A stretch of 63,994 bases of DNA, the filler included, from Jimgerdemannia flammicorona (taxonomy: Eukaryota), in NCBI GenBank assembly GCA_003990765.1. It is 3 parts of 3 records of this genome, joined end to end, with 100 filler letters (N's around TTAATTAATTAA, not from the genome) between each part and the next. Parts side by side here need not be neighbours in the genome. Positions count along the whole stretch, not along the records: positions 42,750 to 63,994 come from RBNJ01001497.1; 2 more parts are not named here. One strand, given 5' to 3'. Within the stretch, counting starts at the first letter, position 1; every line of letters begins with the position of its first letter. The notes beneath the pieces were generated by a model. It saw only the letters and a program-made list of their open reading frames with translations, was not told where the DNA came from and made no database searches. The translations under genes and the position numbers were made by a program. Of this stretch, positions 1-63,994 are shown piece by piece.

Positions 1-3000
1 TTTTATAGTTACTTAGACTTCTACTTTATTACCATCTAATTTATATTATATTAATACAACCCCACCTCTTACTCAATCCCATAAGAGGCTTCTCTCCTTT
101 TCTCTCTTCTCTCCTCTCTCTATCTCTCTAGAAAATCACCATCCCTCTAGCTATTCCAATCCTTCCTTCACTCTGTTGATAAATATTTTCTACTAACCTC
201 CTATAAGGTCTCCCTTTAGATCCCAACCCCTTCTACCAGTTATTCAATAGGTCCATCATCAGTTACTTCTATCTAGTAATCTACAATCTAAGTACCAACT
301 GCTGCCCATCCTCAAACATATATAGTTAATATCTGATAAGTCTAACTTAAATAACTATTACCCATTCAATAGCTAACTACTCATCCCCAACCCTTCCCAC
401 CAGTCTCCTTCAAATATTACTCCATATTCCCCCCACTATAGGCCCTATTGGGCAGACTCTCAAGAGATCCTCAATTGTTCTCCAAAAGTCTCCCATTATC
501 TCACACTCTCTAAGTTTGCATCACTCTACTCTTCTGTTCAATATTGAGATACTCCTTATACTCTAATACTCTCTTATCTACCAAATATCCTGACTGATAG
601 TTTAATATTACATTTCACTACAAAAGTCTTTATTATACTACTCAGAACATAGAGAGGATCCACCATACCACTTGCTTGCTCTATGATCAAACTTTATTCC
701 AGTCCTACTCTTTATTTATTCTCACTCTATATTATATCTTGGGCCACAGATCTAGCCCATACTCCCAAAGATACTCTATACCATCCTTCAAGCTAAAGTT
801 ATTTATCAGTATACTCTCTACTAGAAGGTAGTTCTATCTCTACATCTTAGGTCTCCAGTCATCCTTCTCTTCATTACTCTGCTATCTGATGTCAATTCAA
901 TATACACCATTAACCACTTCCTATCAGAATCCCTTAAAGCATATCTTCTGGCTCCTTTCTAGTACTATCAGAGAAAACAGATCACCAGATATACTATAGA
1001 GAGAGAACTGCACCTCCTATACTCTCTATATAAGGAATACTCACTTATGTCCCCTCAACTTACTAGCTCATTTCAACCACTATACTCTTAAGCAATATAG
1101 ATACTTAGTAAAGTCTACTAGACCTAGCCCCCTCTGGTCTACTAGTAACATTACTACCTCTCAGCCAATCTGACTCCTCTGTCCTGCCCAGATCTATGAC
1201 CTGGCTATCTTCAACAGTCTCTTGACCACCCATATCAGGAAATCCAAGTAGTACTCCTAATACTACAACTTGGACAGCCAGTATATATTCAGTACTATCA
1301 CCCTTTTAGCTAGAGAGATGTAATAGCCACTCTACCCTAGAAGAGTATTTCCCCACTCAACTAATCACTACTCTCACCATTCTTGAGACAGCAGAAACTC
1401 ATATACAGAGAAATAGATTATCAGATAATAGACTGTCTCTCTTGCTGGAACAACTATTCTAATTACATCTCTCTCTACTATTCCTTCTTCTAATACCAAA
1501 GTCTCATATTTGTATCAGTTCAACTTGGTACTAGAGTATTCCTCATACCATTCTATGGCCCCCTTTATTATAGCCACATCTTCTACAGAGCCCAGCCTAA
1601 CTACTATATTATCAGCAAAAGCCCCCACCTTTTAATTCACTTAAAGAATATTTAACCCTCCTACCTTATACCTAATTCTGTCTAGTAAAGACTTTAGAGA
1701 GAGGATATATAGGATCAGTAACAGCAGATCCTCTTGTGGCACTCCTCTGCCCAGGGAAAATAAAACCCCCCTATATCCATTTACCAATATTGCAGTCCAA
1801 CTTTCCTCTAACAGCTTGATTAATAATTGTCTGAACTCTGGGGGAACTCTTATATACTTCAGTACTCCCACTAGCCACACTTGCCAGACTCTATCATATA
1901 CCTTCTTTTAGTTCAGAAAAACTAGCTGATCATCTATCTCTATAGCTCATACTTCTTCAATAATATCATACATCCAAGCTATTCTATCTCTTATCAAGTA
2001 TCTCTCAATGAAGTCCCTCTATTCAGTCTCCAGTATCTGCTGAGCCACTCCTTGCAGCCTAGCTATCAATATTTTTATAACTAGCTTGTAATCCATATCT
2101 AAGAGTATGATCAGTCTCTAGTTCTTCCACTTCACCCATCTCTCCTTATTCTTATACAATAGAGCTATCAGTCCTAGGCTCTGTCCTCCAATCTACTCCT
2201 CTGATCTAATAATCTCATCATACATCTACATTATTTTCTCCAAAGCCAACTCCATACCTGTCATCTTCTTCTTGAAATCTCACAGTAGACCATCCTCTCT
2301 AGAAACTATCCTGAGACTTATTGTTGCCAAAATCCTATATATCTCCCCATCTTAGACAGATACTCCAAGATCCCCAAGACCCTCTGCTGGGTCTAGGTGC
2401 CAATCCTCCAGATACTGTTCAATGTCCAGGACATATTCCTCACCTTTCTTCTCACTCTATAACTACTCCCACCTCAAGCTCAACTAGTTTAAGATCTCTG
2501 AAGTTTTAACTACTATCTCTTCTACCTCATTCAATACTCCCTTCCATCTTTGCCTCACTCTTCTTGTCTGAAGGAGTTATGACAGAAACTTCATAGGTTG
2601 CTCCTCTTCTTCAATACTCTGTCATCTCAACTAGACCACCATATTCTTTACCTGCAAATCTTTCTCTTATCTCAGTATCTCCTTCAGCTCCTCTACCTTG
2701 AGTTAGATCTACTGAACCCTTCAATTTTCCTCCTCCCCATTGTTCAGTAAGTCAGTCCAGATCAACAATAACTAATCCAATTACTGAGAGACCCATCTTA
2801 ATTAAATCCTCCTCTCATTACTCTATATTTTCCCCACCTCTCTTTAGAACTTTTAAGTGTCTGATTTCAAATACCACTACTGGTCCCCAATCTCCAGCTC
2901 TCTCACCCTCTAGCTAAGAATCCTGGAACTTATATCTACTACTCATGTATCCCATAATGAGAGCTCTCAGCAATGAGACATTTAGGCACCAATGTCCAGG

Positions 3001-5745
3001 TCCCTCCCTACTTCCCCCAAATCTCTTATAATCTAGCAGATCCTAATGATCAGACTATGGATACTAAATCATCTCCAGAGGACTCTATATATATTTACCC
3101 CAGTACTCTACAGTTAAGATCCAGTCAATCCTTAAGCCCAACCATATTACCCAGTGAGTATAGACTCTATAGTCTCTCTATCTAAGTTACCCTATATCTA
3201 CTGAAGAGCTCAATCTTTCAATCTCCTCTCAGTCCTCTATATCTCCACTTCTACCTATCATCTCTCTTCCTCTATCAGTTCTGTCCAACAGTCTATCTCA
3301 AATCATATTGAAGTCCTCATCTAAATAGTCTATCTCTGCCTCTGTCATCACTTCTACATCTTAGGGTCCTCTTATCCACTCTACACACTCTCTTCTTTCC
3401 ACTGGACAATAATAAGACCCAACAATTAAGGGGCTTCATCCTGGTCTCTATCATATCTCCCACATCACTCTGCTTCTCCAATGTCTAATGTCCCTAATAT
3501 CTCTTTTGCCCTTCTTAACCAAAATGCCCACCCAGCTCTACTAAGCAGCTGCTTTACTCTATTCCCTCATCCAGTCCAGTATGTCTAAGTCTATATCACA
3601 TCCAATATCCTGTAGCAGAAACAGATCTACATTCAGTCTCTTTAACTAGTAGAAAATATTTCTACATCTTACTGCACCCCATAACCCATTGATGTTTAAA
3701 GATAGAATTCTAGTTATACTGTTCATATAGAATAATTATTATAGAGAAAGTTGCTCACTCTATAATTCTATACTCACTATATCACCAATAACACCAGATT
3801 TCTCTCTATCTCAAGCTTCTCAGTCTCCTCCTGCTGGGCATCTAGAGCTATCAAGATCTCCTGACAGTCCTCACTATTTACAGCCTCTATATTAGACTAG
3901 TACTTCTCACACAATACCTGCCACTTTGACAACCCCTTTTCAGAGCCCTACAGATAGGTTGCACAGATATTTGCAATCCCTAGAAGTACCACCTCTCTAT
4001 TGCCATCTATCTCATACTTCTCTGTCTCTAACAGACCTACTATCAGCTCATCTCAAAGCTTTCAAACTACCTCTTTACCTTACAGAATCTCTCTCTAATA
4101 TTGCTTACTTATCATATGGAAATCAATCTCACTCAACTCATTAGCTGTAATATTTGTCAGTACCTTCTACAGTTATCTCTTCTTATCAATAGCCTCATTA
4201 ATACCAAGAGCTATATTCTACCCCCCAACCCCCAGACTTCTCTCAGCATTCATCCTCACTGACTCATCTCAAACCTTCTTCAGTATATCTTATAGCTTAT
4301 CAGGTCCCCCCCACCTAAGGGCACATTATACTATACTTGTACCTCCTCTACTATTATCTAATTCTCAGTCACTATACTCTGCCTGAAGTCTCTATCCTTC
4401 TCTAGGACTATTATAGGTACCACTCCCTTCTCTCCAGCCTATATACTAGCCTGTGATCCAGCTTCTTCAGTGGTATTCTCTCCTACTGCCCTCCTACCCA
4501 GCTTTACCAATAACTCTTTCTGAAGCTATCTCCTCTGTACTCTCTCCCAGACTACTTGATCCAGATATATTTACTTACTGTTTACAATCTCTATTACTAT
4601 CTTAGTCTCAAACTCCTTCTAGATCAGCTATCTCTTCTTCACTACTTCAGCCAAGTCTTTCAATGTCTCCAGTAAGTTCTCATTCTCCTCTAGCATCTCT
4701 TTACTCTTAAGACCTTATATGCTACCAGCTCCTACTTAAGTACTGCTGGCCAATCTCTTTCTTTTTCAGTATTCTCCTTGCCTACTAGTCTCACCCTAAT
4801 ATCCACATTTCCTATCCTGAACTCTGTACCCTCTCAGACCTAGAATTCAATATCCACTATATTACTATACTCTTTGATAACATCAACAATCAACCTTCTG
4901 ACCTTCTCTTTCTTTACTATAGATATATTTACCACTACTAGCTACACCACTTGGAGGTTCTAGTATAGGTACTAGGTTATAAGAATTGCTACTCCTTCTA
5001 CTACTACTCTCTTCTTTAATATTTCTAATATTAACTCCTCCTTCTCAAAGCTAACTTCCACTCCTTTTAGACTCTTCAAGAACTTCACTGATATTACTTC
5101 TTTATCTCCTAGGTTAGAAGCTTTAGTATCATTTTGACTGTAACTATCAAGTCTTAGAAATACAATATGATGGCAAATTCAGATACTGATTTCTTAAATA
5201 ATAGTGTGACCACCAGATTCATTATACTATCAGCCAGATCTCCAGGCCTTGGCCCCCCCCCCTTGCCTAGTTCTACCATTAGTCATCACATCTGGATTTT
5301 TTTCTAGATTAGCAGTTCTCTCTCCATCAACAGTCCTGCTCTTCCCAGCTCCTACTCCTCCAGCCCTATTGCTATCACCACTATAGACCCCTCTGCTAGG
5401 TTCTACAGCTCTCTCTTTCTTCTTGCTCTTTTGCAGCCATCTCTCTAATTTAGTTACCAGATGCCCTATCTTGATCTTATCAGTAAAACTCATCCTTCCA
5501 GACCTCTGTTAACTAGACCCATCTCTACTATCTCTTTATCTACTAGAGAGAGTATCTAATAGACTTCTGCCTAATCTATAACTCCTTCTCACATGCTGTC
5601 AGTTGAACATACTAGGGCTGCCCTACTCAGTATACTCTTTAAAATACTTATTAGTCACTATATTATTAGTATCTTTTCTTCAAAAATAATATTGAAAGTA
5701 TTGACAAAAGTTTATATAATTTGAATTATACTAGAGAAAGATGAG
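1..5745 (-). mobile_element. L1/Tx1-like LINE copy 1, near full-length, heavily decayed (ORF1 ~5665-3760; ORF2 APE-RT-Zn from 3726 to ~30)
   Basis: Minus-strand RT remnant GRGVPQEDLL (1641-1880); EN start and DLFLLQDI at ~3726-3605; ORF1 remnant TANLEKNPDV (5230-5493) shared with other copies; 3' end (GTAATAAAG...AAGTAACTATAAAA) matches 19166-19197; 5' UTR matches 29100-29183 and 31430-31519. Confidence 0.9.
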
Positions 5746-5789
5746 AATTTATAAATCTCTGATAAATATACTTAAAATTAAATTATTTT

Positions 5790-6314
5790 TTCATGATGTA
5801 GTAGATATTACTCTTGACTACTTTTGGTAATAGATAGTTGGATCTCAGTTATTGGAAGTAATTAGAAGATCTAAGACTATCTGGATCAGACATCTTAGCT
5901 ATACTCAACTAGAACTGAAAGCTGATATAGTAATACAATTGAGGTCTACAGACTTGAGTAGTGAGATATTGGAGATCTCCTCTCATCTTATATAAGTTTT
6001 CTACTCATCTCATTGAGGAGAACTAGGTTCTATTTACTGTTTTATTGGAATTTCAGGTATATATTTTTGATCATTAGTATATAGTTATTTACTCTCTAGT
6101 AGTAGGAAGAGTATAGTATATAGAATGAGGTATAGACTACTATAAGCTCTACTGTACTTAGTATGGTTGAGCTACTGGACAATAACTAGTCTAGGTTTAA
6201 TAAGAGTATAGTACTTGAGGAATGATAGAAGAGAGTTTTGGCCTATATAGTTTAGGCTTTCTTCTAATAAAAATTTGTAGAACTTTGAGTCTATAAAAAA
6301 AAAAAAAAAAAAAA
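5790..6314 (+). mobile_element. 5'-truncated copy of a poly(A)-tailed element of unknown class
   Basis: Colinear with ~37770-38392; AATAAA at 6266-6271; A-tail 6295-6314. Confidence 0.7.
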
Positions 6315-6360
6315 GTTTAAGTCTTATCTTAGTAATCTAATAATAAGATCAGATAGATAT

Positions 6361-7910
6361 TATAACATACCTGGCTCAATGGAGGCAAATTACAAGATTT
6401 GGGGTTGGTGTAGTTTGGCTTAAGCCCCTAGTTACTTTGTCAAAAAGCAACAAAATATTCTAAGATTCTTGAGGTCCTTGGTATTTAGTAGTATAATAGT
6501 CAAAGCTAGATATCTGCGAGCAATTTATATATCAATTTCCTAATTGGGATGGTTCTCTGGGTATAGTAGCAATTTGTGAATGGGTTTCCTTCTTAGATCA
6601 ACTGGGAATTGGTAGAATTTTGTATATAGCACAATAATCTCCAAAAGTATATAATTTCTGGCATGATGAACTTGTATACAAAAGTATGCAATTTCTGAGT
6701 GATAATTTTATATAGCACAGGTTCCTTATATATAGCAGTCTGGTAATTTGGCAGATAATGCAATTCAGTATAGTTTCTTCTTACTGGGAATTATACTGGC
6801 AGCAGATTCTTCTCAGGCTCACTAGGAACAATAAATAACTTAGATATTATAGATAATTCAGATAACTCAGATAATTCAGATAACTCTAATATTGCAGATT
6901 CTTTCTGAATCAGTAGGCTTCTGGAAATAACTCAGATGGTATGGATAATTCAGATAACTTAGATAACTCAGATAACTCTGATGTCATGGATTCTTCCTGA
7001 ATCAGCAGACTTCTGGAAATAACTTGAATAGCATGGATTCTTCCTGAATTGGTGGCTTCAACTGGGAATATAGATAACTCAAAAATAATGGCTTCAACTG
7101 GGAAAGAGTCTCTTGGCAAAGTTACATTAAAGACTAGCTTCATTTATATGAACAGATTTACTGCAAAGTTGCATCAGAAACTGGCTTGAGTAAGGTGGCT
7201 TTCTCTTAGGCTTTCTGGGAATGTAGATAACTTAGAAATGGTGGTGAAGTCCTTTACTTGAACTTGGCAGCAAACTCAGATTCTTCAGGCTTATCTGGCT
7301 AGTGAACCAAAAATGTAACAAACTCTTCTTTGTATTGGAAAGTAGACCAGAGTAAGAATAAGCTCACAATCTCTTAGTAGTGGCTATAGAGTTCCTCTTG
7401 AAGTGTGGTAGGCAGACTTGTCTTTTGCTTTAAATTCAGACTCTTCTCTTCTGACTTAGTCTGGTAAATATACCAATAATTCCAAAGGTAGTGAAGTTCT
7501 TCACTTGAACTTGATGGCAAAATCAGCTTTGTATTGGAAAGTAGATCAGAGTAGAAAGAGGACCAATGCTCAATCTTTAGAGGCTTCTTTGATATTTGTA
7601 TTTCAGACTGAGGTTTATTCACTCTTGTCTTTGGGGTATTTTATACAGTTGTGGTTGCTATGGATTACTATGTTTCTAACTATAGATTGTTAACTATGAT
7701 AAGTATTTCTTGAGGGTACAGTGTACCTTGAGGGTACAGTATATCTTGAGAGTATAGTATACCTAGAGGGTATAGGTAAACATACTGTTTCTGGTATCTC
7801 TGGCTAAATATATAGGTTGGTGCAGTAAAGCAGTCTTGGTTGCTTAGTGTACTAGATATAGTATGTGGCTAATTTATGATTTTAGCAGTACCATTCTGTT
7901 GCTCATCACA
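6361..7910 (-). repeat. Gypsy A1 3' LTR
   Basis: Direct repeat of 11628-13176; ends ...CATCACA; adjacent PPT-like tract 7911-7925. Confidence 0.9.
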
Positions 7911-10900
7911 TCAGTCCCTACTAAAAGATGGTCTGCCCTCAGACAATCTTTTAGTCATCATTCCAATATGCATAAGCATCTTCTACATCAATACTTGAAC
8001 CAGTATCTTCATTTAGATCAAAGTCACTCCACTCAACAGATTCTTCTTCTTCCTCTGGGAATAAGATTTCAACATAGTTAATGATGCTCCAGTAGGTAGC
8101 AGGGTTAAGAGCTAGAATGTCTTCTCCCAAATTGTAGATCTTGAGAGTCCTTCTTTCTGGCTTTTTGGTCTGGTTTTTTCAGATCTGACTTTGGTTATCT
8201 CCTCTCTTCAAAGTGTGGATTACATCATAACTGAGATGAATCTTCTGATATCTGCAGTCTCAGTAGTCTGGGTATCTTTCATGATTGCAATATTCCATTG
8301 CTTGAAAATGATATTCCCAGTTATTAATCTCTTATTGTCTTGGGAATCAGTATCCATCTTAGTTGTAAGTTTGGGGAAGGGTAGACAATAGATATATTTA
8401 TGTTCAGGTAAAGAAGCCTTGTCCTCTGAATCAACTTTGTAGCTTGGTGGTGACCTCTTGGAAGATAGTTGACTGTGCAACTATATTCAGAGATTCTGGT
8501 CTCTAGGGTCTCTGTTTCTCCTATTGGTCTAGTAGATGGCACTGATAGCAGTAGTCTCAGAGAGAGTAGAAGACCATTTGGTATGGACATCTTCCTAGCT
8601 GAAAAGTCTTTTCTTGGTGAGTTTCTTTCTTAGAGATAATGGTAATTATGCTGAGTCCTTCTTCTATATTCCAAGGGTCATTGTCTTCAGGTAGTGTCCA
8701 GCAAGAGTTATCTCAGAGAATGAGTTCAGGAACCTCTTCTTCTTTAGGTGCTTCTTGTTCAGGAACTTCTTGGTCAGGAGCTTCTTCTTTCTCATATGAT
8801 TCTTGACCCCAAATTGCTTATACCTCTGCAGCTTTGGTTGCAGGTGTTTCTGGAACATGTCTACATTTCTTCTTCTTCTTTCTACACTCTAGGCAGGCTG
8901 TACCAGGCAATTTCCTTGTCCCAATGATCTTGGAGGAGTGCTTGGGACACTTATATCTCTTGAGACAAATGAGATATCCTTTGATTTCTCCTGCAATGGC
9001 TCTGATGGTAATGGGGACAGTGTTCTTGGCCCATACATTATCTTCTGGTCTGTCATCTACCAGGTTAATTTGGAAATTGAGTCTGGGATCATTTCCATCT
9101 TTAGATTCTTCTTCCTCTTTTGTAGTAGATTTTTTACTACTGGTATATTCTTCCTGAATAGTAACCTTCTTCTTCTTCTTTGATTGCTTATAGCTGGTCA
9201 CCTTAACTTTATACTTCTTGTCTCAGTAGTTAAACTTGAGTACTTGTTGACTGATATCAATAACTATATTCATTTTCTTCATCCAATTGATGCTAAGAAT
9301 CATATCATAGATGATAGCTTCAGTGATAATAGCTTTTGGGATGAAGAACTGAATGTGTCTGAGGGAGATAGTGATGTTTCATACTTCTCCAAGAGGTGGA
9401 GTTTGGGCTCCATCTGCTACTATGATGCTGAGGTTGGATGGTCTATCAATGGGCCATTAGAGGGTATTCAGGAATTATTTAGCAATGACACAGACAGCTA
9501 CTCCTGTATCTATGAGAATTTTTGCTTTTATCCTTCAATGTCTCTATATAAGTAGGTACTGACATATCTCTCTGCAGCATAGATAGATATGGGGGCTAGC
9601 TCTTACTGTGGGATGGAGACTCAGCTAATGCTGGACCTAGTGGTTCTTAACAATTTATTTTCGACTCTAGCTAGTGTCAGTTACAGGAACTGCAGAAGAG
9701 AGACTTCTATCTTAGCTTCTTGAATCTTCTGCCAGGCTTCATTATAGATGTCTCTGGGCATAGTCTTTGGGGTGTACTTCTTCTTGGGCTTTGGGGCAGC
9801 AGGTTCCCATTCTTCTTATTCCATTTCTTCATCTTCTGGTGGCAGTTCATTTGTCTCAGGGACAAAAGGTGAGGGGGTTTGGGGAGGTGTCTCTATCTTC
9901 TCCTCTTTATATTCTTTGTCTTATTCTTGGATGATTCTTCTGCTGATATTCCTGGATGATCTTCCTATAGGTCTCTTCTTTTTTTCTGCTGAATAGATGG
10001 TTTTCCAGATGATAACCTTGATAAGGTACAAATCTAGGTTACTATAATCTTCACTGTTGCTTGCTTCCTCGAAATCTTTGACAGGATGGGCTTCAGTCTT
10101 CTTGTACTGAGTGTCATTCCTTCAGTTTGATGGTTCTGACTCCCTTCAGTCACTTCTTTTATTGTTACATTCAGTGGCATGGTGTCTGAATTGTTTATAG
10201 TGGAAGTATTGGACTTGGGCTCTGTCTCAGACAGGATATCTTCTTTCTTCTTGCTGATAGCTCCTGTTATCTCTGAGTGGATAACCTTGGCTCCTCTGTA
10301 GTGGATATCCTCTGTTGTCTTGGTAGCTCTGATTTTCACATATGGTGAGTTTTTCAATCTGTCCAACCAATCAGTCCAACTTGGAGCTAAGGTCTTGGAT
10401 TTTACTCCTATCCTTCTTTTCTTCTTTATCTGATCTTTTTTCTTTGAATCTCTCTTGTTCTTAGAGGAGTCCTTATAGGGCTTTGATCAGGATGTCTTCT
10501 TTATCTTCTTTCTTGTCATAGTTACTCCAGATAGTTTCTTGTCTAACATCAAAGAATTCTTAGGCTACATCTACTTGCTCTTCAGACCTTCTGATGCCTA
10601 GGGTACAGACATACTGAGCAATGTTTAGAGAAATCCCATTCATGAAGGTTATTGGATCTATGATGTTCTGGTTGGGGACATTAAATCCAGCTGTATGCAT
10701 TCTCTTCTGGATTCTTATAAAGAAGACTCTGAGTAATTCTCTAAGGTTTATCTTTATCTTCATGATGAATTCTTGGGCCTAGTAGTGGGTTTCATTTTCT
10801 GTATATTTTTTGATAAGCCAGTGGACCATGGCTATATACTCCAGCTTATAAGATGCTGCTGCTTATATCTGTCTCACCAGTTCTGAATGGAGGTCATTTG

Positions 10901-11607
10901 CTATTCAGTGGAAAATTCCTCTGATTGGTTCTCTGAGCCGATCCTTATAGATGGTAATTTTTCTTTCATCTGAGAGATTTCTCAGGGCTGCGATTCCTTC
11001 AATTCTATCAAGAAATTCTCTAGGGTCTTCCTCTGGATATCCTGCAAATGTTGGTAATGAGGTGGCCATTTTGTTGTTACTTTCTTCTGATTCTGATTCT
11101 GGTGCAGATTCTAATTTTAATTTACTTTCTGAGCTATCACTGGAGATAGAGGTGCTTGGGTATCCTGAGAATAGTATTCTGGATCTTGGATGAAGTAGAA
11201 TGAGCCTAGATATTCTTGTGGGAGCTATTTCCAATTTTGCAAGAGCTGGTGATAAAAGTTCTATAGGTGAGATTGGTGGAACTAGTATGGGGTATCTGTC
11301 TGTAAGATCTTGGGCTTGTATAATAAGATCTTCTAGTTCTTGTGCAAGTTCTTCAAAATCTCCAATAGGGCCATCTGTATTATCTGGTTGATCTGATTGA
11401 GGATTTCAGGCTGTACTGGCTTCTGATTCTGGTTGGGATCCTTCTAATGCTAGATAGTTGGTAAGTCTTGAGGTAATTACTTCTCTTCCTGTCCAAATAC
11501 TGGTGATAACTGATTCTTCTGTAGTGGCAGAGATTGATATTATATCAAATATATCCAGTTTGACTGTGGGTTCTTGTAAGCTAAAAAGTCACATCAATTT
11601 TGTAATC

Positions 11608-11625
11608 TTCTTAGTTAAACCCCCA
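11608..11625 (-). promoter_or_regulatory. Primer-binding site of family A, tRNA-Pro-like (decayed); second copy at 34387-34404
   Basis: Minus-strand TGGGGGTTTAACTAAGAA (A1) and TGGAGACTCAACTGGGAA (A2) 2 nt after the LTR; both derive by transitions from TGGGGGCTCGACCGGGAA, close to the MLV Pro PBS TGGGGGCTCGTCCGGGAT. Confidence 0.6.
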
Positions 11626-11627
11626 AA

Positions 11628-13176
11628 TGTAATATGCCTAGCTTAATGGAGGTAAATTATAAGGTTGGAGATTGATGTAGTTTGGCTTAAGCCCTCAGTT
11701 ACTTTATCAAAAAGCAATAAAATATTCTAAGATTTCTGAGATCTTTGATATTTAGTAGTATAATAGTCAAAGTTAGATATCTATAAGCAATTTATATGTT
11801 GATTTCCTAATTGAGATAGTTCTCTAGATATAGTGGTAATTTATAAATGGGTTTCTTTCTTGGGTCAACTGAGAATTAGTAGAATTTTGTATATAGTGCA
11901 ACAATCTCCAAAAGTATATAATTTCTAGTATGATGATCTTGTGTCTAAAAGTATGTAATTTCTGGGTGATGATCTTGTATAGCACAGGTTTCTTATATAG
12001 AGCAGTCTGGTAATTTAGCAGATAATGTGATTTGGCATAGTTTCTTCTTACTGAGAATTATACTAGCAGCAGATTCTTTTTGAGCTCACTGGAAACAATA
12101 AATAACTTAGATGTTACAGATAATTCAGATAACTCAGATAACTCAGATAACTCTGATGTTACAGATTCTTCCTGAATCAGCAGACTTCTGGAAATAACTT
12201 GGATGGCACAAATAATTCAGATAACTTGGATAACTCAGATAACTCTAATATTACAGATTCTTCCTGAATCAGCAGACTTCTGGAAATAACTCAGATAGTG
12301 TGGATTATTCCTGAATTGGTAGCTTCAACTGGGAATATAGATAACTCAAAAACAGTAGCTTTAACTGGAAAAGAGTCTCTTGGCAAAGTTACATTAAAGA
12401 CTGGCTTGTTTGTGCAAATAGATTTACTGCAAAGTTGTGTCAGAAACTGGCTTAAGCAAGATAGCTTTCTCTTAGGCTTTCTGGGAATACAGATAACTTG
12501 GAAACAATGGTGAAGTCCTTTATTTAAACTTGGCAGCAAACTTAGATTTCTCAGGCTTATCTGGCAAGCAAACCAAAAATGTAACAAACTCTTCTTTATA
12601 TCAGAAAGTAGACTAGAGTGAGAATAAGCTCACAATCTCCTAGCAGTAACTGTAGAGTTCCTCTTGAAGTATAGTAGGCAGACTTGTCTTTTGATTTAAA
12701 TTTGAACTCTTCTCTTCTGGCTTAGTCTGGCAAGTATACCAATAATTTCAAAGACATTGAAGTTCTTCACTTGAACTTGACAGCAAAATCAGCTTTATAT
12801 TAGAAAGTAGACCAGAGTAGAAAGGGGACTAATGTTCAATCTTTAGAGGCTTCTTTGATATTTATATTTCAGACTGAGGTTTATTTGCTCTTATCTCTGG
12901 AGTATTTTATATAGTTGTAGTTACTATAGGTTACTATATTACTAACTATAGATTGTTAACTATGATAAATATTCCTTGAGGATATAGTATACCTTAAGGG
13001 TATAGTGTACCTTGAGAGTATAGTATATCTGGAGAGTATAGATAAATATACTGTTTCTAGTATCTCTGGCTAAATATATAGGTTGGCGCAGTAAAGTAGT
13101 CTTGGTTGCTTAGTGTACTAGATATAGTATGTGACTAATTTATGATTTTGGCAGTACTATTCTGTTGCTCATCACA
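11628..13176 (-). repeat. Gypsy A1 5' LTR
   Basis: TG...CA termini; direct repeat of 6361-7910. Confidence 0.9.
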
Positions 13177-13677
13177 ATATATATCACCTATAACTCTGAA
13201 AAATCAAAAAGAGATATAAAAATCTACTATACTTTTAAGATTACATATCTACTATATTATAATATATACTATTTATTTTAATTATAAATATATTAATCTA
13301 GATTTTATATATCTATACTTTATATACTGATAGATTTAATATATTATAGATAATCTATTATAAACTATTAACTCTAAGTTCTAAGTTATATAAAAAGTAC
13401 TAAGTCTAATTAATTAAATTTATACTAAGTCTAATTATCTAATATTGAGACTAAGTCTAAGTATTACTTTTAGAATCTTATTATCAGATAGAAGTATATA
13501 CTATACTTATATTTTAAGTTAATTAGACTCAAAATTATAAATAAGTCAAACTTGAGGATTTAGAGCTAAGATTATAATATACTTAATATAGAGAGTATTT
13601 ATACAAATTGAGTAGCTATAGCTAAATATAATATATTGAGTATATTTGTATATAGTAATACTATATAAGATATATAA

Positions 13678-16600
13678 CACCAGTACTATTCAGGTGATAC
13701 AAGACTCAGACAATACTTTTTTTCAATATTTTGGTGACAGACAACTATTAACATAGATGGCAATGATCAAACTGGTGAGCATGCTGGCCAGGGGAGCAGT
13801 GGTGCCTTTGGCTGGCAACAGGTGGGGAGGAGAGAGATGGTTTGGAGATGCCAGGGGCCTCAATGGCTGGCTGAGGTACTGGTGGTGGAGGGAGGGGCAG
13901 CTTGAGGCAGCAAGGAGGGGAGAGGTCAATCTTTGCTGATAAGGTCAAGATGGGGAGAATGGTCTCAGGTCTGGATGATTGGCTGAGCTTGGGGAAGATA
14001 TTGACAGCTACTACTGGGGGTCAGAGAGGAGTGCCCAGGGGAATGTTGAGTGGTAGGGGAGGGGGGAGAGTAGGGGCTGGTGATGTGACTGTTGATAGGG
14101 CTGTGACTGAGGATCTGGAAAAAAATCCAGATATGATGGTGGTTGATGGATCAGAGCAGAGGGTGGGTATGAGGCCTGGGGATCTGGCAGATGGAGTGAT
14201 GGGCATAGTGTTGGCACTGTTACTTAAGAAATTAAGGTCTGAATTTGCCATCATGATGTGCTTCAGTAACTTGGTAGTAACTGCAAGGATGATTCTGGGG
14301 CTGATGGTACAAAAGACAAAGAGGGTAGCATCAGTGAAGTTTTTGAAGGAGAAAGAAGGGGTCAAGGTGGGGTTTGAGGAAGAGGAAGCATTGTTGGCTA
14401 CCATGGAGAAGGGGGTGACAGTGGGCAGAGTTGTGGCCAGCGACTCTGAAGTAGGAATCAGTAGAGTACAAGGTCATGTGAGTGAAGGGGTCTCTAGAAG
14501 AGGAGAAAGATTTGCTTGAGGCTCTCGAGGACCTGGAGGGGGTGGTCAAGAGGAGGAGATTGGCTTGGCAGGAGTATGAAGCAAAGACAGTGGTGGAAGT
14601 AGTCGAGGGGAAGAGGACCAGAGTGGATAAGGTGATCTGGGAGAAGATACAAGGGAGGAGAATCCAGAAGGAGCTGCTGGTGAAGGTGGGTAGTGGTGGG
14701 GCTGACAGTAGCACAGGGGATGGGAGAGCAGGATTGCATATAAGCGACTGGGTGGGGGAAAGTAGGATGGCCCAAGGTGGGGCTCAGGACAGACCAAGGA
14801 AGGAGAAGTAGGGCAGCATGGAGGTGGATGTGGAGATGAACAAAGGAGTCCAATCTCAGTATAGTGTCCCAGGGGGGGCAGAGGGTGAGGAGGAGTTACT
14901 GGATGTCCCAGATGAGGAGTGGGATGAGTTGATGAGGAGGAGCACTTTGGTGGACCTGAGGGTGGGGGATGGCCAGGTCACCCAGGGTATGGTGGAGGTA
15001 GTAGATGAGGAGAAGTAGCTGTGGAAGACTCTGGAAGGGGTGGCGGCAGAGGAGCTAGAGGGAGAGGACTTCTGAGTTATGGAAGAAAGGCATTGAGAGG
15101 AAATCTTTCATGGGGAGGAGGTGTCAAGGAAGGTTAGAAATGAGATCCTAGTAGTACTATTAGAATTGGTTGAATATCAGGTCAATGATCAGAGAGAGGA
15201 GGAACTCTGGAGAATTGTGAATAATAGAGCAGCTTACTTGTGAGAATCAAGAAAGGGTTTGGAGAAGTGGAGAGTGGTCTGTGTGGACTATTGGGCAGAG
15301 ATGGAAGTGGTGGATGGGGTGAAATATCAGGAAATCTTGGAGGCCTTGGATGCTCAGGCTATAGTGAAGGGAGACTTAGAAGTGGAGTGGTGATTAGATC
15401 TGACTGGGGATGAGATAAGTACAAAATACTAGGCTGGGTTGTCACATTCAAACATTATTCAATATGAACAGTACAACTAGAATATTCTCTTTGAATATAA
15501 ATGAGTTGAGGGGGGCAGCTTGGCAAAGGTTCATATTTGGTTGGCTCAAGGGGCTGGATGTGGATCTCTTCTTACTGCAGGATGTATGTTATGAGGCAGA
15601 TGTGGACTTTCAGGATTGGACTAGGGAGTGGAGGGGAGTAGCAGTGTAGTTTGGGCAGGTGGGTATCCTAGTTTGGAAGGGGATGGAGGACATTGGTGAT
15701 ATAGGACATTGGGGGAGTTGGTTGGTGTGGGGAGTGTGAAAGAGGCCTGGTTGGAGCTCTTTGATGGTTGGGTTATGTTATTGCCTGGTAGAGAGAGGGG
15801 AGTAGGTGGACTGGATCAGAAATTTGCAAGAGACTAGTGTTATGGTTGAAGCTGAAATCGAGTGCCTGGAGGGAAATTTCAACATAGTAAGGAATAATGT
15901 AGTAGACCAGACTGATAGTGGGAGAGGGATGAAGAGCCAAAGTAGCAGGTTGGATGGTTGGATAGAGATAGAGAGGTTGAGCTCTCTGGTGGACTTAGAG
16001 AGACAGTTCTAGGAGGATCATCAAATTTATACTCACTGGGTGGCTGGACTGGGTTCTAGAATTAACTGGATACTGACAGCAGAGTGCTGGGGAGTGGATG
16101 TCTGGGTTACACTGAAGGTGGTTTGGTGCCTATGGTCTGATCACTGGGGTCTGCTTGAGGGGGGGAGGTTCAAGGGAAGTAGAGATGGGTCTGGACATTG
16201 GTGGCTCAATTTTTCTTTGTTAGAGGATAGTGATTTATAGGCTGACTGGGAGATGGAGGTTATTGGAAAAATTGGTCAATGGCAGGAGTGGGGCCTGGCA
16301 ATAGGAGATCATTGGAGAAGGCTGAAATTGAGTGCTCAGGGATATTGGAGGGAGGTGAGGAAAGAGAGGAGTACTCAGTGGCAGCAGAGAGTATGCTGGG
16401 CCTTGCAGCAGCTAGTGATGCTCCTGGGGAGATGGGCAGGAGTGCTAGAAGATAGAGAGGTAGTGGACTGGTGTATTGTGAGGATTCAAAAGGAAGTCTG
16501 GGAACTTAAGGAGGTACTATGATTGGAGAAAGAGGCTAAATTGAAGGGGATGGTGACAAGGTTGAGGTGGCAAGAGTTGGAGGAAGGAGAGTGACCCACT

Positions 16601-19198
16601 TGGTTTTTATTGTGGATGTTACAAGTATGGAGAACTAAGTAGCAGTGGGATGGTATCTTGGATGAGGATGGAGAGATGGTGGTGGAGACTCCAGAGATTC
16701 TAGGATTGCTAAGGTCCTACTAGGAGGACCTATAGAGTGAAAAAGAAGGGGGTAAGGATGCCTTGGATATTGAACAGCAGTTGGAGGATTGGCATCTGAA
16801 CCCAACAATAGGTCTAGGGGCTTTGGGGGACTGAGTGAGAGGGGAGGAGATTTGTAAGGTCCTGGCTTCAACAAGCAAGGAAATGGTACTGAGAGAGAAT
16901 GGGCTTTCCTGAGATTTTTTGGAAAAAGATGGCCAAGGTGGAGATAGTGTTGGAGGAGTTGACAGAGATGTGCAATGAGGTTCTTTGGTCTAGAACTTGG
17001 ATTGGAGGCTAGCATCTAGGGCTGGTCTCTTTGCTCTTTAAAGATAAGGGGAGAAGAGAAGATTGGAAGAACTAGTATCTGATCATGCTTCTTGATATAG
17101 ACTATAAGCTGGTTATGAAGGTCTTGGTGACTAGGCTGCAGGGGATCACTCAGCAAGTGCTGAGAGTTGAGCAAAGAGGTTTTGTTGGTGGTTAGTTGAT
17201 TTGGGATGGGATGGCCTAGGTCTATGGAGTAATTGAAGAGGCTTGGGCTACCAGGGTTGATGGCAGACTAGTGTTTCTAGATCAGGAGAAGATATATGAT
17301 AGAGTACAGAGGATCTGGCTAGAAGGGGTGCTGAAGTAGGTGAGTATTTCACTAGGGTTCCAGAGGTCATTAATCAGTCTTTTGGAGGACAGTCAGGCAG
17401 CCTTGGTGGTCAATGGATATAGAGGTGTCACTTTCCCTCTGGATTGTAGAGTGCTGCAGGGGAATCCCTTGTCACCCATCTTGTATGCCCTTTCCTTGGA
17501 GCCCCTATTAGATAGGATCAGGTATCGAATTGGGGGTTTAGATATTCTGGAGATTAATTGGAAGATGGGGGCCTTTGTGGATGATATGGTAGTTGAATTG
17601 GGTTCATTGGTAGATGTGGAGAAATTGTGGTGGATGGTGGAATGGTATGAGAGGAGCACTGGTACTAGACTCAATTGGCACAAATGTGAGACTATGGTAT
17701 TAGATAGAGGAATAGTTAGTGGTGACATGATTGGGATGGTGGTGCCAGCAGGAGATCCCATTTGCTATTTGGGGATCTACTTCTCTATATATGGGTCCCT
17801 CCTTTCTTGCACTTAGTGGGAATAGCAACTCCTAGTATAGGGGAATGTACTTTTACAGTGGAGCAGTTAGCATATTTCCTTGGCAGGAAGGGTGATGGTG
17901 CTGAATGTGTATTGGCTACCAAAGCTATGGTATGTGGGGTACTATCTGGATTTCCCAGCATGGGTAGTCAGGTGCCTTCCAAAGATGGTGAGGATATGGA
18001 TCTGGGCTGGGTGGCAAAGTCAGATAGGATGGGAGGTACTGACTCTACCTGTGGATAGTAGCAGACTGGGCTTGGTGAACTTCCCCAAATACCTTTATTG
18101 CTTGAGAGCATGGTGGCTGAGGAGAGCAAGTGAGTTAAGAGGACAGAAGTAGGTACTACTCATGCAAAGGATGTGGGAGGCCTGGTACTCCCCCCATGAT
18201 ACATCTGGCGATCTGCTTGCAATGGTGGCCCTGGATGGGAGCAAGAGGATACAGTATAAGAGCTTCTAGTGTAGGGTGGTGGATAGTGCCTAGAGGATTA
18301 ATCTATAATAGTAGGGTGATGAAAGAGAGGGAGATTGAGGACCACAAATATGGAGGTGGGACAGACTTCTGTTAGGTGGCACTTTGGTAGAGGACTTTTG
18401 ACTTAGCGATAGTATAGAGTGCTTGCAGGGCTTAGGGGGTGATCTGTGGTCTATTGTATAGCAGAGGGTGGGAATTGGCAAGGGGTGGGACTGGAATGGG
18501 CTCTGGTCTTGGAGCAAGCAGGTGATACAGTAGCTCCCCCCTAAGTTCTGGGTAGTGTAGTGGTAGTTTCTAAGGTAGAATATGATGTTAAACTTTCAGT
18601 CTAGACACTTGGTAGCAGATGGCTGATATGAGTGTAAGGAATGTTTAGATGTTAGACAGGAAAGGAGAGTGATTCAAATGTCTGAACATTGGCTTGGTAA
18701 GTGTGACATTCTGGGGGTTTTTTGGCACTGCATTGCAGATAGATTAGGGCATGAGCTCTGGTGGGAGAAGAAGGGAAGAGATGGAGAGAGCTCTATAGTA
18801 GATTGGTGGAGGGGGTTAGTGATAAATGGCTGATCCTGGGTTAGGCTCTAGCAATTTGGATTGGGCTAGCTGGGCATTAGTTATATGGATTTGAGGAGGG
18901 TCAGCAGATAGAGATTGGGAATAGAGTGGTATGATGGGAATGGCTATTATTGGATATTTTGAATAGCTAGTAGCAGGGGTGGGGACCTGGTGGGAGTAGA
19001 CACTAGAGATTGGTGAAGTGTATGTTCCAGAAAAGTGGAGGGCAGATCTGGGTGGTAGGTGACTGGGTCATCTTCCAACAGAGAGGAGTAGAGGGAGGTA
19101 AGGGGGATCCAAGAGGTATTGAGTAAGGGGATGGAAGTAATATTATATTATTAATATAGATTGAGGTAATAAAGAGAAGTTAAAGTAACTATAAAAAA
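13678..19198 (+). mobile_element. L1/Tx1-like LINE copy 2, near full-length, decayed (ORF1 ~13757-15432; ORF2 15464-~19170)
   Basis: APE motifs SLNIN, LLQDV, GNFN, RINW, WSDHW; RT LQGNPLSPILY and FVDD (17340-17816); decayed C-terminal Zn motif at ~18630-18705; AATAAA and short A-tail running into (TA)n. Confidence 0.92.

Positions 19199-19199
<1 letters not shown>

Positions 19200-19231
<32 letters not shown>
19200..19231. repeat. (TA)n microsatellite at LINE 3' end
   Basis: Direct reading. Confidence 0.85.
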
Positions 19232-19233
<2 letters not shown>

Positions 19234-19942
19234 ATATATAACTATTAAGTTAATAACTTAATGATATATATAATAAACTATTATAATTATTTTAATATAA
19301 ATATGTATAATTTTTTTTTTTTAAGTATAAGTATATTTATTCTTAAATATATATAGTTTATTTTTATTATTATATAGCTTATATATTCTTATATAATTAA
19401 TAAATATATAGTTTAATATCTATATTACTATCAAAATATTATCTTTATATCTATTTAATAAATTTCTAGATTATATATAATATTAATTAAGGTAGTATTT
19501 TTAGTAAAGTAAGTTTAAAAATAGATAAAAATATCTTATTATAGTCTATTTTATAATCTTATAAATATATATTTACTATAAAGTAATATTTATATTATTT
19601 TATATTATATTTACTATTATATTTTATTTACATATCTAGTAGGATTTTATAGCTTATCAATTTGCTAAAATAGTTATAAGTTCTTAATTATTATTAATAA
19701 ATAAGTCATTATCTGCTTCGTATGACGTAGAGGAGACATCGAGAGTTTTCAAAGATATAAATTCATAGTACCCCACATAAGTAGGAGCCTGAATGGTTCC
19801 AGTGGCGATCATGAAGAGCGAACTGAGTACTTGACATCATGTGATAATTTTCATGACGCCAGCAGGAAAATGTCAACCAGACCACGTAAGCCCACTTCAA
19901 CAAACACACTCAACCGCGACTCCGACAGGACCACAAACGCAA

Positions 19943-21153
19943 ATGGACCACTTTCCGTCGCACTGGGGAAAGCCCCGCCAGGACAACGTCGACCCGTACA
20001 GCCCAATGCCCCTGTACTCCAGTCTGACCCCACAGGTTCACCCTTGGGAAGAGCCGATTACCAGAACCCTGTGAGTTGCCCCGAGTGTTTCGTGTTGTTA
20101 CGAGGGGGGTATGCTGGATTTTTTTTTTCAAATTTGGACCGTGGAGGAACCGCTTGCAAGCGACCAAATTGCCTCAAGTCGCATGTTCCATTCACACTGC
20201 GGTTCTCCGGTCATCATCACGATACTCACGTACCACTTCTTTATACACGACTCCAGAAACCCCCTTGTGACCGGTTCCTCAGTCATTGCACTTAAGTACA
20301 AGGATGGCATCATGATGGCGGCCGATAACCTCGGTAACCATCTTGCTGCTTAATTATTCTATTATCATGTTTGCTGCTTTTCTGTGGTTCCAAATCATGT
20401 TACTTTTGACGCTTTTTCTCAATCATCTATAATATCTATCCCTCTCCCTCATAACATTTAAAATGCAGCCTCTTATGGCAGCCTTGCTCGCTTCCGCGAT
20501 GTTGAGCGTCTTTATCCTGTGGGCGAGCACACCGTCGTCGGTGCCTCGGGCGATATGTCTGACTTCCATTACATCAAGCATGTCCTCGATTCTCTAATGT
20601 TAGTGGTTATTTAAATCATCTTTTTGTCCAATATGAATTTCTACATCTATATTGGTCACTTCCCTATTACGTTTACAATGAGTGAACCCTAACTGAATTA
20701 TAACATACGATGGACAACAGGATCAAGGAGACCTATATCGATGACGGCCATGTTCTTGGCACGCCGCACATCTATGAGTACCTATTCCGCGTCATGTACA
20801 ACCATCGCTCCAAGTTCAATCCACTTTGGAATTCACTTGTTGTTGGTGGTGTGCACAAGAAAGAAAAGTATGCTTACGTTCCAATCCTTCTGAACCTGAA
20901 ACATCATAATTCGAATGTTAAACTAAGGCTCCGCATATCGTGCCACCTTAGGTTCCTCGGCTATATCAATCTGAGGGGCACGACCTACAAGTCCTCTACT
21001 GTGGCCACTGGCTTTGGCGCCGAGGTAGCACAGCCTCTCATGCGCAAGGAAGTCGAAGGCAAGGAGGACACGCTGACGGAAGAGGAAGCCATCAAGATCA
21101 TCAACACATGCATGAAAGTACTGTTCTACATGGACGCCAGGTCGTTGAACAAG
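19943..21153 (+). CDS. PRE4: 20S proteasome subunit beta-7 (Pre4/PSMB4 family), 3'-incomplete; exons 19943-20070, 20257-20333, 20469-20598, 20721-20867, 20952-21153
   Basis: Spliced translation MDHFPSHWGKPR...[34 protein letters not shown]...RSKFNPLWNSLVVGG...ATGFGA...CMKVLFYMDARSLNK; all introns GT-AG and frame-consistent; next donor GT at 21154 followed by the assembly gap. Confidence 0.93.
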
Positions 21154-21279
21154 GTCAGTTGCGTCGAAAAGTTTCGGAATTTTCTATCGCATTAAGGCGC
21201 TTAATTTGTTGATTTGGGCGAAGTTTTGTGTATATGCATGCGTGTGCATTGGGGGTGGGGGGAGGGGGGGGGGGGGGGG

Positions 21280-21379
21280 NNNNNNNNNNNNNNNNNNNNN
21301 NNNNNNNNNNNNNNNNNNNNNNNTTAATTAATTAANNNNNNNNNNNNNNNNNNNNNNNNNNNNNNNNNNNNNNNNNNNN
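21280..21379. other. Assembly gap with artificial six-frame-stop linker
   Basis: N-run containing TTAATTAATTAA at 21324-21335. Confidence 0.97.
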
Positions 21380-23560
21380 CTTCCCTTTATTACGCACATT
21401 CTATAGATAATACATAAATGCCCTCATCCATTTCAACCAATGCCCCTCGGATCCCCCTCCCCCCCCCCCCCCCCCCCCCCCCCCAGGGCCACCCCCCCCC
21501 CCCCCCCCCCCCACCCCCCCCCCCCCCACCCTGCCAAAGGACAATCCCCCCACCTACTACCCGAACTCTCCCCTCACTCTTCTTGCATATACATTCCACC
21601 AGTTTCCGGCGACTCCCCCCTCCCTCTCCCCAACCTCGCCACCATCCATTCAAAGTGTCTAGTGTTAGCCATTCCCAGCGCGCTACCCTCGCTGCAACAG
21701 TAGTCGCCCGGCCCTCCTCGAAGACACGTAGCCAATGACCAGCCATCCCTACCCAAATTGCCAGGGCCCAATCCAGGGTCAACTATTCATTCCCAACCCC
21801 ACCTACTAATCTCCGCCAAAGGTACCCCCATCTCCCTCCCTCTCCTTCCAACAGAGGCTGGAGTCCCAACCTACTAGCGATAATGTCCCAAAAGCCCCCC
21901 ATTACTTCACACTCCCCAAGCCAATGTTCAGGCGTCTGCACCACTCCCCCCTCCTGACCCACATTCAAGCATTCCTCACACTCAAACACACCATCTGGCA
22001 CTAAGTGCCCTGACCGATAGTTCAGCATGACATTCCGTCTCAAGAACCTCCACCATATCACCCAGAACTTGGGGGGAAGCCACCATGCCACCTGCTTGCT
22101 CCAAAGCCAGACCCCATTCCAATCCCACTCCTCTCCAATCCCAGCTCTCTGCCAAGCCTCGGGCCATACGTCGCCCTGAAGCCCCATCAGACATTCCATA
22201 CCATCGCCAAGTTGATAATCCTCCACCAAAGTACCACCCAGCAGCAACCGGTCCCATCTCCACATCTGTGGTCCCCATTCCTCCTCCCCCTCATCGCCCC
22301 TCCATCGAAGACCTATTCGTCTTGCGCTGTCCACCACTCCCCACCAAAAACCTTTGTAGCACATCTTTCGACTACTATCCAAAGCCACCAGTGCCAACAA
22401 ATCACCGGTCATGCCTCGAGGGGAGTACCGAACTTCCCACACTCTCTGCATAAGTGGCACCCATTCCCTTCCACGCAACTCACTAGCCCTCTTCAGCCAC
22501 CAAGCTCTCAGGCAATGTAGACGTTTGGCCAAGTCCACCAAGCCCAGCCCACCCCTTCCAATAGGTAGTGACAGAACCTCCCAGCCAATTTGACTCCGCC
22601 GTCCAGCCCAGATCCATGAGCTTGCCATTTTCAGAAGCCGCTTGACCACCCAGGTAGGGAAGTCCAGATGATACCCCAAATACCACAGCTTTGGCAGCCA
22701 ATACATGTTCAGCACCATCACCCTTCCTGCCAAGGAAATATGCCAGCCACCCCACCTTAAGAGAATGTTCCCCCACACTATAAGCCGCTGCTCCCACCAT
22801 GCACGAGGCAGGAGAGACCCATACACCGAGAAGTATATCCCCAAGTACTGGACCGGTTCTCCAGCAGGGACCACTGTTCCAATGACTTCACCGCCAACTA
22901 TTCCCCTTCCTAAGACCATAGTTTCACATTTGTGCCAATTGAGTCATGCACCTGAGCCTCTCTCATACCACTCCATCGTCCTATGCAATTCCTCCACATC
23001 CACCAATGAACCCAGACCGACCACCATATCATCCGCGAAGGCTCCCACCTTCCAGTTAATCCCCAAAATGTCCAAACCCCCTATGCAACACCGGATCCTG
23101 TCCAAAAGGGGCTCCAAGGACAGGGCATATAGGATAGGTGACAAAGGATCCCCTTGAGGCACCCCGCGGCCTAATGAGAAGTTCATTCCCCTGTCTCCGT
23201 TCACCACCAAAGCTGCTTGACTGTTCTCCAATAGGCTAATCAGTGACCTCCGAAAGCCCATCGGGATTCCAATACACCTCAGCACACCTTCCAGCCAGAC
23301 CCTCCTCACTCTGTCATATGCCTTCTCCTGGTCCAGAAAAACCAACCAGCCATTAACTCCAGCTGCCCGAGCTCCTTCAATCACCCCATGGACCCATGCC
23401 GTTCCATCATGGATCAGCCGACCCCCAACAAATCCTTGCTGCTCCACTCCCAGTACGTGTTGAGCGATCCCCTGTAGTCTATTCACCAGGACCTTTGTCA
23501 CCAACTTGCGGTCCATGTCAAGGAGCATGATTGGTCGCCAATTCCTCCAATCCTCCCTCC
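21380..23560 (-). mobile_element. LINE copy 3, 5'-truncated, comparatively young (RT plus C-terminal Zn finger)
   Basis: ORFs 22944-23528 (NWRPIMLLDMDRK, GVPQGDPLSP, FADD), 21783-22919 (CEEC...EHWLGEC) and 21390-21782; retains many CpGs. Confidence 0.93.
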
Positions 23561-26500
23561 TCCCCTCTCAACAACTTCTCCCATATCCCTATCTGTCGCC
23601 CCTCCTCAAAAACAAAGAGCCAATGTCCGGCCAACCCCACCCACACTGCCATAACCCACCCTACAGTAATCCACCTATTGCAAACACCTCCCACCAGTCT
23701 AGATTCCAAATCTTCCCAGCGACCTCTCTCTCCATCTGGTCCCCTTTCAACCCCTAGTCGGACCCCTATAGCTATCCAAAAGTCCCCCAAAACCTCACAC
23801 TCTCCCAGCCAGTGTTCCGGCATTTGTACAAAACCCCCAGCTTGCCCTATATAATAACACTCCTCACAATCCAGCTGACCACCATCCACCAGATGCCCAG
23901 AATGGAAATTCAACATAACATTCCTCCACAACATTCATCACTACACTATCCAGAACTTGGGAGGAAGCCACCACTGTATCTCAGCACTCCAGGACCAGAT
24001 TCCTGCCCAGTCCCACTCCTCACCAATCCTCACTGCCTGCCAACTACTTGGCCAAAGATTCTGGCCAATTCACCGCTGACACTCCACTCCATCCCCAATA
24101 TCAAACTCAGCGAGTAGAACTCCCCCTAGAAGTAGACAGTCCCACCTCCACATTGCTGGACCCCAGACCACCTCCCCCTCATCGCCACACCAGTGCAGGC
24201 CTATCCGATGTGCTCCATCTATCACTCTCCACCAGAAGCCCTTATACCGTAGCCGTTGACTTCCATTCAGACCCACCAAAGAGAGTAGATCCCCTGAGGA
24301 CCCCCGGGGGGAGACTCTCATCTCCCACACCTTCTGCATCAGTGGGACCCAATCTCCACCCTGTAGATCAACAGCTCTTCTCAACCACAAAGCTCTCAGG
24401 CAGTGTAATCGCTTAGGGAAGTCAACAAGGCCCAGGCCTCCCCTAAGCACTGGCTCCACAAGGGTATCCCAACTGATCTGGGCCCTTCTACCTGCCCAAA
24501 CCCAATCCCTAGCCAGTTTCATCAGCCTCTTCACCACCCAAGCTGGAAAGTCCAAGTGATATGCCACATACCACAGCTTGGGAAACCAGTAAACATTCAG
24601 TATCGCCACCCGCCCCACCAGGGAGATGTGATGACCCCCCCAACTTTTTGGAGCCTCTCCCCAAATGTCCACCCTCCTCTCCCACCATATCCGTGGCAGA
24701 ACTGATCCATATACAGAGAGAAATATACCGAGATACCACACCACCTCTCCTGTGGGGACAATTGTTCCAATGATGTCCCCTCCAACTAATCCATTCCCCA
24801 ACACCATCATCTCACACTTATGCCAGTTGAGCCTCACTCCAGAGTGTGCCTCATACCATTCCACCATTCCCTGAAGAGCCTCGACATCTGCTACTGATCT
24901 AAGTCCAACTACCATTTCATCTGCAAAGACCCCCACCTTCCACTCCACGTCATATACAGAGAGCCCAGCCACCTTCCTATGGATCCTATCCAACAAAGGT
25001 TCCAGGGAGAGGGTGTAAAGGATAGGAGACAGTGGATCTCCTTGAGGGACTCCTCTCCCCAAGGGAAATGCCAAACTCCTGTGACCATTACACATCAGTG
25101 CTACTCTACTCCCTTCCAACAAACTCAACATAGAGGCCCAAAACTGTGGCAGAACACCAATTCTGTCCAGCACCTTGCCTAGCCAAACTCACCGAACACG
25201 GTCATAGGTCTTCTTCTGGTCCAGAAAAACCAGCCTACCATCCAGTCCGCAGGCTCGGGCTCCTTCAATAATGCTATGCACCCAGGCAGTTCTATCTCGG
25301 ATTAGTCTACCTCCTACAAAGCCCCGCTGCTCCTCTCCCAGCACCTGCTGAGCAACCTTCTGTAGTCTCGCAACAATCACCTTAGTTACCAGCTTCCGAT
25401 CCATATCCAGAAGCATGATTGGCCTCCAGTTCTTCCAATCCTCATGCCTGCCCTTGTCTTTGTACAATAGAGCCACGAGCCCTAAGTCCTGCTCTCCAAC
25501 CCACATGCCATGCAGAATAACATAGTCACAGAGGGCAGCCATCTCTCCCAGCACCCCAGGGACACTTGCCATCTTCTTCCAGAAGTCCCACAGTAACCCA
25601 TCCTCCCCTGGCGCTGTCCCAAGCTTAGTAGCTGCCAGGACCCCCTGAATCTCCTCCTCCTGGACTGGTAAGATCAGGTCACCCAGTCCCTCCACCTGCG
25701 GTGGCTCCCACTCCTCCAATGTGTCGCCAATTGCCTTAGTATCAGCACCCCCTTCTTCCTCACTCCACAGACCCTGCCATTTCTCCTTCAATACCCCCAG
25801 GATCTGCTGCATGCCATACACCAATTCTCCCTCAGCATCAAAGACCCCATCCCACCGATGTCTCACCCTCCTGGTATTGAGGAGCCTAGATAAGTTCCTA
25901 GTAGGCTGCTCTCCCTCCTCAAGCCCCTGCCACCTTATCCTGGCAGCCATTCCTCACATATGCATTTCCTCCTCCTCTTATAACACCTGTTGCAGTTCCA
26001 CAACCTCCAATTTCGCCCTCACTAATCTTCAATCCTCCACCTCATCAGACATAAGCAAATCAGCCCACTCTAACTGCAATCTCTTCAGCCTATTTGAAGC
26101 ACACCATACCCGCCTCCTCCTCTGTCTCCCTGCCTCTCTACCAGCTTCTCCCCAATATACCCTCACAGCCTCCTTCAACCTCATCCAACGGACACCCACA
26201 GACAAACCCTCCGGCCTCCAGAGAGGAACCTTCGCCTGGATGTCCTCCACCCAACAGTCCCACAACCTCTTCTCTGTCAGCAGGGAGGAGTTAAGGTGCC
26301 AATGTCTGGGTCCATCTCCACTCCCCCCAAACTGCCCCTGCCCATACAGTCCCCAGTGATCAGACCATGGGCACCACACTACCTCCAAAGTCTTCCAGAC
26401 ATCAGCATCCCAACATTCAGCAGTCAGAACCCAGTCAATCCTTGTCCCTAAGCCATTCACCCAGTGTGTGTAGACCCTGGTATCACCCCACCGTGTTTGG

Positions 26501-29183
26501 CCCATATCCCCTAAGGAGCGAAGGTTTTCCACCTCCTCCCATACCTCCAATCCACCACTCCTTCCACCTGCATTCCTCCCTCCATCAGTTCTATCCAGTC
26601 GCCCATCTCAAACCATGTTAAAATCACCACCAAGAATATCGACCCCTTCCTCCAAGAGGATGCCCTCCTCCAGCTGCTTCTTAATCCATACAATTCTTTC
26701 TCCCCTAACCGCTGGGCAGTAACAAGAGCCCACCCTTACCAATTCCCACCCTGGCTAGTGCCATTCACCCCAGACCAAGTGATCCCCCCAGCTCCTGATA
26801 CCCCCCAAATCTCCTCTACCCTTCTTCACCAGAATCGTCACTTTTCCAAACTAAGTAGTAGCCCTACCCCATTCTCTAGTCCACTCTACCCTATCCTTCT
26901 CATCCTCACACTGTACATCCTGCAGTAAAAAGAGATCAGCCTCCAATCCCTTTAGCCAAGTAAAAATGTTCTTATGCCACCCAGATCCCCGAAGGCCATT
27001 CACATTGAGAGAGAAAATATTAGTTGTGCTGTTCATAAGGAATATTGTTAAAGATCAAACTTCTCCTCTACAAATCCACACTCAAGTCCTCCTGCGCCAA
27101 ATCCAAGATGCGTTCTGCAGCCAGTTCCCTCTTCTCAGCTTCCAGTGCCTCCAACCCACCCAGAAGTTCAACCATTGCCCCATCCTCTTTCTCCTGAAAG
27201 TCCTCACAATACTCCCCACAGGCCTCCTGCCAGAACTGCAAACCATGGCGTTCTGCCCAACAGTAGGCAGCCTGCTCCCCAGCAACAACCACCAGCTCTG
27301 CCTTCCTCACCTCATCCACCTCATATCCCTCTTCTTCTAGTAAGATTACAAGAATCTCCACCTTCAGCGCCTCCACCACTCCATCACCTCGCAGAATCCA
27401 TGCCCAGTGCTCATCAGGCATGACCCTTAGATCCACTTCCCCCAACACCTCAGCTGTAAGGTTATCCATCACCTTGCTTATCCACAGCAGATTCCCAACC
27501 TCCTTCCCTCCAGGGGTCCCCGGCTGCCCTGCATCCAGCATTGTAGTATCAGCACCTACACTGGCATCCTCATTCCACTCCTTCTCTGGGACATCCACCA
27601 GCTCGTCCTCACCAACCGCCACCACCTGGCCCCCTTTCGCCACATCTGGGATCCCAAAGGTAACTCACTGTGCCCCCTGCATCGGTACATCCTCTGCCAC
27701 CCCTCTCCACCCCACTGGTCCCCTTCTGACAAGTTGGGGGGGGGTGCTATCCAACTCCTCCTCCCAAACTTCGAAAGTACCATCGGCATAGGGATCCTTG
27801 CCCAGCACCTTTGCAGCCTATTCTACTGTCACCACTGCCTCCTTTCCACCTTCGCTAGCCCATACACTGGCTTTGATGCCTCCAGACTCCTCAGCCCCCT
27901 CTACCTTCCTCTTCTCCCCTCCTGTCATACTTGCCAAGAGCTCCCTCTGCCTCAAGCACCCCTGGGCCCACTCCCACTGCCTCTTATCAGTGTGGATATG
28001 CTTCCCCTCTACAATCTCCAGGTGTGTTGACTCCTCAAAGAGCTTCCAGGCCTTTGCCCACCATTCCACCACTCCACTCATCTCCTCCAATGCTTCTAAC
28101 AAGTCCTCCTCCTCCTCCTCACTCCCCTTCACCCTTGATACCTTACAAATAAAAGCCCCCCACATAAACACTGAGGGCCAGTCACCTGTCTTCTCTGTGG
28201 CCTCCCTCCCTACCAGCCGAATCCTGACATCAACATCACCTGTCCTAATCATTGTCCCCTCCCACACCTGGAAGCCAATATCCACCACATCACCATACTC
28301 CACCATCACCTCCTCTACCCTCCTCCTCATCTCCTCCTTCATCACCGTGGGCACCCCCTTCACCAGCATCTGAACCACCCTGGGGTCCCACCTCAAACAG
28401 CGCACTATGGGGACCACTACCTCCCCAACTACCACTCCAGACTTCAGGGCCTCGTCCAGTAGACCTGCCTCCTCAAAGCCCACCTCAATCCCCTCCAGGC
28501 CCTTCAAGAATTTCACCGATGCCACCCTAGCCACCTGCTTCAAGATAAGCCCCAGGACCATCCTCGCCATCACCGCCAAGCCATGGAAGCACAAGGTAGC
28601 TATGAACTCCAAAATCGACTTCTTGAGCAATGGGGCCACTGCCAGTCCCATTACACCATCTGCCAGGTCCCCCTTCCCCATTGGGAACCCCTGCCCCCCC
28701 TGGCCATCAGCCGTCACATCTCCTTTTTTTTCCTGATTCACTGTCACACCACCATCAGCAGTCCCGCCACTACCCCCAGCAGTTACTCCACTTCCACCCC
28801 CTCCCACTGATGAAGGCCCAGCTCCCCCAGCATTCCCAGCCTTCTTCTTCCTCTTCCTGCCTGACTGTCCACCATGCTCTCCCATTGGCCAACCTCCTGT
28901 CCTCAGTGTATCCACAAAGCTCCTTCCCTGCTGCCCTCCAGCCCCCCCACCAGTGCCGCTTCCACTGCCTGAGCTGCCCTACCCACTGGGGCCACCAAAA
29001 GACCCCATCCCCAGTCCATACCCTCTCCCGACATACTGCCAGTCGAAGGCCCCAGGTCCACCTGACTTAGTACACGTGCTGGCTTACTTGCTGGTTGACA
29101 TCTCCTTAGTATCTTTCTCCAATAAACGATATGAAAGTGTGTTGGAAAGTGTGTGTAATGTGAATTATAGCAGAGAGAGATGA
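23560..29183 (-). mobile_element. LINE copy 4: 5' UTR, ORF1 (~29103-27068) and ORF2 (27036-~23560), last ~250 nt missing
   Basis: ORF1 RRM-like EYGDVVDIGFQVWEGTMIRTGDVDVRI; EN MNSTTNIFSLNVNGL, LLQDV, RIDW, WSDHW; RT GVPQGDPLSP and FADE; CEEC...EHWLGEC. Confidence 0.93.
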
Positions 29184-31519
29184 TGTCCTGGCCATCCAGA
29201 CTGCCTCACCTCCCCACTCCTTTGTCCATTCCAGTCTATCCAAGTCATCCTCACACCTGACATCCTGCAAGAGGAAGAGATCAGCCTCCAATCTCTTCAG
29301 CCAAGTAAAAATGTTCTTATGTCAATAAGTGCCCTGTAACCCATTCATGTTCAAAGAAAAAATGTTGGTTGTACTATTCATAGTGAAGAATGGTGTGTTA
29401 TCAAGCTTTCTCTACTGCTCCATGTTCATCTCCTCCTGCACCAAGTCCAGATTATGTTCCACGGTCACCACCTCCTCTTCAGCCCTCTGAGCCTCCAGTC
29501 CAGCCAACAGCTCATTCATCTCCCCATCTGCCTTCTCCTCAAATTCCTCGCAGTACTCCAGGCAGGCTTCCTGCCAGAGCTGCAGTCCATGACGCTTAGT
29601 CCAGCAGTATTCAGCCCTCTCTCCTGCGACTCCCACCATCTCTGCCTCCCGCTCCTTATCTACCTCATAGCCCTCCTCCTCCAGATACACTGCAAGAATT
29701 TCCGCCTTCAATGCCATCACCACCCCCTCCCCCTGCAGGATCCTTGCCCAATGCTCATTGCTCATTACCCTCAAATCCACCTCTCCCAGCTCCTCAGCCA
29801 CCAGGTTGTTCATCATCCTGCACATCCAAAGTAGGTTCCCCACCTCCTTTCCTCCAGGGGTCGCTGGCCTCCCACCATCCAGCATTGTGGTGTCAGCCCC
29901 AGCACTTGCAGCCTTGTCCCACTCCTCTGGTACATCCACCAGTTCCTCCTCACTGACCGCCACCACTTGTCCCCCTTTTGCTGTCTCCAGAACTCCAAAT
30001 TGCACTCGCTGGGCCCCCCACATCGGCACATCCTCCATCACCCTGCTTCAGGAAGCTGGGCCATGCCTGATAAGGAGAGTAGGGGTAGGGGAGTCCTCCC
30101 ATGTCTCATCCCAAACCTCTAGCATACCATCTACATATGGGTCCTTGCCAGTTGCCTCCCTGTTCTTGCCAGTCCCCTTCCCAGCACTCCCACTTCCCTC
30201 GCCTGCCCAGACACTTGCTTTGGCACCCCCCATGTCCACCATCCTGCTCATATCCTTCTGAGGTCCACCCTTCATCTTCACCAGCAGTTCCCTCTGTCTC
30301 CTTCGTCCCTGATCTCATTCCCACTGCTCCTTGCTTACTCGAATCCTCTTCCCATCCATCACCTCTAAGTACATCGCCTCCTCAAAGGCCCTCCAAGCCT
30401 TTGCCTGCCATTCCTCTGCACCGCTCAACTCTTCCAGTGCTTCCAATAGGTCCTCTTCCTCCTCCTCACTCTCCTTCACCCTCATCACCTTGCACATGAT
30501 CGTCCTCCAGACCATACCGGAAGGCCAGTCCCTTGCCTTCCTGGTGGCCTCCTTTCCTGCCAGCTGAATCCTCACATCCACATCTCTAGTCCTGAGCGAG
30601 GTCCCCTCCCAGACCCTGAATCCAATATCCACCACCTCTCCATACTCTGCCATGACCTCCTCAACTCTCTTCCTTATCTCCATCGCCATCACTGTATGCA
30701 CCCCTTTCACCAGCAGTTGGACCACTCTGGGGTCCCATTTCAGGCATTGTGCCATTGGAACACACACCTCCCCAACTATCAATCCAACCTTCAACACTTC
30801 CTTCAAAGGCTCAGCCTCCTCAAAGCCCACTTCCACTCCCTCCAGTCCCTTCAAAAACTTTATGGATGCCGCTCCAGCCACCTGCTTAGCAATTAGCCCC
30901 AGTATTATTTTCACCATCACTGCTAGGCCCCGGAAGCACAGTGTCACTGCAAACACTAAGATCGATTTCTTGAGTAACAGTGCCACCACTAGGCCCATCA
31001 CACTATCTGCCAAATCTCCTTGTCTCCCAGACCCCAGTCACTCAGCTGCACCATCCACAGTCACATCTGGATTTTTTTCCAGATTAGCAGTCCCATCGCC
31101 ATCAGCTGTCACACCCCCCCCAGCCACTATACCTTCAGCCCCACTGCCCCCTCGGCCAAGGGCTACTCCCCCATGTACTGTCGCCTTCTCCGTTTTCTTG
31201 CCTTTCCTCAACCAATCCTCCAGTCCCATCATCTGCCTTCTCCCCTTCACCATCTCAGCAAAGCTCGCCCTCCCAGATCCCTGTCCTCCACTACTGCCTC
31301 CTTCCCTACCATGTCCACCTGCCAGCAGCCCCCTCATACCTCCCCCCAGGCCAGGGCCTCTCCCCACATGCTGCCAGTTGAACGTGCCTGGGCCACCCTG
31401 CCCAGTACATACCTCAGATTGCCTGTCAGTCACCATGTTGCTAGTCTCTTTTCTCCAAAAACAATGTTGTAGGTGCTTTTCAAAAGTTGTGTAACCTGAG
31501 AGGTACCGGAGAGAGATGC
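29184..31519 (-). mobile_element. LINE copy 5: 5' UTR, ORF1 (31436-29412) and first ~65 codons of ORF2, interrupted by copy 4
   Basis: ORF1 fragments 31038-31436, 30315-31013, 29412-30041; ORF2 starts at 29381 and runs ...LLQDVRCEDD...AVWMART straight into the copy-4 5' UTR. Confidence 0.92.
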
Positions 31520-34500
31520 ACCATTTCTGCTAGACACTTCTTGTTTGGGAACCTCCTGTTCAGGGGTTTCTTTTTCCTCAGATAATTCTTGACCTCAGAT
31601 TGCTTGTACTTCTGCAGCTTTGGCTGCAGGTATTTCTGGAACATATCTACACTTTTTCTTCTTCCTTCTGTACTCAGGGCAAGCTATACCAGATGAATTC
31701 CTTATCCCAATGATCTTGGAGGAGTGCTCAGGACACTTGTGTCTCTTGAGACAGATAGGGCATCCTTTGGTTTCTCCTGCAATGGCTCTGATGGTAATGG
31801 GGATGGTGTTCTTGGCCCACACATTGTCTTCTGGCCTGTCATCCACCAGATTGATTCAGGGATTGAGTCTGGGATTATTTCCATCTTTGGATTATTCTTT
31901 CTCTTCTATAGTAGACTCTTCACTGCTGGCATATTTCTCCTGAATAGTGACCTTCTTCTTCTTCTTTAATTGCTCATAGCTGGTTACCTTGACTCTAAAC
32001 TTCTTGTCTCAGTAGTCAAACTTGAGTACTTGTTGATCAATATCAATAATTGTATTTATTTCCTTCATCCAGTTGGTGCCAAGAATCATATCATAGGTGA
32101 TAGCTTAGTAACATAAACCTTCAGGATGGAGAACTGAATGTGTCCAAGGGAGATAGTGATATTTCATGCTTCTTCAAAGGGTTGAGTTCAGGCTCTATCT
32201 GTTACTATGATGCTGAGATTGGATAGTCCATCAATGGGCCATTAGAGGGTGTCCAAGAATCATGTGGCAATGACACAGACAGCTACTCCTGTGTCTATGA
32301 GAATTTTCACTTTTTGTACTCCAATATCTTAATGCAGATAAGTGCTAACATGTCTTTCTGCAGCTTGAATAGAGATAGGAGCTGGTTCTTGCTGTGGAAT
32401 TGGAACTCAGCCAGTACTAGACCTGGTGGTTCTCAGCAATTTGTTTTGGACTCCAGCTGGTTTTAGTTGCAGAAACTACAGGAGAGAGACATCTATCTTG
32501 GCTTCTTGAATCTTTTGCCAGGCTTTATTGTAGATGTCTCTAGGTATGGTCTTTGAGGTGTACTTCTTATTGGGCTTTGAGACAGCAGGTTCCCATTCTT
32601 CTTATTCCATTTCCTCATCTTCTAGGGGCAGCTCATTTATCTCAGGGACAAAAGGTGAAGAAGTCTGGAGAGGTGTTTCTACTTGCTCCTCTTCATGTTC
32701 TTTGTCTTTTTCTTGGATTCTTCTGCTGATGTTCCTGGATGGCCTTCCTATAGGTCTCTTCCTTTTCTCTGCTAAGTAGACTGTCTTTCATATAGTAACT
32801 TTGGCTGGATATAAGTTTAGGTCACTGTAGTCTTTACTGTTACTTGCTTTTTCAAAATCTTTGACAGAATGGACTTCAGTCTTCTTGTACTGAGTTTCAT
32901 TTCTTTGGTTTGGTGGTTCTGAATCCCTTCAGTCACTTCTTTTGTTGTCACATTCATTGGCATAGTATCTGAATTATCTACAGTGGAAGCATTGAACTTG
33001 GGCTCTGTCTCAGATAAGATATCTTCTTTCTTCTTGCTGGTAGTTCCTGTTATCTCTTATGGACAACCTTGGTTCCTCTGTGGTGGATATCCTCTGTTAT
33101 CTTGATAACCTTTATTTTTGCATATGGTGAGTTTTTCAATCTGTCCAACCAATTGGTCCAGCTTGGAACTGAGGTCTTGGATTTCACTTCTATCCTTCTT
33201 TCTTTCTTTGGGTGGCCTTCTTTCTTCAGATCTCTACTGTCCTTGGAGGAGTCCTTGTAGGGCTTTGACCAGGATGTCTTCTTTATTATCCTTCTTATCA
33301 TAATCACTCCAGGTGGTTTCTTGTCTAATATCAAAGAGTTCTTGGGCTATATATACTTGTTCTACAGACCTTCTAATACCTAGGGTGTGGACATGCTGGG
33401 AAATGTTCAGAGGAATTCCATTTATGAAGGTCATAGGACCTATGATGTCTTGGTTGATAGCATTGAACCTGGCTGCATTCATTCTCTTCTAGATTCTTGT
33501 GAAGAATGCTCTGGGTGATTCTTTAAGATTTATCTTCATCTCTATGATGGATTCTTGAGCCTTATGGTGGGTTTCATTTTCTGCATATTTTTTGATAAGC
33601 CAGTAGACCATGGCTACATATTCCAGCTCATAGGATGCTGCTGCTTGTATTTCTGCTGCTAGGTCTGAGTGTGGATCATTTGCTGTTTGGTGGAAAATTC
33701 CTCTAGCTGGTTCTCTGAGCTGGGCCTTGTAGATGGCAATTTTCCTTTTATTTGGGAGATTCCTTAGGGCTACAATTCCCTCAATTCCATCAAAGAATTC
33801 TCTAGAATCTTCTTCTGGACACCCTGCAAAGGTTGGCAATGGAGAGGATATTTTGTCATCACTTTCTTCTGGTTCTAGTTCTGGTTCTGATTCGGATTCT
33901 GACTCTGATTCTTCCTGAGCTATAGCTGGGAGTGGGAGTGATTGGGTATCTTGAGGATGGTATTGCAGTCCTTGGTTGAAGTGGAATAAGCCTGGGTATT
34001 TTTGAAGGAGCTGCTTCCAATTCAGCAAAGGCTGGTGATAATGATTCAATGGGTGAGATTGGTGGAACTGCTATGGGGTATCTGCTGCAGGATTTCGGGC
34101 TTGAGCAATGAGATCTTCTGGTTCTTGGGCCAGTTCTTCAAAGTCTCCAACAGGGCCACCTATGTTGTCTGGTTGATTTGGTTGAGGATTTTGGGCTGTA
34201 CTGATTTCTGGTTGAGATCTCTCTGAAGCTGAGTAATTGGCAGCTCTTGAGGTGATTACTTCTCTTTCTGTCCAAATGCTGGTGATGACTGGTTCTCCTA
34301 TAGTGGTAGATATTGATATTGTATCAAATATATCCAGTTTGACTGTGGGTTCTTGTGAGCTGAAAAGTCATGTCAATTTTGAAAGCTTCCCAGTTGAGTC
34401 TCCAAATGTAATGTGCCCGGCTCAATGGAGGCAAATTACAAGGTTGTGGGTTGATGTAGTTTGGCTTGAGCCCCTAGTTACTTTGTCAAAAAGCAACAAA

Positions 34501-35522
34501 ATGTTCTAAGATTCCTGAGATTCTTATTGGTGTTTAGTGGTATAATAGTCAAAGCTGGATATCTGCAAGTGATACTGGTGATTTCCTTATTGGGACAGGT
34601 TCTTGGGTGTAGCAGCGATTTGTGTGTATGGCAGACTGGCAATTTGGTGGTTCTCCTTATACGATTTCTGTGTGACGATCTCTGTATAGTACAACGAATT
34701 CCTTAAGTATGCGATTTCTGGTGGGATGATCTTGGTGATATTCCTTATGTGAATTTGGCGGATGACTCAATTTGGCATGGATTCTCCTGATTTGGCTCAC
34801 TGGGAATAGTATTGGCGGCGGATTCTTCTTACTGGAAACGGATAACTCGGATGCCACAGATTCTTCCTAAATCAGCATGGTTCTGGGAAATAACTCAGAT
34901 AACTCAATGTTGTGGATTCTTCCTGAATTGGCTCTTCTGGGAATAATAACTCAGATTCTTTGACAAGTTATATCAAAGACTGGCTTCATTTGTGCAAATG
35001 AATCGCTGCAAAGTTGCATCAAGAGACTGACTTGTGGCAAGAATGGCAGGCTCTCTGGGAATACAGGTTTCTCTTCAAAAGGTGGTGAAGTACTTCCTTG
35101 AACTTGGCAGCAAACTTCAGGCTTATCTGGCAAGTGAACCAAGACTTTGTATCAGAAAGTGGACCAGAGTGAGAATAAGGGGACCAATGTTCAATCTTTA
35201 GAGACTTCTTTGGTTTGTGCTTTAATTTGGACTGAGGTTTATTCACTCTTGTCTCTGGGTATTTTATATGTGGTTGCTATCTGGTTGCTATGTAGCTAAC
35301 TATAGATTTGGTATTTGTGGCAAGTTGTGCAAGTTCTGTACAAGTGTGCAGGTCTTGCACAGGTGTGCAGATCTTGTACAGATATACAGGTCTTGCACAG
35401 GTGTACAGGTCCTGCACAGGTATACCTTATCTGGTAGTCTGGCTATTTATACAGTTTTCTGTAATAATGGTTGCTGTGTTACTATGCTATGTGTTTCACA
35501 TTATCTGGCTAAGTTGCTAATT
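31520..35522 (-). mobile_element. Gypsy family A copy 2: 5' LTR (34407-~35522), gag, protease and part of the spacer; cut by the LINE nest
   Basis: Colinear with 8740-13140; gag LPTFAGCPEEDSREFFDGIEG; CFHC..F.YYANEC knuckle at ~32945-32995; IDTG protease at ~32280-32305. Confidence 0.9.
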
Positions 35523-37190
35523 ATTTATATCAAAATATATACTATACAAAATATACTAGAAATGTCAGATGATCAGCCCAGCAATATAAGCAATATAGAT
35601 ACGCCAACCACAAGTGTTCTGGTGATAGAAGCAGTCTTTATTGTAAGCATAAATATAGCCAAGAGGTCTATCTCAATCTTTGATAGAAAAGATTATATTA
35701 TCTGGGCATTCCATATGATGAATTTTCTTGATAAATATGGCTTAGTAGAGTATATGAAGCCACAAGTATACATTCAAGACTATGACCCTACAAATGATTA
35801 CTGAGCATTATATAAGATCACATTCATATTATCAAACTTGCAAATGAAGCTTGTAATGTATACAGACATAGCCAATGAAGTGTGGGAAGCCTTACACAAC
35901 CATTATATGCAAGTATCTATATCAAATCAATTCCATCTGAAATCTCAACTATTTAATCTTCAAATGAAACCTAAGGAGAGTATCTGTGAATATGTCAGTT
36001 ATGTTGATGATATGGTAAATTAAGTGAATTCTCTCAGTACATCAGCAGATTGTATAGATAATGAAGATAAGGTTATAGCACTCACAAGGAAACTTCCAGA
36101 TGTATATAATATTGTTATCACAGTTATACATGAGAGTAACAGACTTTTGGACTATATCTATATAATAATGAGCCTCATGAATAAGGAAATGCACCAAGAG
36201 AATTGTGGCAATATTTATGAAAGGGAATTCTATAGGTTCTGCAGACATGGTACCAAATAAGATCAAAAATGTGGTCAATAAAGCCAATGAACCTAAACCC
36301 AAGCTCAATAATGTGACAGCCAATCAATCAAGTATAATGGTTATTGTGAATATTGTGGCAAGTATAGATATAGGAAGCACTAATGCTATCACTGAGAAAA
36401 TGAGAAGAAGAGTGGTAAAAAGAATAGAAAAGACCAGTATTGGCAATATGGGAGCACCAGAAAGAACTATTGAGGGAAGTATGGCAATACAAATCCTACT
36501 AAAACTGATGAAAGCAGTAATCTATTTTTTGTACAAACTGCTAGCTCTATCACTAACTATGCTAGTATGAGATCTATATCTATAATAAGTAGTTCCACTA
36601 GTATAATATCTATATCTATAACAAGCAGTTCCACCAGTACAAGATTCTCCACATCTATAAAGCCTGGTAAGGATGTCAATTTTGGACCTAAAAGTACCAC
36701 CAAATCAACTGCCAATTCTACCTGTAGCACCAGTTCTACTAGCACAAGATTTACCACCAAATCCTCTAATCTGTCATCTATAAATCTCAGAGCAAAATAC
36801 TTTTGAGCTTACAAAAAGTGATGATGTAAATACTACCAGCAGTATTGATAGAAAAACCACCAACTATATACCTAATTATACATCTGGTGAATATACCAAT
36901 GTAGCCAATAAAAACTATATCTAGTTATAGATTATGGAGTCATATAATATATAACACTATATAAGAGATAGTTCTCCACATATCAACTGTTCAAACATCC
37001 TATATCTATCAAGTTGGGAGATAATAATATCATCTAAGCTCAAGGAAAGGAAAATATCAGCAGACATCTTTACAGAAACATTATTAAATCTACTACTACT
37101 CTCACAGATATATTATATACTCCAGAGTTAGAAAAGAATCTCTTCTCTATAGGCAAAATGATAACCCATAGCAATAAAGAGATATATATA
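35523..37190 (+). mobile_element. Ty1/Copia gag-protease fragment (decayed), no LTR seen
   Basis: FDRKDYIIWAFHMMNFL; ANEVWEAL...QLFNLQMKPKESICEYV (Copia gag/UBN2-like); YCEYCGK knuckle remnant ~36340-36390; protease (W)VIDYG...IKLGDN...AQGKG...DILYTPELEKNLFSIG ~36920-37155. Confidence 0.85.
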
Positions 37191-38349
37191 GGAACCCCCT
37201 TTCTCTGCTACCTTACTGGTCACAATAGTTTGGTAGGCAACCTTCTGAGTCTACTTTCCACAATTATTACCCCCTATACCTCAGGTTGGTTTACTGTACC
37301 TATTGCAGAGCAGTGGGAGGGAGGCAATGGTGATGAGCTGCCCCTTTATCGGTGTCAGATCGGTGTCTTCTCTACTTTTTTGTAGTTTCTGGTGCCTTTG
37401 GCTGCATCTGGAGTGCATCCAATTTGGTGCAGCACCTTCTTCCTTTTGCTGTCACCAACAAGGTACTGTCTCAGTGTGTCTTAGGCTACATAGGGAGTCA
37501 GCTGACCTTGGGCATCAAGTGCTCAGTGTAGGTTACCTGCAGGTCCTTGGTGCCTGTGGTGAGGCCCTCTGACTTTGGTGAGCATCCCGGTGAGCACAGT
37601 TCTGGCATGGGTGACTGCTTTTTGGGTATTGTCGGGATGAGAGGGGAGATGGCTGTCACAGATAAGAGAAAGGGTGATAACAGTGAACCAGTAGGATGCC
37701 AGGCTGGGGGCGATCATCGGGGCTGGAGCAGGTGCTACTTTGGTGGGGCCTTTTGATTAGTGCGGCATGGTTAGGTGGTAGGTGTCACTCTCAGCTTCTT
37801 TTGCCAATTTGGCAGGTTGGGCCCTGGTTGTTAGGGGGGGTTGGGGGGCCTGAGGCTACCCATTTCAGACATCTTGGCTACACTCAACTGGAACTGAGAG
37901 CTGATATGGCAACATGATCAAGGCCTGCAGACTTGAGTAGTGGGGTATTGGGGGTCTCCTCCTGCCTCATGTGTAAGTCCTTTACTCACCTCGACTGGGA
38001 GAACCAGGCCCTGCCTACTATGTTATGCTTTGATGAGGGTTTTTCTTTGTCTGTCATACTCTTTGGGGTGGCAGGGGCTATTCTATTCGGCTCGGGCATG
38101 GCCATGTACATATGTTGGGTTCTCAGGCATGTGCTTTCAGTCATTGGCATATGGCTGAGTTTCCCCTGATGGTAGGGAGAGCATAGTGCTCAGAATGAGG
38201 TGTGGGCTGCCATAGGTCCTGCTGTCGAGCTGCTGGACAATAGCTAATCTAGGTTAATGGGTGGGCAGTGCTTGATGGGTGGTGGGGAAGGGTTTTGGCC
38301 TATATAGTCTAGGTTCCCTTCTAATAAAAATCCGTGGGACATTGAGTCC

Positions 38350-38392
<43 letters not shown>
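37190..38392 (+). mobile_element. Poly(A)-tailed element of unknown class, longer and younger copy
   Basis: Abrupt composition change at ~37190; AATAAA 38323-38328; ~40-nt A-tail; second copy at 5790-6314. Confidence 0.7.
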
Positions 38393-38394
<2 letters not shown>

Positions 38395-38859
38395 AAGTCT
38401 TTTGATTAGTTTAAACCTATCATCATATTTAAATTTAGTATGATCTGGAATTATGAAGTTTAATTTAATACTTTTATAATAATCAGTAATTATTAGATAT
38501 AGATAAAACTAAAGAGTGGTATTATTTTTGTTTTATTCTCTGATATTATTTCATCTTAGTTTAATTACTTAATTCTACTAAAGACCAAACTAAGTATACT
38601 ATTTAGATATTTTTTAAGCAGTTTATTTTCATTTAGTATATAATTAATTTGCTCATAGATTGCTTTATCTTAAATATCAAATAAGTATACTTTACAAGTA
38701 CTAAGATAATATACTTTACTGATCTGTTAATCTGAATAGAGAATATGAATATTTTGAGCTCAGTTATAACTATAGTGAGCAATAGTATCATTACAATATT
38801 GAGTTTTAGCATTTGTTAGTAAATGTTATTCTTTATTTTTTAGCCAACTTTATAATAAT

Positions 38860-39670
38860 TCTAATATATCTAAAGTAGCTCAAAGAGATACTTATAGGTT
38901 TAAGTATTTTTAAAAAAAATTCTAAGAGAGCTTTATTTAAGTAGAGAATAAGAATATTTATATAAAATCTGAAAAAAAGATCTGAAAGAATATCAAAAAA
39001 GAGAAAGACTAAGAAATAGGTTCTTAGCAAAGATAATAAAAGATTCTATAACTAGATACTTAGTACTACTTAGTATCAAGAAAAGACAAAAATATTCCAG
39101 TGATATCTTAATACTAAGAGAAGATTTCTAGGTACTTGAAAAATACTAGAATATAATAGAATATTTAAGAAAAGACAAAAAAAGACTAGCAAAAGATGCA
39201 AAAAAGTATTAAGACTAAAATATATATAATTATAAAATTATTACATCTCTCTCTCTTTAAGAATCAATATTCTTATTGAGTTCTTAGATTATATAAGACT
39301 AAATATACTTCAAACTTATATTAGTATATTGATGAAGACTGGCCATTCTTATATAAGGCAGAGGGTCTATTATTAAACTAATCATCTAAGAGAGATTCAA
39401 ACTCAACTAATAGCTTTATTTTAGTAAACTTCTTATTTACTAGATATTCTGCTGGTTTCTGAATTGCAAAATAAACTTCTAATATATAAGATATTGATTA
39501 TTGCTATAAGTTGTCAACAATTCAAAGAAGTCACTATAGAGATTAGATAATATATTTTACCTTGAAGTCTTGGACTAGGTCCTAGAAGTTCTTGAGATTA
39601 ACTAGTAGTTCCCAGATATTTAGAATAATAGTAGCAGATTCTTTTGTTAAGGATTTTCTCAACTTTATAC
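38860..39670 (-). mobile_element. Highly decayed remnant of a third LTR family (LTR plus PPT and adjoining internal sequence)
   Basis: 38870-39050 resembles 42400-42600; minus-strand purine tract AAAGAGAGAGAGA-TGTAA at ~39241-39258. Confidence 0.4.
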
Positions 39671-39673
39671 TTG

Positions 39674-40070
39674 ATTTTTTTTATTTTTATTTTATTTTAT
39701 TTTATTAATACAGCCATCTATCCCATATATAATACACTAGGTCCACCTCTATCTGATCTCCCTAGGGGCCCCCCCTCCCCCCTACCCTCTCTCAATTAAA
39801 GACTACTAGGCTATTAACTATCTCCATCTGCCCACTACTCTGTCTACAATTTTTTTCCACCAGATAGTAGCAATGCCTACTCTGGGGACCCCATCCAACC
39901 CACCACCCTGTCAGTACATCACCCACCAACTCCTTCTATCTTAACAAACTCTCCTACAAGTCCAGCTACTGTCTCTTCTCAAATACAAAGAGCTAATATC
40001 TGGCCAGTCTGACTCATATAGCTAAAACCCACTCTATAGTGAGCCATTTATTGCCTACTCCTCCTATAGT
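39674..40070 (-). mobile_element. Short 5'-truncated LINE (3' end with degenerate poly(A))
   Basis: T-rich tail then sequence homologous to 21460-21800 and 23560-23690. Confidence 0.75.
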
Positions 40071-40071
40071 T

Positions 40072-40271
40072 AAGTTCACTTACATACAATTCCTTACAAA
40101 GCAATCTAAGAGATAATAATATAGTTTAAAGATAAGAAGTTTGAGGACTATAAGATCTTAGGAAGGTACTTTAATAAGAACTTGCTTATAATAAACTTGA
40201 GTTAGTCTAAGAGATATATATCTTAAAGAGAATCTGATATATTTGAAGAACTCAGCAACCACTATGTGAAA
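40072..40271 (+). repeat. Gypsy B LTR 3'-end remnant
   Basis: Matches 48500-48697; followed by ATAT. Confidence 0.85.
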
Positions 40272-40494
40272 ATATATATAATAATATAAATAAAAATTAG
40301 TTTAAGTATTTTCAATAATACTCAAAAACTTTATATTTTTTATTATTAAAAAAATAAAAAATAATTAAATATATATTTGGCTTTGCTGGATGAAGCTGTC
40401 TTGGGAATATTAATTGATATTTAGGCAGTCACCCTAGATCTGATGGTCACCCAGCCCCATTCAAAGTTAGCTAACTATTTAAATTATAAAACTC

Positions 40495-40735
40495 TAAGCA
40501 GTAATATCAATACTTCTCATCCAATCTGACTATACTATCCAGCTCAAATTCAAGACCTGGTCATCTTTAAAAGTCTCTTCATCACTTATACCAAAAAGTT
40601 TAGATAGTATCCCAAATACTATAGCTTAGACAACTAATACACATTCAATATAATCATTCTCTCTACCAGTGAAATAGACCAGTCACCCCAACTCAGAAAT
40701 ATATTTTTCCACTCTGCTAGCTGCTACATTGATTC
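40495..40735 (-). mobile_element. Internal LINE ORF2 fragment
   Basis: Homologous to 22575-22790 (YWLPKLWYLGYHLDF region). Confidence 0.7.
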
Positions 40736-41502
40736 TTTTTAAGGAGAGAGAAATATAATAGAATTATATTGATAATATACTGTAAGTAGTAATTATATGA
40801 CCTAATAATAATATTATAGATAAGTAATATATATATATAGATGAGATAAGTATTTTAAGCAAAGTATAGAAAATAATATACTGAAACCTCTAAATACTGA
40901 AGCTATAGTAAATATATATATTATTTAACTATATATATTATCTAAGAGGTTATTTATTTTTTAAGCAAATAGACTATTTTGAGTATAAACTGTTTTGAGT
41001 ACAGACAGATCATTTGTCTAAAATACAAATAGTATATTTGTTTACCAAATAAACAGAGTAGTTATATATCAAATTAGTCATATATACTTAGCTAAAATCC
41101 ATGAACTATTACTTAGCTAATATATATAAATACTTCAGCAATTATATTCAAAATAAATTAGCTTTTATTTTTAATTCAGTAAGAGTCTTAGTAAGAATCT
41201 CTAAGTCCTCTACTACTGACTAAACTCCAGAAGTCTGACAAACTTTTATATTAAGCCAAGATAGTATCAAGAATCTCTATTAAGTAGATATAAAGTTCTA
41301 TCTTACTCTAGAGCTAGGTATAAGACCAAGAATACTCTTCTATATATTAGAATTCAGAACTAACCTCTAATAGAAGAAAATTAATAACTATTATAATCTC
41401 AAAATAAATTATGATCATATAATCTAATAAGTAGTATATAAATGATAAATTTATCTATAACTATCAACTTTTATATAGTTAATATGAAATCAATATAGAT
41501 AT

Positions 41503-42349
41503 TATAATATATCTGACTTAATAAAGACAAATTATAAGATTAGAGATTAGTGTAGTTTGGCTTGAACTCTCAGTTACTTTATCAAAAGCAACAAAATATT
41601 CTATATTTCCTGAGGTCCTTGGTATTTAGCAGTATAATAGTCAAAGCTAGATATTTGTAGTCAATTTTCTTATTAAGATAGTTTTTTTTAGATATAGCAG
41701 TAATTTGTATATAATATAGTATATATAATAGTCTAGTAATTTAGTAGTTTTCCTTCTTAAGTAATGGTAATCTCCAAAAGTATATAATTTCTGGCATAAT
41801 AATCTCTGTATAGTATGAGCAGATTTCTTATATAGTATAGTCTGATGATTTGTCAGTTTTCTTATATAATTTAATAAATAACTTAATTTGATAGATAACT
41901 TAATTTAGCAGATAATTCAGTTTTAGTATAGATTCTTCTAAATTGACAGACTCTTTGGGAATATCAGATAACTCAATAACTCAGATAACTCAGATTACAA
42001 GTTATATCAAAGACTGGCTTTATTTGTATAGAGTTATATCAATAAATTGACTCTACTATAAAGTTGTATTAGATAGACTAACTTATGGCAAAGTTTCTTT
42101 TAGCAGACTCTTCTGGAAATAGCAAACTTCTCTTAAAAATAGTAGCTTATTTCTTAAACTCAAATAGTAGTAAAGTTCTTTCTTGAACTTAGTGATCTTC
42201 TCAGGTTCTTCAGGCTTAGCTAGTAAGCAAACTAAGAATAAACTCATTTTTTATATCAGAAAGTGAATCAGAGTTAAAATGTATTCTGAATTTTAGACTG
42301 AGATTTATTCACTCTTATCTCTGGAATATTTTATATAGTTGTGATTACT
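41503..42349 (-). repeat. Gypsy A LTR remnant, interrupted at ~42350
   Basis: Colinear with 11628-12920; preceded by ATAT. Confidence 0.85.
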
Positions 42350-42601
42350 TGTAACAGTTCTAGTTTCTAAATAAGGAAGTGACTAAGTCTGGTGGTCCTA
42401 AGTAGCTCAAAGAGATACTAAGGATTCAAATATTCTCGAAGGATTTCTGAGAGAAAATATTCTGAGACTTTATTCATGAGAACAAAGAGGATATTTATAC
42501 AAGATCTGAAAGAAGGATCCGGAAGGATCTGAGAAATTGAAGGAAAATGCCAAGAGGAAAGTTCTCAGCAAAGATGACAAATGATGACAAATAAAGTTCT
42601 A

Positions 42602-42603
<2 letters not shown>
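42350..42603. repeat. LTR-like fragment of a third family inserted in the A LTR, cut by a poly(T)
   Basis: Starts TGTAACAG; related to 38870-39050. Confidence 0.45.
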
Positions 42604-42649
<46 letters not shown>

Positions 42650-42749
42650 NNNNNNNNNNNNNNNNNNNNNNNNNNNNNNNNNNNNNNNNNNNNTTAATTA
42701 ATTAANNNNNNNNNNNNNNNNNNNNNNNNNNNNNNNNNNNNNNNNNNNN
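42650..42749. other. Assembly gap with artificial six-frame-stop linker
   Basis: N-run containing TTAATTAATTAA at 42694-42705. Confidence 0.97.
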
Positions 42750-42751
42750 AG

Positions 42752-43054
42752 TAGTTTTAGTTATTGGAATTTATATTTAGCTTTATATCTTAGCAACCAT
42801 TGAATTATATTTTGTATAAATACCCCTCTTATTTCCTCTGAAATAAAGTCAGTTCCTCTCAGTGCAATACACACACTTCCTTGCAAGCAATCTAAGAGAT
42901 AACAAGACAGTTAAAGATAAGAAGTTTGAGGACTATAAGACCTTGGGAAGGCACTCCAATAAGAACTTGCTTATAACAAACTTGAGTTAGTCTAAGAGAT
43001 ACACCTTGAAGAGAATCTGGTATATTTGAAGGACTCAGCGACCACTACATGACA
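42752..43054 (+). repeat. Gypsy B LTR 3' part
   Basis: Matches 48400-48697 and 55600-55902; ends CATGACA followed by ATAT. Confidence 0.9.
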
Positions 43055-43129
43055 ATATATATATTTGTATATATATATTATACAGGATATTAACAATATG
43101 TTAATTATATATAATAGCTTCATTTTCCA

Positions 43130-43950
43130 AAATTATTAGTTCAGGAAGTTGCTATAATACCATAATATAAAAGGTGAATGAAGGATGTAGAGCAATATAT
43201 TATGATTAGGTATTATGCCAGCAGTATGTCATTGTACTAATAAAGTGTAATTCTGATGAAGCTAAAGCATTTCTACCTGAGAAATATCAGAGTGAGAGGT
43301 GTAATATGGTTAATAAATATTTACCAGAGCTCATTGGCACAGAATGATATAATATATACCATTGATATTTGGTAAATTTTGGTGCAATATGTGCAGCCTC
43401 TAGTTTTCAGAATCAGGTTCTTGAATATTATTAGCATCTCATACAATCAAACAAGGTACTATTGGAAGCACAGATGAGATTGGCAAATGAGCTCAAAGGG
43501 ATGTATGTTGAGTTGTTACAACATAACCAATAATTGGCAGATAGATTGAAAGATCTTGAGAGTGAGATGAGTCAATCACTACTGGAACTCTTGCAAAACC
43601 AAAAACAAAGTAAAGAGCTTGCAAAGGAGAACATAGTTCTTGGAAAAGAAAACAAAGGTCTACTCAATGATATGTTGGAGTTCATTAAAGAAACAATATG
43701 GCCTATATAGAAAAAGACACTTAAACTAGCTGAGAAGAATCAACAACTGGTAGAGAAAAATAGAAGACTTTCTGAAAAGAATCATAAGCTTACTGAGAAG
43801 CTCCACAACTATATAGAAGAGATGACAAAGGTTGCTGAACAGTTGCACAGTAGCCTTATTGAAATGAAAACCTTGATAGATGAGATATCAAGTAGTGTAA
43901 AGCAGAGTAATGAAAATATCCCCTTTCTCTACTATATTAATAATGAGTAC
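43130..43950 (+). pseudogene. Intronless decayed ORF encoding a coiled-coil protein of unknown family
   Basis: One frame (that of 43822) reads as protein for ~270 codons with scattered TAG/TAA/TGA; heptads LAEKNQQ-LVEKNRR-LSEKNHK-LTEKLHN. Confidence 0.6.
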
Positions 43951-44599
43951 CATTACTTTAAAGATATTTATTTATCTAACTGTTCTATTTACATCATGAA
44001 CTAAATGAAAGTATAGATATTATATACTAATTTATCTATTTGAATAATAAGTACTAACAGGATGACTATAATTATAATTCTGTTATTTATCCTCCTTATG
44101 TTACTAGCAACATGGTCTGAGTAAATATGCTATGCATATATAGCAGGTATTATATACCTTATCTGGATGATAATATAAGAAAATATATACATATATCTAG
44201 TCTGCTATTGTAATGGCTCATGAGTATATAGATATCTGTGAGGCAGTGGTTGCCTATTTATTATCAGTTTGTAGTAGTTGTGTGCTTCTTTACCATTACT
44301 GTTTTGTTATATCAGTTCAGAGTGATTAATATTTATACATAGTTTACTCTGTAATTACTTGTATTATAAATAGCAAAATACAGAACCTCTGATTATATAG
44401 TTAGCCAATAGAAATTTATCTGATAAACAGAGAATCTTGATAGATATTACTTTTTTTTTTTGAGAGAGAGAGAGAGAGAGATAGCAATATGTATATTTGC
44501 AAGATTTAAGAGAGAAACCACTTTATTGAGTGAGAAATGGATTAAATACCCAGTTGGTATTAAATTATTTTGAATTGTACAGACAACTATTCATTACAT

Positions 44600-46060
44600 T
44601 TTTTAAGACAAAATGCAAGCAAGGTAAATACCAATAATATATCATTGCTGATTACTCTTCCTTCTGTAATAGAAGACATTTCTTATCTGATGACTGGTAT
44701 TCAATAATAGCTATAAATATACCCAGAGTGTATACTATATGGCCAATATCTAGAATGTCTGGAGAGGAGTATTTTGGTAGGAAGAGCCCTACAAATAAAT
44801 TACTATTATTATTATTTGTAAGATCAATACATTTGATGGATCTATTACTCTTGCATAAGGTGAGTATTTCAGTCAGCAACTCTGATATCATCTCATTAAT
44901 ATCTGGCAACTGGCTCTCTCTAGAACCAAGGATAAAAGTATTGAGAAAAAAAACTTTAGCATCTGTAATTAAAAAGTGGGAGCCATAAGATAGAGGTCTG
45001 AATCTATTTTGATGTTGGCAAATCTTTCTGGGGGCTTATGATATAATGTCTTAGTTACTTGTATAGTTTGGTAGTATACTAGGCATATCTTTTATTGTAT
45101 CATAATACTTGAACTATTTGTGAAGAATGATTATGAGAATGTTAGAGATAGATAGAGCAGAATATAGAAGGTTCACTAGGATTAAGTGGGTCATTTTTAC
45201 CTTATAGCTTGAAGCTATATCATTCTTTCTTAATGGTCAAGAAATGGTTTACCCAGTTTATCATAGAGTTTTCTTATTTTAACCAAGGTATTCTAAGAAT
45301 AATTCCATTATCTGAGAGTGATACAATTTGGTAGATAATATATACTCAGTAGTCAATAATTCTGAAGAGTAGATTGCAGACTTTCTTACTAATGACATAT
45401 AAGGTTCTATTAGTAGTAGTAACTACTTAGATTTATTATACTGAAGAGATCTGAACTTTAAGTCTGTTGGCTGTTTCTTCATTGATAAAATTGCCATAAA
45501 CTCTGCTGTCTATTATGATTCTAACAGAGACTTAATTAACAAAAGCTTGTAGAATAAGTAGTTGTCAGATTCAATAGTAATAACTATAGTTATAAGTGGC
45601 TTTCTTCTATTAGCTCTTTATTTAGATAATTCATTGATATATGAGAAGTAATTATCAATTATTCAGAAAGAGTATATTTTAATATTATGAGAATATCAGC
45701 CACTAAATACAAATTCTTTTTCTATTTTTTTATAGAATTATTTTTCCTTATTTATAGTTAATTGGGCTAAGGCTTTATTTAATGAGCTAAATTTTTTTAA
45801 ATCTTAGATAGTAGATAGTAGTTCAGGAACTTCCTTGACTATCAGAGTAGACTCAATTTTCTTGAATAGAATCTAGACAATATAATAACTGATAGAGATC
45901 TTAAAGAGTATCTAACTATGATTTCTAATGAGAACAATGATTTTACTTATATAATTCTCTCATTGCTTGCTATGTTATTATTACCTTTTTACTGAAAACA
46001 TCATTGAAAGTATTGTTGAATTCTTGTGTAACCTAAATGTTACCAGAGAAAGGTATCATT
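44600..46060 (-). mobile_element. Decayed 5' UTR and ORF1 of a second LINE family
   Basis: 45985-46060 resembles the LINE 5' termini at 5670-5745 and 31445-31519; RRM-like remnants and a possible decayed CX2CX4HX4C (KCLLLQKEE*SAMIY) at ~44640-44680. Confidence 0.45.
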
Positions 46061-46669
46061 AGTACAGTCTTTATTCCTGATATATTGCTATTAATAAACC
46101 AATAATATAATCAGATCTTATCACTAGGACATAGCAGAAATATATATAAAATAAAGAGTAAATAAACCTCAGTCAGTTTAAGTTTAAAGTAAAAAGAATG
46201 TTTTACTGAGAAACATAATATCTCTAAGAGATGAAATAATTCAAAGAAATAAGATAACTAGAGTAATAATTACTTGAGATTTGAGTTGGAGAATTTTTCT
46301 TGTTATAGAAATTGATACAGACTGTATATTCAAGACAAGATCCAAATATTTAAAGACTACAGAAATAGCCAGTATACTTAATTATATAAGATCCAAAAGA
46401 ACCACTAAGAACCTAACAGGAAACTCAAGAATAATATATAATACAAGTGACTATTCATCATTGACTTTGATAATGCAAATGACTTTTCAATATATAATTC
46501 AAATAACCTGATCACATGACCATTAACTTAGAGATGTGACTTTTTAACTCAGAGATACAGAGTATACTTCACAAGTGGTACATTGAGTCATACTTAAAGC
46601 AATTAGACATATAAAATATATACCATAATATATTATATAATTAAAATATATTTATTAAAAATAAAGTAA

Positions 46670-46910
46670 ATCTTTCAGTAAAAAATCATACTTTATATTG
46701 AAACTTTGAAGCTAGTCACATGATGTAAACTTTTTTTTAAACACAATTATATTTTCTATCTTTATAATAAAAGATCATACTTTATATTAAAACTTTGAAA
46801 ATAGTCATATAATATAACCTTTTTTTTATTTTGATAAAATAGTATTTTCTATCTTTATAATAAAAAATTACACTTTATATTGAAACTTTAAAATTAGTCA
46901 GATGATATTA
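46670..46910. repeat. Three tandem ~90-bp AT-rich units
   Basis: ATCATACTTTATATTGAAACTTTGAA...TAGTCA-like core recurs at 46685, 46774 and 46867. Confidence 0.8.
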
Positions 46911-47118
46911 ATAAGAAGTTAAGTGAAGACTAAATAGTTTGTCTAATTCTTAAAATATCTTTCAATAAGATATATAATAGTGAGATTGCTCAATTTTATA
47001 GATAATGATAAAATATTTAAGCTAATATGATTTGAGTATCTTTAATAATATAAATAAATATATATTCTACTTTATCTTATTTTTAAGTAAAGACTACTCC
47101 TAGTTCTACTATATATAT

Positions 47119-48697
47119 TGTAATAGTGACTCCAGAATGATGATATCAGCATAGGAGACAGCCTTTCCTTGCAAGCTACCAGATTGAAGTACAAGAAAGA
47201 TCATATAGCATACAAGATGAGCAATGATGACCAACTGTGAGTCATTGTGACCACAGTATGGATATCTTGAGGAATATAAAAGAAGGATCAAAGAACTACA
47301 GTAGTTACAACTAATAAGACCCACTAATCTCAAAATAGCTCAAAGACTTACCACAAACAAAATACCTATTGCTCACCAAACCTCAAGATCAAGAAACCAC
47401 TAAGGCATCTCAGTTGAAGAAAGGATGTTCCAAGATATCAGAAGAGCCAAGGACCTACTCAAGAAGGACTCCTAGAATCAACCTGGGTACTGGTGACCCT
47501 TATCATTATATTCTCTACTATTGTGAAATGGAAACAAGAATTACCATTACTACTGAATGCCTCCAAATGTGGCAGGAGTATGAAATAGGAAACCTCCTCT
47601 GCCAGGAGTTCCCACAGGCTAGCACTCAAGAGCTATAAGATGCCACTTCTATGAATATACATGAAACAAGGATAGCTAAGAAGATCCATCAGATCTTCAG
47701 GCATACACTATGATCAATCCCCAACTTGGAGTATATTAGAGTCTCAGATTTCAGAGATCTGTCAGCCAGCTATATTAATGCACTAGAAGCCAGGGTAGCT
47801 ACAGAAACCCAGTCCACTATCACTCTCGACAATGATGAAGTAGAAGACTTCTGGTATTCCATCCTCCAGGACAACCCAGATCAATTTTTACAAGGATTGA
47901 TCTCAGTATTCCAAGGCCCAAGCATCCAGATTAGACCTCTTCAAGACCCCACATTTGTTCTCTATTTTGTAGAAGAGAACCTTATAGACTGAAGAGCCCC
48001 AGATCTCCTTGTTCCTACTGCCACTGCCACCAAACATGATGATGTCATCAGCAATAACATCATCCCATATGACATACACAAGATGCACAACATACACAAA
48101 GCATGTGAAATATGCAAAATATACAACCTATGTGACAATGATGAATTTGCAGACCTCATCTCCTTCAAAGATATCCTGATCTCTAATAAGGATGAAGTCC
48201 CTATGGTCTTGAACATTCTGCTCTAAAAAAAAGTCCTTTGGTTACACTGAATAATACCAGCACTGGTATTCTGATATGATACCAAATAATGCCAGCACTG
48301 GCATTCTGAGGTAATACTGAATTATACCAGCATCCTAAACCTATACAATCATCAGTACCAACCTTGGAACTTAGCAGTTTTTCCTGTCCTGGCATTTTAT
48401 TTTAGTTATTGGAATTTATATTTAGCTTTATATCTTAACAACTATTGAATTATATTTTGTATAAATACCCCTCTTATTTCCTTTAAAATAAAGTCAGTTC
48501 TGGTTCACTTACATACAATTTCTTGCAAGCAATCTAAGAGATAACAAGACAGTTTAAAGATAAGAAGTTTGAGGACTATAAGATCTTGGGAAGGCACTCC
48601 AATAAGAACTTGCTTATAACAAACTTGAGTTAGTCTAAGAGATACACCTTGAAGAGAATCTGACATATTTGAAGGACTCGGTGACTACTACATGACT
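47119..48697 (+). repeat. Gypsy B 5' LTR (long U3, TATA-like box at ~48459)
   Basis: Direct repeat of 54366-55902. Confidence 0.92.
47369..48226 (+). pseudogene. Relic ORF inside the Gypsy B LTR (U3), unknown product
   Basis: ~285 codons in one frame with only three internal stops (TAA 47636, TGA 47711, TGA 47990); the TAA is CAA in the 3' LTR. Confidence 0.6.
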
Positions 48698-50902
48698 ACT
48701 TAGTGCCTATTGGCTGGTGATTCTAGACAATCCCTCACTTTCAAGCTGAAAAATGAATAATCACCACAACAACTACTCTGACTACAAGAGTTACCCCTGC
48801 AAGAATTCAAGACAAGATAGAAATATGTTCCCCCACATTTTTTAGATATACTACTAAAGAGTCAATCCTGACCTTCATTGAAGACTTTGAACAATTCACC
48901 ACTGTATAAGCCCTTGGTGTAGATGCACAATTGGCTCTTCTATCAGTCAGCCTCAGAGGACCTGCCAGGGATAAGTTCAATGTAGCCACTATTACTAATA
49001 ATGGTGCAGCCAAACTTGCCAACATGAAGGCCTTTCTCAGAACAATATACTATACTGAAGAGATCAAGCAAGCTCTCAAGGAACAACTCAATACTATCTG
49101 CCAGAGACTCAGTGAAGATCCCAACTCATTCTATATCTGAATCTGTTACCAGATTGTCTTGGCTGACTATGATGACTACCTCAAGGAACAAACAGTGGAT
49201 TCAACCTTCCTCAAAGGAGTTTACTCTGAAATTGTCCTAGCAATCTGGTCTACCACAGCTGCACTGACCCTTGATCAGAAAGTGGTCTTTGCATAGAGAT
49301 ATTGGACTGCCAGACATCCTGCCAAACACTTAATGAAGAAAATAACCAGCATCAAGATGGAGCCATCAAAGCCAACTAGTATTATACCTGCCATAGTTGT
49401 AAATAGACAACCATCCCCACCTACCCCCAAGACAACCAAAGCTGACCCAGTGGAGGAACTTGCCAAGCAGTTCACTGAGATGACTGCATACCTTAGTGAT
49501 GTTGTTATAGAAGTCCAAAGTACCAACAGAAGACCAGTGCAGAGATTTGCAGCTGCTACAGAAGAATGTAATATCATATACTTCAGATGTGGAGAAGAAG
49601 GCCACTATGCAAAGAATTGCATGACCAAAATAAGACATACAGCCCAACTAAGCAATGTTTACAAAACCAGAGAACAAACCAATACAGTAGTTATCAAGGA
49701 GATTGGTGATACTGATGATGAAGAATACTATAAAGAGCTTGAATTCTACCCTGCTACTGAAGGTACCAGAACCTGGTCCAAGCCCTATGATAAGAAGAGC
49801 AACAGCAAGCCAGTTGGGAGACCAAAGAAGACCCCAGCTGTCACTATTCAAAGTAAGACTCAACCTGAGGAGATTGATCAAGATATGGAGTTAGATAAAG
49901 CTATCTACCAAATCATTGAAGGTACTACTCCAGTCTCAGGAGAAAGTGAAAGCAAGAAGGAATAGAAGCTGCACAAGACCAAGATCCACCAGTATGATAT
50001 CTATAAGGACCTCAAGGAACAGAAGGTCAATGCTACTTTTGGACAACTAGCTGAAGTCTCTGCCTTCAGACAGCAGTTGAGAGTAAGACTTGCAACTACT
50101 GCTAAGAATCAAGAGTACAATATTGTAGAAGCTCACAATGCACAGAAAGAATCAGAAGACTTAGGTGAAGAATCTGAAGACCAGTGCAAGATATCAGCCT
50201 ATACCCCATATCAGATCGAAGATTGTATCTTTGATACCATTATTGATACTAGTGCTGGAGGATGTCTCATGAGTAAGAAGACAATTGACCACCTAGGCTG
50301 GGACATTGAAGAGTCTACCAAGATAGTCTATATTACAGCAGATGATATATGAGCTATCCCTCTTGGCAAAATCTGAGAAGTCCCCATCAAGATAGAAGAG
50401 CTACCATCCCAGTAGATGTGATTATTACAAGCACCACCAACTATGACATCCTCATTGGCAACCAATGGCTTCACAAGGCCAAGGCCATCATTGACCTCAA
50501 TGCCCAGAAGATGCAGATCAACTATAGAGGAAGAAAGGTATGAGTCTCTATCAATGTCTACAAAAGAGTCCTACCAGACATGGAGAAAGGAGATGAAGAG
50601 GACACAGAAGTCTTTATGCACTCAGTGAACAAGAACAAGAACAAGACACTCAAGCTCACAGATGAGCAGTGGTACAACAAGATTATTGATAGCTATGCCC
50701 CTCAAGGAAGATGTCCCCATGGTCTAGAATGTACTGCTCTAAACACCTGAATGACTGCTGGTCCTGTATCAGTGAAGTCAGAAAAATCTGCCAACAGAAA
50801 CATGAGTAAGAAGCCACTGAAGCAAAAAGGAAAGCTGAAGAAGATGACCAGCCCCCTGAGCTTTAAGTCAACAGTAATGATGAGGAGGAACAAGAATCAG
50901 AC

Positions 50903-51319
50903 ATCACCCTCAAGGTCAAGAAGTTTCACTCTAAAGCCAAGATTCCAGAATACAAGACTAAAGGAGCCATAGGAATAGACCTTGCCAGCATTCAAGATGC
51001 TACCCTCAAACCACAGACCACTACCCTACTTGGCACCAGAATTGGAGTCAAGCTACCAGAGAACCATACCAGAATTATCAAGACCAGAAGCAGTCTGGCC
51101 AAAAGTGAAATCTCAGTTGAAGGAGGAGTAATTGACTCTGATTACACTGGTGAGATCTTTCTCATAATCAGAAATTACAACTCCACTACCCCATTCAAAA
51201 TCAAGAAACATGACAGGATTGGCCAGATGCTGATCTACAAAATCAAAAAGCCCAAGATCACTGAAGCCATCAAACTCATCAAGACTAAGAGAGAAGAACA
51301 AGGCTTTGGATCTACTGGA
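50903..51319 (+). CDS. dUTPase domain of Gypsy B pol, stop-free and in frame with RT
   Basis: All five trimeric dUTPase motifs: GAIGIDL, TRSSLA, GGVIDSDYTGEI, DRIGQM, REEQGFGSTG. Confidence 0.93.
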
Positions 51320-54300
51320 AGAGGAGCCTATGCCACCACCAAGATTACCAAACTTGAGTACAAGAATGACAGAGATCAGAATAAGCACACATATACCATT
51401 GGAGAAAACTTTCCCCTGGAAGAACAATTCCTTAAGATCCTGTACCAGAATGAAGGAGTACTTGCTACAGACTTCAGAGATATCCACAATCAAGAACCCA
51501 AGTACTACCATGAAGTTGACACTGGTGATACCAAGCCCATCTATCAAAAAGCCAGATCTATGCCACCTGCCTACAGAGAATGGTTGCAAGCAGAACTTAA
51601 GGAAATGGAAGAAGTCAGAATCATCAAGCAAGCTATCAGTCCCTGGGCTTCACCTATTGTCCTTGCCCTGAAGAAAGGAAGCAAGCTTGGAGAGTTTGTA
51701 CTAAGACTCTGCATTGACTACAGGAAGCTCAATACAATTACTAAGAAGAATAGGCAGCCCTTGCCAAATATTCAAGAAATCCTTATCACTCTTGGAAGCA
51801 AAGCCAAATACTACACCACCTTGAATCTGTTCTCAGGCTTCCATCAGATTGGTCTCACTCAAGATGCCAGTGAGAAATCAGCCTTCATCACACCTGATAC
51901 CACCTATATCTACCTGCAAATACTATTTGAAATGTGCAAATGATGAACAGAGTCTTTAGTAACAAGATTGGAAAATGGCTCTTTGTCTATGTTGATGATA
52001 TAATCATCTTCAGCAACACTGCACAGAAATATGTCAATCATATACAGCTAGCCCTCAAGAAGCTCAAGGAGTATAGCCTCTACATCAAGCCCAAGAAATA
52101 TAAGTTTGCAGCTCAGGAAATTGCCTACCTAGGATACCTCATCAACCAGACTGGAATCTACACAGACCCCATAAATATTGAGGCTGTTGTAGTCTACCCA
52201 AGACCCAGAATAGCTACAGAAGTCCATGCCTTCCTTGGACTGACCAGCTACTATAGAAGATTCATCAAAGGATACTCCAACATTGCAGCATCTATCTATG
52301 AGCTACTGAAGAAGGAAACCAAATTTGAATAGACTAAGAAATGCCAAAAAACCTTCAATGAACTCAAAACCAGATTGATCCAAGCACCTATCCTCAGAAG
52401 ACCAGATTGGAGTCTAGAATTTATCCTGCAGATAGATGTAAGTGCTATAGAACTTAGAGTAGTCCTAGTTCAGAAGAAAGATAGACATGAATATATCATC
52501 TCCTATATAAGCCAAGGTACCTATAGAGTAGAACAGAACTATGAGTCATGCAAGCTTGAATGCTTAGCAGTAGTTTGGGCAGTAGACAAGTTCTACTACT
52601 ACCTAGCTGGAAAACACTTCACTGTTCAAACAGACCATTCTGCTCCTGGCTATTCCACACTCTGAACCCCAAAGGAATATATGCCAGATAGATCTACAGG
52701 CTGCAAGAGTATGACTGTACTATCAAGCACTGCTCAGGAAGAACCAACACCAATACTGATGTACTCTCAAAGATATCCCAAAACACTCCAATCAAGACTA
52801 TTCAACATGAATAAGGAGCTATACTATGGATTAATCAGCTATCTTGGGCAGCAGAAGATGCCTAATCATCTTGAACTCTAGACAATCACTATCATCAACT
52901 GGACTTGGAAACAGTTTGAACTAGACAACACTATACTCAGAAAAGAAGAAAAACTAGTAATACCTGAATACAAGAAGTATCAAGTAATAAAGGAAGTATA
53001 CAAGTAAGGATACTTAGGAGGAACCAATACATACAACAAGGCAAGAAGAACTATATAGTGGCTCAAAATAGAAGAAGATCTGTACCAATTTGTCAAAGAG
53101 TGTGACAAGTGCCAAAAACAGAAATAAGATCAGCAAGACCAGATATCCGGGTCATCAAGAATTGAACCTATCCCCTTCCACCACATCACAATGAATATCA
53201 TTGGACCACTACCAGTAACACTATCAGGAAACTGCTATATTATAGTTATTGTAAACCTCTTTATGAAATAGATAGAAGTAGGAGTATTACAAGAAGCTAA
53301 TGCCCTCTCTATAGTCAACTTCCTGTACTGAGAAATCATATACCACTATAAGACACCAAAGCAAATTACAACAGATCATGGCACTAAATTTATCAATGGA
53401 TTCCATGAGATAATATATCAGAAATACAAGATTCAGTATATCAAGACTACCACATACCACCCTCAAGGAAATGGACAGATAGAGAGAACCAACAAGACCC
53501 TCAAGAACATTCTGGTGAAGATCTCAGAGATATATGAGAATTGGGATAACTATACCAACTGCCCTCTCTGTCCTATAAGATATATAGTCACAGAGTACAC
53601 ACTTTACCCCAAGAGAACTGCTCTTCAGAGATGAAGATTCTGATGGAACCTCAGCCACAAATCTAGACCTAACTTGGAGATGGGTTGATGCAGAAATCCA
53701 GAGACTACACCAAATCAGAAAGAAGGCTGAAGATTATATCATCAAGTCACAAGTACTGATAAGGAAAAATGCAGAAAAGAATCACAAGACCCTAGAACCC
53801 ATCCAAATTGGAGAAAAGGTCCTACTGTATTGAAATATGATAGAAGTCTCATAATCATAAAAACTGGAGCCCAAATGGAAAGAACTCTTCTATATGTAAG
53901 ATTTCAAGAGAACTACCTTCTAACTTAGAAAAATCTTAGAGACCATACTGCCTACTATAGTACATAGGAACAGACTTAAGAAGTACTATGAACCTATATT
54001 AGAGAAGTAAAATGTAATGACCATCTGCGAGGTTCTAGTCTATGAATCATAACAGCATATCCCATGACCAGCAGACTATCTGTCTGGACCATTCTCTAAA
54101 GGATACAGTACCAGCAATTACTCATCCATAAGACTTTCAAAGCCAGAGGAGTTTGAACTATCAACTGATTAATCAAGATCAGAATCAGGCCCTTGCTCTA
54201 TATGAAGGGAGCAACTCTTTACCATCACACCAAAATATAAAGAGAAGATGCTAGCCTATAAATATCCCTTTTCAACCTCTTGCCAGAGGTTATAGGATCA

Positions 54301-54365
54301 GCAAATTTTTCAGCACTGGACTAACGAATAAGGATGCTTGAGAAGATCTTTATTCAGGAGGAAGA

Positions 54366-55902
54366 TATAATGGTAACCCCAGAATGATGACATCAGTATA
54401 AGAGACAGCCTTTTCTTGTAAGCCACTAGATCAAAGTACAAGAAAGATCATATGGCATATAAGATGAGCAATAATGACCAACTGTGAGTCATTGTAACCA
54501 TAGTATCAGTATCTTGAGGAATATAAAAGAAGAATTAAGGAACTATAATAGTTACAACCAACAAGACCCACCAATCCCAAAATAGCTCAAAGACTTACCA
54601 CAAATAAAATGCCTGCTGCTCACTAAACCTCAAGGTCAAGGAACCACCAAGGTACCTTAGTTGAAGAAAGGATGTTCCAAGACATCAGAAGAGCCATGAG
54701 GATCTGCTCAAGAAGGACTCCTAGTATCAACCTGGGTACTGGTGACCCTTATTATTATATTATCTACTGCTATGAAATAGAAACAAGGATCACTATTGCT
54801 ACTAAATGGCTCCAAATGTGGTAGGAGTACCAAATAGAAAACCTCCTCTGCCAGGAGTTCCCACAGACCAGTACTCAAGAGCTACAAGATATCACTCCTA
54901 TGGATATATATGAAACAAGGATAGCTAAGATCTATCAGATCTTCAGGTATATACCATAGTCACTCCCAACTTAGAGTATGTTAGAGTCTCAGATTTCAGA
55001 GATCTGTCAGCCCACACTAGAAGCCAGGGTGGCTATAGAAGCTCAGTCTACTATCACTCTTGACAGTGACAAAATAAAAGACTTCTGGCATCTCATCCTC
55101 CAGGACAACTCAGATCAATTTCTATAAGGATTGATCTCAGTATTCTAAGGCCCAAGCATTTAGATTAGATCTCTCCAAGACCCCACATTTGTTCTCTATT
55201 TTATAGAAGAGCCTTGTTCCTACCACTACTGCTGCCAAATGTGATGATGTCATCAGTGATGATGTCATCCCATGTGACATATGTAAAACATATGATATAT
55301 GCAAAGCACATGATATATGCAAAATGCATGACCTATGTGACAATGATGAATTTGCAGACCTCATCTCCTTTGAAGACATTCTGATCTCTGATGAGAATGA
55401 AGCCCCTATGGTCTTGAACATTTTGCTCTAAAAAAAAGTCCTTTGGTTATACTGAATAATGCCAGCACTGACATTCTGATGTGACATCAAATAATGCCAG
55501 CACCAGTATTCTAAGGTAACACTGAATTATACTAGCATCTTGAACCTGTATAACCATCAGTGCTGACCCTAGAACTTAGCAGTTTTTCCTGTTCTGGTAT
55601 TTTATTTTAGTTATTGGAATTTATATTTAGCTTTATATCTTAGCAACTATTGAATTATATTTTGTATAAATACTCCTCTTATTTCCTTTGAAACAAAGTC
55701 AGTTCTGGTTCACTTACATACAATCTCTTGCAAGCAATCTAAGAGATAACAAGATAGTTTAAAGATAAGAAGTTTGAGAACTATAAGACCTTAGGAAGGT
55801 ACTCCAATCAGAACTTGCTTATAACAAACTTAAGTTAGTCTAAGAGATATACCTTGAAGAGAATCTGGTATATTTGAAGGACTTAGTAACTACTACATAA
55901 CA
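54366..55902 (+). repeat. Gypsy B 3' LTR
   Basis: Direct repeat of 47119-48697, preceded by PPT, ends ...ACATAACA. Confidence 0.92.
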
Positions 55903-58048
55903 ATATATATTTGATACTCTTTACATTTTTTATTTCAAAATTTCAGAACTTTTAATACATTATATAACTTTTAGATAGTAAATAAATACTTATAAATATC
56001 AATAATTATTTTTATAATTAAGTTCTTATATATATATAATCTAAAAGACTCTAGTATATATATAAGTTAGTCTTATTTTAATCTTAAAAAGAAAATAAAT
56101 CTCAAAATATCTCTAAACTCTATCTATTTATAATAATAGAGTTATTAACTAAATTTGATCTTTATTAAAAAGAGAACTTAAATTAATCATATACTATATT
56201 TAAGTAAACCTCTAGCTTTAAGGATTAAGTATATATAAGAATAGCTTTAAAGATTGAGCTTTTAGAAAATCAGACTTAGTAAAGATATTATTTTTTAAAT
56301 ATTCTCCTATATATATCTAATTAAGAATATTATAAGTAAAATATTAGATTTTTGAATACTTTCAGATATTATTAGAATTTATATCTTAATTTTATAATAA
56401 TCTTATAAAATTGGAAATATTTTTAATTTAGTATTATTAAATTTACTAATTTTTTAATATTTAGATAATATATAAATATGACAATTTCAATATGAATATA
56501 CTAATTTCTAATTTTATTAAAATAATAATATTGTAATGTACCTAGCTCAATGGAGGCAAATTACAAGATTAGTGATTGATATAGTTTGGCTTGAGCCCAC
56601 AGTTACTTTATTAAAAGTAACAAAATGTTTTAAGATTCCTAAGATCCTTAGTGGTGTTTAGTAGTACAATAGTCAAAACTGGATATCTGCAAGTGATTTG
56701 TGTGTTGATTTCCTAATTGGGACAGTTCTCTGGGTATAGCAGAATGGGTTTTCTTCTTAGATCAACTAGAAATTGATGGAGTTTTGTGTATAGTATGATG
56801 ATCTCTGTATAGTGCGATGATCTCTGTATATGATAGTCTGTCAATTTAGCAGTTCTTCTTCTTGGGTGGTAGGTGATCTCTGTGTGATAATCTTGTATAG
56901 CACAACCAGGTTCCTTATATAAGATAATCTGGCAATTTGGCAGATAACTCAATTTGACACAGATCTCCTTAAATCAGTGGGCTTCTAGGAATAATAACTC
57001 AGATGGTGTAGATAATTCAAATAACTGGGAATAATACTGATGGCAGATTCTTCACTAGGAACAAATAAATAACTCAGCTATTGCAGATTCTTTCTGAATT
57101 AGCAGCTTCAACTGAGAATGTGATAGATAACTTAGAAATAGCAGATGATATGGATTCTTTCTAAATCAGTAGCTCTCTGGGAATACTACTCAGGTGGTGC
57201 AGATTCTTCCTGAATTAGTGGCTTCAACTGAGAAATAACTTGGATTCTTGGCAAGTTATATCTAGACTGGCTTTGTTTATACAAATTGATCACTACAAAG
57301 TTATGTCAAGGGACTGGCTTATGGTAAGAATAGGCAGGCTCTCTGGGAATGTGATGAATAACTCAAAGGGTAGTAAAGTTCTCCTTGAACTTGGTAACAA
57401 ACTCGGATTCTTCAGGCTTAGTCTAGCAAGCATACCAATAGCACAGCTTATTCCTTAAGCAGTAGATTCTTCAGACTTAGTCTGATAAGCATACTAATAG
57501 TATAGCTTATTTCTTAAGTAGCAGGTTCTTCAGGCTTAGTCTGGTAAGCATATCAATAATTCCAAAGATAGTGAAGTTCTTCACTCAAACTTGGGGGCAA
57601 AATCTTTAAGCTTTGTATTGGAAAGTAGACTGAAGTAGAAAGGAGACCAATGCTCAATCTTTAGAGGCTTCTTTGGTATTTGTATTTCAGACTGAGGTTT
57701 ATTCACTCTTATCTCTGGGGTAATTTATATAGTTGTAGTTACTTTCTGGTTGCTATGTGGCTAACTATAGATTGCTATCTATGGCAAGTATGCAGGTCTT
57801 GTATAGGTGTATAGATCTTGCACAGGTGTGTAGGTCTTACATGGGTGTATAGATCTTACACAGGTATATAGGCCTTGCACAGGTATACCTTATCTGGTAG
57901 TCTGGCTATTTATATAGCTTTCTGTAGCAATGGCTGCTGACTACTATACTATGTGTTCATGTTATCTAGCTAAGTTATAATTTGGGTGGTACATTCTGGT
58001 TTGTCACATCAGTCCCCACTAATAAATGGTCTGTCCTCAGACTATCCT

Positions 58049-58570
58049 TTAGTTATCATTCCAGTATGGGTAAGTATCTTCTGTATCAATATCTGTTCTA
58101 TCATCTTTGTCATCTATATTATAGTCGCTCCATTCTAAGGGTTCTTCTTCTTCTTCTGGAAATAGGATTTTGACAGCATTAGTGATGCTCAGATAGGTGG
58201 CCAAGTTCATTCTGTATACATCCCACCAGGAGAATTGTACTTGTAACAAGGCTGCAGGGTTACATTTGTAAAGAGTATAGAGCCTATCTATAGCAGTGAC
58301 ATCTCTTCTTGATAGTCCTGTAGTACTTCAGATATATACTTGTTCTGAGACTAAAAGGTTCTGCAATTGTTCTCCAATTGTATAATGGGCCTAGAGTTGG
58401 TGGACCTGTAGCAATCATCTGATCAGGACAAGATTCACTTGATAAATCTGGATCTTCTGGAGAGTATTTCCATTGATTTCTCAGAATTGGGGTAGGGGAA
58501 CAGGCAGTGATTGGAATGAGCTGAGGACAAGAGTTTGAAGGTAGTTATCAACTCTCTGATTTATGAAAAA
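58049..58570 (-). pseudogene. Extra ORF (ORF3) between integrase and PPT in Gypsy A, ~170 codons, acidic C-terminus, unknown function
   Basis: Single frame with four stops (3 TGA, 1 TAG); C-terminal ~50 aa conserved at protein level in A1 (7950-8105). Confidence 0.7.
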
Positions 58571-61434
58571 GGTATATCTTGAGGTGATTGATGTGCACTG
58601 GTATCTTCAGAGTTCATCTATTCATACTTCTTAAATAGATACTGGTTCCTCTGATGTTGTATACAAGATCCTTCCCATTTGAGTTCCAATTTGGTGGCAA
58701 AATTTGTTTCAATCATGCTTCTCCAAACTAGTACTTGATCTCCAATCTTGACCTTCTGGTCCTTCTGTTTATAGTTATAGTACTTCCTTTGTCTTTCTTG
58801 GGCTTTGATAATCTGACCTTAAGCTTAATTATGTAACTGTTCTGCCTTCTTGAGGAGGTCTCCAAGATTCTCATGGTCAGCAGTTCTGGTTTTCTTAGCA
58901 AACATCATTTCAAATGGCTTTTGTTTGGTGGAGACAGCAGGGGTGTTCCAAACTTTCCATAGAATCTCAGATAAGCAGAGGTCCCAATTGGTAGGATTGA
59001 CTTGGGCAAGTTCTTTCTTGATGGTCTGGTTCATTCTTTCTGTCATACCATTGGTCTGAGGGTGGTATAATATAGTCCATTTGAGGTGGATCTTGTGAAT
59101 TCAGGCATAACTTATGATTATATTATTGATAAATTCTGTGTCTCAGTCAGAGATAAGTTCTTCTGAGGGTCCATATCTGAGTGTAAGTCTATGGAGAAGG
59201 CCTACAATGGTTAAAGCATCTACAATTTCCATTGGGAAAGCCTCAGGCTACTTGATAAGATGTTTCACGAATACAAGGATGTATTTGTTCTCCTTGGTAT
59301 AACTGGTAGAGGTCCAATTACATCTATTCCCCATCTCTGAAGGATGTTGTCTAGTGGTGTAATTGGTTGTAGTGATGCTTGATAGTTCTTTCTTCCTTAA
59401 TATTTCTGGCAGGTGTTATATTTCTTAAGTATGTCCCAGACTTATGTTCTGAGGTTGGACCAATGTTGGTATATTGTTCACAGCTTTTTTTCTATATTTA
59501 CCTGTCCCTGGTGGGCTTTCTGATGTTCTTTTCAGATAAGATCTTCTTGTGCCTTAATGGTCTGAGGAGCTTCTTTTAGGATATAGTTTCTTAGGACACC
59601 CTTCTTCTGGTTCATTAGGGCTGACAGGAAAGTACATCAATATTGTTGTGAGCTTTCCCTGCTTTGTGGATGATGGTGATCTTGTAATCCTAAAGGATAA
59701 GAATCCAGCAGGCTAGAATTCTGGTAGGTTCCTTATGGTTGAATTGCCATTTGAGGGCTGCATGATCTGTGATCAGAGTGAACCTTTTTCTGATGAGATA
59801 GTGCTTGAACAGGGTGACTGCCCATATAACTACAAGGCATTTCAGTTTAGTGCTACCATAGTTCATCTGCTGCTAATTGGTATCTCTCTTGCATAAGCTA
59901 TCATATAGTGTTGTTGGTCAGGTCCTTCTTAGGCTAGAACTGCTCTAAGGCCATCTTTAGAAACATCTGTATACAAGATAAATGGCTTCTGTAGATTGGG
60001 GTGCACAAGAATTGGTGCTGTAGTCATGCAGTTCTTGAGTTCTTTGAAGGCTTTTTCTTGTGATTCTGTCCATTTGAATGATACTCCTTTCTAGAGAAGG
60101 ACTTGGATTGGGGCAGCAATTTGGACAAAGTTCTTGATAAACCTTCTGTAGTAGAATACTAGCATCAAGAATAATAATGTTTCCTTTGGGGTTTTGGATG
60201 CTGGCCAATTGTTGATCTTTTTGGTTTTCTTTGGGTCTGTATGAGTTTCTTCTTTTAAAACTATGAATCTAAGGAATTTGAGTTTCTGTTTCCCAAAGTA
60301 GCATTTCTTTGCATTTAGTCTCAAGTGGTTCTGGTGGGTGAGCTCAAAGAATTCCTCTAGGTAGTGTAGGTGTTCTTCGAAATTTGCTAAATAGATGTTG
60401 AAATTGTCCATATATACAATCAGACAGTAGTGGATCAAGGGAGTATAGACTGAATTCATCATTCTCTGAAAGGTGGGAGGGTATATTACAAAGTCCAAAG
60501 GATATTCAGAGGTATTCAAACAGTTTCCCTAAAGCAAGAAAGGCTGTCTTTTGAATGTCTTTGGGGTCCATAGAGATCATGTAGAATCCTGCAAAGAGGT
60601 CCATACTGCTGAAGTATCTGGTATCTTATAACTGATCCAAAAGATCATCAATTCTGGGCAAAGGATAGGTATCTTTTTCAGTAACTAAATTGAGTTTTCT
60701 GTAATCCACACAAAGTCTCTATCCTCCTTTCTTTGGTACAATAAGTATAGGACTGGCCCAGGGGCTGGTAGAGGGCCAGATGACTCCATTGTCTAAGAGT
60801 TCTTGAATGTGCTCCTTTTCGAATGTTTTCAAGTAATGGGGTATTCTATAGGGTTTATGCCAGATGGGTATTGCATTTCCTGTATTTATGCTATAGTGAT
60901 ATAATGGGTTATATAGCAGGTTGCCATAATTAGTGGTGAAGATATCTTGATATTTGCTGAGAAGTTCTACTAGTTGTTGCTGTTGTTGGGCTGTCAATTC
61001 TTCTCCAATATTGGTGGAAGGCTTCACTGTCTCCTGGGTCGCAGAGGGGCCTTTCCTTTCTTCTGAGACCTTTTGCCATTTCCCAATAGGTTTAGTTCAT
61101 AAACTTCTCTATGAGTTCAGTTGAGAAAAGGCACCAGATGTCCTATGATGGTTCCTTTGGGCAAGATAATAGTCTCTCAACTTTGGTTGGTTCCTCAGGA
61201 GTGCACTGGGTTCATCTTGTCAGAGAAGGTGTGTCCTTCTATATTCAGGTATAGGATATCTTCATTTGGTTTGAAGAAAAGGTTTCTGAAGTCAAATGGT
61301 GCAAAGATTTTGAAGGTGGTTTGTTCTCCAGGCTCTAGAATGAGATTCTTATGCAGTTTGACTGGTTGGCAGTACACTTGCTGGAGAACATTCCTCTTGA
61401 GGTAGTTGACCTGAAGGAGATATACTTCCTTCTT

Positions 61435-61850
61435 ATCTGAGCTCTCAAATCCTTTGGCTTGTCTTGTTTCTTTAGTTAATTCAGAGACTTCCTGTAATTG
61501 TGGGGTCTTGATCTTCATTAAGACTGCTTGGGTAATCTTCTGTCCTCTAATGATTCAGTGCCATTCTGTACTACTGTTATATAGAATGACCTTGATTTCA
61601 CCTGTATATCCTGGGTCAATAGTTCCTCCTTCTATGGTTATTTCTTATCTGGAAAGTCCAGACCTTGAGGTTAGTTAGATGTAAGCTCCTTGGGGTGGCT
61701 GTATGGCTAATCCAGATCTGATCATGAAGGTTTTTCCAGGCTTGATAGATTCATCCTCCAGACTGTAAAGATCACATCCTATATCCTCTGGGTGGGCTTT
61801 GGTCAGGAGTTTGGCCTTAGGATGCAGCAGGACATACTGGGCAATATCTC
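61435..61850 (-). pseudogene. dUTPase domain of Gypsy A pol (three in-frame stops)
   Basis: DIGCDLYS, TSRSGLS, GGTIDPGYTGEI, QKITQ, RQAKGFESS. Confidence 0.9.
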
Positions 61851-63832
61851 TGCTGAGTTTGGACTGACCTAAGACTGAAGCTCCACTAGCAGGGAGCCTC
61901 TAAGCTCTAAGGTTGAGGTGTGGCCATCTGGCTCCAGTAGAGGGGTCTCAGAGATAGTTGATTCCTCTCTTTTCTGTAGGGTCTAAGGCTTCCATGAAGT
62001 TGGTGGCATCTTCTATCTATCCTTGGTGGGTTGTATATCTGATGAGAGCTTGGATGTCTTCTCCTAAATCAAAGATCTTGAGGATCCTTCTTTCTGGCTT
62101 CTTGGTCTGGCAATTTTGGATCTGGCTTCTATTGTCTCCTCTCTTCAAGGTATGGATTGCAACATCATGACTGAGGTGAATCTTCTGGTGTCTGCAATCT
62201 TAGCAGTTTGGATGTCTTCTATGGTTATAATATTCCATTGCTTAGAAATAATGTTCCCAGTTGTTGATCTCTTATTATCTTGGGAATCAGTATCCATCTT
62301 GGTCATAAGTTGGTGGAAGGGTAGACAGGGGATAGACTTCTGTCTGGGTAAAGAAGTCTTGTCCTCTGAATTGGCTTTACAGCTTGGTGGTAACTTCTTG
62401 GAAGGTAGTTGACTGTGCAACTGTGTTCAGGGGTTCTGGTCTCTGGGGTCTCTGTCTCTTCTGTTGGTCTAATAAATAGCACTGATAGCAGTAGTCTTGG
62501 AGAGAGTAGAAGACCATTTAGTAGTGACATCTTCCTAGCTGAAAGGCCTTTTCTTAGTGAGTTTCTTTCTTGGAGATAATGGTGATTGTGCTGGGTCCTT
62601 CTTCTATATTCCAAGGGTCATTATTTTCAGATAGCATCCAGTGAGGGTCATCCCAGGGAATAAGTTCAGAGATCTCTTCTTCTTTAGATACTTCTTATCC
62701 AGGAACTTCTTGGTCAGAAGTTTCTTCTTCCTCAGATGATTCTTGTCCCCAAATTGCTTGTACTTCTGCAGCTTTGGCTATAGGTATTTCTGGAATATGT
62801 CTGAATTTCTTCTTCCTTTTTCTGCACTCTGGGCAGACTATGCCAGGTGAATTCCTTGTTCCAATAATTTTGGAAAATTCTCAGAGCACTTGTGTCTCAT
62901 GAGGCAGGTGGGGCATCCTTTGATTTCTCCTGCAATGACTCCAATAGTGATAGGGATGGTGTTCTTGGCCCATACATTATCTTCTGGTCTGTCATCCACT
63001 AGGTTAATTTGGGAATTGAGTCTGGGGTCATTTCCATCTTCAGATTCTTCCTCTTCTTCTGTGGTAGATTCTTCACTGCTGGCATATTCTTCTTGGATAG
63101 TGATCTTCTTCTTCTTCTTTAATTGCTCATAGCTGGTCACCTTAACTCTGTACTTCTTGCCTCAGTAGTCAAACTTGAGTACTTGTTGACTGATGTCAAC
63201 AACTGCTTTCATTTCCTTTATCCAGTTGGTGCCAAGAATCATGTCATAGGTGACAGCTTCAGTGACAATAGTTTTGGGAATAGAAAACTGAATGTGTCCT
63301 ATGGAAATAGTAATATTTTGTACTTCTCCAAGGGGTTGAGTTCGGGCTCCATCTGCTACTATGATACTGAGGTTGGATAGTCCATCAATGGGCCATTGGA
63401 GAGTGTCCAGGAATCATTTGGCAATGATACAGACAGCTGCTCCTATATCTATGAGGATTTTCACCTTTTGTCCTCCAATATCTCCATATAGATAAGTGCT
63501 GACATGTCTTTCAGCTGCTTGGACAGAGATGGAAACCAGTTCTTGCTGTGGGATTGGAACTTGGCCAGTGCTGGATCTGGTGGTTCTCAGCAGTTTGTTT
63601 TGGACTCCAGCTGGTATCAGTTATAGGAACTGCAGAAGGGGGACTTCCATCTTGGCCTTTTGAATCTTCTGCAAGGCTTTATTGTCGATGTCTCTAGGTA
63701 TGGTCTTTGGGGTGTACTTCTTTTTAGACTTTGAATAGCAGGCTCCCATTCTTCTTGTTCCATTTCTTCATCTTCTGGTGGTAGCTCATTTGTCTTAGAG
63801 ATAAAAGGTAAAGGAGTCCAGGAAGGTATTTC

Positions 63833-63834
<2 letters not shown>

Positions 63835-63875
<41 letters not shown>

Positions 63876-63975
63876 TCACTTGGACTCCTTCTTTATTTCC
63901 TGTCTATGAATAAGTATACAATATCACCACCCACTATCTGATCCCCATAGGGGGGCCCCTCCCCATCTCTTCATG
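63835..63975 (-). mobile_element. Very short 5'-truncated LINE with ~40-nt poly(A) inserted in Gypsy A3 gag
   Basis: T-run 63835-63874; minus-strand AATAAAGAAGGAGTCCAAGTGAC-poly(A); G-rich GGGGCCCCCCTATGGGGATCAGA resembles other LINE 3' ends. Confidence 0.75.
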
Positions 63976-63994
63976 TATATATTTTTTTTTCTTA

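Follow-up and report, generated by a model that had tools for sequence, protein, structure and literature searches.

The usual description of an LTR retrotransposon is that of a gag-pol unit whose LTRs do not code for protein, and genes located in U3 are regarded as a hallmark of a few complex retroviruses. In the betaretrovirus MMTV, sag is a complete sense ORF of ~300 codons that lies in U3 upstream of the promoter elements and is present twice in the provirus; its product, Sag, is a membrane protein. Foamy viruses and lentiviruses also have genes running into U3, tas/bel and nef (HIV/SIV), which are 3′ accessory genes placed behind pol/env. In foamy viruses, Tas acts as a transactivator; part of it is acidic and activating, and it has an internal promoter of its own. 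Ty3/Gypsy retrotransposons possess lineage-specific extra genes as well, the additional ORFs (aORFs), whose function is regulatory or unknown. According to the accessible part of PMC7264820, plant aORFs, env-like or antisense, belong to the internal region, where they sit either ahead of gag or between pol and the 3′ LTR. The available portions of two other sources likewise describe an extra ORF in the internal region, brtn of Botrytis Boty/BcGypsy1 (preprint 10.1101/2021.04.13.439636) and CERV of C. elegans Cer1 (PMC10309623). Finally, PosPlaTy3-5 of Postia placenta carries a dUTPase between PR and RT (PMC2864245, accessible part); an LTR-borne ORF is not mentioned in that part of the paper, and its Figure 3 legend has an 'add. 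ORF' of unknown function in some fungal elements.

Here we describe a locus of Jimgerdemannia flammicorona (assembly GCA_003990765.1) that compares most directly with sag: a sense ORF of similar length, upstream of a promoter-like motif and present in both LTRs of a Gypsy element. The window, that is, the whole stretch of DNA analysed, comprises 63,994 nucleotides, filler included, in three joined parts, and the element lies in the part taken from RBNJ01001497.1 (positions 42,750 to 63,994). That this is a protein-coding ORF inside a Gypsy LTR, as the original prediction had it, is borne out: it is in sense orientation and upstream of a TATA/poly(A) pair, and has uninterrupted homologues of 215-342 aa. 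Both its coding nature and its location in the LTR are well supported.

A decayed Gypsy element and the reading frame in its LTRs

The element is a decayed Ty3/Gypsy retrotransposon on the plus strand, in which Pfam scans recognise gag, PR, dUTPase, RT, RNase H and IN. Its 5′ LTR (47119-48698, ~1580 nt, first letters TG) was delimited by BLAST and MAFFT against 54366-55903, with 86-88% identity; the latter interval is the 3′ LTR, placed by alignment and junctions, and its first letters are TA instead of TG. BLAST returns the pair as two direct repeats, 47121-47977 with 54368-55211 (86.3%) and 48007-48693 with 55212-55898 (87.8%), and 1345 of the 1536 aligned sites are identical. The decayed internal region between the LTRs (48699-54365, from Pfam scans and junctions) contains gag with a CCHC knuckle (zf-CCHC, 49297-49965), a weak match to an aspartic protease (gag-asp_proteas, about 50210-50400, E 0.0054), a dUTPase located between PR and RT (50933-51319, E 1.7e-27), RT (RVT_1, about 51700-52140), RNase H (RT_RNaseH_2, 52333-52665) and the zinc and core domains of the integrase (Integrase_H2C2 and rve, about 52960-53465), all on the plus strand. 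In this order, gag(CCHC)-PR-dUTPase-RT-RNase H-IN, the integrase comes after RT, as for Ty3/Gypsy (Metaviridae). A polypurine tract, a 10-nt purine run at 54356-54365 (plus strand), directly abuts the 3′ LTR, and a candidate primer site led by TGG is found ~20 nt past the 5′ LTR, the usual position being adjacent to it. Because both flanks of the element are AT repeats, the 4-5 nt target-site duplication with which they are compatible proves little.

Each LTR contains one copy of the ORF, on the same strand as gag-pol and entirely within the LTR, start included. In the 5′ LTR it extends from 47362 to 48226 (plus strand, about 288 codons, terminal TAA at 48224-48226), starts 243 nt into the LTR and stops 234 nt before a TATAAA at 48460, close to the ~230 nt first estimated. 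The original prediction gave frame 47369-48226 as about 285 codons with three stops; the count is 286 codons, with three internal stops and the terminal one. The second copy, in the 3′ LTR (54609-55431, plus strand), is more damaged and keeps its ATG. When nine proteins of the family described below were compared with the window by tblastn, the only matches were at 47362-48223 and 54609-55428.

Might this simply be a frame poor in stops by chance or base composition? Such frames abound where the window is GC-rich and strand-skewed. However, frame 47450-48223 has 3 stops in 258 codons, the other two plus-strand frames having 11 and 24 and the minus-strand frames 10, 12 and 25, and dinucleotide-preserving shuffles of the same interval contained 16.4 stops on average (sd 3.6, minimum 7), with three or fewer in none of 2000. 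The contention that stops are far fewer here than expected of non-coding DNA was therefore correct. Moreover, a scan for 200-codon stretches with at most three stops yielded just two further frames between 36 and 48 kb, where the window is AT-rich, and E values down to 1e-102 are obtained with homologues read in this frame. A non-gene origin is thus extremely improbable, and we consider it refuted by the homologue searches together with the shuffles.

Decayed elements crowd the whole window. GC-rich blocks (GC 0.45-0.57) stand out from AT-rich surroundings at 14000-19000 and 20000-31500, with GC skews of +0.39 to +0.57 and -0.15 to -0.53; RVT_1 matches occur at 17340-17816 (plus strand) and 24070-25953 (minus strand), and the blocks probably represent further retroelements, rich in stop-poor frames. 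Another repeat family, of at least 3 kb, is represented by three copies with 66-88% identity (8222-11929, 31531-34505 and 62162-63765), and a further repeat pair occupies 6363-7450 and 11630-12716. The gap linkers at 21280-21379 and 42650-42749 are identical, each made of 44 N, a 12-nt linker with stops in all frames and 44 N; the second has a 45-nt T run just before it and an LTR fragment right after it.

The copy of the ORF in the 5′ LTR is dead: transitions took its start codon and created four stops, and a 2-nt deletion shifts its frame. The start codon at 47362 reads ATA where the 3′ LTR has ATG and contigs of relatives carry G at 47364. The internal stops are at 47401, 47636, 47711 and 47990. 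It had been proposed that the three stops of the main frame could each be reverted to CAA or CGA, which is right for 47636, a Q in relatives; at 47711 and 47990 relatives have W, so that these two are TGG-type codons altered by G-to-A and not CGA. The suggestion that an upstream frame, 47225 to about 47475, might be the N-terminus stands from 47362 onwards, where this frame, interrupted by its own stop at 47401, joins the main one across the 2-nt deletion after 47449; positions 47225-47361 lie upstream of the conserved start and fall outside the protein. The 3′ LTR and relatives possess both of the deleted letters. Indeed, relatives' contigs from four public runs have an extra TG after 47449, as well as C at 47636 and G at 47713, and in run X5 the two letters are found in 342 of 351 depth units. 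The copy in the 3′ LTR retains the 2 nt and has more stops than the 5′ copy. The homologous sequence that had been noticed there was confirmed by alignment, with its gaps of 3, 1, 11 and 29 nt: the 3-nt indel, the 1-nt and 11-nt pair and the 29-nt deletion.

Transitions account for 183 of the 191 differences between the LTRs, and in 126 of them an A stands directly after the C that corresponds to T in the other copy; TpA has an observed/expected ratio of 0.89, which is no enrichment. CpG has virtually disappeared, with ratios of 0.12 over the whole window and 0.04 for the LTR. This decay may be due to deamination of methylated cytosine or to a process similar to RIP. At the protein level, the 5′ copy shares 186 residues with the relative P0003 and differs at 82, of which 38 would be restored to the residue of P0003 by a single T-to-C or A-to-G change and 8 by the opposite class; all four stops of the 5′ copy are of the kind restorable by T-to-C or A-to-G. 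The contigs of relatives from the four runs give the same picture, with T or A in the window where relatives have C or G far commoner than the reverse (in run X1, from window to relative, T>C and A>G number 99 and 62, C>T and G>A 57 and 32). The window copy is thus what transitions have left of an open gene. Between the two LTR copies, differences at codon positions 1, 2 and 3 number 50, 23 and 42 (p = 0.007), with no excess at the third position; this comparison is uninformative on selection because the LTRs of a dead element diverge neutrally after insertion.

A protein family related to the LTR-borne frame

When 5.8 billion proteins were searched through a word index, 363 candidates came up, five of which matched at E <= 0.01. 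The strongest match, P0002 (247 aa, E 8.6e-102), is 70% identical to the window copy, and the close uninterrupted relatives, P0002, P0003 and P0004 included, measure 215-271 aa and have 59-70% identity to it, these three having 62-70%. Residues 1-29 of P0003 align by tblastn with 47362-47448 at 79% identity and residues 31-271 with 47450-48223. A profile search of 1.84 billion representatives then found five proteins at E <= 0.001, including P0008, P0009 and P0010, and a further search with the distant members added found four (P0009-P0012), P0011 and P0012 being new. These distant relatives, P0008-P0012, have 175-342 aa and 29-46% identity to P0002.

In an alignment of ten members, with identities to P0002 from 80% down to 29%, several conserved blocks and the start are kept in all branches. 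All four homologues that reach the N-terminus (P0003, P0008, P0009 and P0011) begin with M-P..R, and two short hydrophobic motifs in the acidic tail are kept by the branches that reach the C-terminus, except that of P0010/P0011. Because the relatives share the start and these motifs, and because neutral DNA at 29-46% protein identity would long since have lost both frame and alignability, the LTR ORF belongs to a real protein family, which we take to have been kept by past purifying selection, the relatives being known here as protein sequences. Their intactness is partly a matter of ascertainment, since gene callers report open frames only. At the DNA level one element was examined; the relatives may likewise lie in LTRs. 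Searches for their DNA matched 282 stretches of metagenome contigs with a pattern search and 167 stretches of viral contigs, none of which was confirmed, and a degenerate DNA pattern had no match in metagenome contigs.

Contigs of relatives cover little of 47992-48243 at 80% likeness, which we read as a variable tail. Short repeats with a 9-nt period (48072-48126, plus strand) fall in this variable acidic C-terminal part, where the stretch is longer than in the homologues. The same repeats are seen in the 3′ LTR too, in that copy's own reading.

What, then, is the origin of this gene? One explanation is that an LTR of this lineage captured a piece of a cellular gene, a mere passenger that does nothing for the element. 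LTR retrotransposons are known to capture genes, with transduction-like cases in the accessible part of PMC7264820, and the distant relatives P0008-P0012 are protein matches without known genomic context. Nevertheless, the same part of that source has captures occurring in one or few copies, and here the part of the LTR that holds the ORF is covered by relatives' contigs in all four runs (1867, 399, 46 and 215 contigs). In addition, a complete ORF with conserved start and stop is retained across branches at about 28-46% identity, and no longer or fused form of the protein, such as a cellular gene might show, appeared among 8000 candidates, which is weak evidence. Capture of a host gene is for these reasons unlikely.

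We consider it probable that the stretch is a decayed copy of a real accessory gene that belongs to the LTR itself. Reverse transcription copies both LTRs from a single U3 template, and therefore the ORF was already in the LTR when this copy of the element was inserted. The two LTRs of the element, of ~1.58 kb, each have one sense ORF of about 270-290 codons.

Probable position in U3, possible expression and function

Downstream of the ORF the LTR carries several motifs relevant to its transcription. Between the stop codon and the TATA box there is a 35-nt tandem repeat in 2.5 copies, each with a short dyad (48246-48332, plus strand); the 3′ LTR has two copies (55455-55524), and relatives' contigs skip 49-102 nt at this place, so the copy number varies. 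These dyad repeats look like an enhancer. The TATAAA at 48460 and an AATAAA at 48487, 261 nt past the ORF stop (48460-48492 together, plus strand), would be the likely genomic promoter and poly(A) signal, and on these two motifs the U3/R border is likely near 48500. The probable R-U5 (48503-48698, plus strand) shows 90-93% identity with two LTR fragments of the window, 40074-40253 and 42755-43053. The first matches the LTR only from 48503 and is preceded by unrelated sequence devoid of the ORF part; the second matches only from 48400 and begins at the gap linker. In addition, one relative's contig joins unrelated sequence at 48457. These boundaries suggest that related LTRs swap U3 parts and have a short R-U5 in common.

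With its stop 234 nt upstream of the TATA/poly(A) pair, the ORF is most likely in U3, as judged from motifs and from the points at which other LTR fragments begin to match. A gene so placed would therefore follow pol and take up the 3′ end of the genomic RNA. A different arrangement is conceivable, in which the genomic RNA starts at an upstream TATA-like box and the ORF is the first cistron within a very long R. That box, TATAAAAG (47275-47282, plus strand), is a good match 80 nt before the start codon and is found in both LTRs. Yet such an R of 1.2 kb, containing a poly(A) signal, would terminate transcripts ahead of gag. The second TATAAA, followed by the AATAAA, speaks against it too, and so do the two fragments, which match only the last 180-300 nt of the LTR, as well as the junction at 48457, which fits a short R-U5 with an exchangeable U3. 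We regard a leader ORF of this type as distinctly unlikely.

Two routes of expression can be envisaged. In the first, TATAAAAG, a motif that may be a candidate promoter, would direct an LTR-internal mRNA of ~1.2 kb from the TATA at 47275 to the LTR poly(A) signal at 48487. In the second, the template for the protein would be an RNA of the 3′ LTR, either subgenomic or spliced. No run recorded as RNA contains the stretch, eight runs having small shares of it (0.06-0.17 of the sampled words), and no canonical intron-like joint was seen in relatives' contigs from the four public runs. Run X5 being RNA by presumption only, its uneven depth was set aside.

The protein has a basic N-terminus, a core predicted to be helical and a strongly acidic tail. 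Net charge is +4 to +8 across residues 1-60 in P0002 and P0003, and -6 to -11 per 30 residues in the tails of P0002, P0003 and P0011. No Pfam family was recognised, ATG5_HBR alone appearing in two of the ten members at E 0.09-0.1, below the cut-off; a profile search of the PDB returned no sequence at E <= 10, and in the ESM Atlas the best feature score was 0.83 and the best TM 0.33, which is chance level. AlphaFold2 models reached a mean pLDDT of 33.8 with five sequences and 43.2 with ten, too poor for fold comparison, and have helices over residues 26-128, none of them confident. Function is argued from composition, since neither a fold, nor a family, nor a solved relative was found. The original prediction had seen in the ORF a putative trans-activator or anti-silencing factor expressed from the 3′ LTR. 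On the basis of composition, we tentatively propose, as a possibility of fairly low probability, that the protein could be a nuclear regulator, for instance a transcriptional activator, or an RNA-handling factor acting on the LTR or RNA of its own element.

A more far-reaching version of this idea, rather doubtful at present, is that every LTR of the lineage, even a solo LTR, would be a complete small gene, with its own TATA (47275), an ORF of 270-290 codons and the LTR poly(A) signal. Its product would be a nuclear factor, basic at the N-terminus and provided with an acidic tail for activation, whose target would be the 35-nt dyad repeats just ahead of the genomic promoter. It would work either as a positive-feedback activator similar to Tas/Tax or as a counter-silencing factor, here in an element that is not a retrovirus.

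Comparison with known accessory genes

A literature search, with most subscription journals outside its scope, turned up no account of an LTR retrotransposon that has a protein gene entirely within its LTR. The term 'LTR ORF' refers mostly to MMTV in the literature searched, and PMC12037069 and a Blumeria preprint use it otherwise, as far as their accessible parts go; PMC11362648 is a match for the wording 'ORF in the U3'. Should an LTR-borne orphan protein be conserved as proposed, accessory regulation would have arisen in retrotransposons as well, and LTRs, solo LTRs included, would be possible sources of protein. That would give annotators grounds for leaving long LTRs unmasked rather than treating them as non-coding. 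Such a gene would also offer a compact system for understanding how a retroelement controls its own transcription or evades silencing.

How does the locus relate to the systems described so far? The element has its dUTPase in the same place as dUTPase-bearing fungal Gypsy elements such as PosPlaTy3-5 and Tmt1 of Tuber. Like the aORFs of plant elements, brtn and CERV, the ORF is an extra Ty3/Gypsy gene, and in contrast with them it starts 243 nt inside the LTR and not in the internal region. It would share with foamy virus tas/bel and HIV/SIV nef the character of a 3′ accessory gene reaching U3; those genes overlap U3 in part, whereas this one lies entirely in the LTR with its start codon. No sequence relation to Sag, Nef or Bel/Tas was detected with Pfam at E <= 1 (ATG5_HBR, at 0.09, excepted) or with the PDB at E <= 10. 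MMTV sag, whose arrangement is the most similar, thus differs in the sequence of its product, and other differences can be added: no segment of the ORF protein is hydrophobic enough for a membrane span (maximum 19-residue hydropathy 1.07), so it has no membrane anchor, the host is not a vertebrate and the element is without env. A U3-type accessory gene, here probably one that encodes an orphan protein, is a form of organisation known in retroviruses and, apparently, undescribed in such retrotransposons.

Follow-up and report, generated by a model that had tools for sequence, protein, structure and literature searches.

The minus-strand reading frame that follows the integrase of a Ty3/gypsy element in Jimgerdemannia flammicorona (GCA_003990765.1) is a decayed copy of a genuine, conserved third gene, here called ORF3, of a dUTPase-bearing Ty3/gypsy LTR retrotransposon lineage. 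The frame lies in a stretch of 63,994 nucleotides that was analysed as a whole and is referred to as the window. The window copy is dead: its start codon is lost, it contains four in-frame stops, and it is located behind a frameshifted pol. The frame goes beyond chance because database relatives exist and the substitutions are codon-phased. We consider it highly probable that ORF3 is a real, separate, and selected gene. The explanation preferred as a whole, which we hold to be rather probable, is that the stretch is the dead ORF3 of a genuine third gene whose product would be a dimeric adaptor with tails that capture a host factor. For the window alone, the finding is an ordinary one: another broken gene among dead transposons.

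The first-pass annotation had described a peptide of about 170 codons interrupted by four stops, and the minus-strand translation of 58042-58582 reproduced it letter for letter. The codon aligned with the start of the relatives is ATA (58562-58564), and the terminal TAA is at 58049-58051. The in-frame stops are TGA (58481-83), TGA (58415-17), TAG (58391-93), and TGA (58328-30), where intact relatives have Arg/His, Arg/Gln, Gln, and Arg, respectively, all of them sense codons. The earlier statement that all four stops are of the C-to-T type was borne out in part. Opposite the TAG, relatives have CAG/CAA, and opposite the first TGA, CGC/CAC; at the two remaining TGA codons, the two loci with DNA have AGA/AGG, so a C-to-T origin is only possible for these stops.

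The window ORF3 is situated between the integrase end of an element with the order PR-dUTPase-RT-RNaseH-IN, termed Gypsy A, and the 3' LTR of this element (Table 1). Compared with metagenome relatives, the 3' end of the window pol carries deletions of 5 nt at 58669/58670 and 7 nt at 58565/58566, and pol-frame stops are present at 58545-58550. The idea that ORF3 was read in the wrong frame, given 86 stop-free codons in the pol frame (58284-58544), was rejected, as the relatives align to the ORF3 frame over residues 1-145.

Table 1. Coordinates of ORF3, Gypsy A, and copy A1 in the window.
Feature	Position	Strand	Remarks
ORF3 pseudogene	58049..58564	minus	171 codons + TAA; start position ATA; four in-frame stops; homologues in databases
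Conserved acidic tail codons	58052..58168	minus	ILFP-EEEEE, PLEWSD, ...EDTYPYWNDN; stop-free; conserved in copy A1
pol 3' end, decayed	58545..58818	minus	integrase C-terminal GPY/F region, ...KLELKWEG / VHINHLKIY...
Spacer, ORF3 stop to 3' LTR	58009..58048	minus	40 nt; purine-rich end AGTGGGGACTGA, polypurine-tract candidate
3' LTR of Gypsy A	56535..58008	minus	starts TGTGAC at 58008; far end approximate, from A1 LTR similarity
Remaining Gypsy A pol	58600..63620	minus	heavily broken
Protease of Gypsy A	63162-63620	minus	
dUTPase of Gypsy A	61195-61899	minus	
RT of Gypsy A	60091-61096	minus	
RNase H of Gypsy A	59690-60090	minus	
Integrase of Gypsy A	about 58600-59600	minus	
Copy A1, last 51 ORF3 codons + stop	7951..8106	minus	internal deletion; in-frame join to pol region upstream of dUTPase

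Other gypsy copies in the window were compared with Gypsy A. In copy A1, the junction of the internal deletion joins ...GEDILAL to NPATY..., and the upstream partner sequence was found in a metagenome contig (L003, below). The A1 tail (7954-8121, minus) shares 56% identity with that of copy A over 57 aligned residues. It had been reported as having the same length and stop position; the stop does lie 40 nt before the LTR in both copies, but the A1 tail is one codon shorter. The second dUTPase-bearing gypsy element (47121-55898, plus) had no ORF3 relative by tblastn or in the frames after integrase. Copy 3 (31531-35522) ends before pol, and the tail is absent. The window also contains a proteasome beta-7 fragment, which scored similarly against mammalian and yeast chains.

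ORF3 relatives were searched by phmmer among 1,835,955,588 representative proteins, which yielded five matches at E <= 0.001 (65-157 aa) and no long polyprotein. A profile search recovered 17 ORF3 matches among 809 candidates, all of them unnamed metagenome proteins. Four relatives are intact and full-length, namely P0008 (171 aa, 76% identical), P0009 (172 aa), P0010 (169 aa), and P0012 (183 aa). A pattern search of metagenome contigs gave 505 matches, of which three were confirmed (L001, L002, and L003); in each of these three, ORF3 directly follows integrase. The integrase of L003 is intact and terminates with ...VHINRLKIYLHKP-stop; the RT-RNase H of this contig shares no more than 50% identity with any named protein, the matches being those of arachnids, fishes, frogs, plants, Rhizopus, and Rhizophagus. 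Pfam gave no family for the window copy at E <= 0.1, chromodomain included, and the best value for the four intact members was E 0.062. The chromodomain family PF00385 was found neither in ORF3 nor in the integrase pieces. The best match of the PDB sequence search had an E value of 0.075. ORF3 is a small, unnamed family without a Pfam or PDB relative, and no description of it was found in the open-access literature searched.

The position of ORF3 is known from other elements. In Ty3/gypsy-like elements of bdelloid rotifers, the non-env ORF3s are described as GDSL esterase, DEDDy exonuclease, and coiled-coil or transmembrane types (PMC5408684). The present family resembles the elements described there in carrying a dUTPase and a further frame behind pol and before the 3' LTR, and in that this frame is restricted to one element family and encodes no fusion glycoprotein; unlike the rotifer types named in that source, it matches none of them in Pfam. 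Gypsy elements with a dUTPase are also known from fungi, and some fungal Gypsy elements are drawn with an "additional ORF of unknown function" (PMC2864245). Compared by description and not by sequence, Gypsy A shares with the elements shown there the dUTPase between PR and RT and, with some of them, the extra frame; unlike the chromodomain elements of the same source, it has no chromodomain. In the accessory ORF3 class, which is positional and not a homology family, members are separate frames located between pol and the polypurine tract or 3' LTR and are under purifying selection across element lineages, and both features were found here.

Purifying selection has kept ORF3 while its synonymous sites became saturated. 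In six pairwise comparisons of the ORF3 frame, pN was 0.186-0.301 and pS was 0.581-0.761. Omega was 0.07-0.23 in this frame, or not computable where pS was saturated, vs 0.75-2.24 in the other two frames. Between the tails of copies A and A1, omega was 0.25 over 55-56 codons; the remaining two frames gave 0.43 and 0.90. The dN/dS check proposed for the suspected selected protein thus came out in its favour, with pN far below pS in the ORF3 frame only.

In intact relatives, ORF3 is a separate frame of 169-172 codons situated after integrase and before the polypurine tract. Its ATG overlaps the pol stop as ATGA, which offsets ORF3 by -1 from pol. Both L001 and L002 have ATGA, and the overlap of the pol TGA with the ORF3 start is seen in L002; L003 and the window read ATAA there. 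The second ORF3 codon is AAT, ACT, or ATT (Asn, Thr, or Ile) and always begins with A, which the overlapping TGA requires. Termination-reinitiation at an overlapping stop and start is described in caliciviruses, influenza B, and hypovirus CHV1 (PMC5972666; PMC2699510). The arrangement here resembles the viral cases in PMC5972666, in that a long frame ends at a stop codon overlapping the start codon of the short frame behind it. In TURBS-type systems, an upstream element (UGGGA motif 1 plus paired motifs 2/2*) tethers the 40S subunit. No conserved, covarying RNA structure was found at the pol/ORF3 junction (covariation term +0.38; 1 of 37 pairs compensatory), and synonymous divergence is reduced over the final 60 pol codons (below). 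UGGGA occurs 125 nt upstream in all four sequences; because it lies within conserved Trp-Glu-Gly integrase codons, it is uninformative for reinitiation. Judged from the overlap, termination-reinitiation at ATGA is a candidate route of ORF3 expression that we propose tentatively. Rotifer-element ORF3s are typically expressed from spliced messages according to PMC5408684. A spliced subgenomic RNA is the other candidate route for the present ORF3, with somewhat less than an even chance of being used; compared with the spliced ORF3s of that source, the start codon overlapping the pol stop would provide a different route here.

The ORF3 product was characterized in the intact members and by structure prediction. 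No signal peptide, transmembrane segment, or chromodomain had been seen in the first reading. In line with this, the best 19-residue Kyte-Doolittle mean was 0.94-1.36 in 4/4 intact relatives, as opposed to a protein with a signal peptide and membrane anchor, and no chromodomain was detected with Pfam. The Cys count of the intact members was 0-1. Both AlphaFold2 models are all-helical, with low mean pLDDT values of 50.3 and 53.7. The ESM Atlas model of P0008 has a pTM of 0.68 and a pLDDT of 0.76, and its structural neighbours all have TM <= 0.37; ESM Atlas feature matches (0.91-0.93) led to unnamed or unrelated clusters only. In a wide VIA-align search, the best Z values of 5.3 and 6.2 were below the noise level for helical models; therefore, no fold was assigned to ORF3. 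A homodimer was predicted with an ipSAE of 0.64 in 3/3 runs, vs 0.02 for the best of three controls, a call made with a single-sequence model on a family without a solved member, at a mark that about one monomer in ten may pass. The pLDDT of the partner was 71-72, and at least 92% of contacts were shared. The same mark was reached by 21/30 solved homodimers and 0/23 monomers of microbes, and by 17/29 and 0/30, respectively, of eukaryotes. From these models, we infer that the protein made from ORF3 is all-helical, free of cysteine, and either cytosolic or nuclear. It is predicted to form an antiparallel homodimer via a long central helix (residues about 30-84) and to end in a disordered tail of 36-39 residues.

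The tail contains 15-18 Asp/Glu but lacks Lys/Arg; its two Trp, which hardly vary, are spaced 21-23 residues apart, and three motifs follow one another: LFP-acidic, (L/I/V)EWSD, and a C-terminal Y/H-W-N/D-D-D. LFP is present in 12 of the 13 sequences that cover the site, and the remaining one has LFS. The first Trp is found in 12/12 tails, preceded by E in 10 and by L/I/V two residues before in 11; (L/I/V)-E-W-S-(D/E), with an acid at p-1 and p+2 and Ser at p+1, occurs in 10/12. The last Trp is found in 11/12, the twelfth being TAG in a decayed copy. Motifs of these kinds are described for kinesin-1 in PMC6214655, where an "LFP-acidic" stretch of kinesin light chains (KLC) binds their own TPR domain, cargo adaptors carry "W-acidic" motifs, and other adaptors use C-terminal "Y-acidic" motifs. 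The W-acidic motif is defined there by a Trp between Asp/Glu residues, with Leu/Met at p-2, in a disordered region; SKIP (TNLEWDDSAI) has Leu at p-2. Among the light-chain TPR ligands given there (W-acidic SKIP, calsyntenin, and vaccinia A36; Y-acidic JIP1 C-terminus; LFP-acidic KLC), the L-E-W-x-D with a hydrophobic p-2 of the ORF3 tail imperfectly resembles the W-acidic group. The LFP followed by an acidic run and the aromatic-acidic extreme C-terminus likewise recall the KLC-type ligands of that source, although the likeness is one of short motifs only. Differences from the examples in the same source are the Ser after Trp, where the known W-acidic motifs have Asp/Glu, and the Glu/Lys after LFP, where kinesin light chains have Asn/Ser (PMC6214655). 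Acidic Trp motifs are also found in other ligand classes. The first-pass annotation had likened the tail to an activation domain, a likeness of acidic/aromatic composition; the motifs fit other short-linear-motif classes at least as well.

The -1 frame of ORF3 also raises the question of whether it is an integrase C-terminal extension, made by -1 frameshifting in the pol/ORF3 overlap and taking the place of the chromodomain as in chromoviruses. In L003, P0003, P0012, and P0013, the ORF3 frame extends without a stop for 16-45 codons ahead of the ATG. In the last 60 pol codons, moreover, the pS of L001 and L002 vs L003 is about halved (0.21-0.22, vs 0.32-0.51 elsewhere), which leaves room for a pol-ORF3 frameshift fusion or an upstream start. 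Nevertheless, the -1 frame is closed by stops 20 (L001) and 7 (L002) codons before the ATG, and in L003 and L002 integrase is terminated by a stop. The start Met is shared by 11 of the 12 database proteins that cover this site, most of which were called by gene finders that must begin at Met on unnamed metagenome fragments, and ATG is present in 2/4 DNA copies, the two decayed ones having ATA. No slippery heptamer (X XXY YYZ) was seen by eye in the overlap, and no conserved structure lies downstream. All five phmmer matches are at most 157 aa long, and none of 8000 scored longer candidates (322-2000 aa) matched as a fused pol-ORF3 protein, which is weak evidence. An integrase extension is accordingly very unlikely. 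Against the two readings that had been set against a selected protein from the outset, a frameshifted extension and neutral substitution, stand the start of its own in the -1 frame, the lack of a fused protein among those searched, and pN far below pS. ORF3 occupies the place of env, behind pol and before the 3' LTR, but a remnant of an env gene or of another membrane protein can be practically dismissed. The four intact members have no hydrophobic segment and at most one Cys, full-length members are only 169-183 aa long with conserved ends, and Pfam gave no env family at E <= 0.1 for the window copy or at E <= 10 for the intact members. The description of ORF3 as a selected small soluble, non-env protein in the env position was supported by the separate frame, the intact relatives, the pN far below pS, and the lack of a membrane segment.

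Two other functions would make different use of the tail. Foamy-virus Tas and HTLV Tax are models for an element-encoded LTR transactivator, and ORF3 could likewise activate its own LTR through a dimeric helical DNA-binding body and an acidic, aromatic activation tail. The tail composition, with its aromatics and without Lys/Arg, and the predicted homodimer agree with this function. In the first, low-confidence model, residues about 50-110 matched helix-turn-helix domains at Z 3.7-4.5 (DnaA domain IV, sigma region 4, phage Mu C and Mor, DeoR, CENP-B, and ParB/VirB), but the pattern was missing from the second model, also of low confidence, whose top 50 were generic helical bundles with sigma-28 at rank 34 only, and all Z values fell short of the noise level that applies to helical models. 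Pfam gave no DNA-binding family at E <= 10, and the body is not basic (11-13 Lys/Arg vs 6-10 Asp/Glu). Each of the three LTR versions of the window has 18-19-bp units repeated in tandem in its U3 (4.8, 3.6, and about 5 copies), which would suit an activator; however, such repeats are common in LTRs without an element-encoded activator. We regard a transactivator as unlikely. A counter-defence protein, with the two-Trp acidic tail acting either as an Argonaute hook against RNA silencing of the element or as another decoy of a host restriction factor, would suit the spacing of the Trp pair in a disordered tail rich in Gly, Asp, Ser, and Asn, and the heavy transition decay of the copies is consistent with host silencing. 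The Argonaute hook is a GW/WG-type Trp motif in a disordered region, yet GW or WG occurs in 0/12 tails, the contexts being EWS and Y/H-W-N/D; we regard this function as highly improbable.

The adaptor remains the preferred reading, and that the ORF3 product is a homodimeric soluble adaptor with a motif-bearing tail is, in our estimate, somewhat better than an even bet. In this mechanism, the conserved N-terminal and helical part of the dimer would dock on an element component or a nucleic acid, and the two acidic tails would present short linear motifs that capture a host factor. The first candidate partner would be a TPR cargo receptor of the kinesin-light-chain type, which would couple element particles to microtubule transport; judged by motif likeness, this identity of the partner is doubtful. 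It is quite unlikely, though conceivable by analogy, that an AUGA-reinitiated ORF3 dimer imitates all three kinds of KLC ligand and switches on kinesin-1 to move particles or pre-integration complexes, as vaccinia A36 does for virions.

No LTR-retrotransposon example of termination-reinitiation was found in the literature searched, and the ATGA overlap, if used, would be a case of this viral-type mechanism in an LTR retrotransposon. Extra genes of LTR retrotransposons reveal how the elements deal with their hosts, in targeting, trafficking, escape from silencing, and infectivity, and few of the non-env ones have a known function. Since the most conserved parts of ORF3 resemble docking motifs, its partner should be easy to find.

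ORF3, the third frame of the Ty3/gypsy element Gypsy A, follows pol pieces of Ty3/gypsy type on the same strand, and the peptide reported in the first-pass annotation is the exact translation of 58042-58582 (minus strand). Codon 1 was set at the codon aligning with the relatives' start codon (58562-58564). From there, the frame runs for 171 codons to the TAA at 58049-58051. ATA occupies the start position in this copy and in L003, a metagenome locus carrying a relative. The 3' LTR starts 40 nt past the ORF3 stop (TGTGAC at 58008), directly after the purine-rich AGTGGGGACTGA. Opposite the four in-frame stops, the relatives have sense codons (Arg/His, Arg/Gln, Gln, and Arg). All four stops had been ascribed to C-to-T changes. 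The TAG, aligned to CAG/CAA, and the first TGA, aligned to CGC/CAC, agree with this; the remaining two TGA codons face AGA/AGG in the relatives' loci with DNA sequence. A C-to-T origin of all four is half shown and appears plausible from these alignments. The window copy is a pseudogene inside a dead element.

Features of Gypsy A, its shortened copy A1, and neighboring elements
Feature	Positions	Strand	Remark
ORF3 in-frame stop	58481-83	minus	TGA
ORF3 in-frame stop	58415-17	minus	TGA
ORF3 in-frame stop	58391-93	minus	TAG
ORF3 in-frame stop	58328-30	minus	TGA
Gypsy A protease	63162-63620	minus	broken pol piece
Run of ~13 Lys codons (poly-A tract)	63617-63892	minus	upstream of Gypsy A protease
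Gypsy A dUTPase domain	61195-61899	minus	under Pfam cut-off in each fragment
Gypsy A reverse transcriptase (RT)	60091-61096	minus	broken pol piece
Gypsy A RNase H	59690-60090	minus	broken pol piece
Gypsy A integrase	about 58600-59600	minus	broken pol piece
Open -1 frame at pol end	L003:3699-3855; L002:1060-1194		matching part of window 58565-58700, minus
A1 LTRs	6363-7910 and 11630-13176
U3 tandem units, LTR of A	57794-57884		18-19 bp, 4.8 copies
U3 tandem units, LTR of A1	7709-7772		18-19 bp, 3.6 copies
U3 tandem units, LTR of copy 3	35321-35425		18-19 bp, about 5 copies
Second element, dUTPase domain	50867-51943	plus
Second element, LTRs	47121-48693 and 54368-55898

Searched exhaustively with phmmer, 1,835,955,588 representative proteins yielded five matches at E <= 0.001 (best 7.5e-46), all of 65-157 aa. 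A profile search of a 5.8-billion protein collection produced 17 matches among 809 candidates. All protein relatives come from metagenome assemblies; the five clusters looked up were all single-member, with no name past 'hypothetical protein'. Four members are intact over their full length: P0008, with 171 aa and 76% identity to the window copy; P0009, with 172 aa; P0010, with 169 aa; and P0012, with 183 aa and a short extension at the N-terminus. Full-length members begin with M-(N/T)-Q-R-(I/V)-D and end with (Y/H)-W-(N/D)-D-(D/N)-stop. The L003 RT-RNase H shares at most 50% identity with named proteins, which come from very different organisms.

The pol/ORF3 junction of the relatives bears on whether ORF3 is a separate frame or an integrase extension of a known type that has become frameshifted. 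Among metagenome contigs, 505 stretches fitted two peptide patterns, and three loci (L001, L002, and L003) were confirmed as relatives. The dUTPase, RT-RNase H, and integrase of L003 (4101 nt) are all open; its integrase terminates with ...WEGPYLVHNIRGTSIYIRSMDGRILRTPVHINRLKIYLHKP-stop, and ORF3 comes next in the -1 frame. In L002 the junction is ATGA, the pol TGA overlapping the ORF3 ATG, and L001 has the same letters. In the relatives, integrase closes at a conserved end with a stop of its own, and ORF3 opens at a separate start; hence, such an extension is not what the junction shows. The apparent frame hops of pol in the window copy result from two deletions in the junction alignment, one of 5 nt (58669/58670) just past the integrase Trp-Glu-Gly codons and one of 7 nt (58565/58566) immediately before the ORF3 start position. 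No ORF3-bearing protein longer than 183 aa was found in either protein collection by phmmer or profile search; there was also none of 322-2000 aa among 8000 scored candidates, a sample that is weak evidence.

Neutral substitution, the other alternative to a selected protein, was assessed by counting substitutions with the Nei-Gojobori method in pairwise codon alignments that covered L001, L002, L003, and the window copy, leaving out gap and stop codons. Over the six pairs, the ORF3 frame gave pN of 0.186-0.301 and pS of 0.581-0.761. Omega was 0.07-0.23 in this frame, or not computable where pS was saturated, versus 0.75-2.24 in the other two frames; therefore, the substitutions are non-neutral and the frame is correct. 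Between the tails of A and A1 (55-56 codons), omega was 0.25 in the ORF3 frame, versus 0.43 and 0.90 in the others, and the gag-protease region common to both copies gave 0.35 in its best frame. The pace of change is higher in ORF3 than in integrase: ORF3 protein identity to L003-type members is ~46-57%, and the integrase, compared with L003, has pN of 0.02-0.18 in blocks of 60 codons.

The window copy matched no Pfam family at E <= 0.1. For the four intact members, the best Pfam match (E 0.062) was to unrelated families. The best match in a PDB sequence search had E 0.075. None of the four has a membrane-like segment, in line with the soluble, non-env protein first proposed, and each has 0-1 Cys. 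Their body is Gln-rich, with 11-13 Lys/Arg versus 6-10 Asp/Glu; the last 36-39 residues hold 15-18 Asp/Glu, two Trp, and zero Lys/Arg. AlphaFold2 models from 16 and 14 sequences were all-helical at low confidence (mean pLDDT 50.3 and 53.7), with the tail disordered. The ESM Atlas model of P0008 (pTM 0.68, pLDDT 0.76) had no structural neighbor there above TM 0.37. Searched against all 48,161 PDB representatives, the two AlphaFold2 models reached best Z values of 5.3 and 6.2, rated as noise for helical models. Helix-turn-helix DNA-binding domains clustered in the first model's scan (Z ~4, residues 50-110) and were absent from the second; this fold was dropped as a finding and kept as a weak lead. 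Homodimer prediction gave ipSAE 0.64 in three of three runs, and three controls reached 0.02 at most; pLDDT was 71-72, and the runs had at least 92% of their contacts in common. The predicted interface pairs the long helix (residues 30-84) antiparallel with its counterpart, residue 52 opposite residue 52. Calibration used a small set of solved chains, with predicted or disordered chains outside it, and the ORF3 family has no solved relative; the prediction supports, but does not show, homodimer pairing.

Tail motifs were counted over the sequences covering each position, two rows being added by eye after the script pattern missed them. An LFP triplet with an acidic run behind it is seen in 12 of 13 sequences (LFS in one). 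The first tail Trp is present in 12/12, ten in the context (L/I/V)-E-W-S-(D/E); the last, three residues from the C-terminus, is present in 11/12, and the decayed L001 has TAG in its place. Between the two Trp the spacing is 21-23 residues. Because such residues are conserved within a disordered acidic stretch, they suggest putative docking motifs. An 'LFP-acidic' stretch conserved in kinesin light chains binds their own TPR domain, and 'W-acidic' motifs of cargo adaptors (SKIP TNLEWDDSAI, Leu at p-2) bind the same groove; JIP1 binds through a 'Y-acidic' extreme C-terminus, and the vaccinia A36 kinesin-binding region can be replaced by W-acidic motifs (PMC6214655). At the level of sequence, the ORF3 tail holds look-alikes of all three motif kinds inside 37 residues; the match is imperfect, with Ser after Trp and Glu/Lys after LFP. 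Acidic Trp motifs also serve Arp2/3 activators, adaptor-protein ears, and activation domains. The activation domain first proposed for the tail is one possible candidate among several motif-based ones. A strict Argonaute hook was ruled out, as no ORF3 tail has a GW or WG dipeptide.

The ATGA overlap has the classic termination-reinitiation layout and, by analogy, might be a route for ORF3. Termination-reinitiation is described in caliciviruses and influenza B, where a tether containing UGGGA lies upstream (PMC5972666). UGGGA occurs 125 nt upstream in 4/4 sequences; it lies inside the conserved Trp-Glu-Gly codons and is therefore uninformative for tethering. RNAalifold found no covariation at the pol/ORF3 junction. 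Pol synonymous divergence of L001 and L002 from L003 was 0.21-0.22 in the last 60 codons versus 0.32-0.51 in five earlier blocks, nearly one observation since L001 and L002 are close kin; the window copy gave 0.42 versus 0.46-0.66. The drop would be consistent with a cis element, with a splice acceptor, or with -1 frame use upstream of the ATG. In L003 and the protein relatives P0003, P0012, and P0013, the -1 frame stays open for 16-45 codons before the ATG; it is closed 7 codons upstream in L002 and 20 in L001. Over the last ~45 pol codons, it is open in several copies and Met-initial (MGRTIPCTQ...). A cis element or an upstream start could account for this and for the roughly halved pol synonymous divergence there, as could chance. 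Spliced messages are the typical expression route for LTR retrotransposon ORF3s (PMC5408684).

A1 shows the same ORF3-tail-to-LTR layout as Gypsy A (LTR start at 7909). Its gag-protease part (8108-9870) corresponds to Gypsy A 62045-63809 and is joined in frame at ~8106/8107 to the last 51 ORF3 codons (...LGEDILAL/NPATYWSII...); the left side is native to pol, where it precedes dUTPase in L003. The tails share 56% identity over 57 residues, that of A1 being one codon shorter. A1 is an internally deleted, non-autonomous derivative that has lost two thirds of ORF3 together with dUTPase, RT, RNase H, and integrase. Because one join in three would be in frame by chance and A1 has stops close by, nothing was concluded from the in-frame join. 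Asp-Ile on both sides of the join (8100-8110, minus) suggests that the deletion may have arisen by template switching at short homology.

The window overall is a mosaic of transposon copies. U3 arrays occur in 3/3 LTR versions, ~125-215 nt from the LTR start (element strand), with units alike in A and copy 3 (31531-35522) and different in A1; they look like enhancer-type repeats. A dUTPase domain lies between protease and RT in two different Ty3/gypsy elements, and no ORF3 relative was found after the integrase of the second. A G+C-rich block (13800-31500; 49-54% vs 25-40% elsewhere) interrupts the gypsy copy ending at 31531 and holds several non-LTR-type RT frames on both strands, partly inverted duplicates (17047-18900 vs 23566-21712, 73% identity). 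The open frame 20704-21195 (plus) matches proteasome subunit beta type-4/beta-7 over residues 7-50 and 83-152 (best E 6e-26; mammalian and yeast chains alike in score). The ~32 codons without any match between these blocks are probably a short in-frame intron, and the frame looks like a host gene or fragment among transposons.

Extra frames after pol are of a known kind, env in errantiviruses being an example. Like Gypsy A, bdelloid rotifer elements carry dUTPase and an ORF3 after pol, but their ORF3s differ in type, being enzymatic, coiled-coil, or membrane (PMC5408684). Fungal Gypsy elements are noted in a figure legend to have 'additional ORFs of unknown function' (PMC2864245). We found no description of the ORF3 family in the open-access library searched and no name in the sources queried, and the family fits none of the named post-pol frame types. 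The reading of ORF3 as a selected small soluble accessory protein is supported, and the interest lies in the family, not in the window copy.
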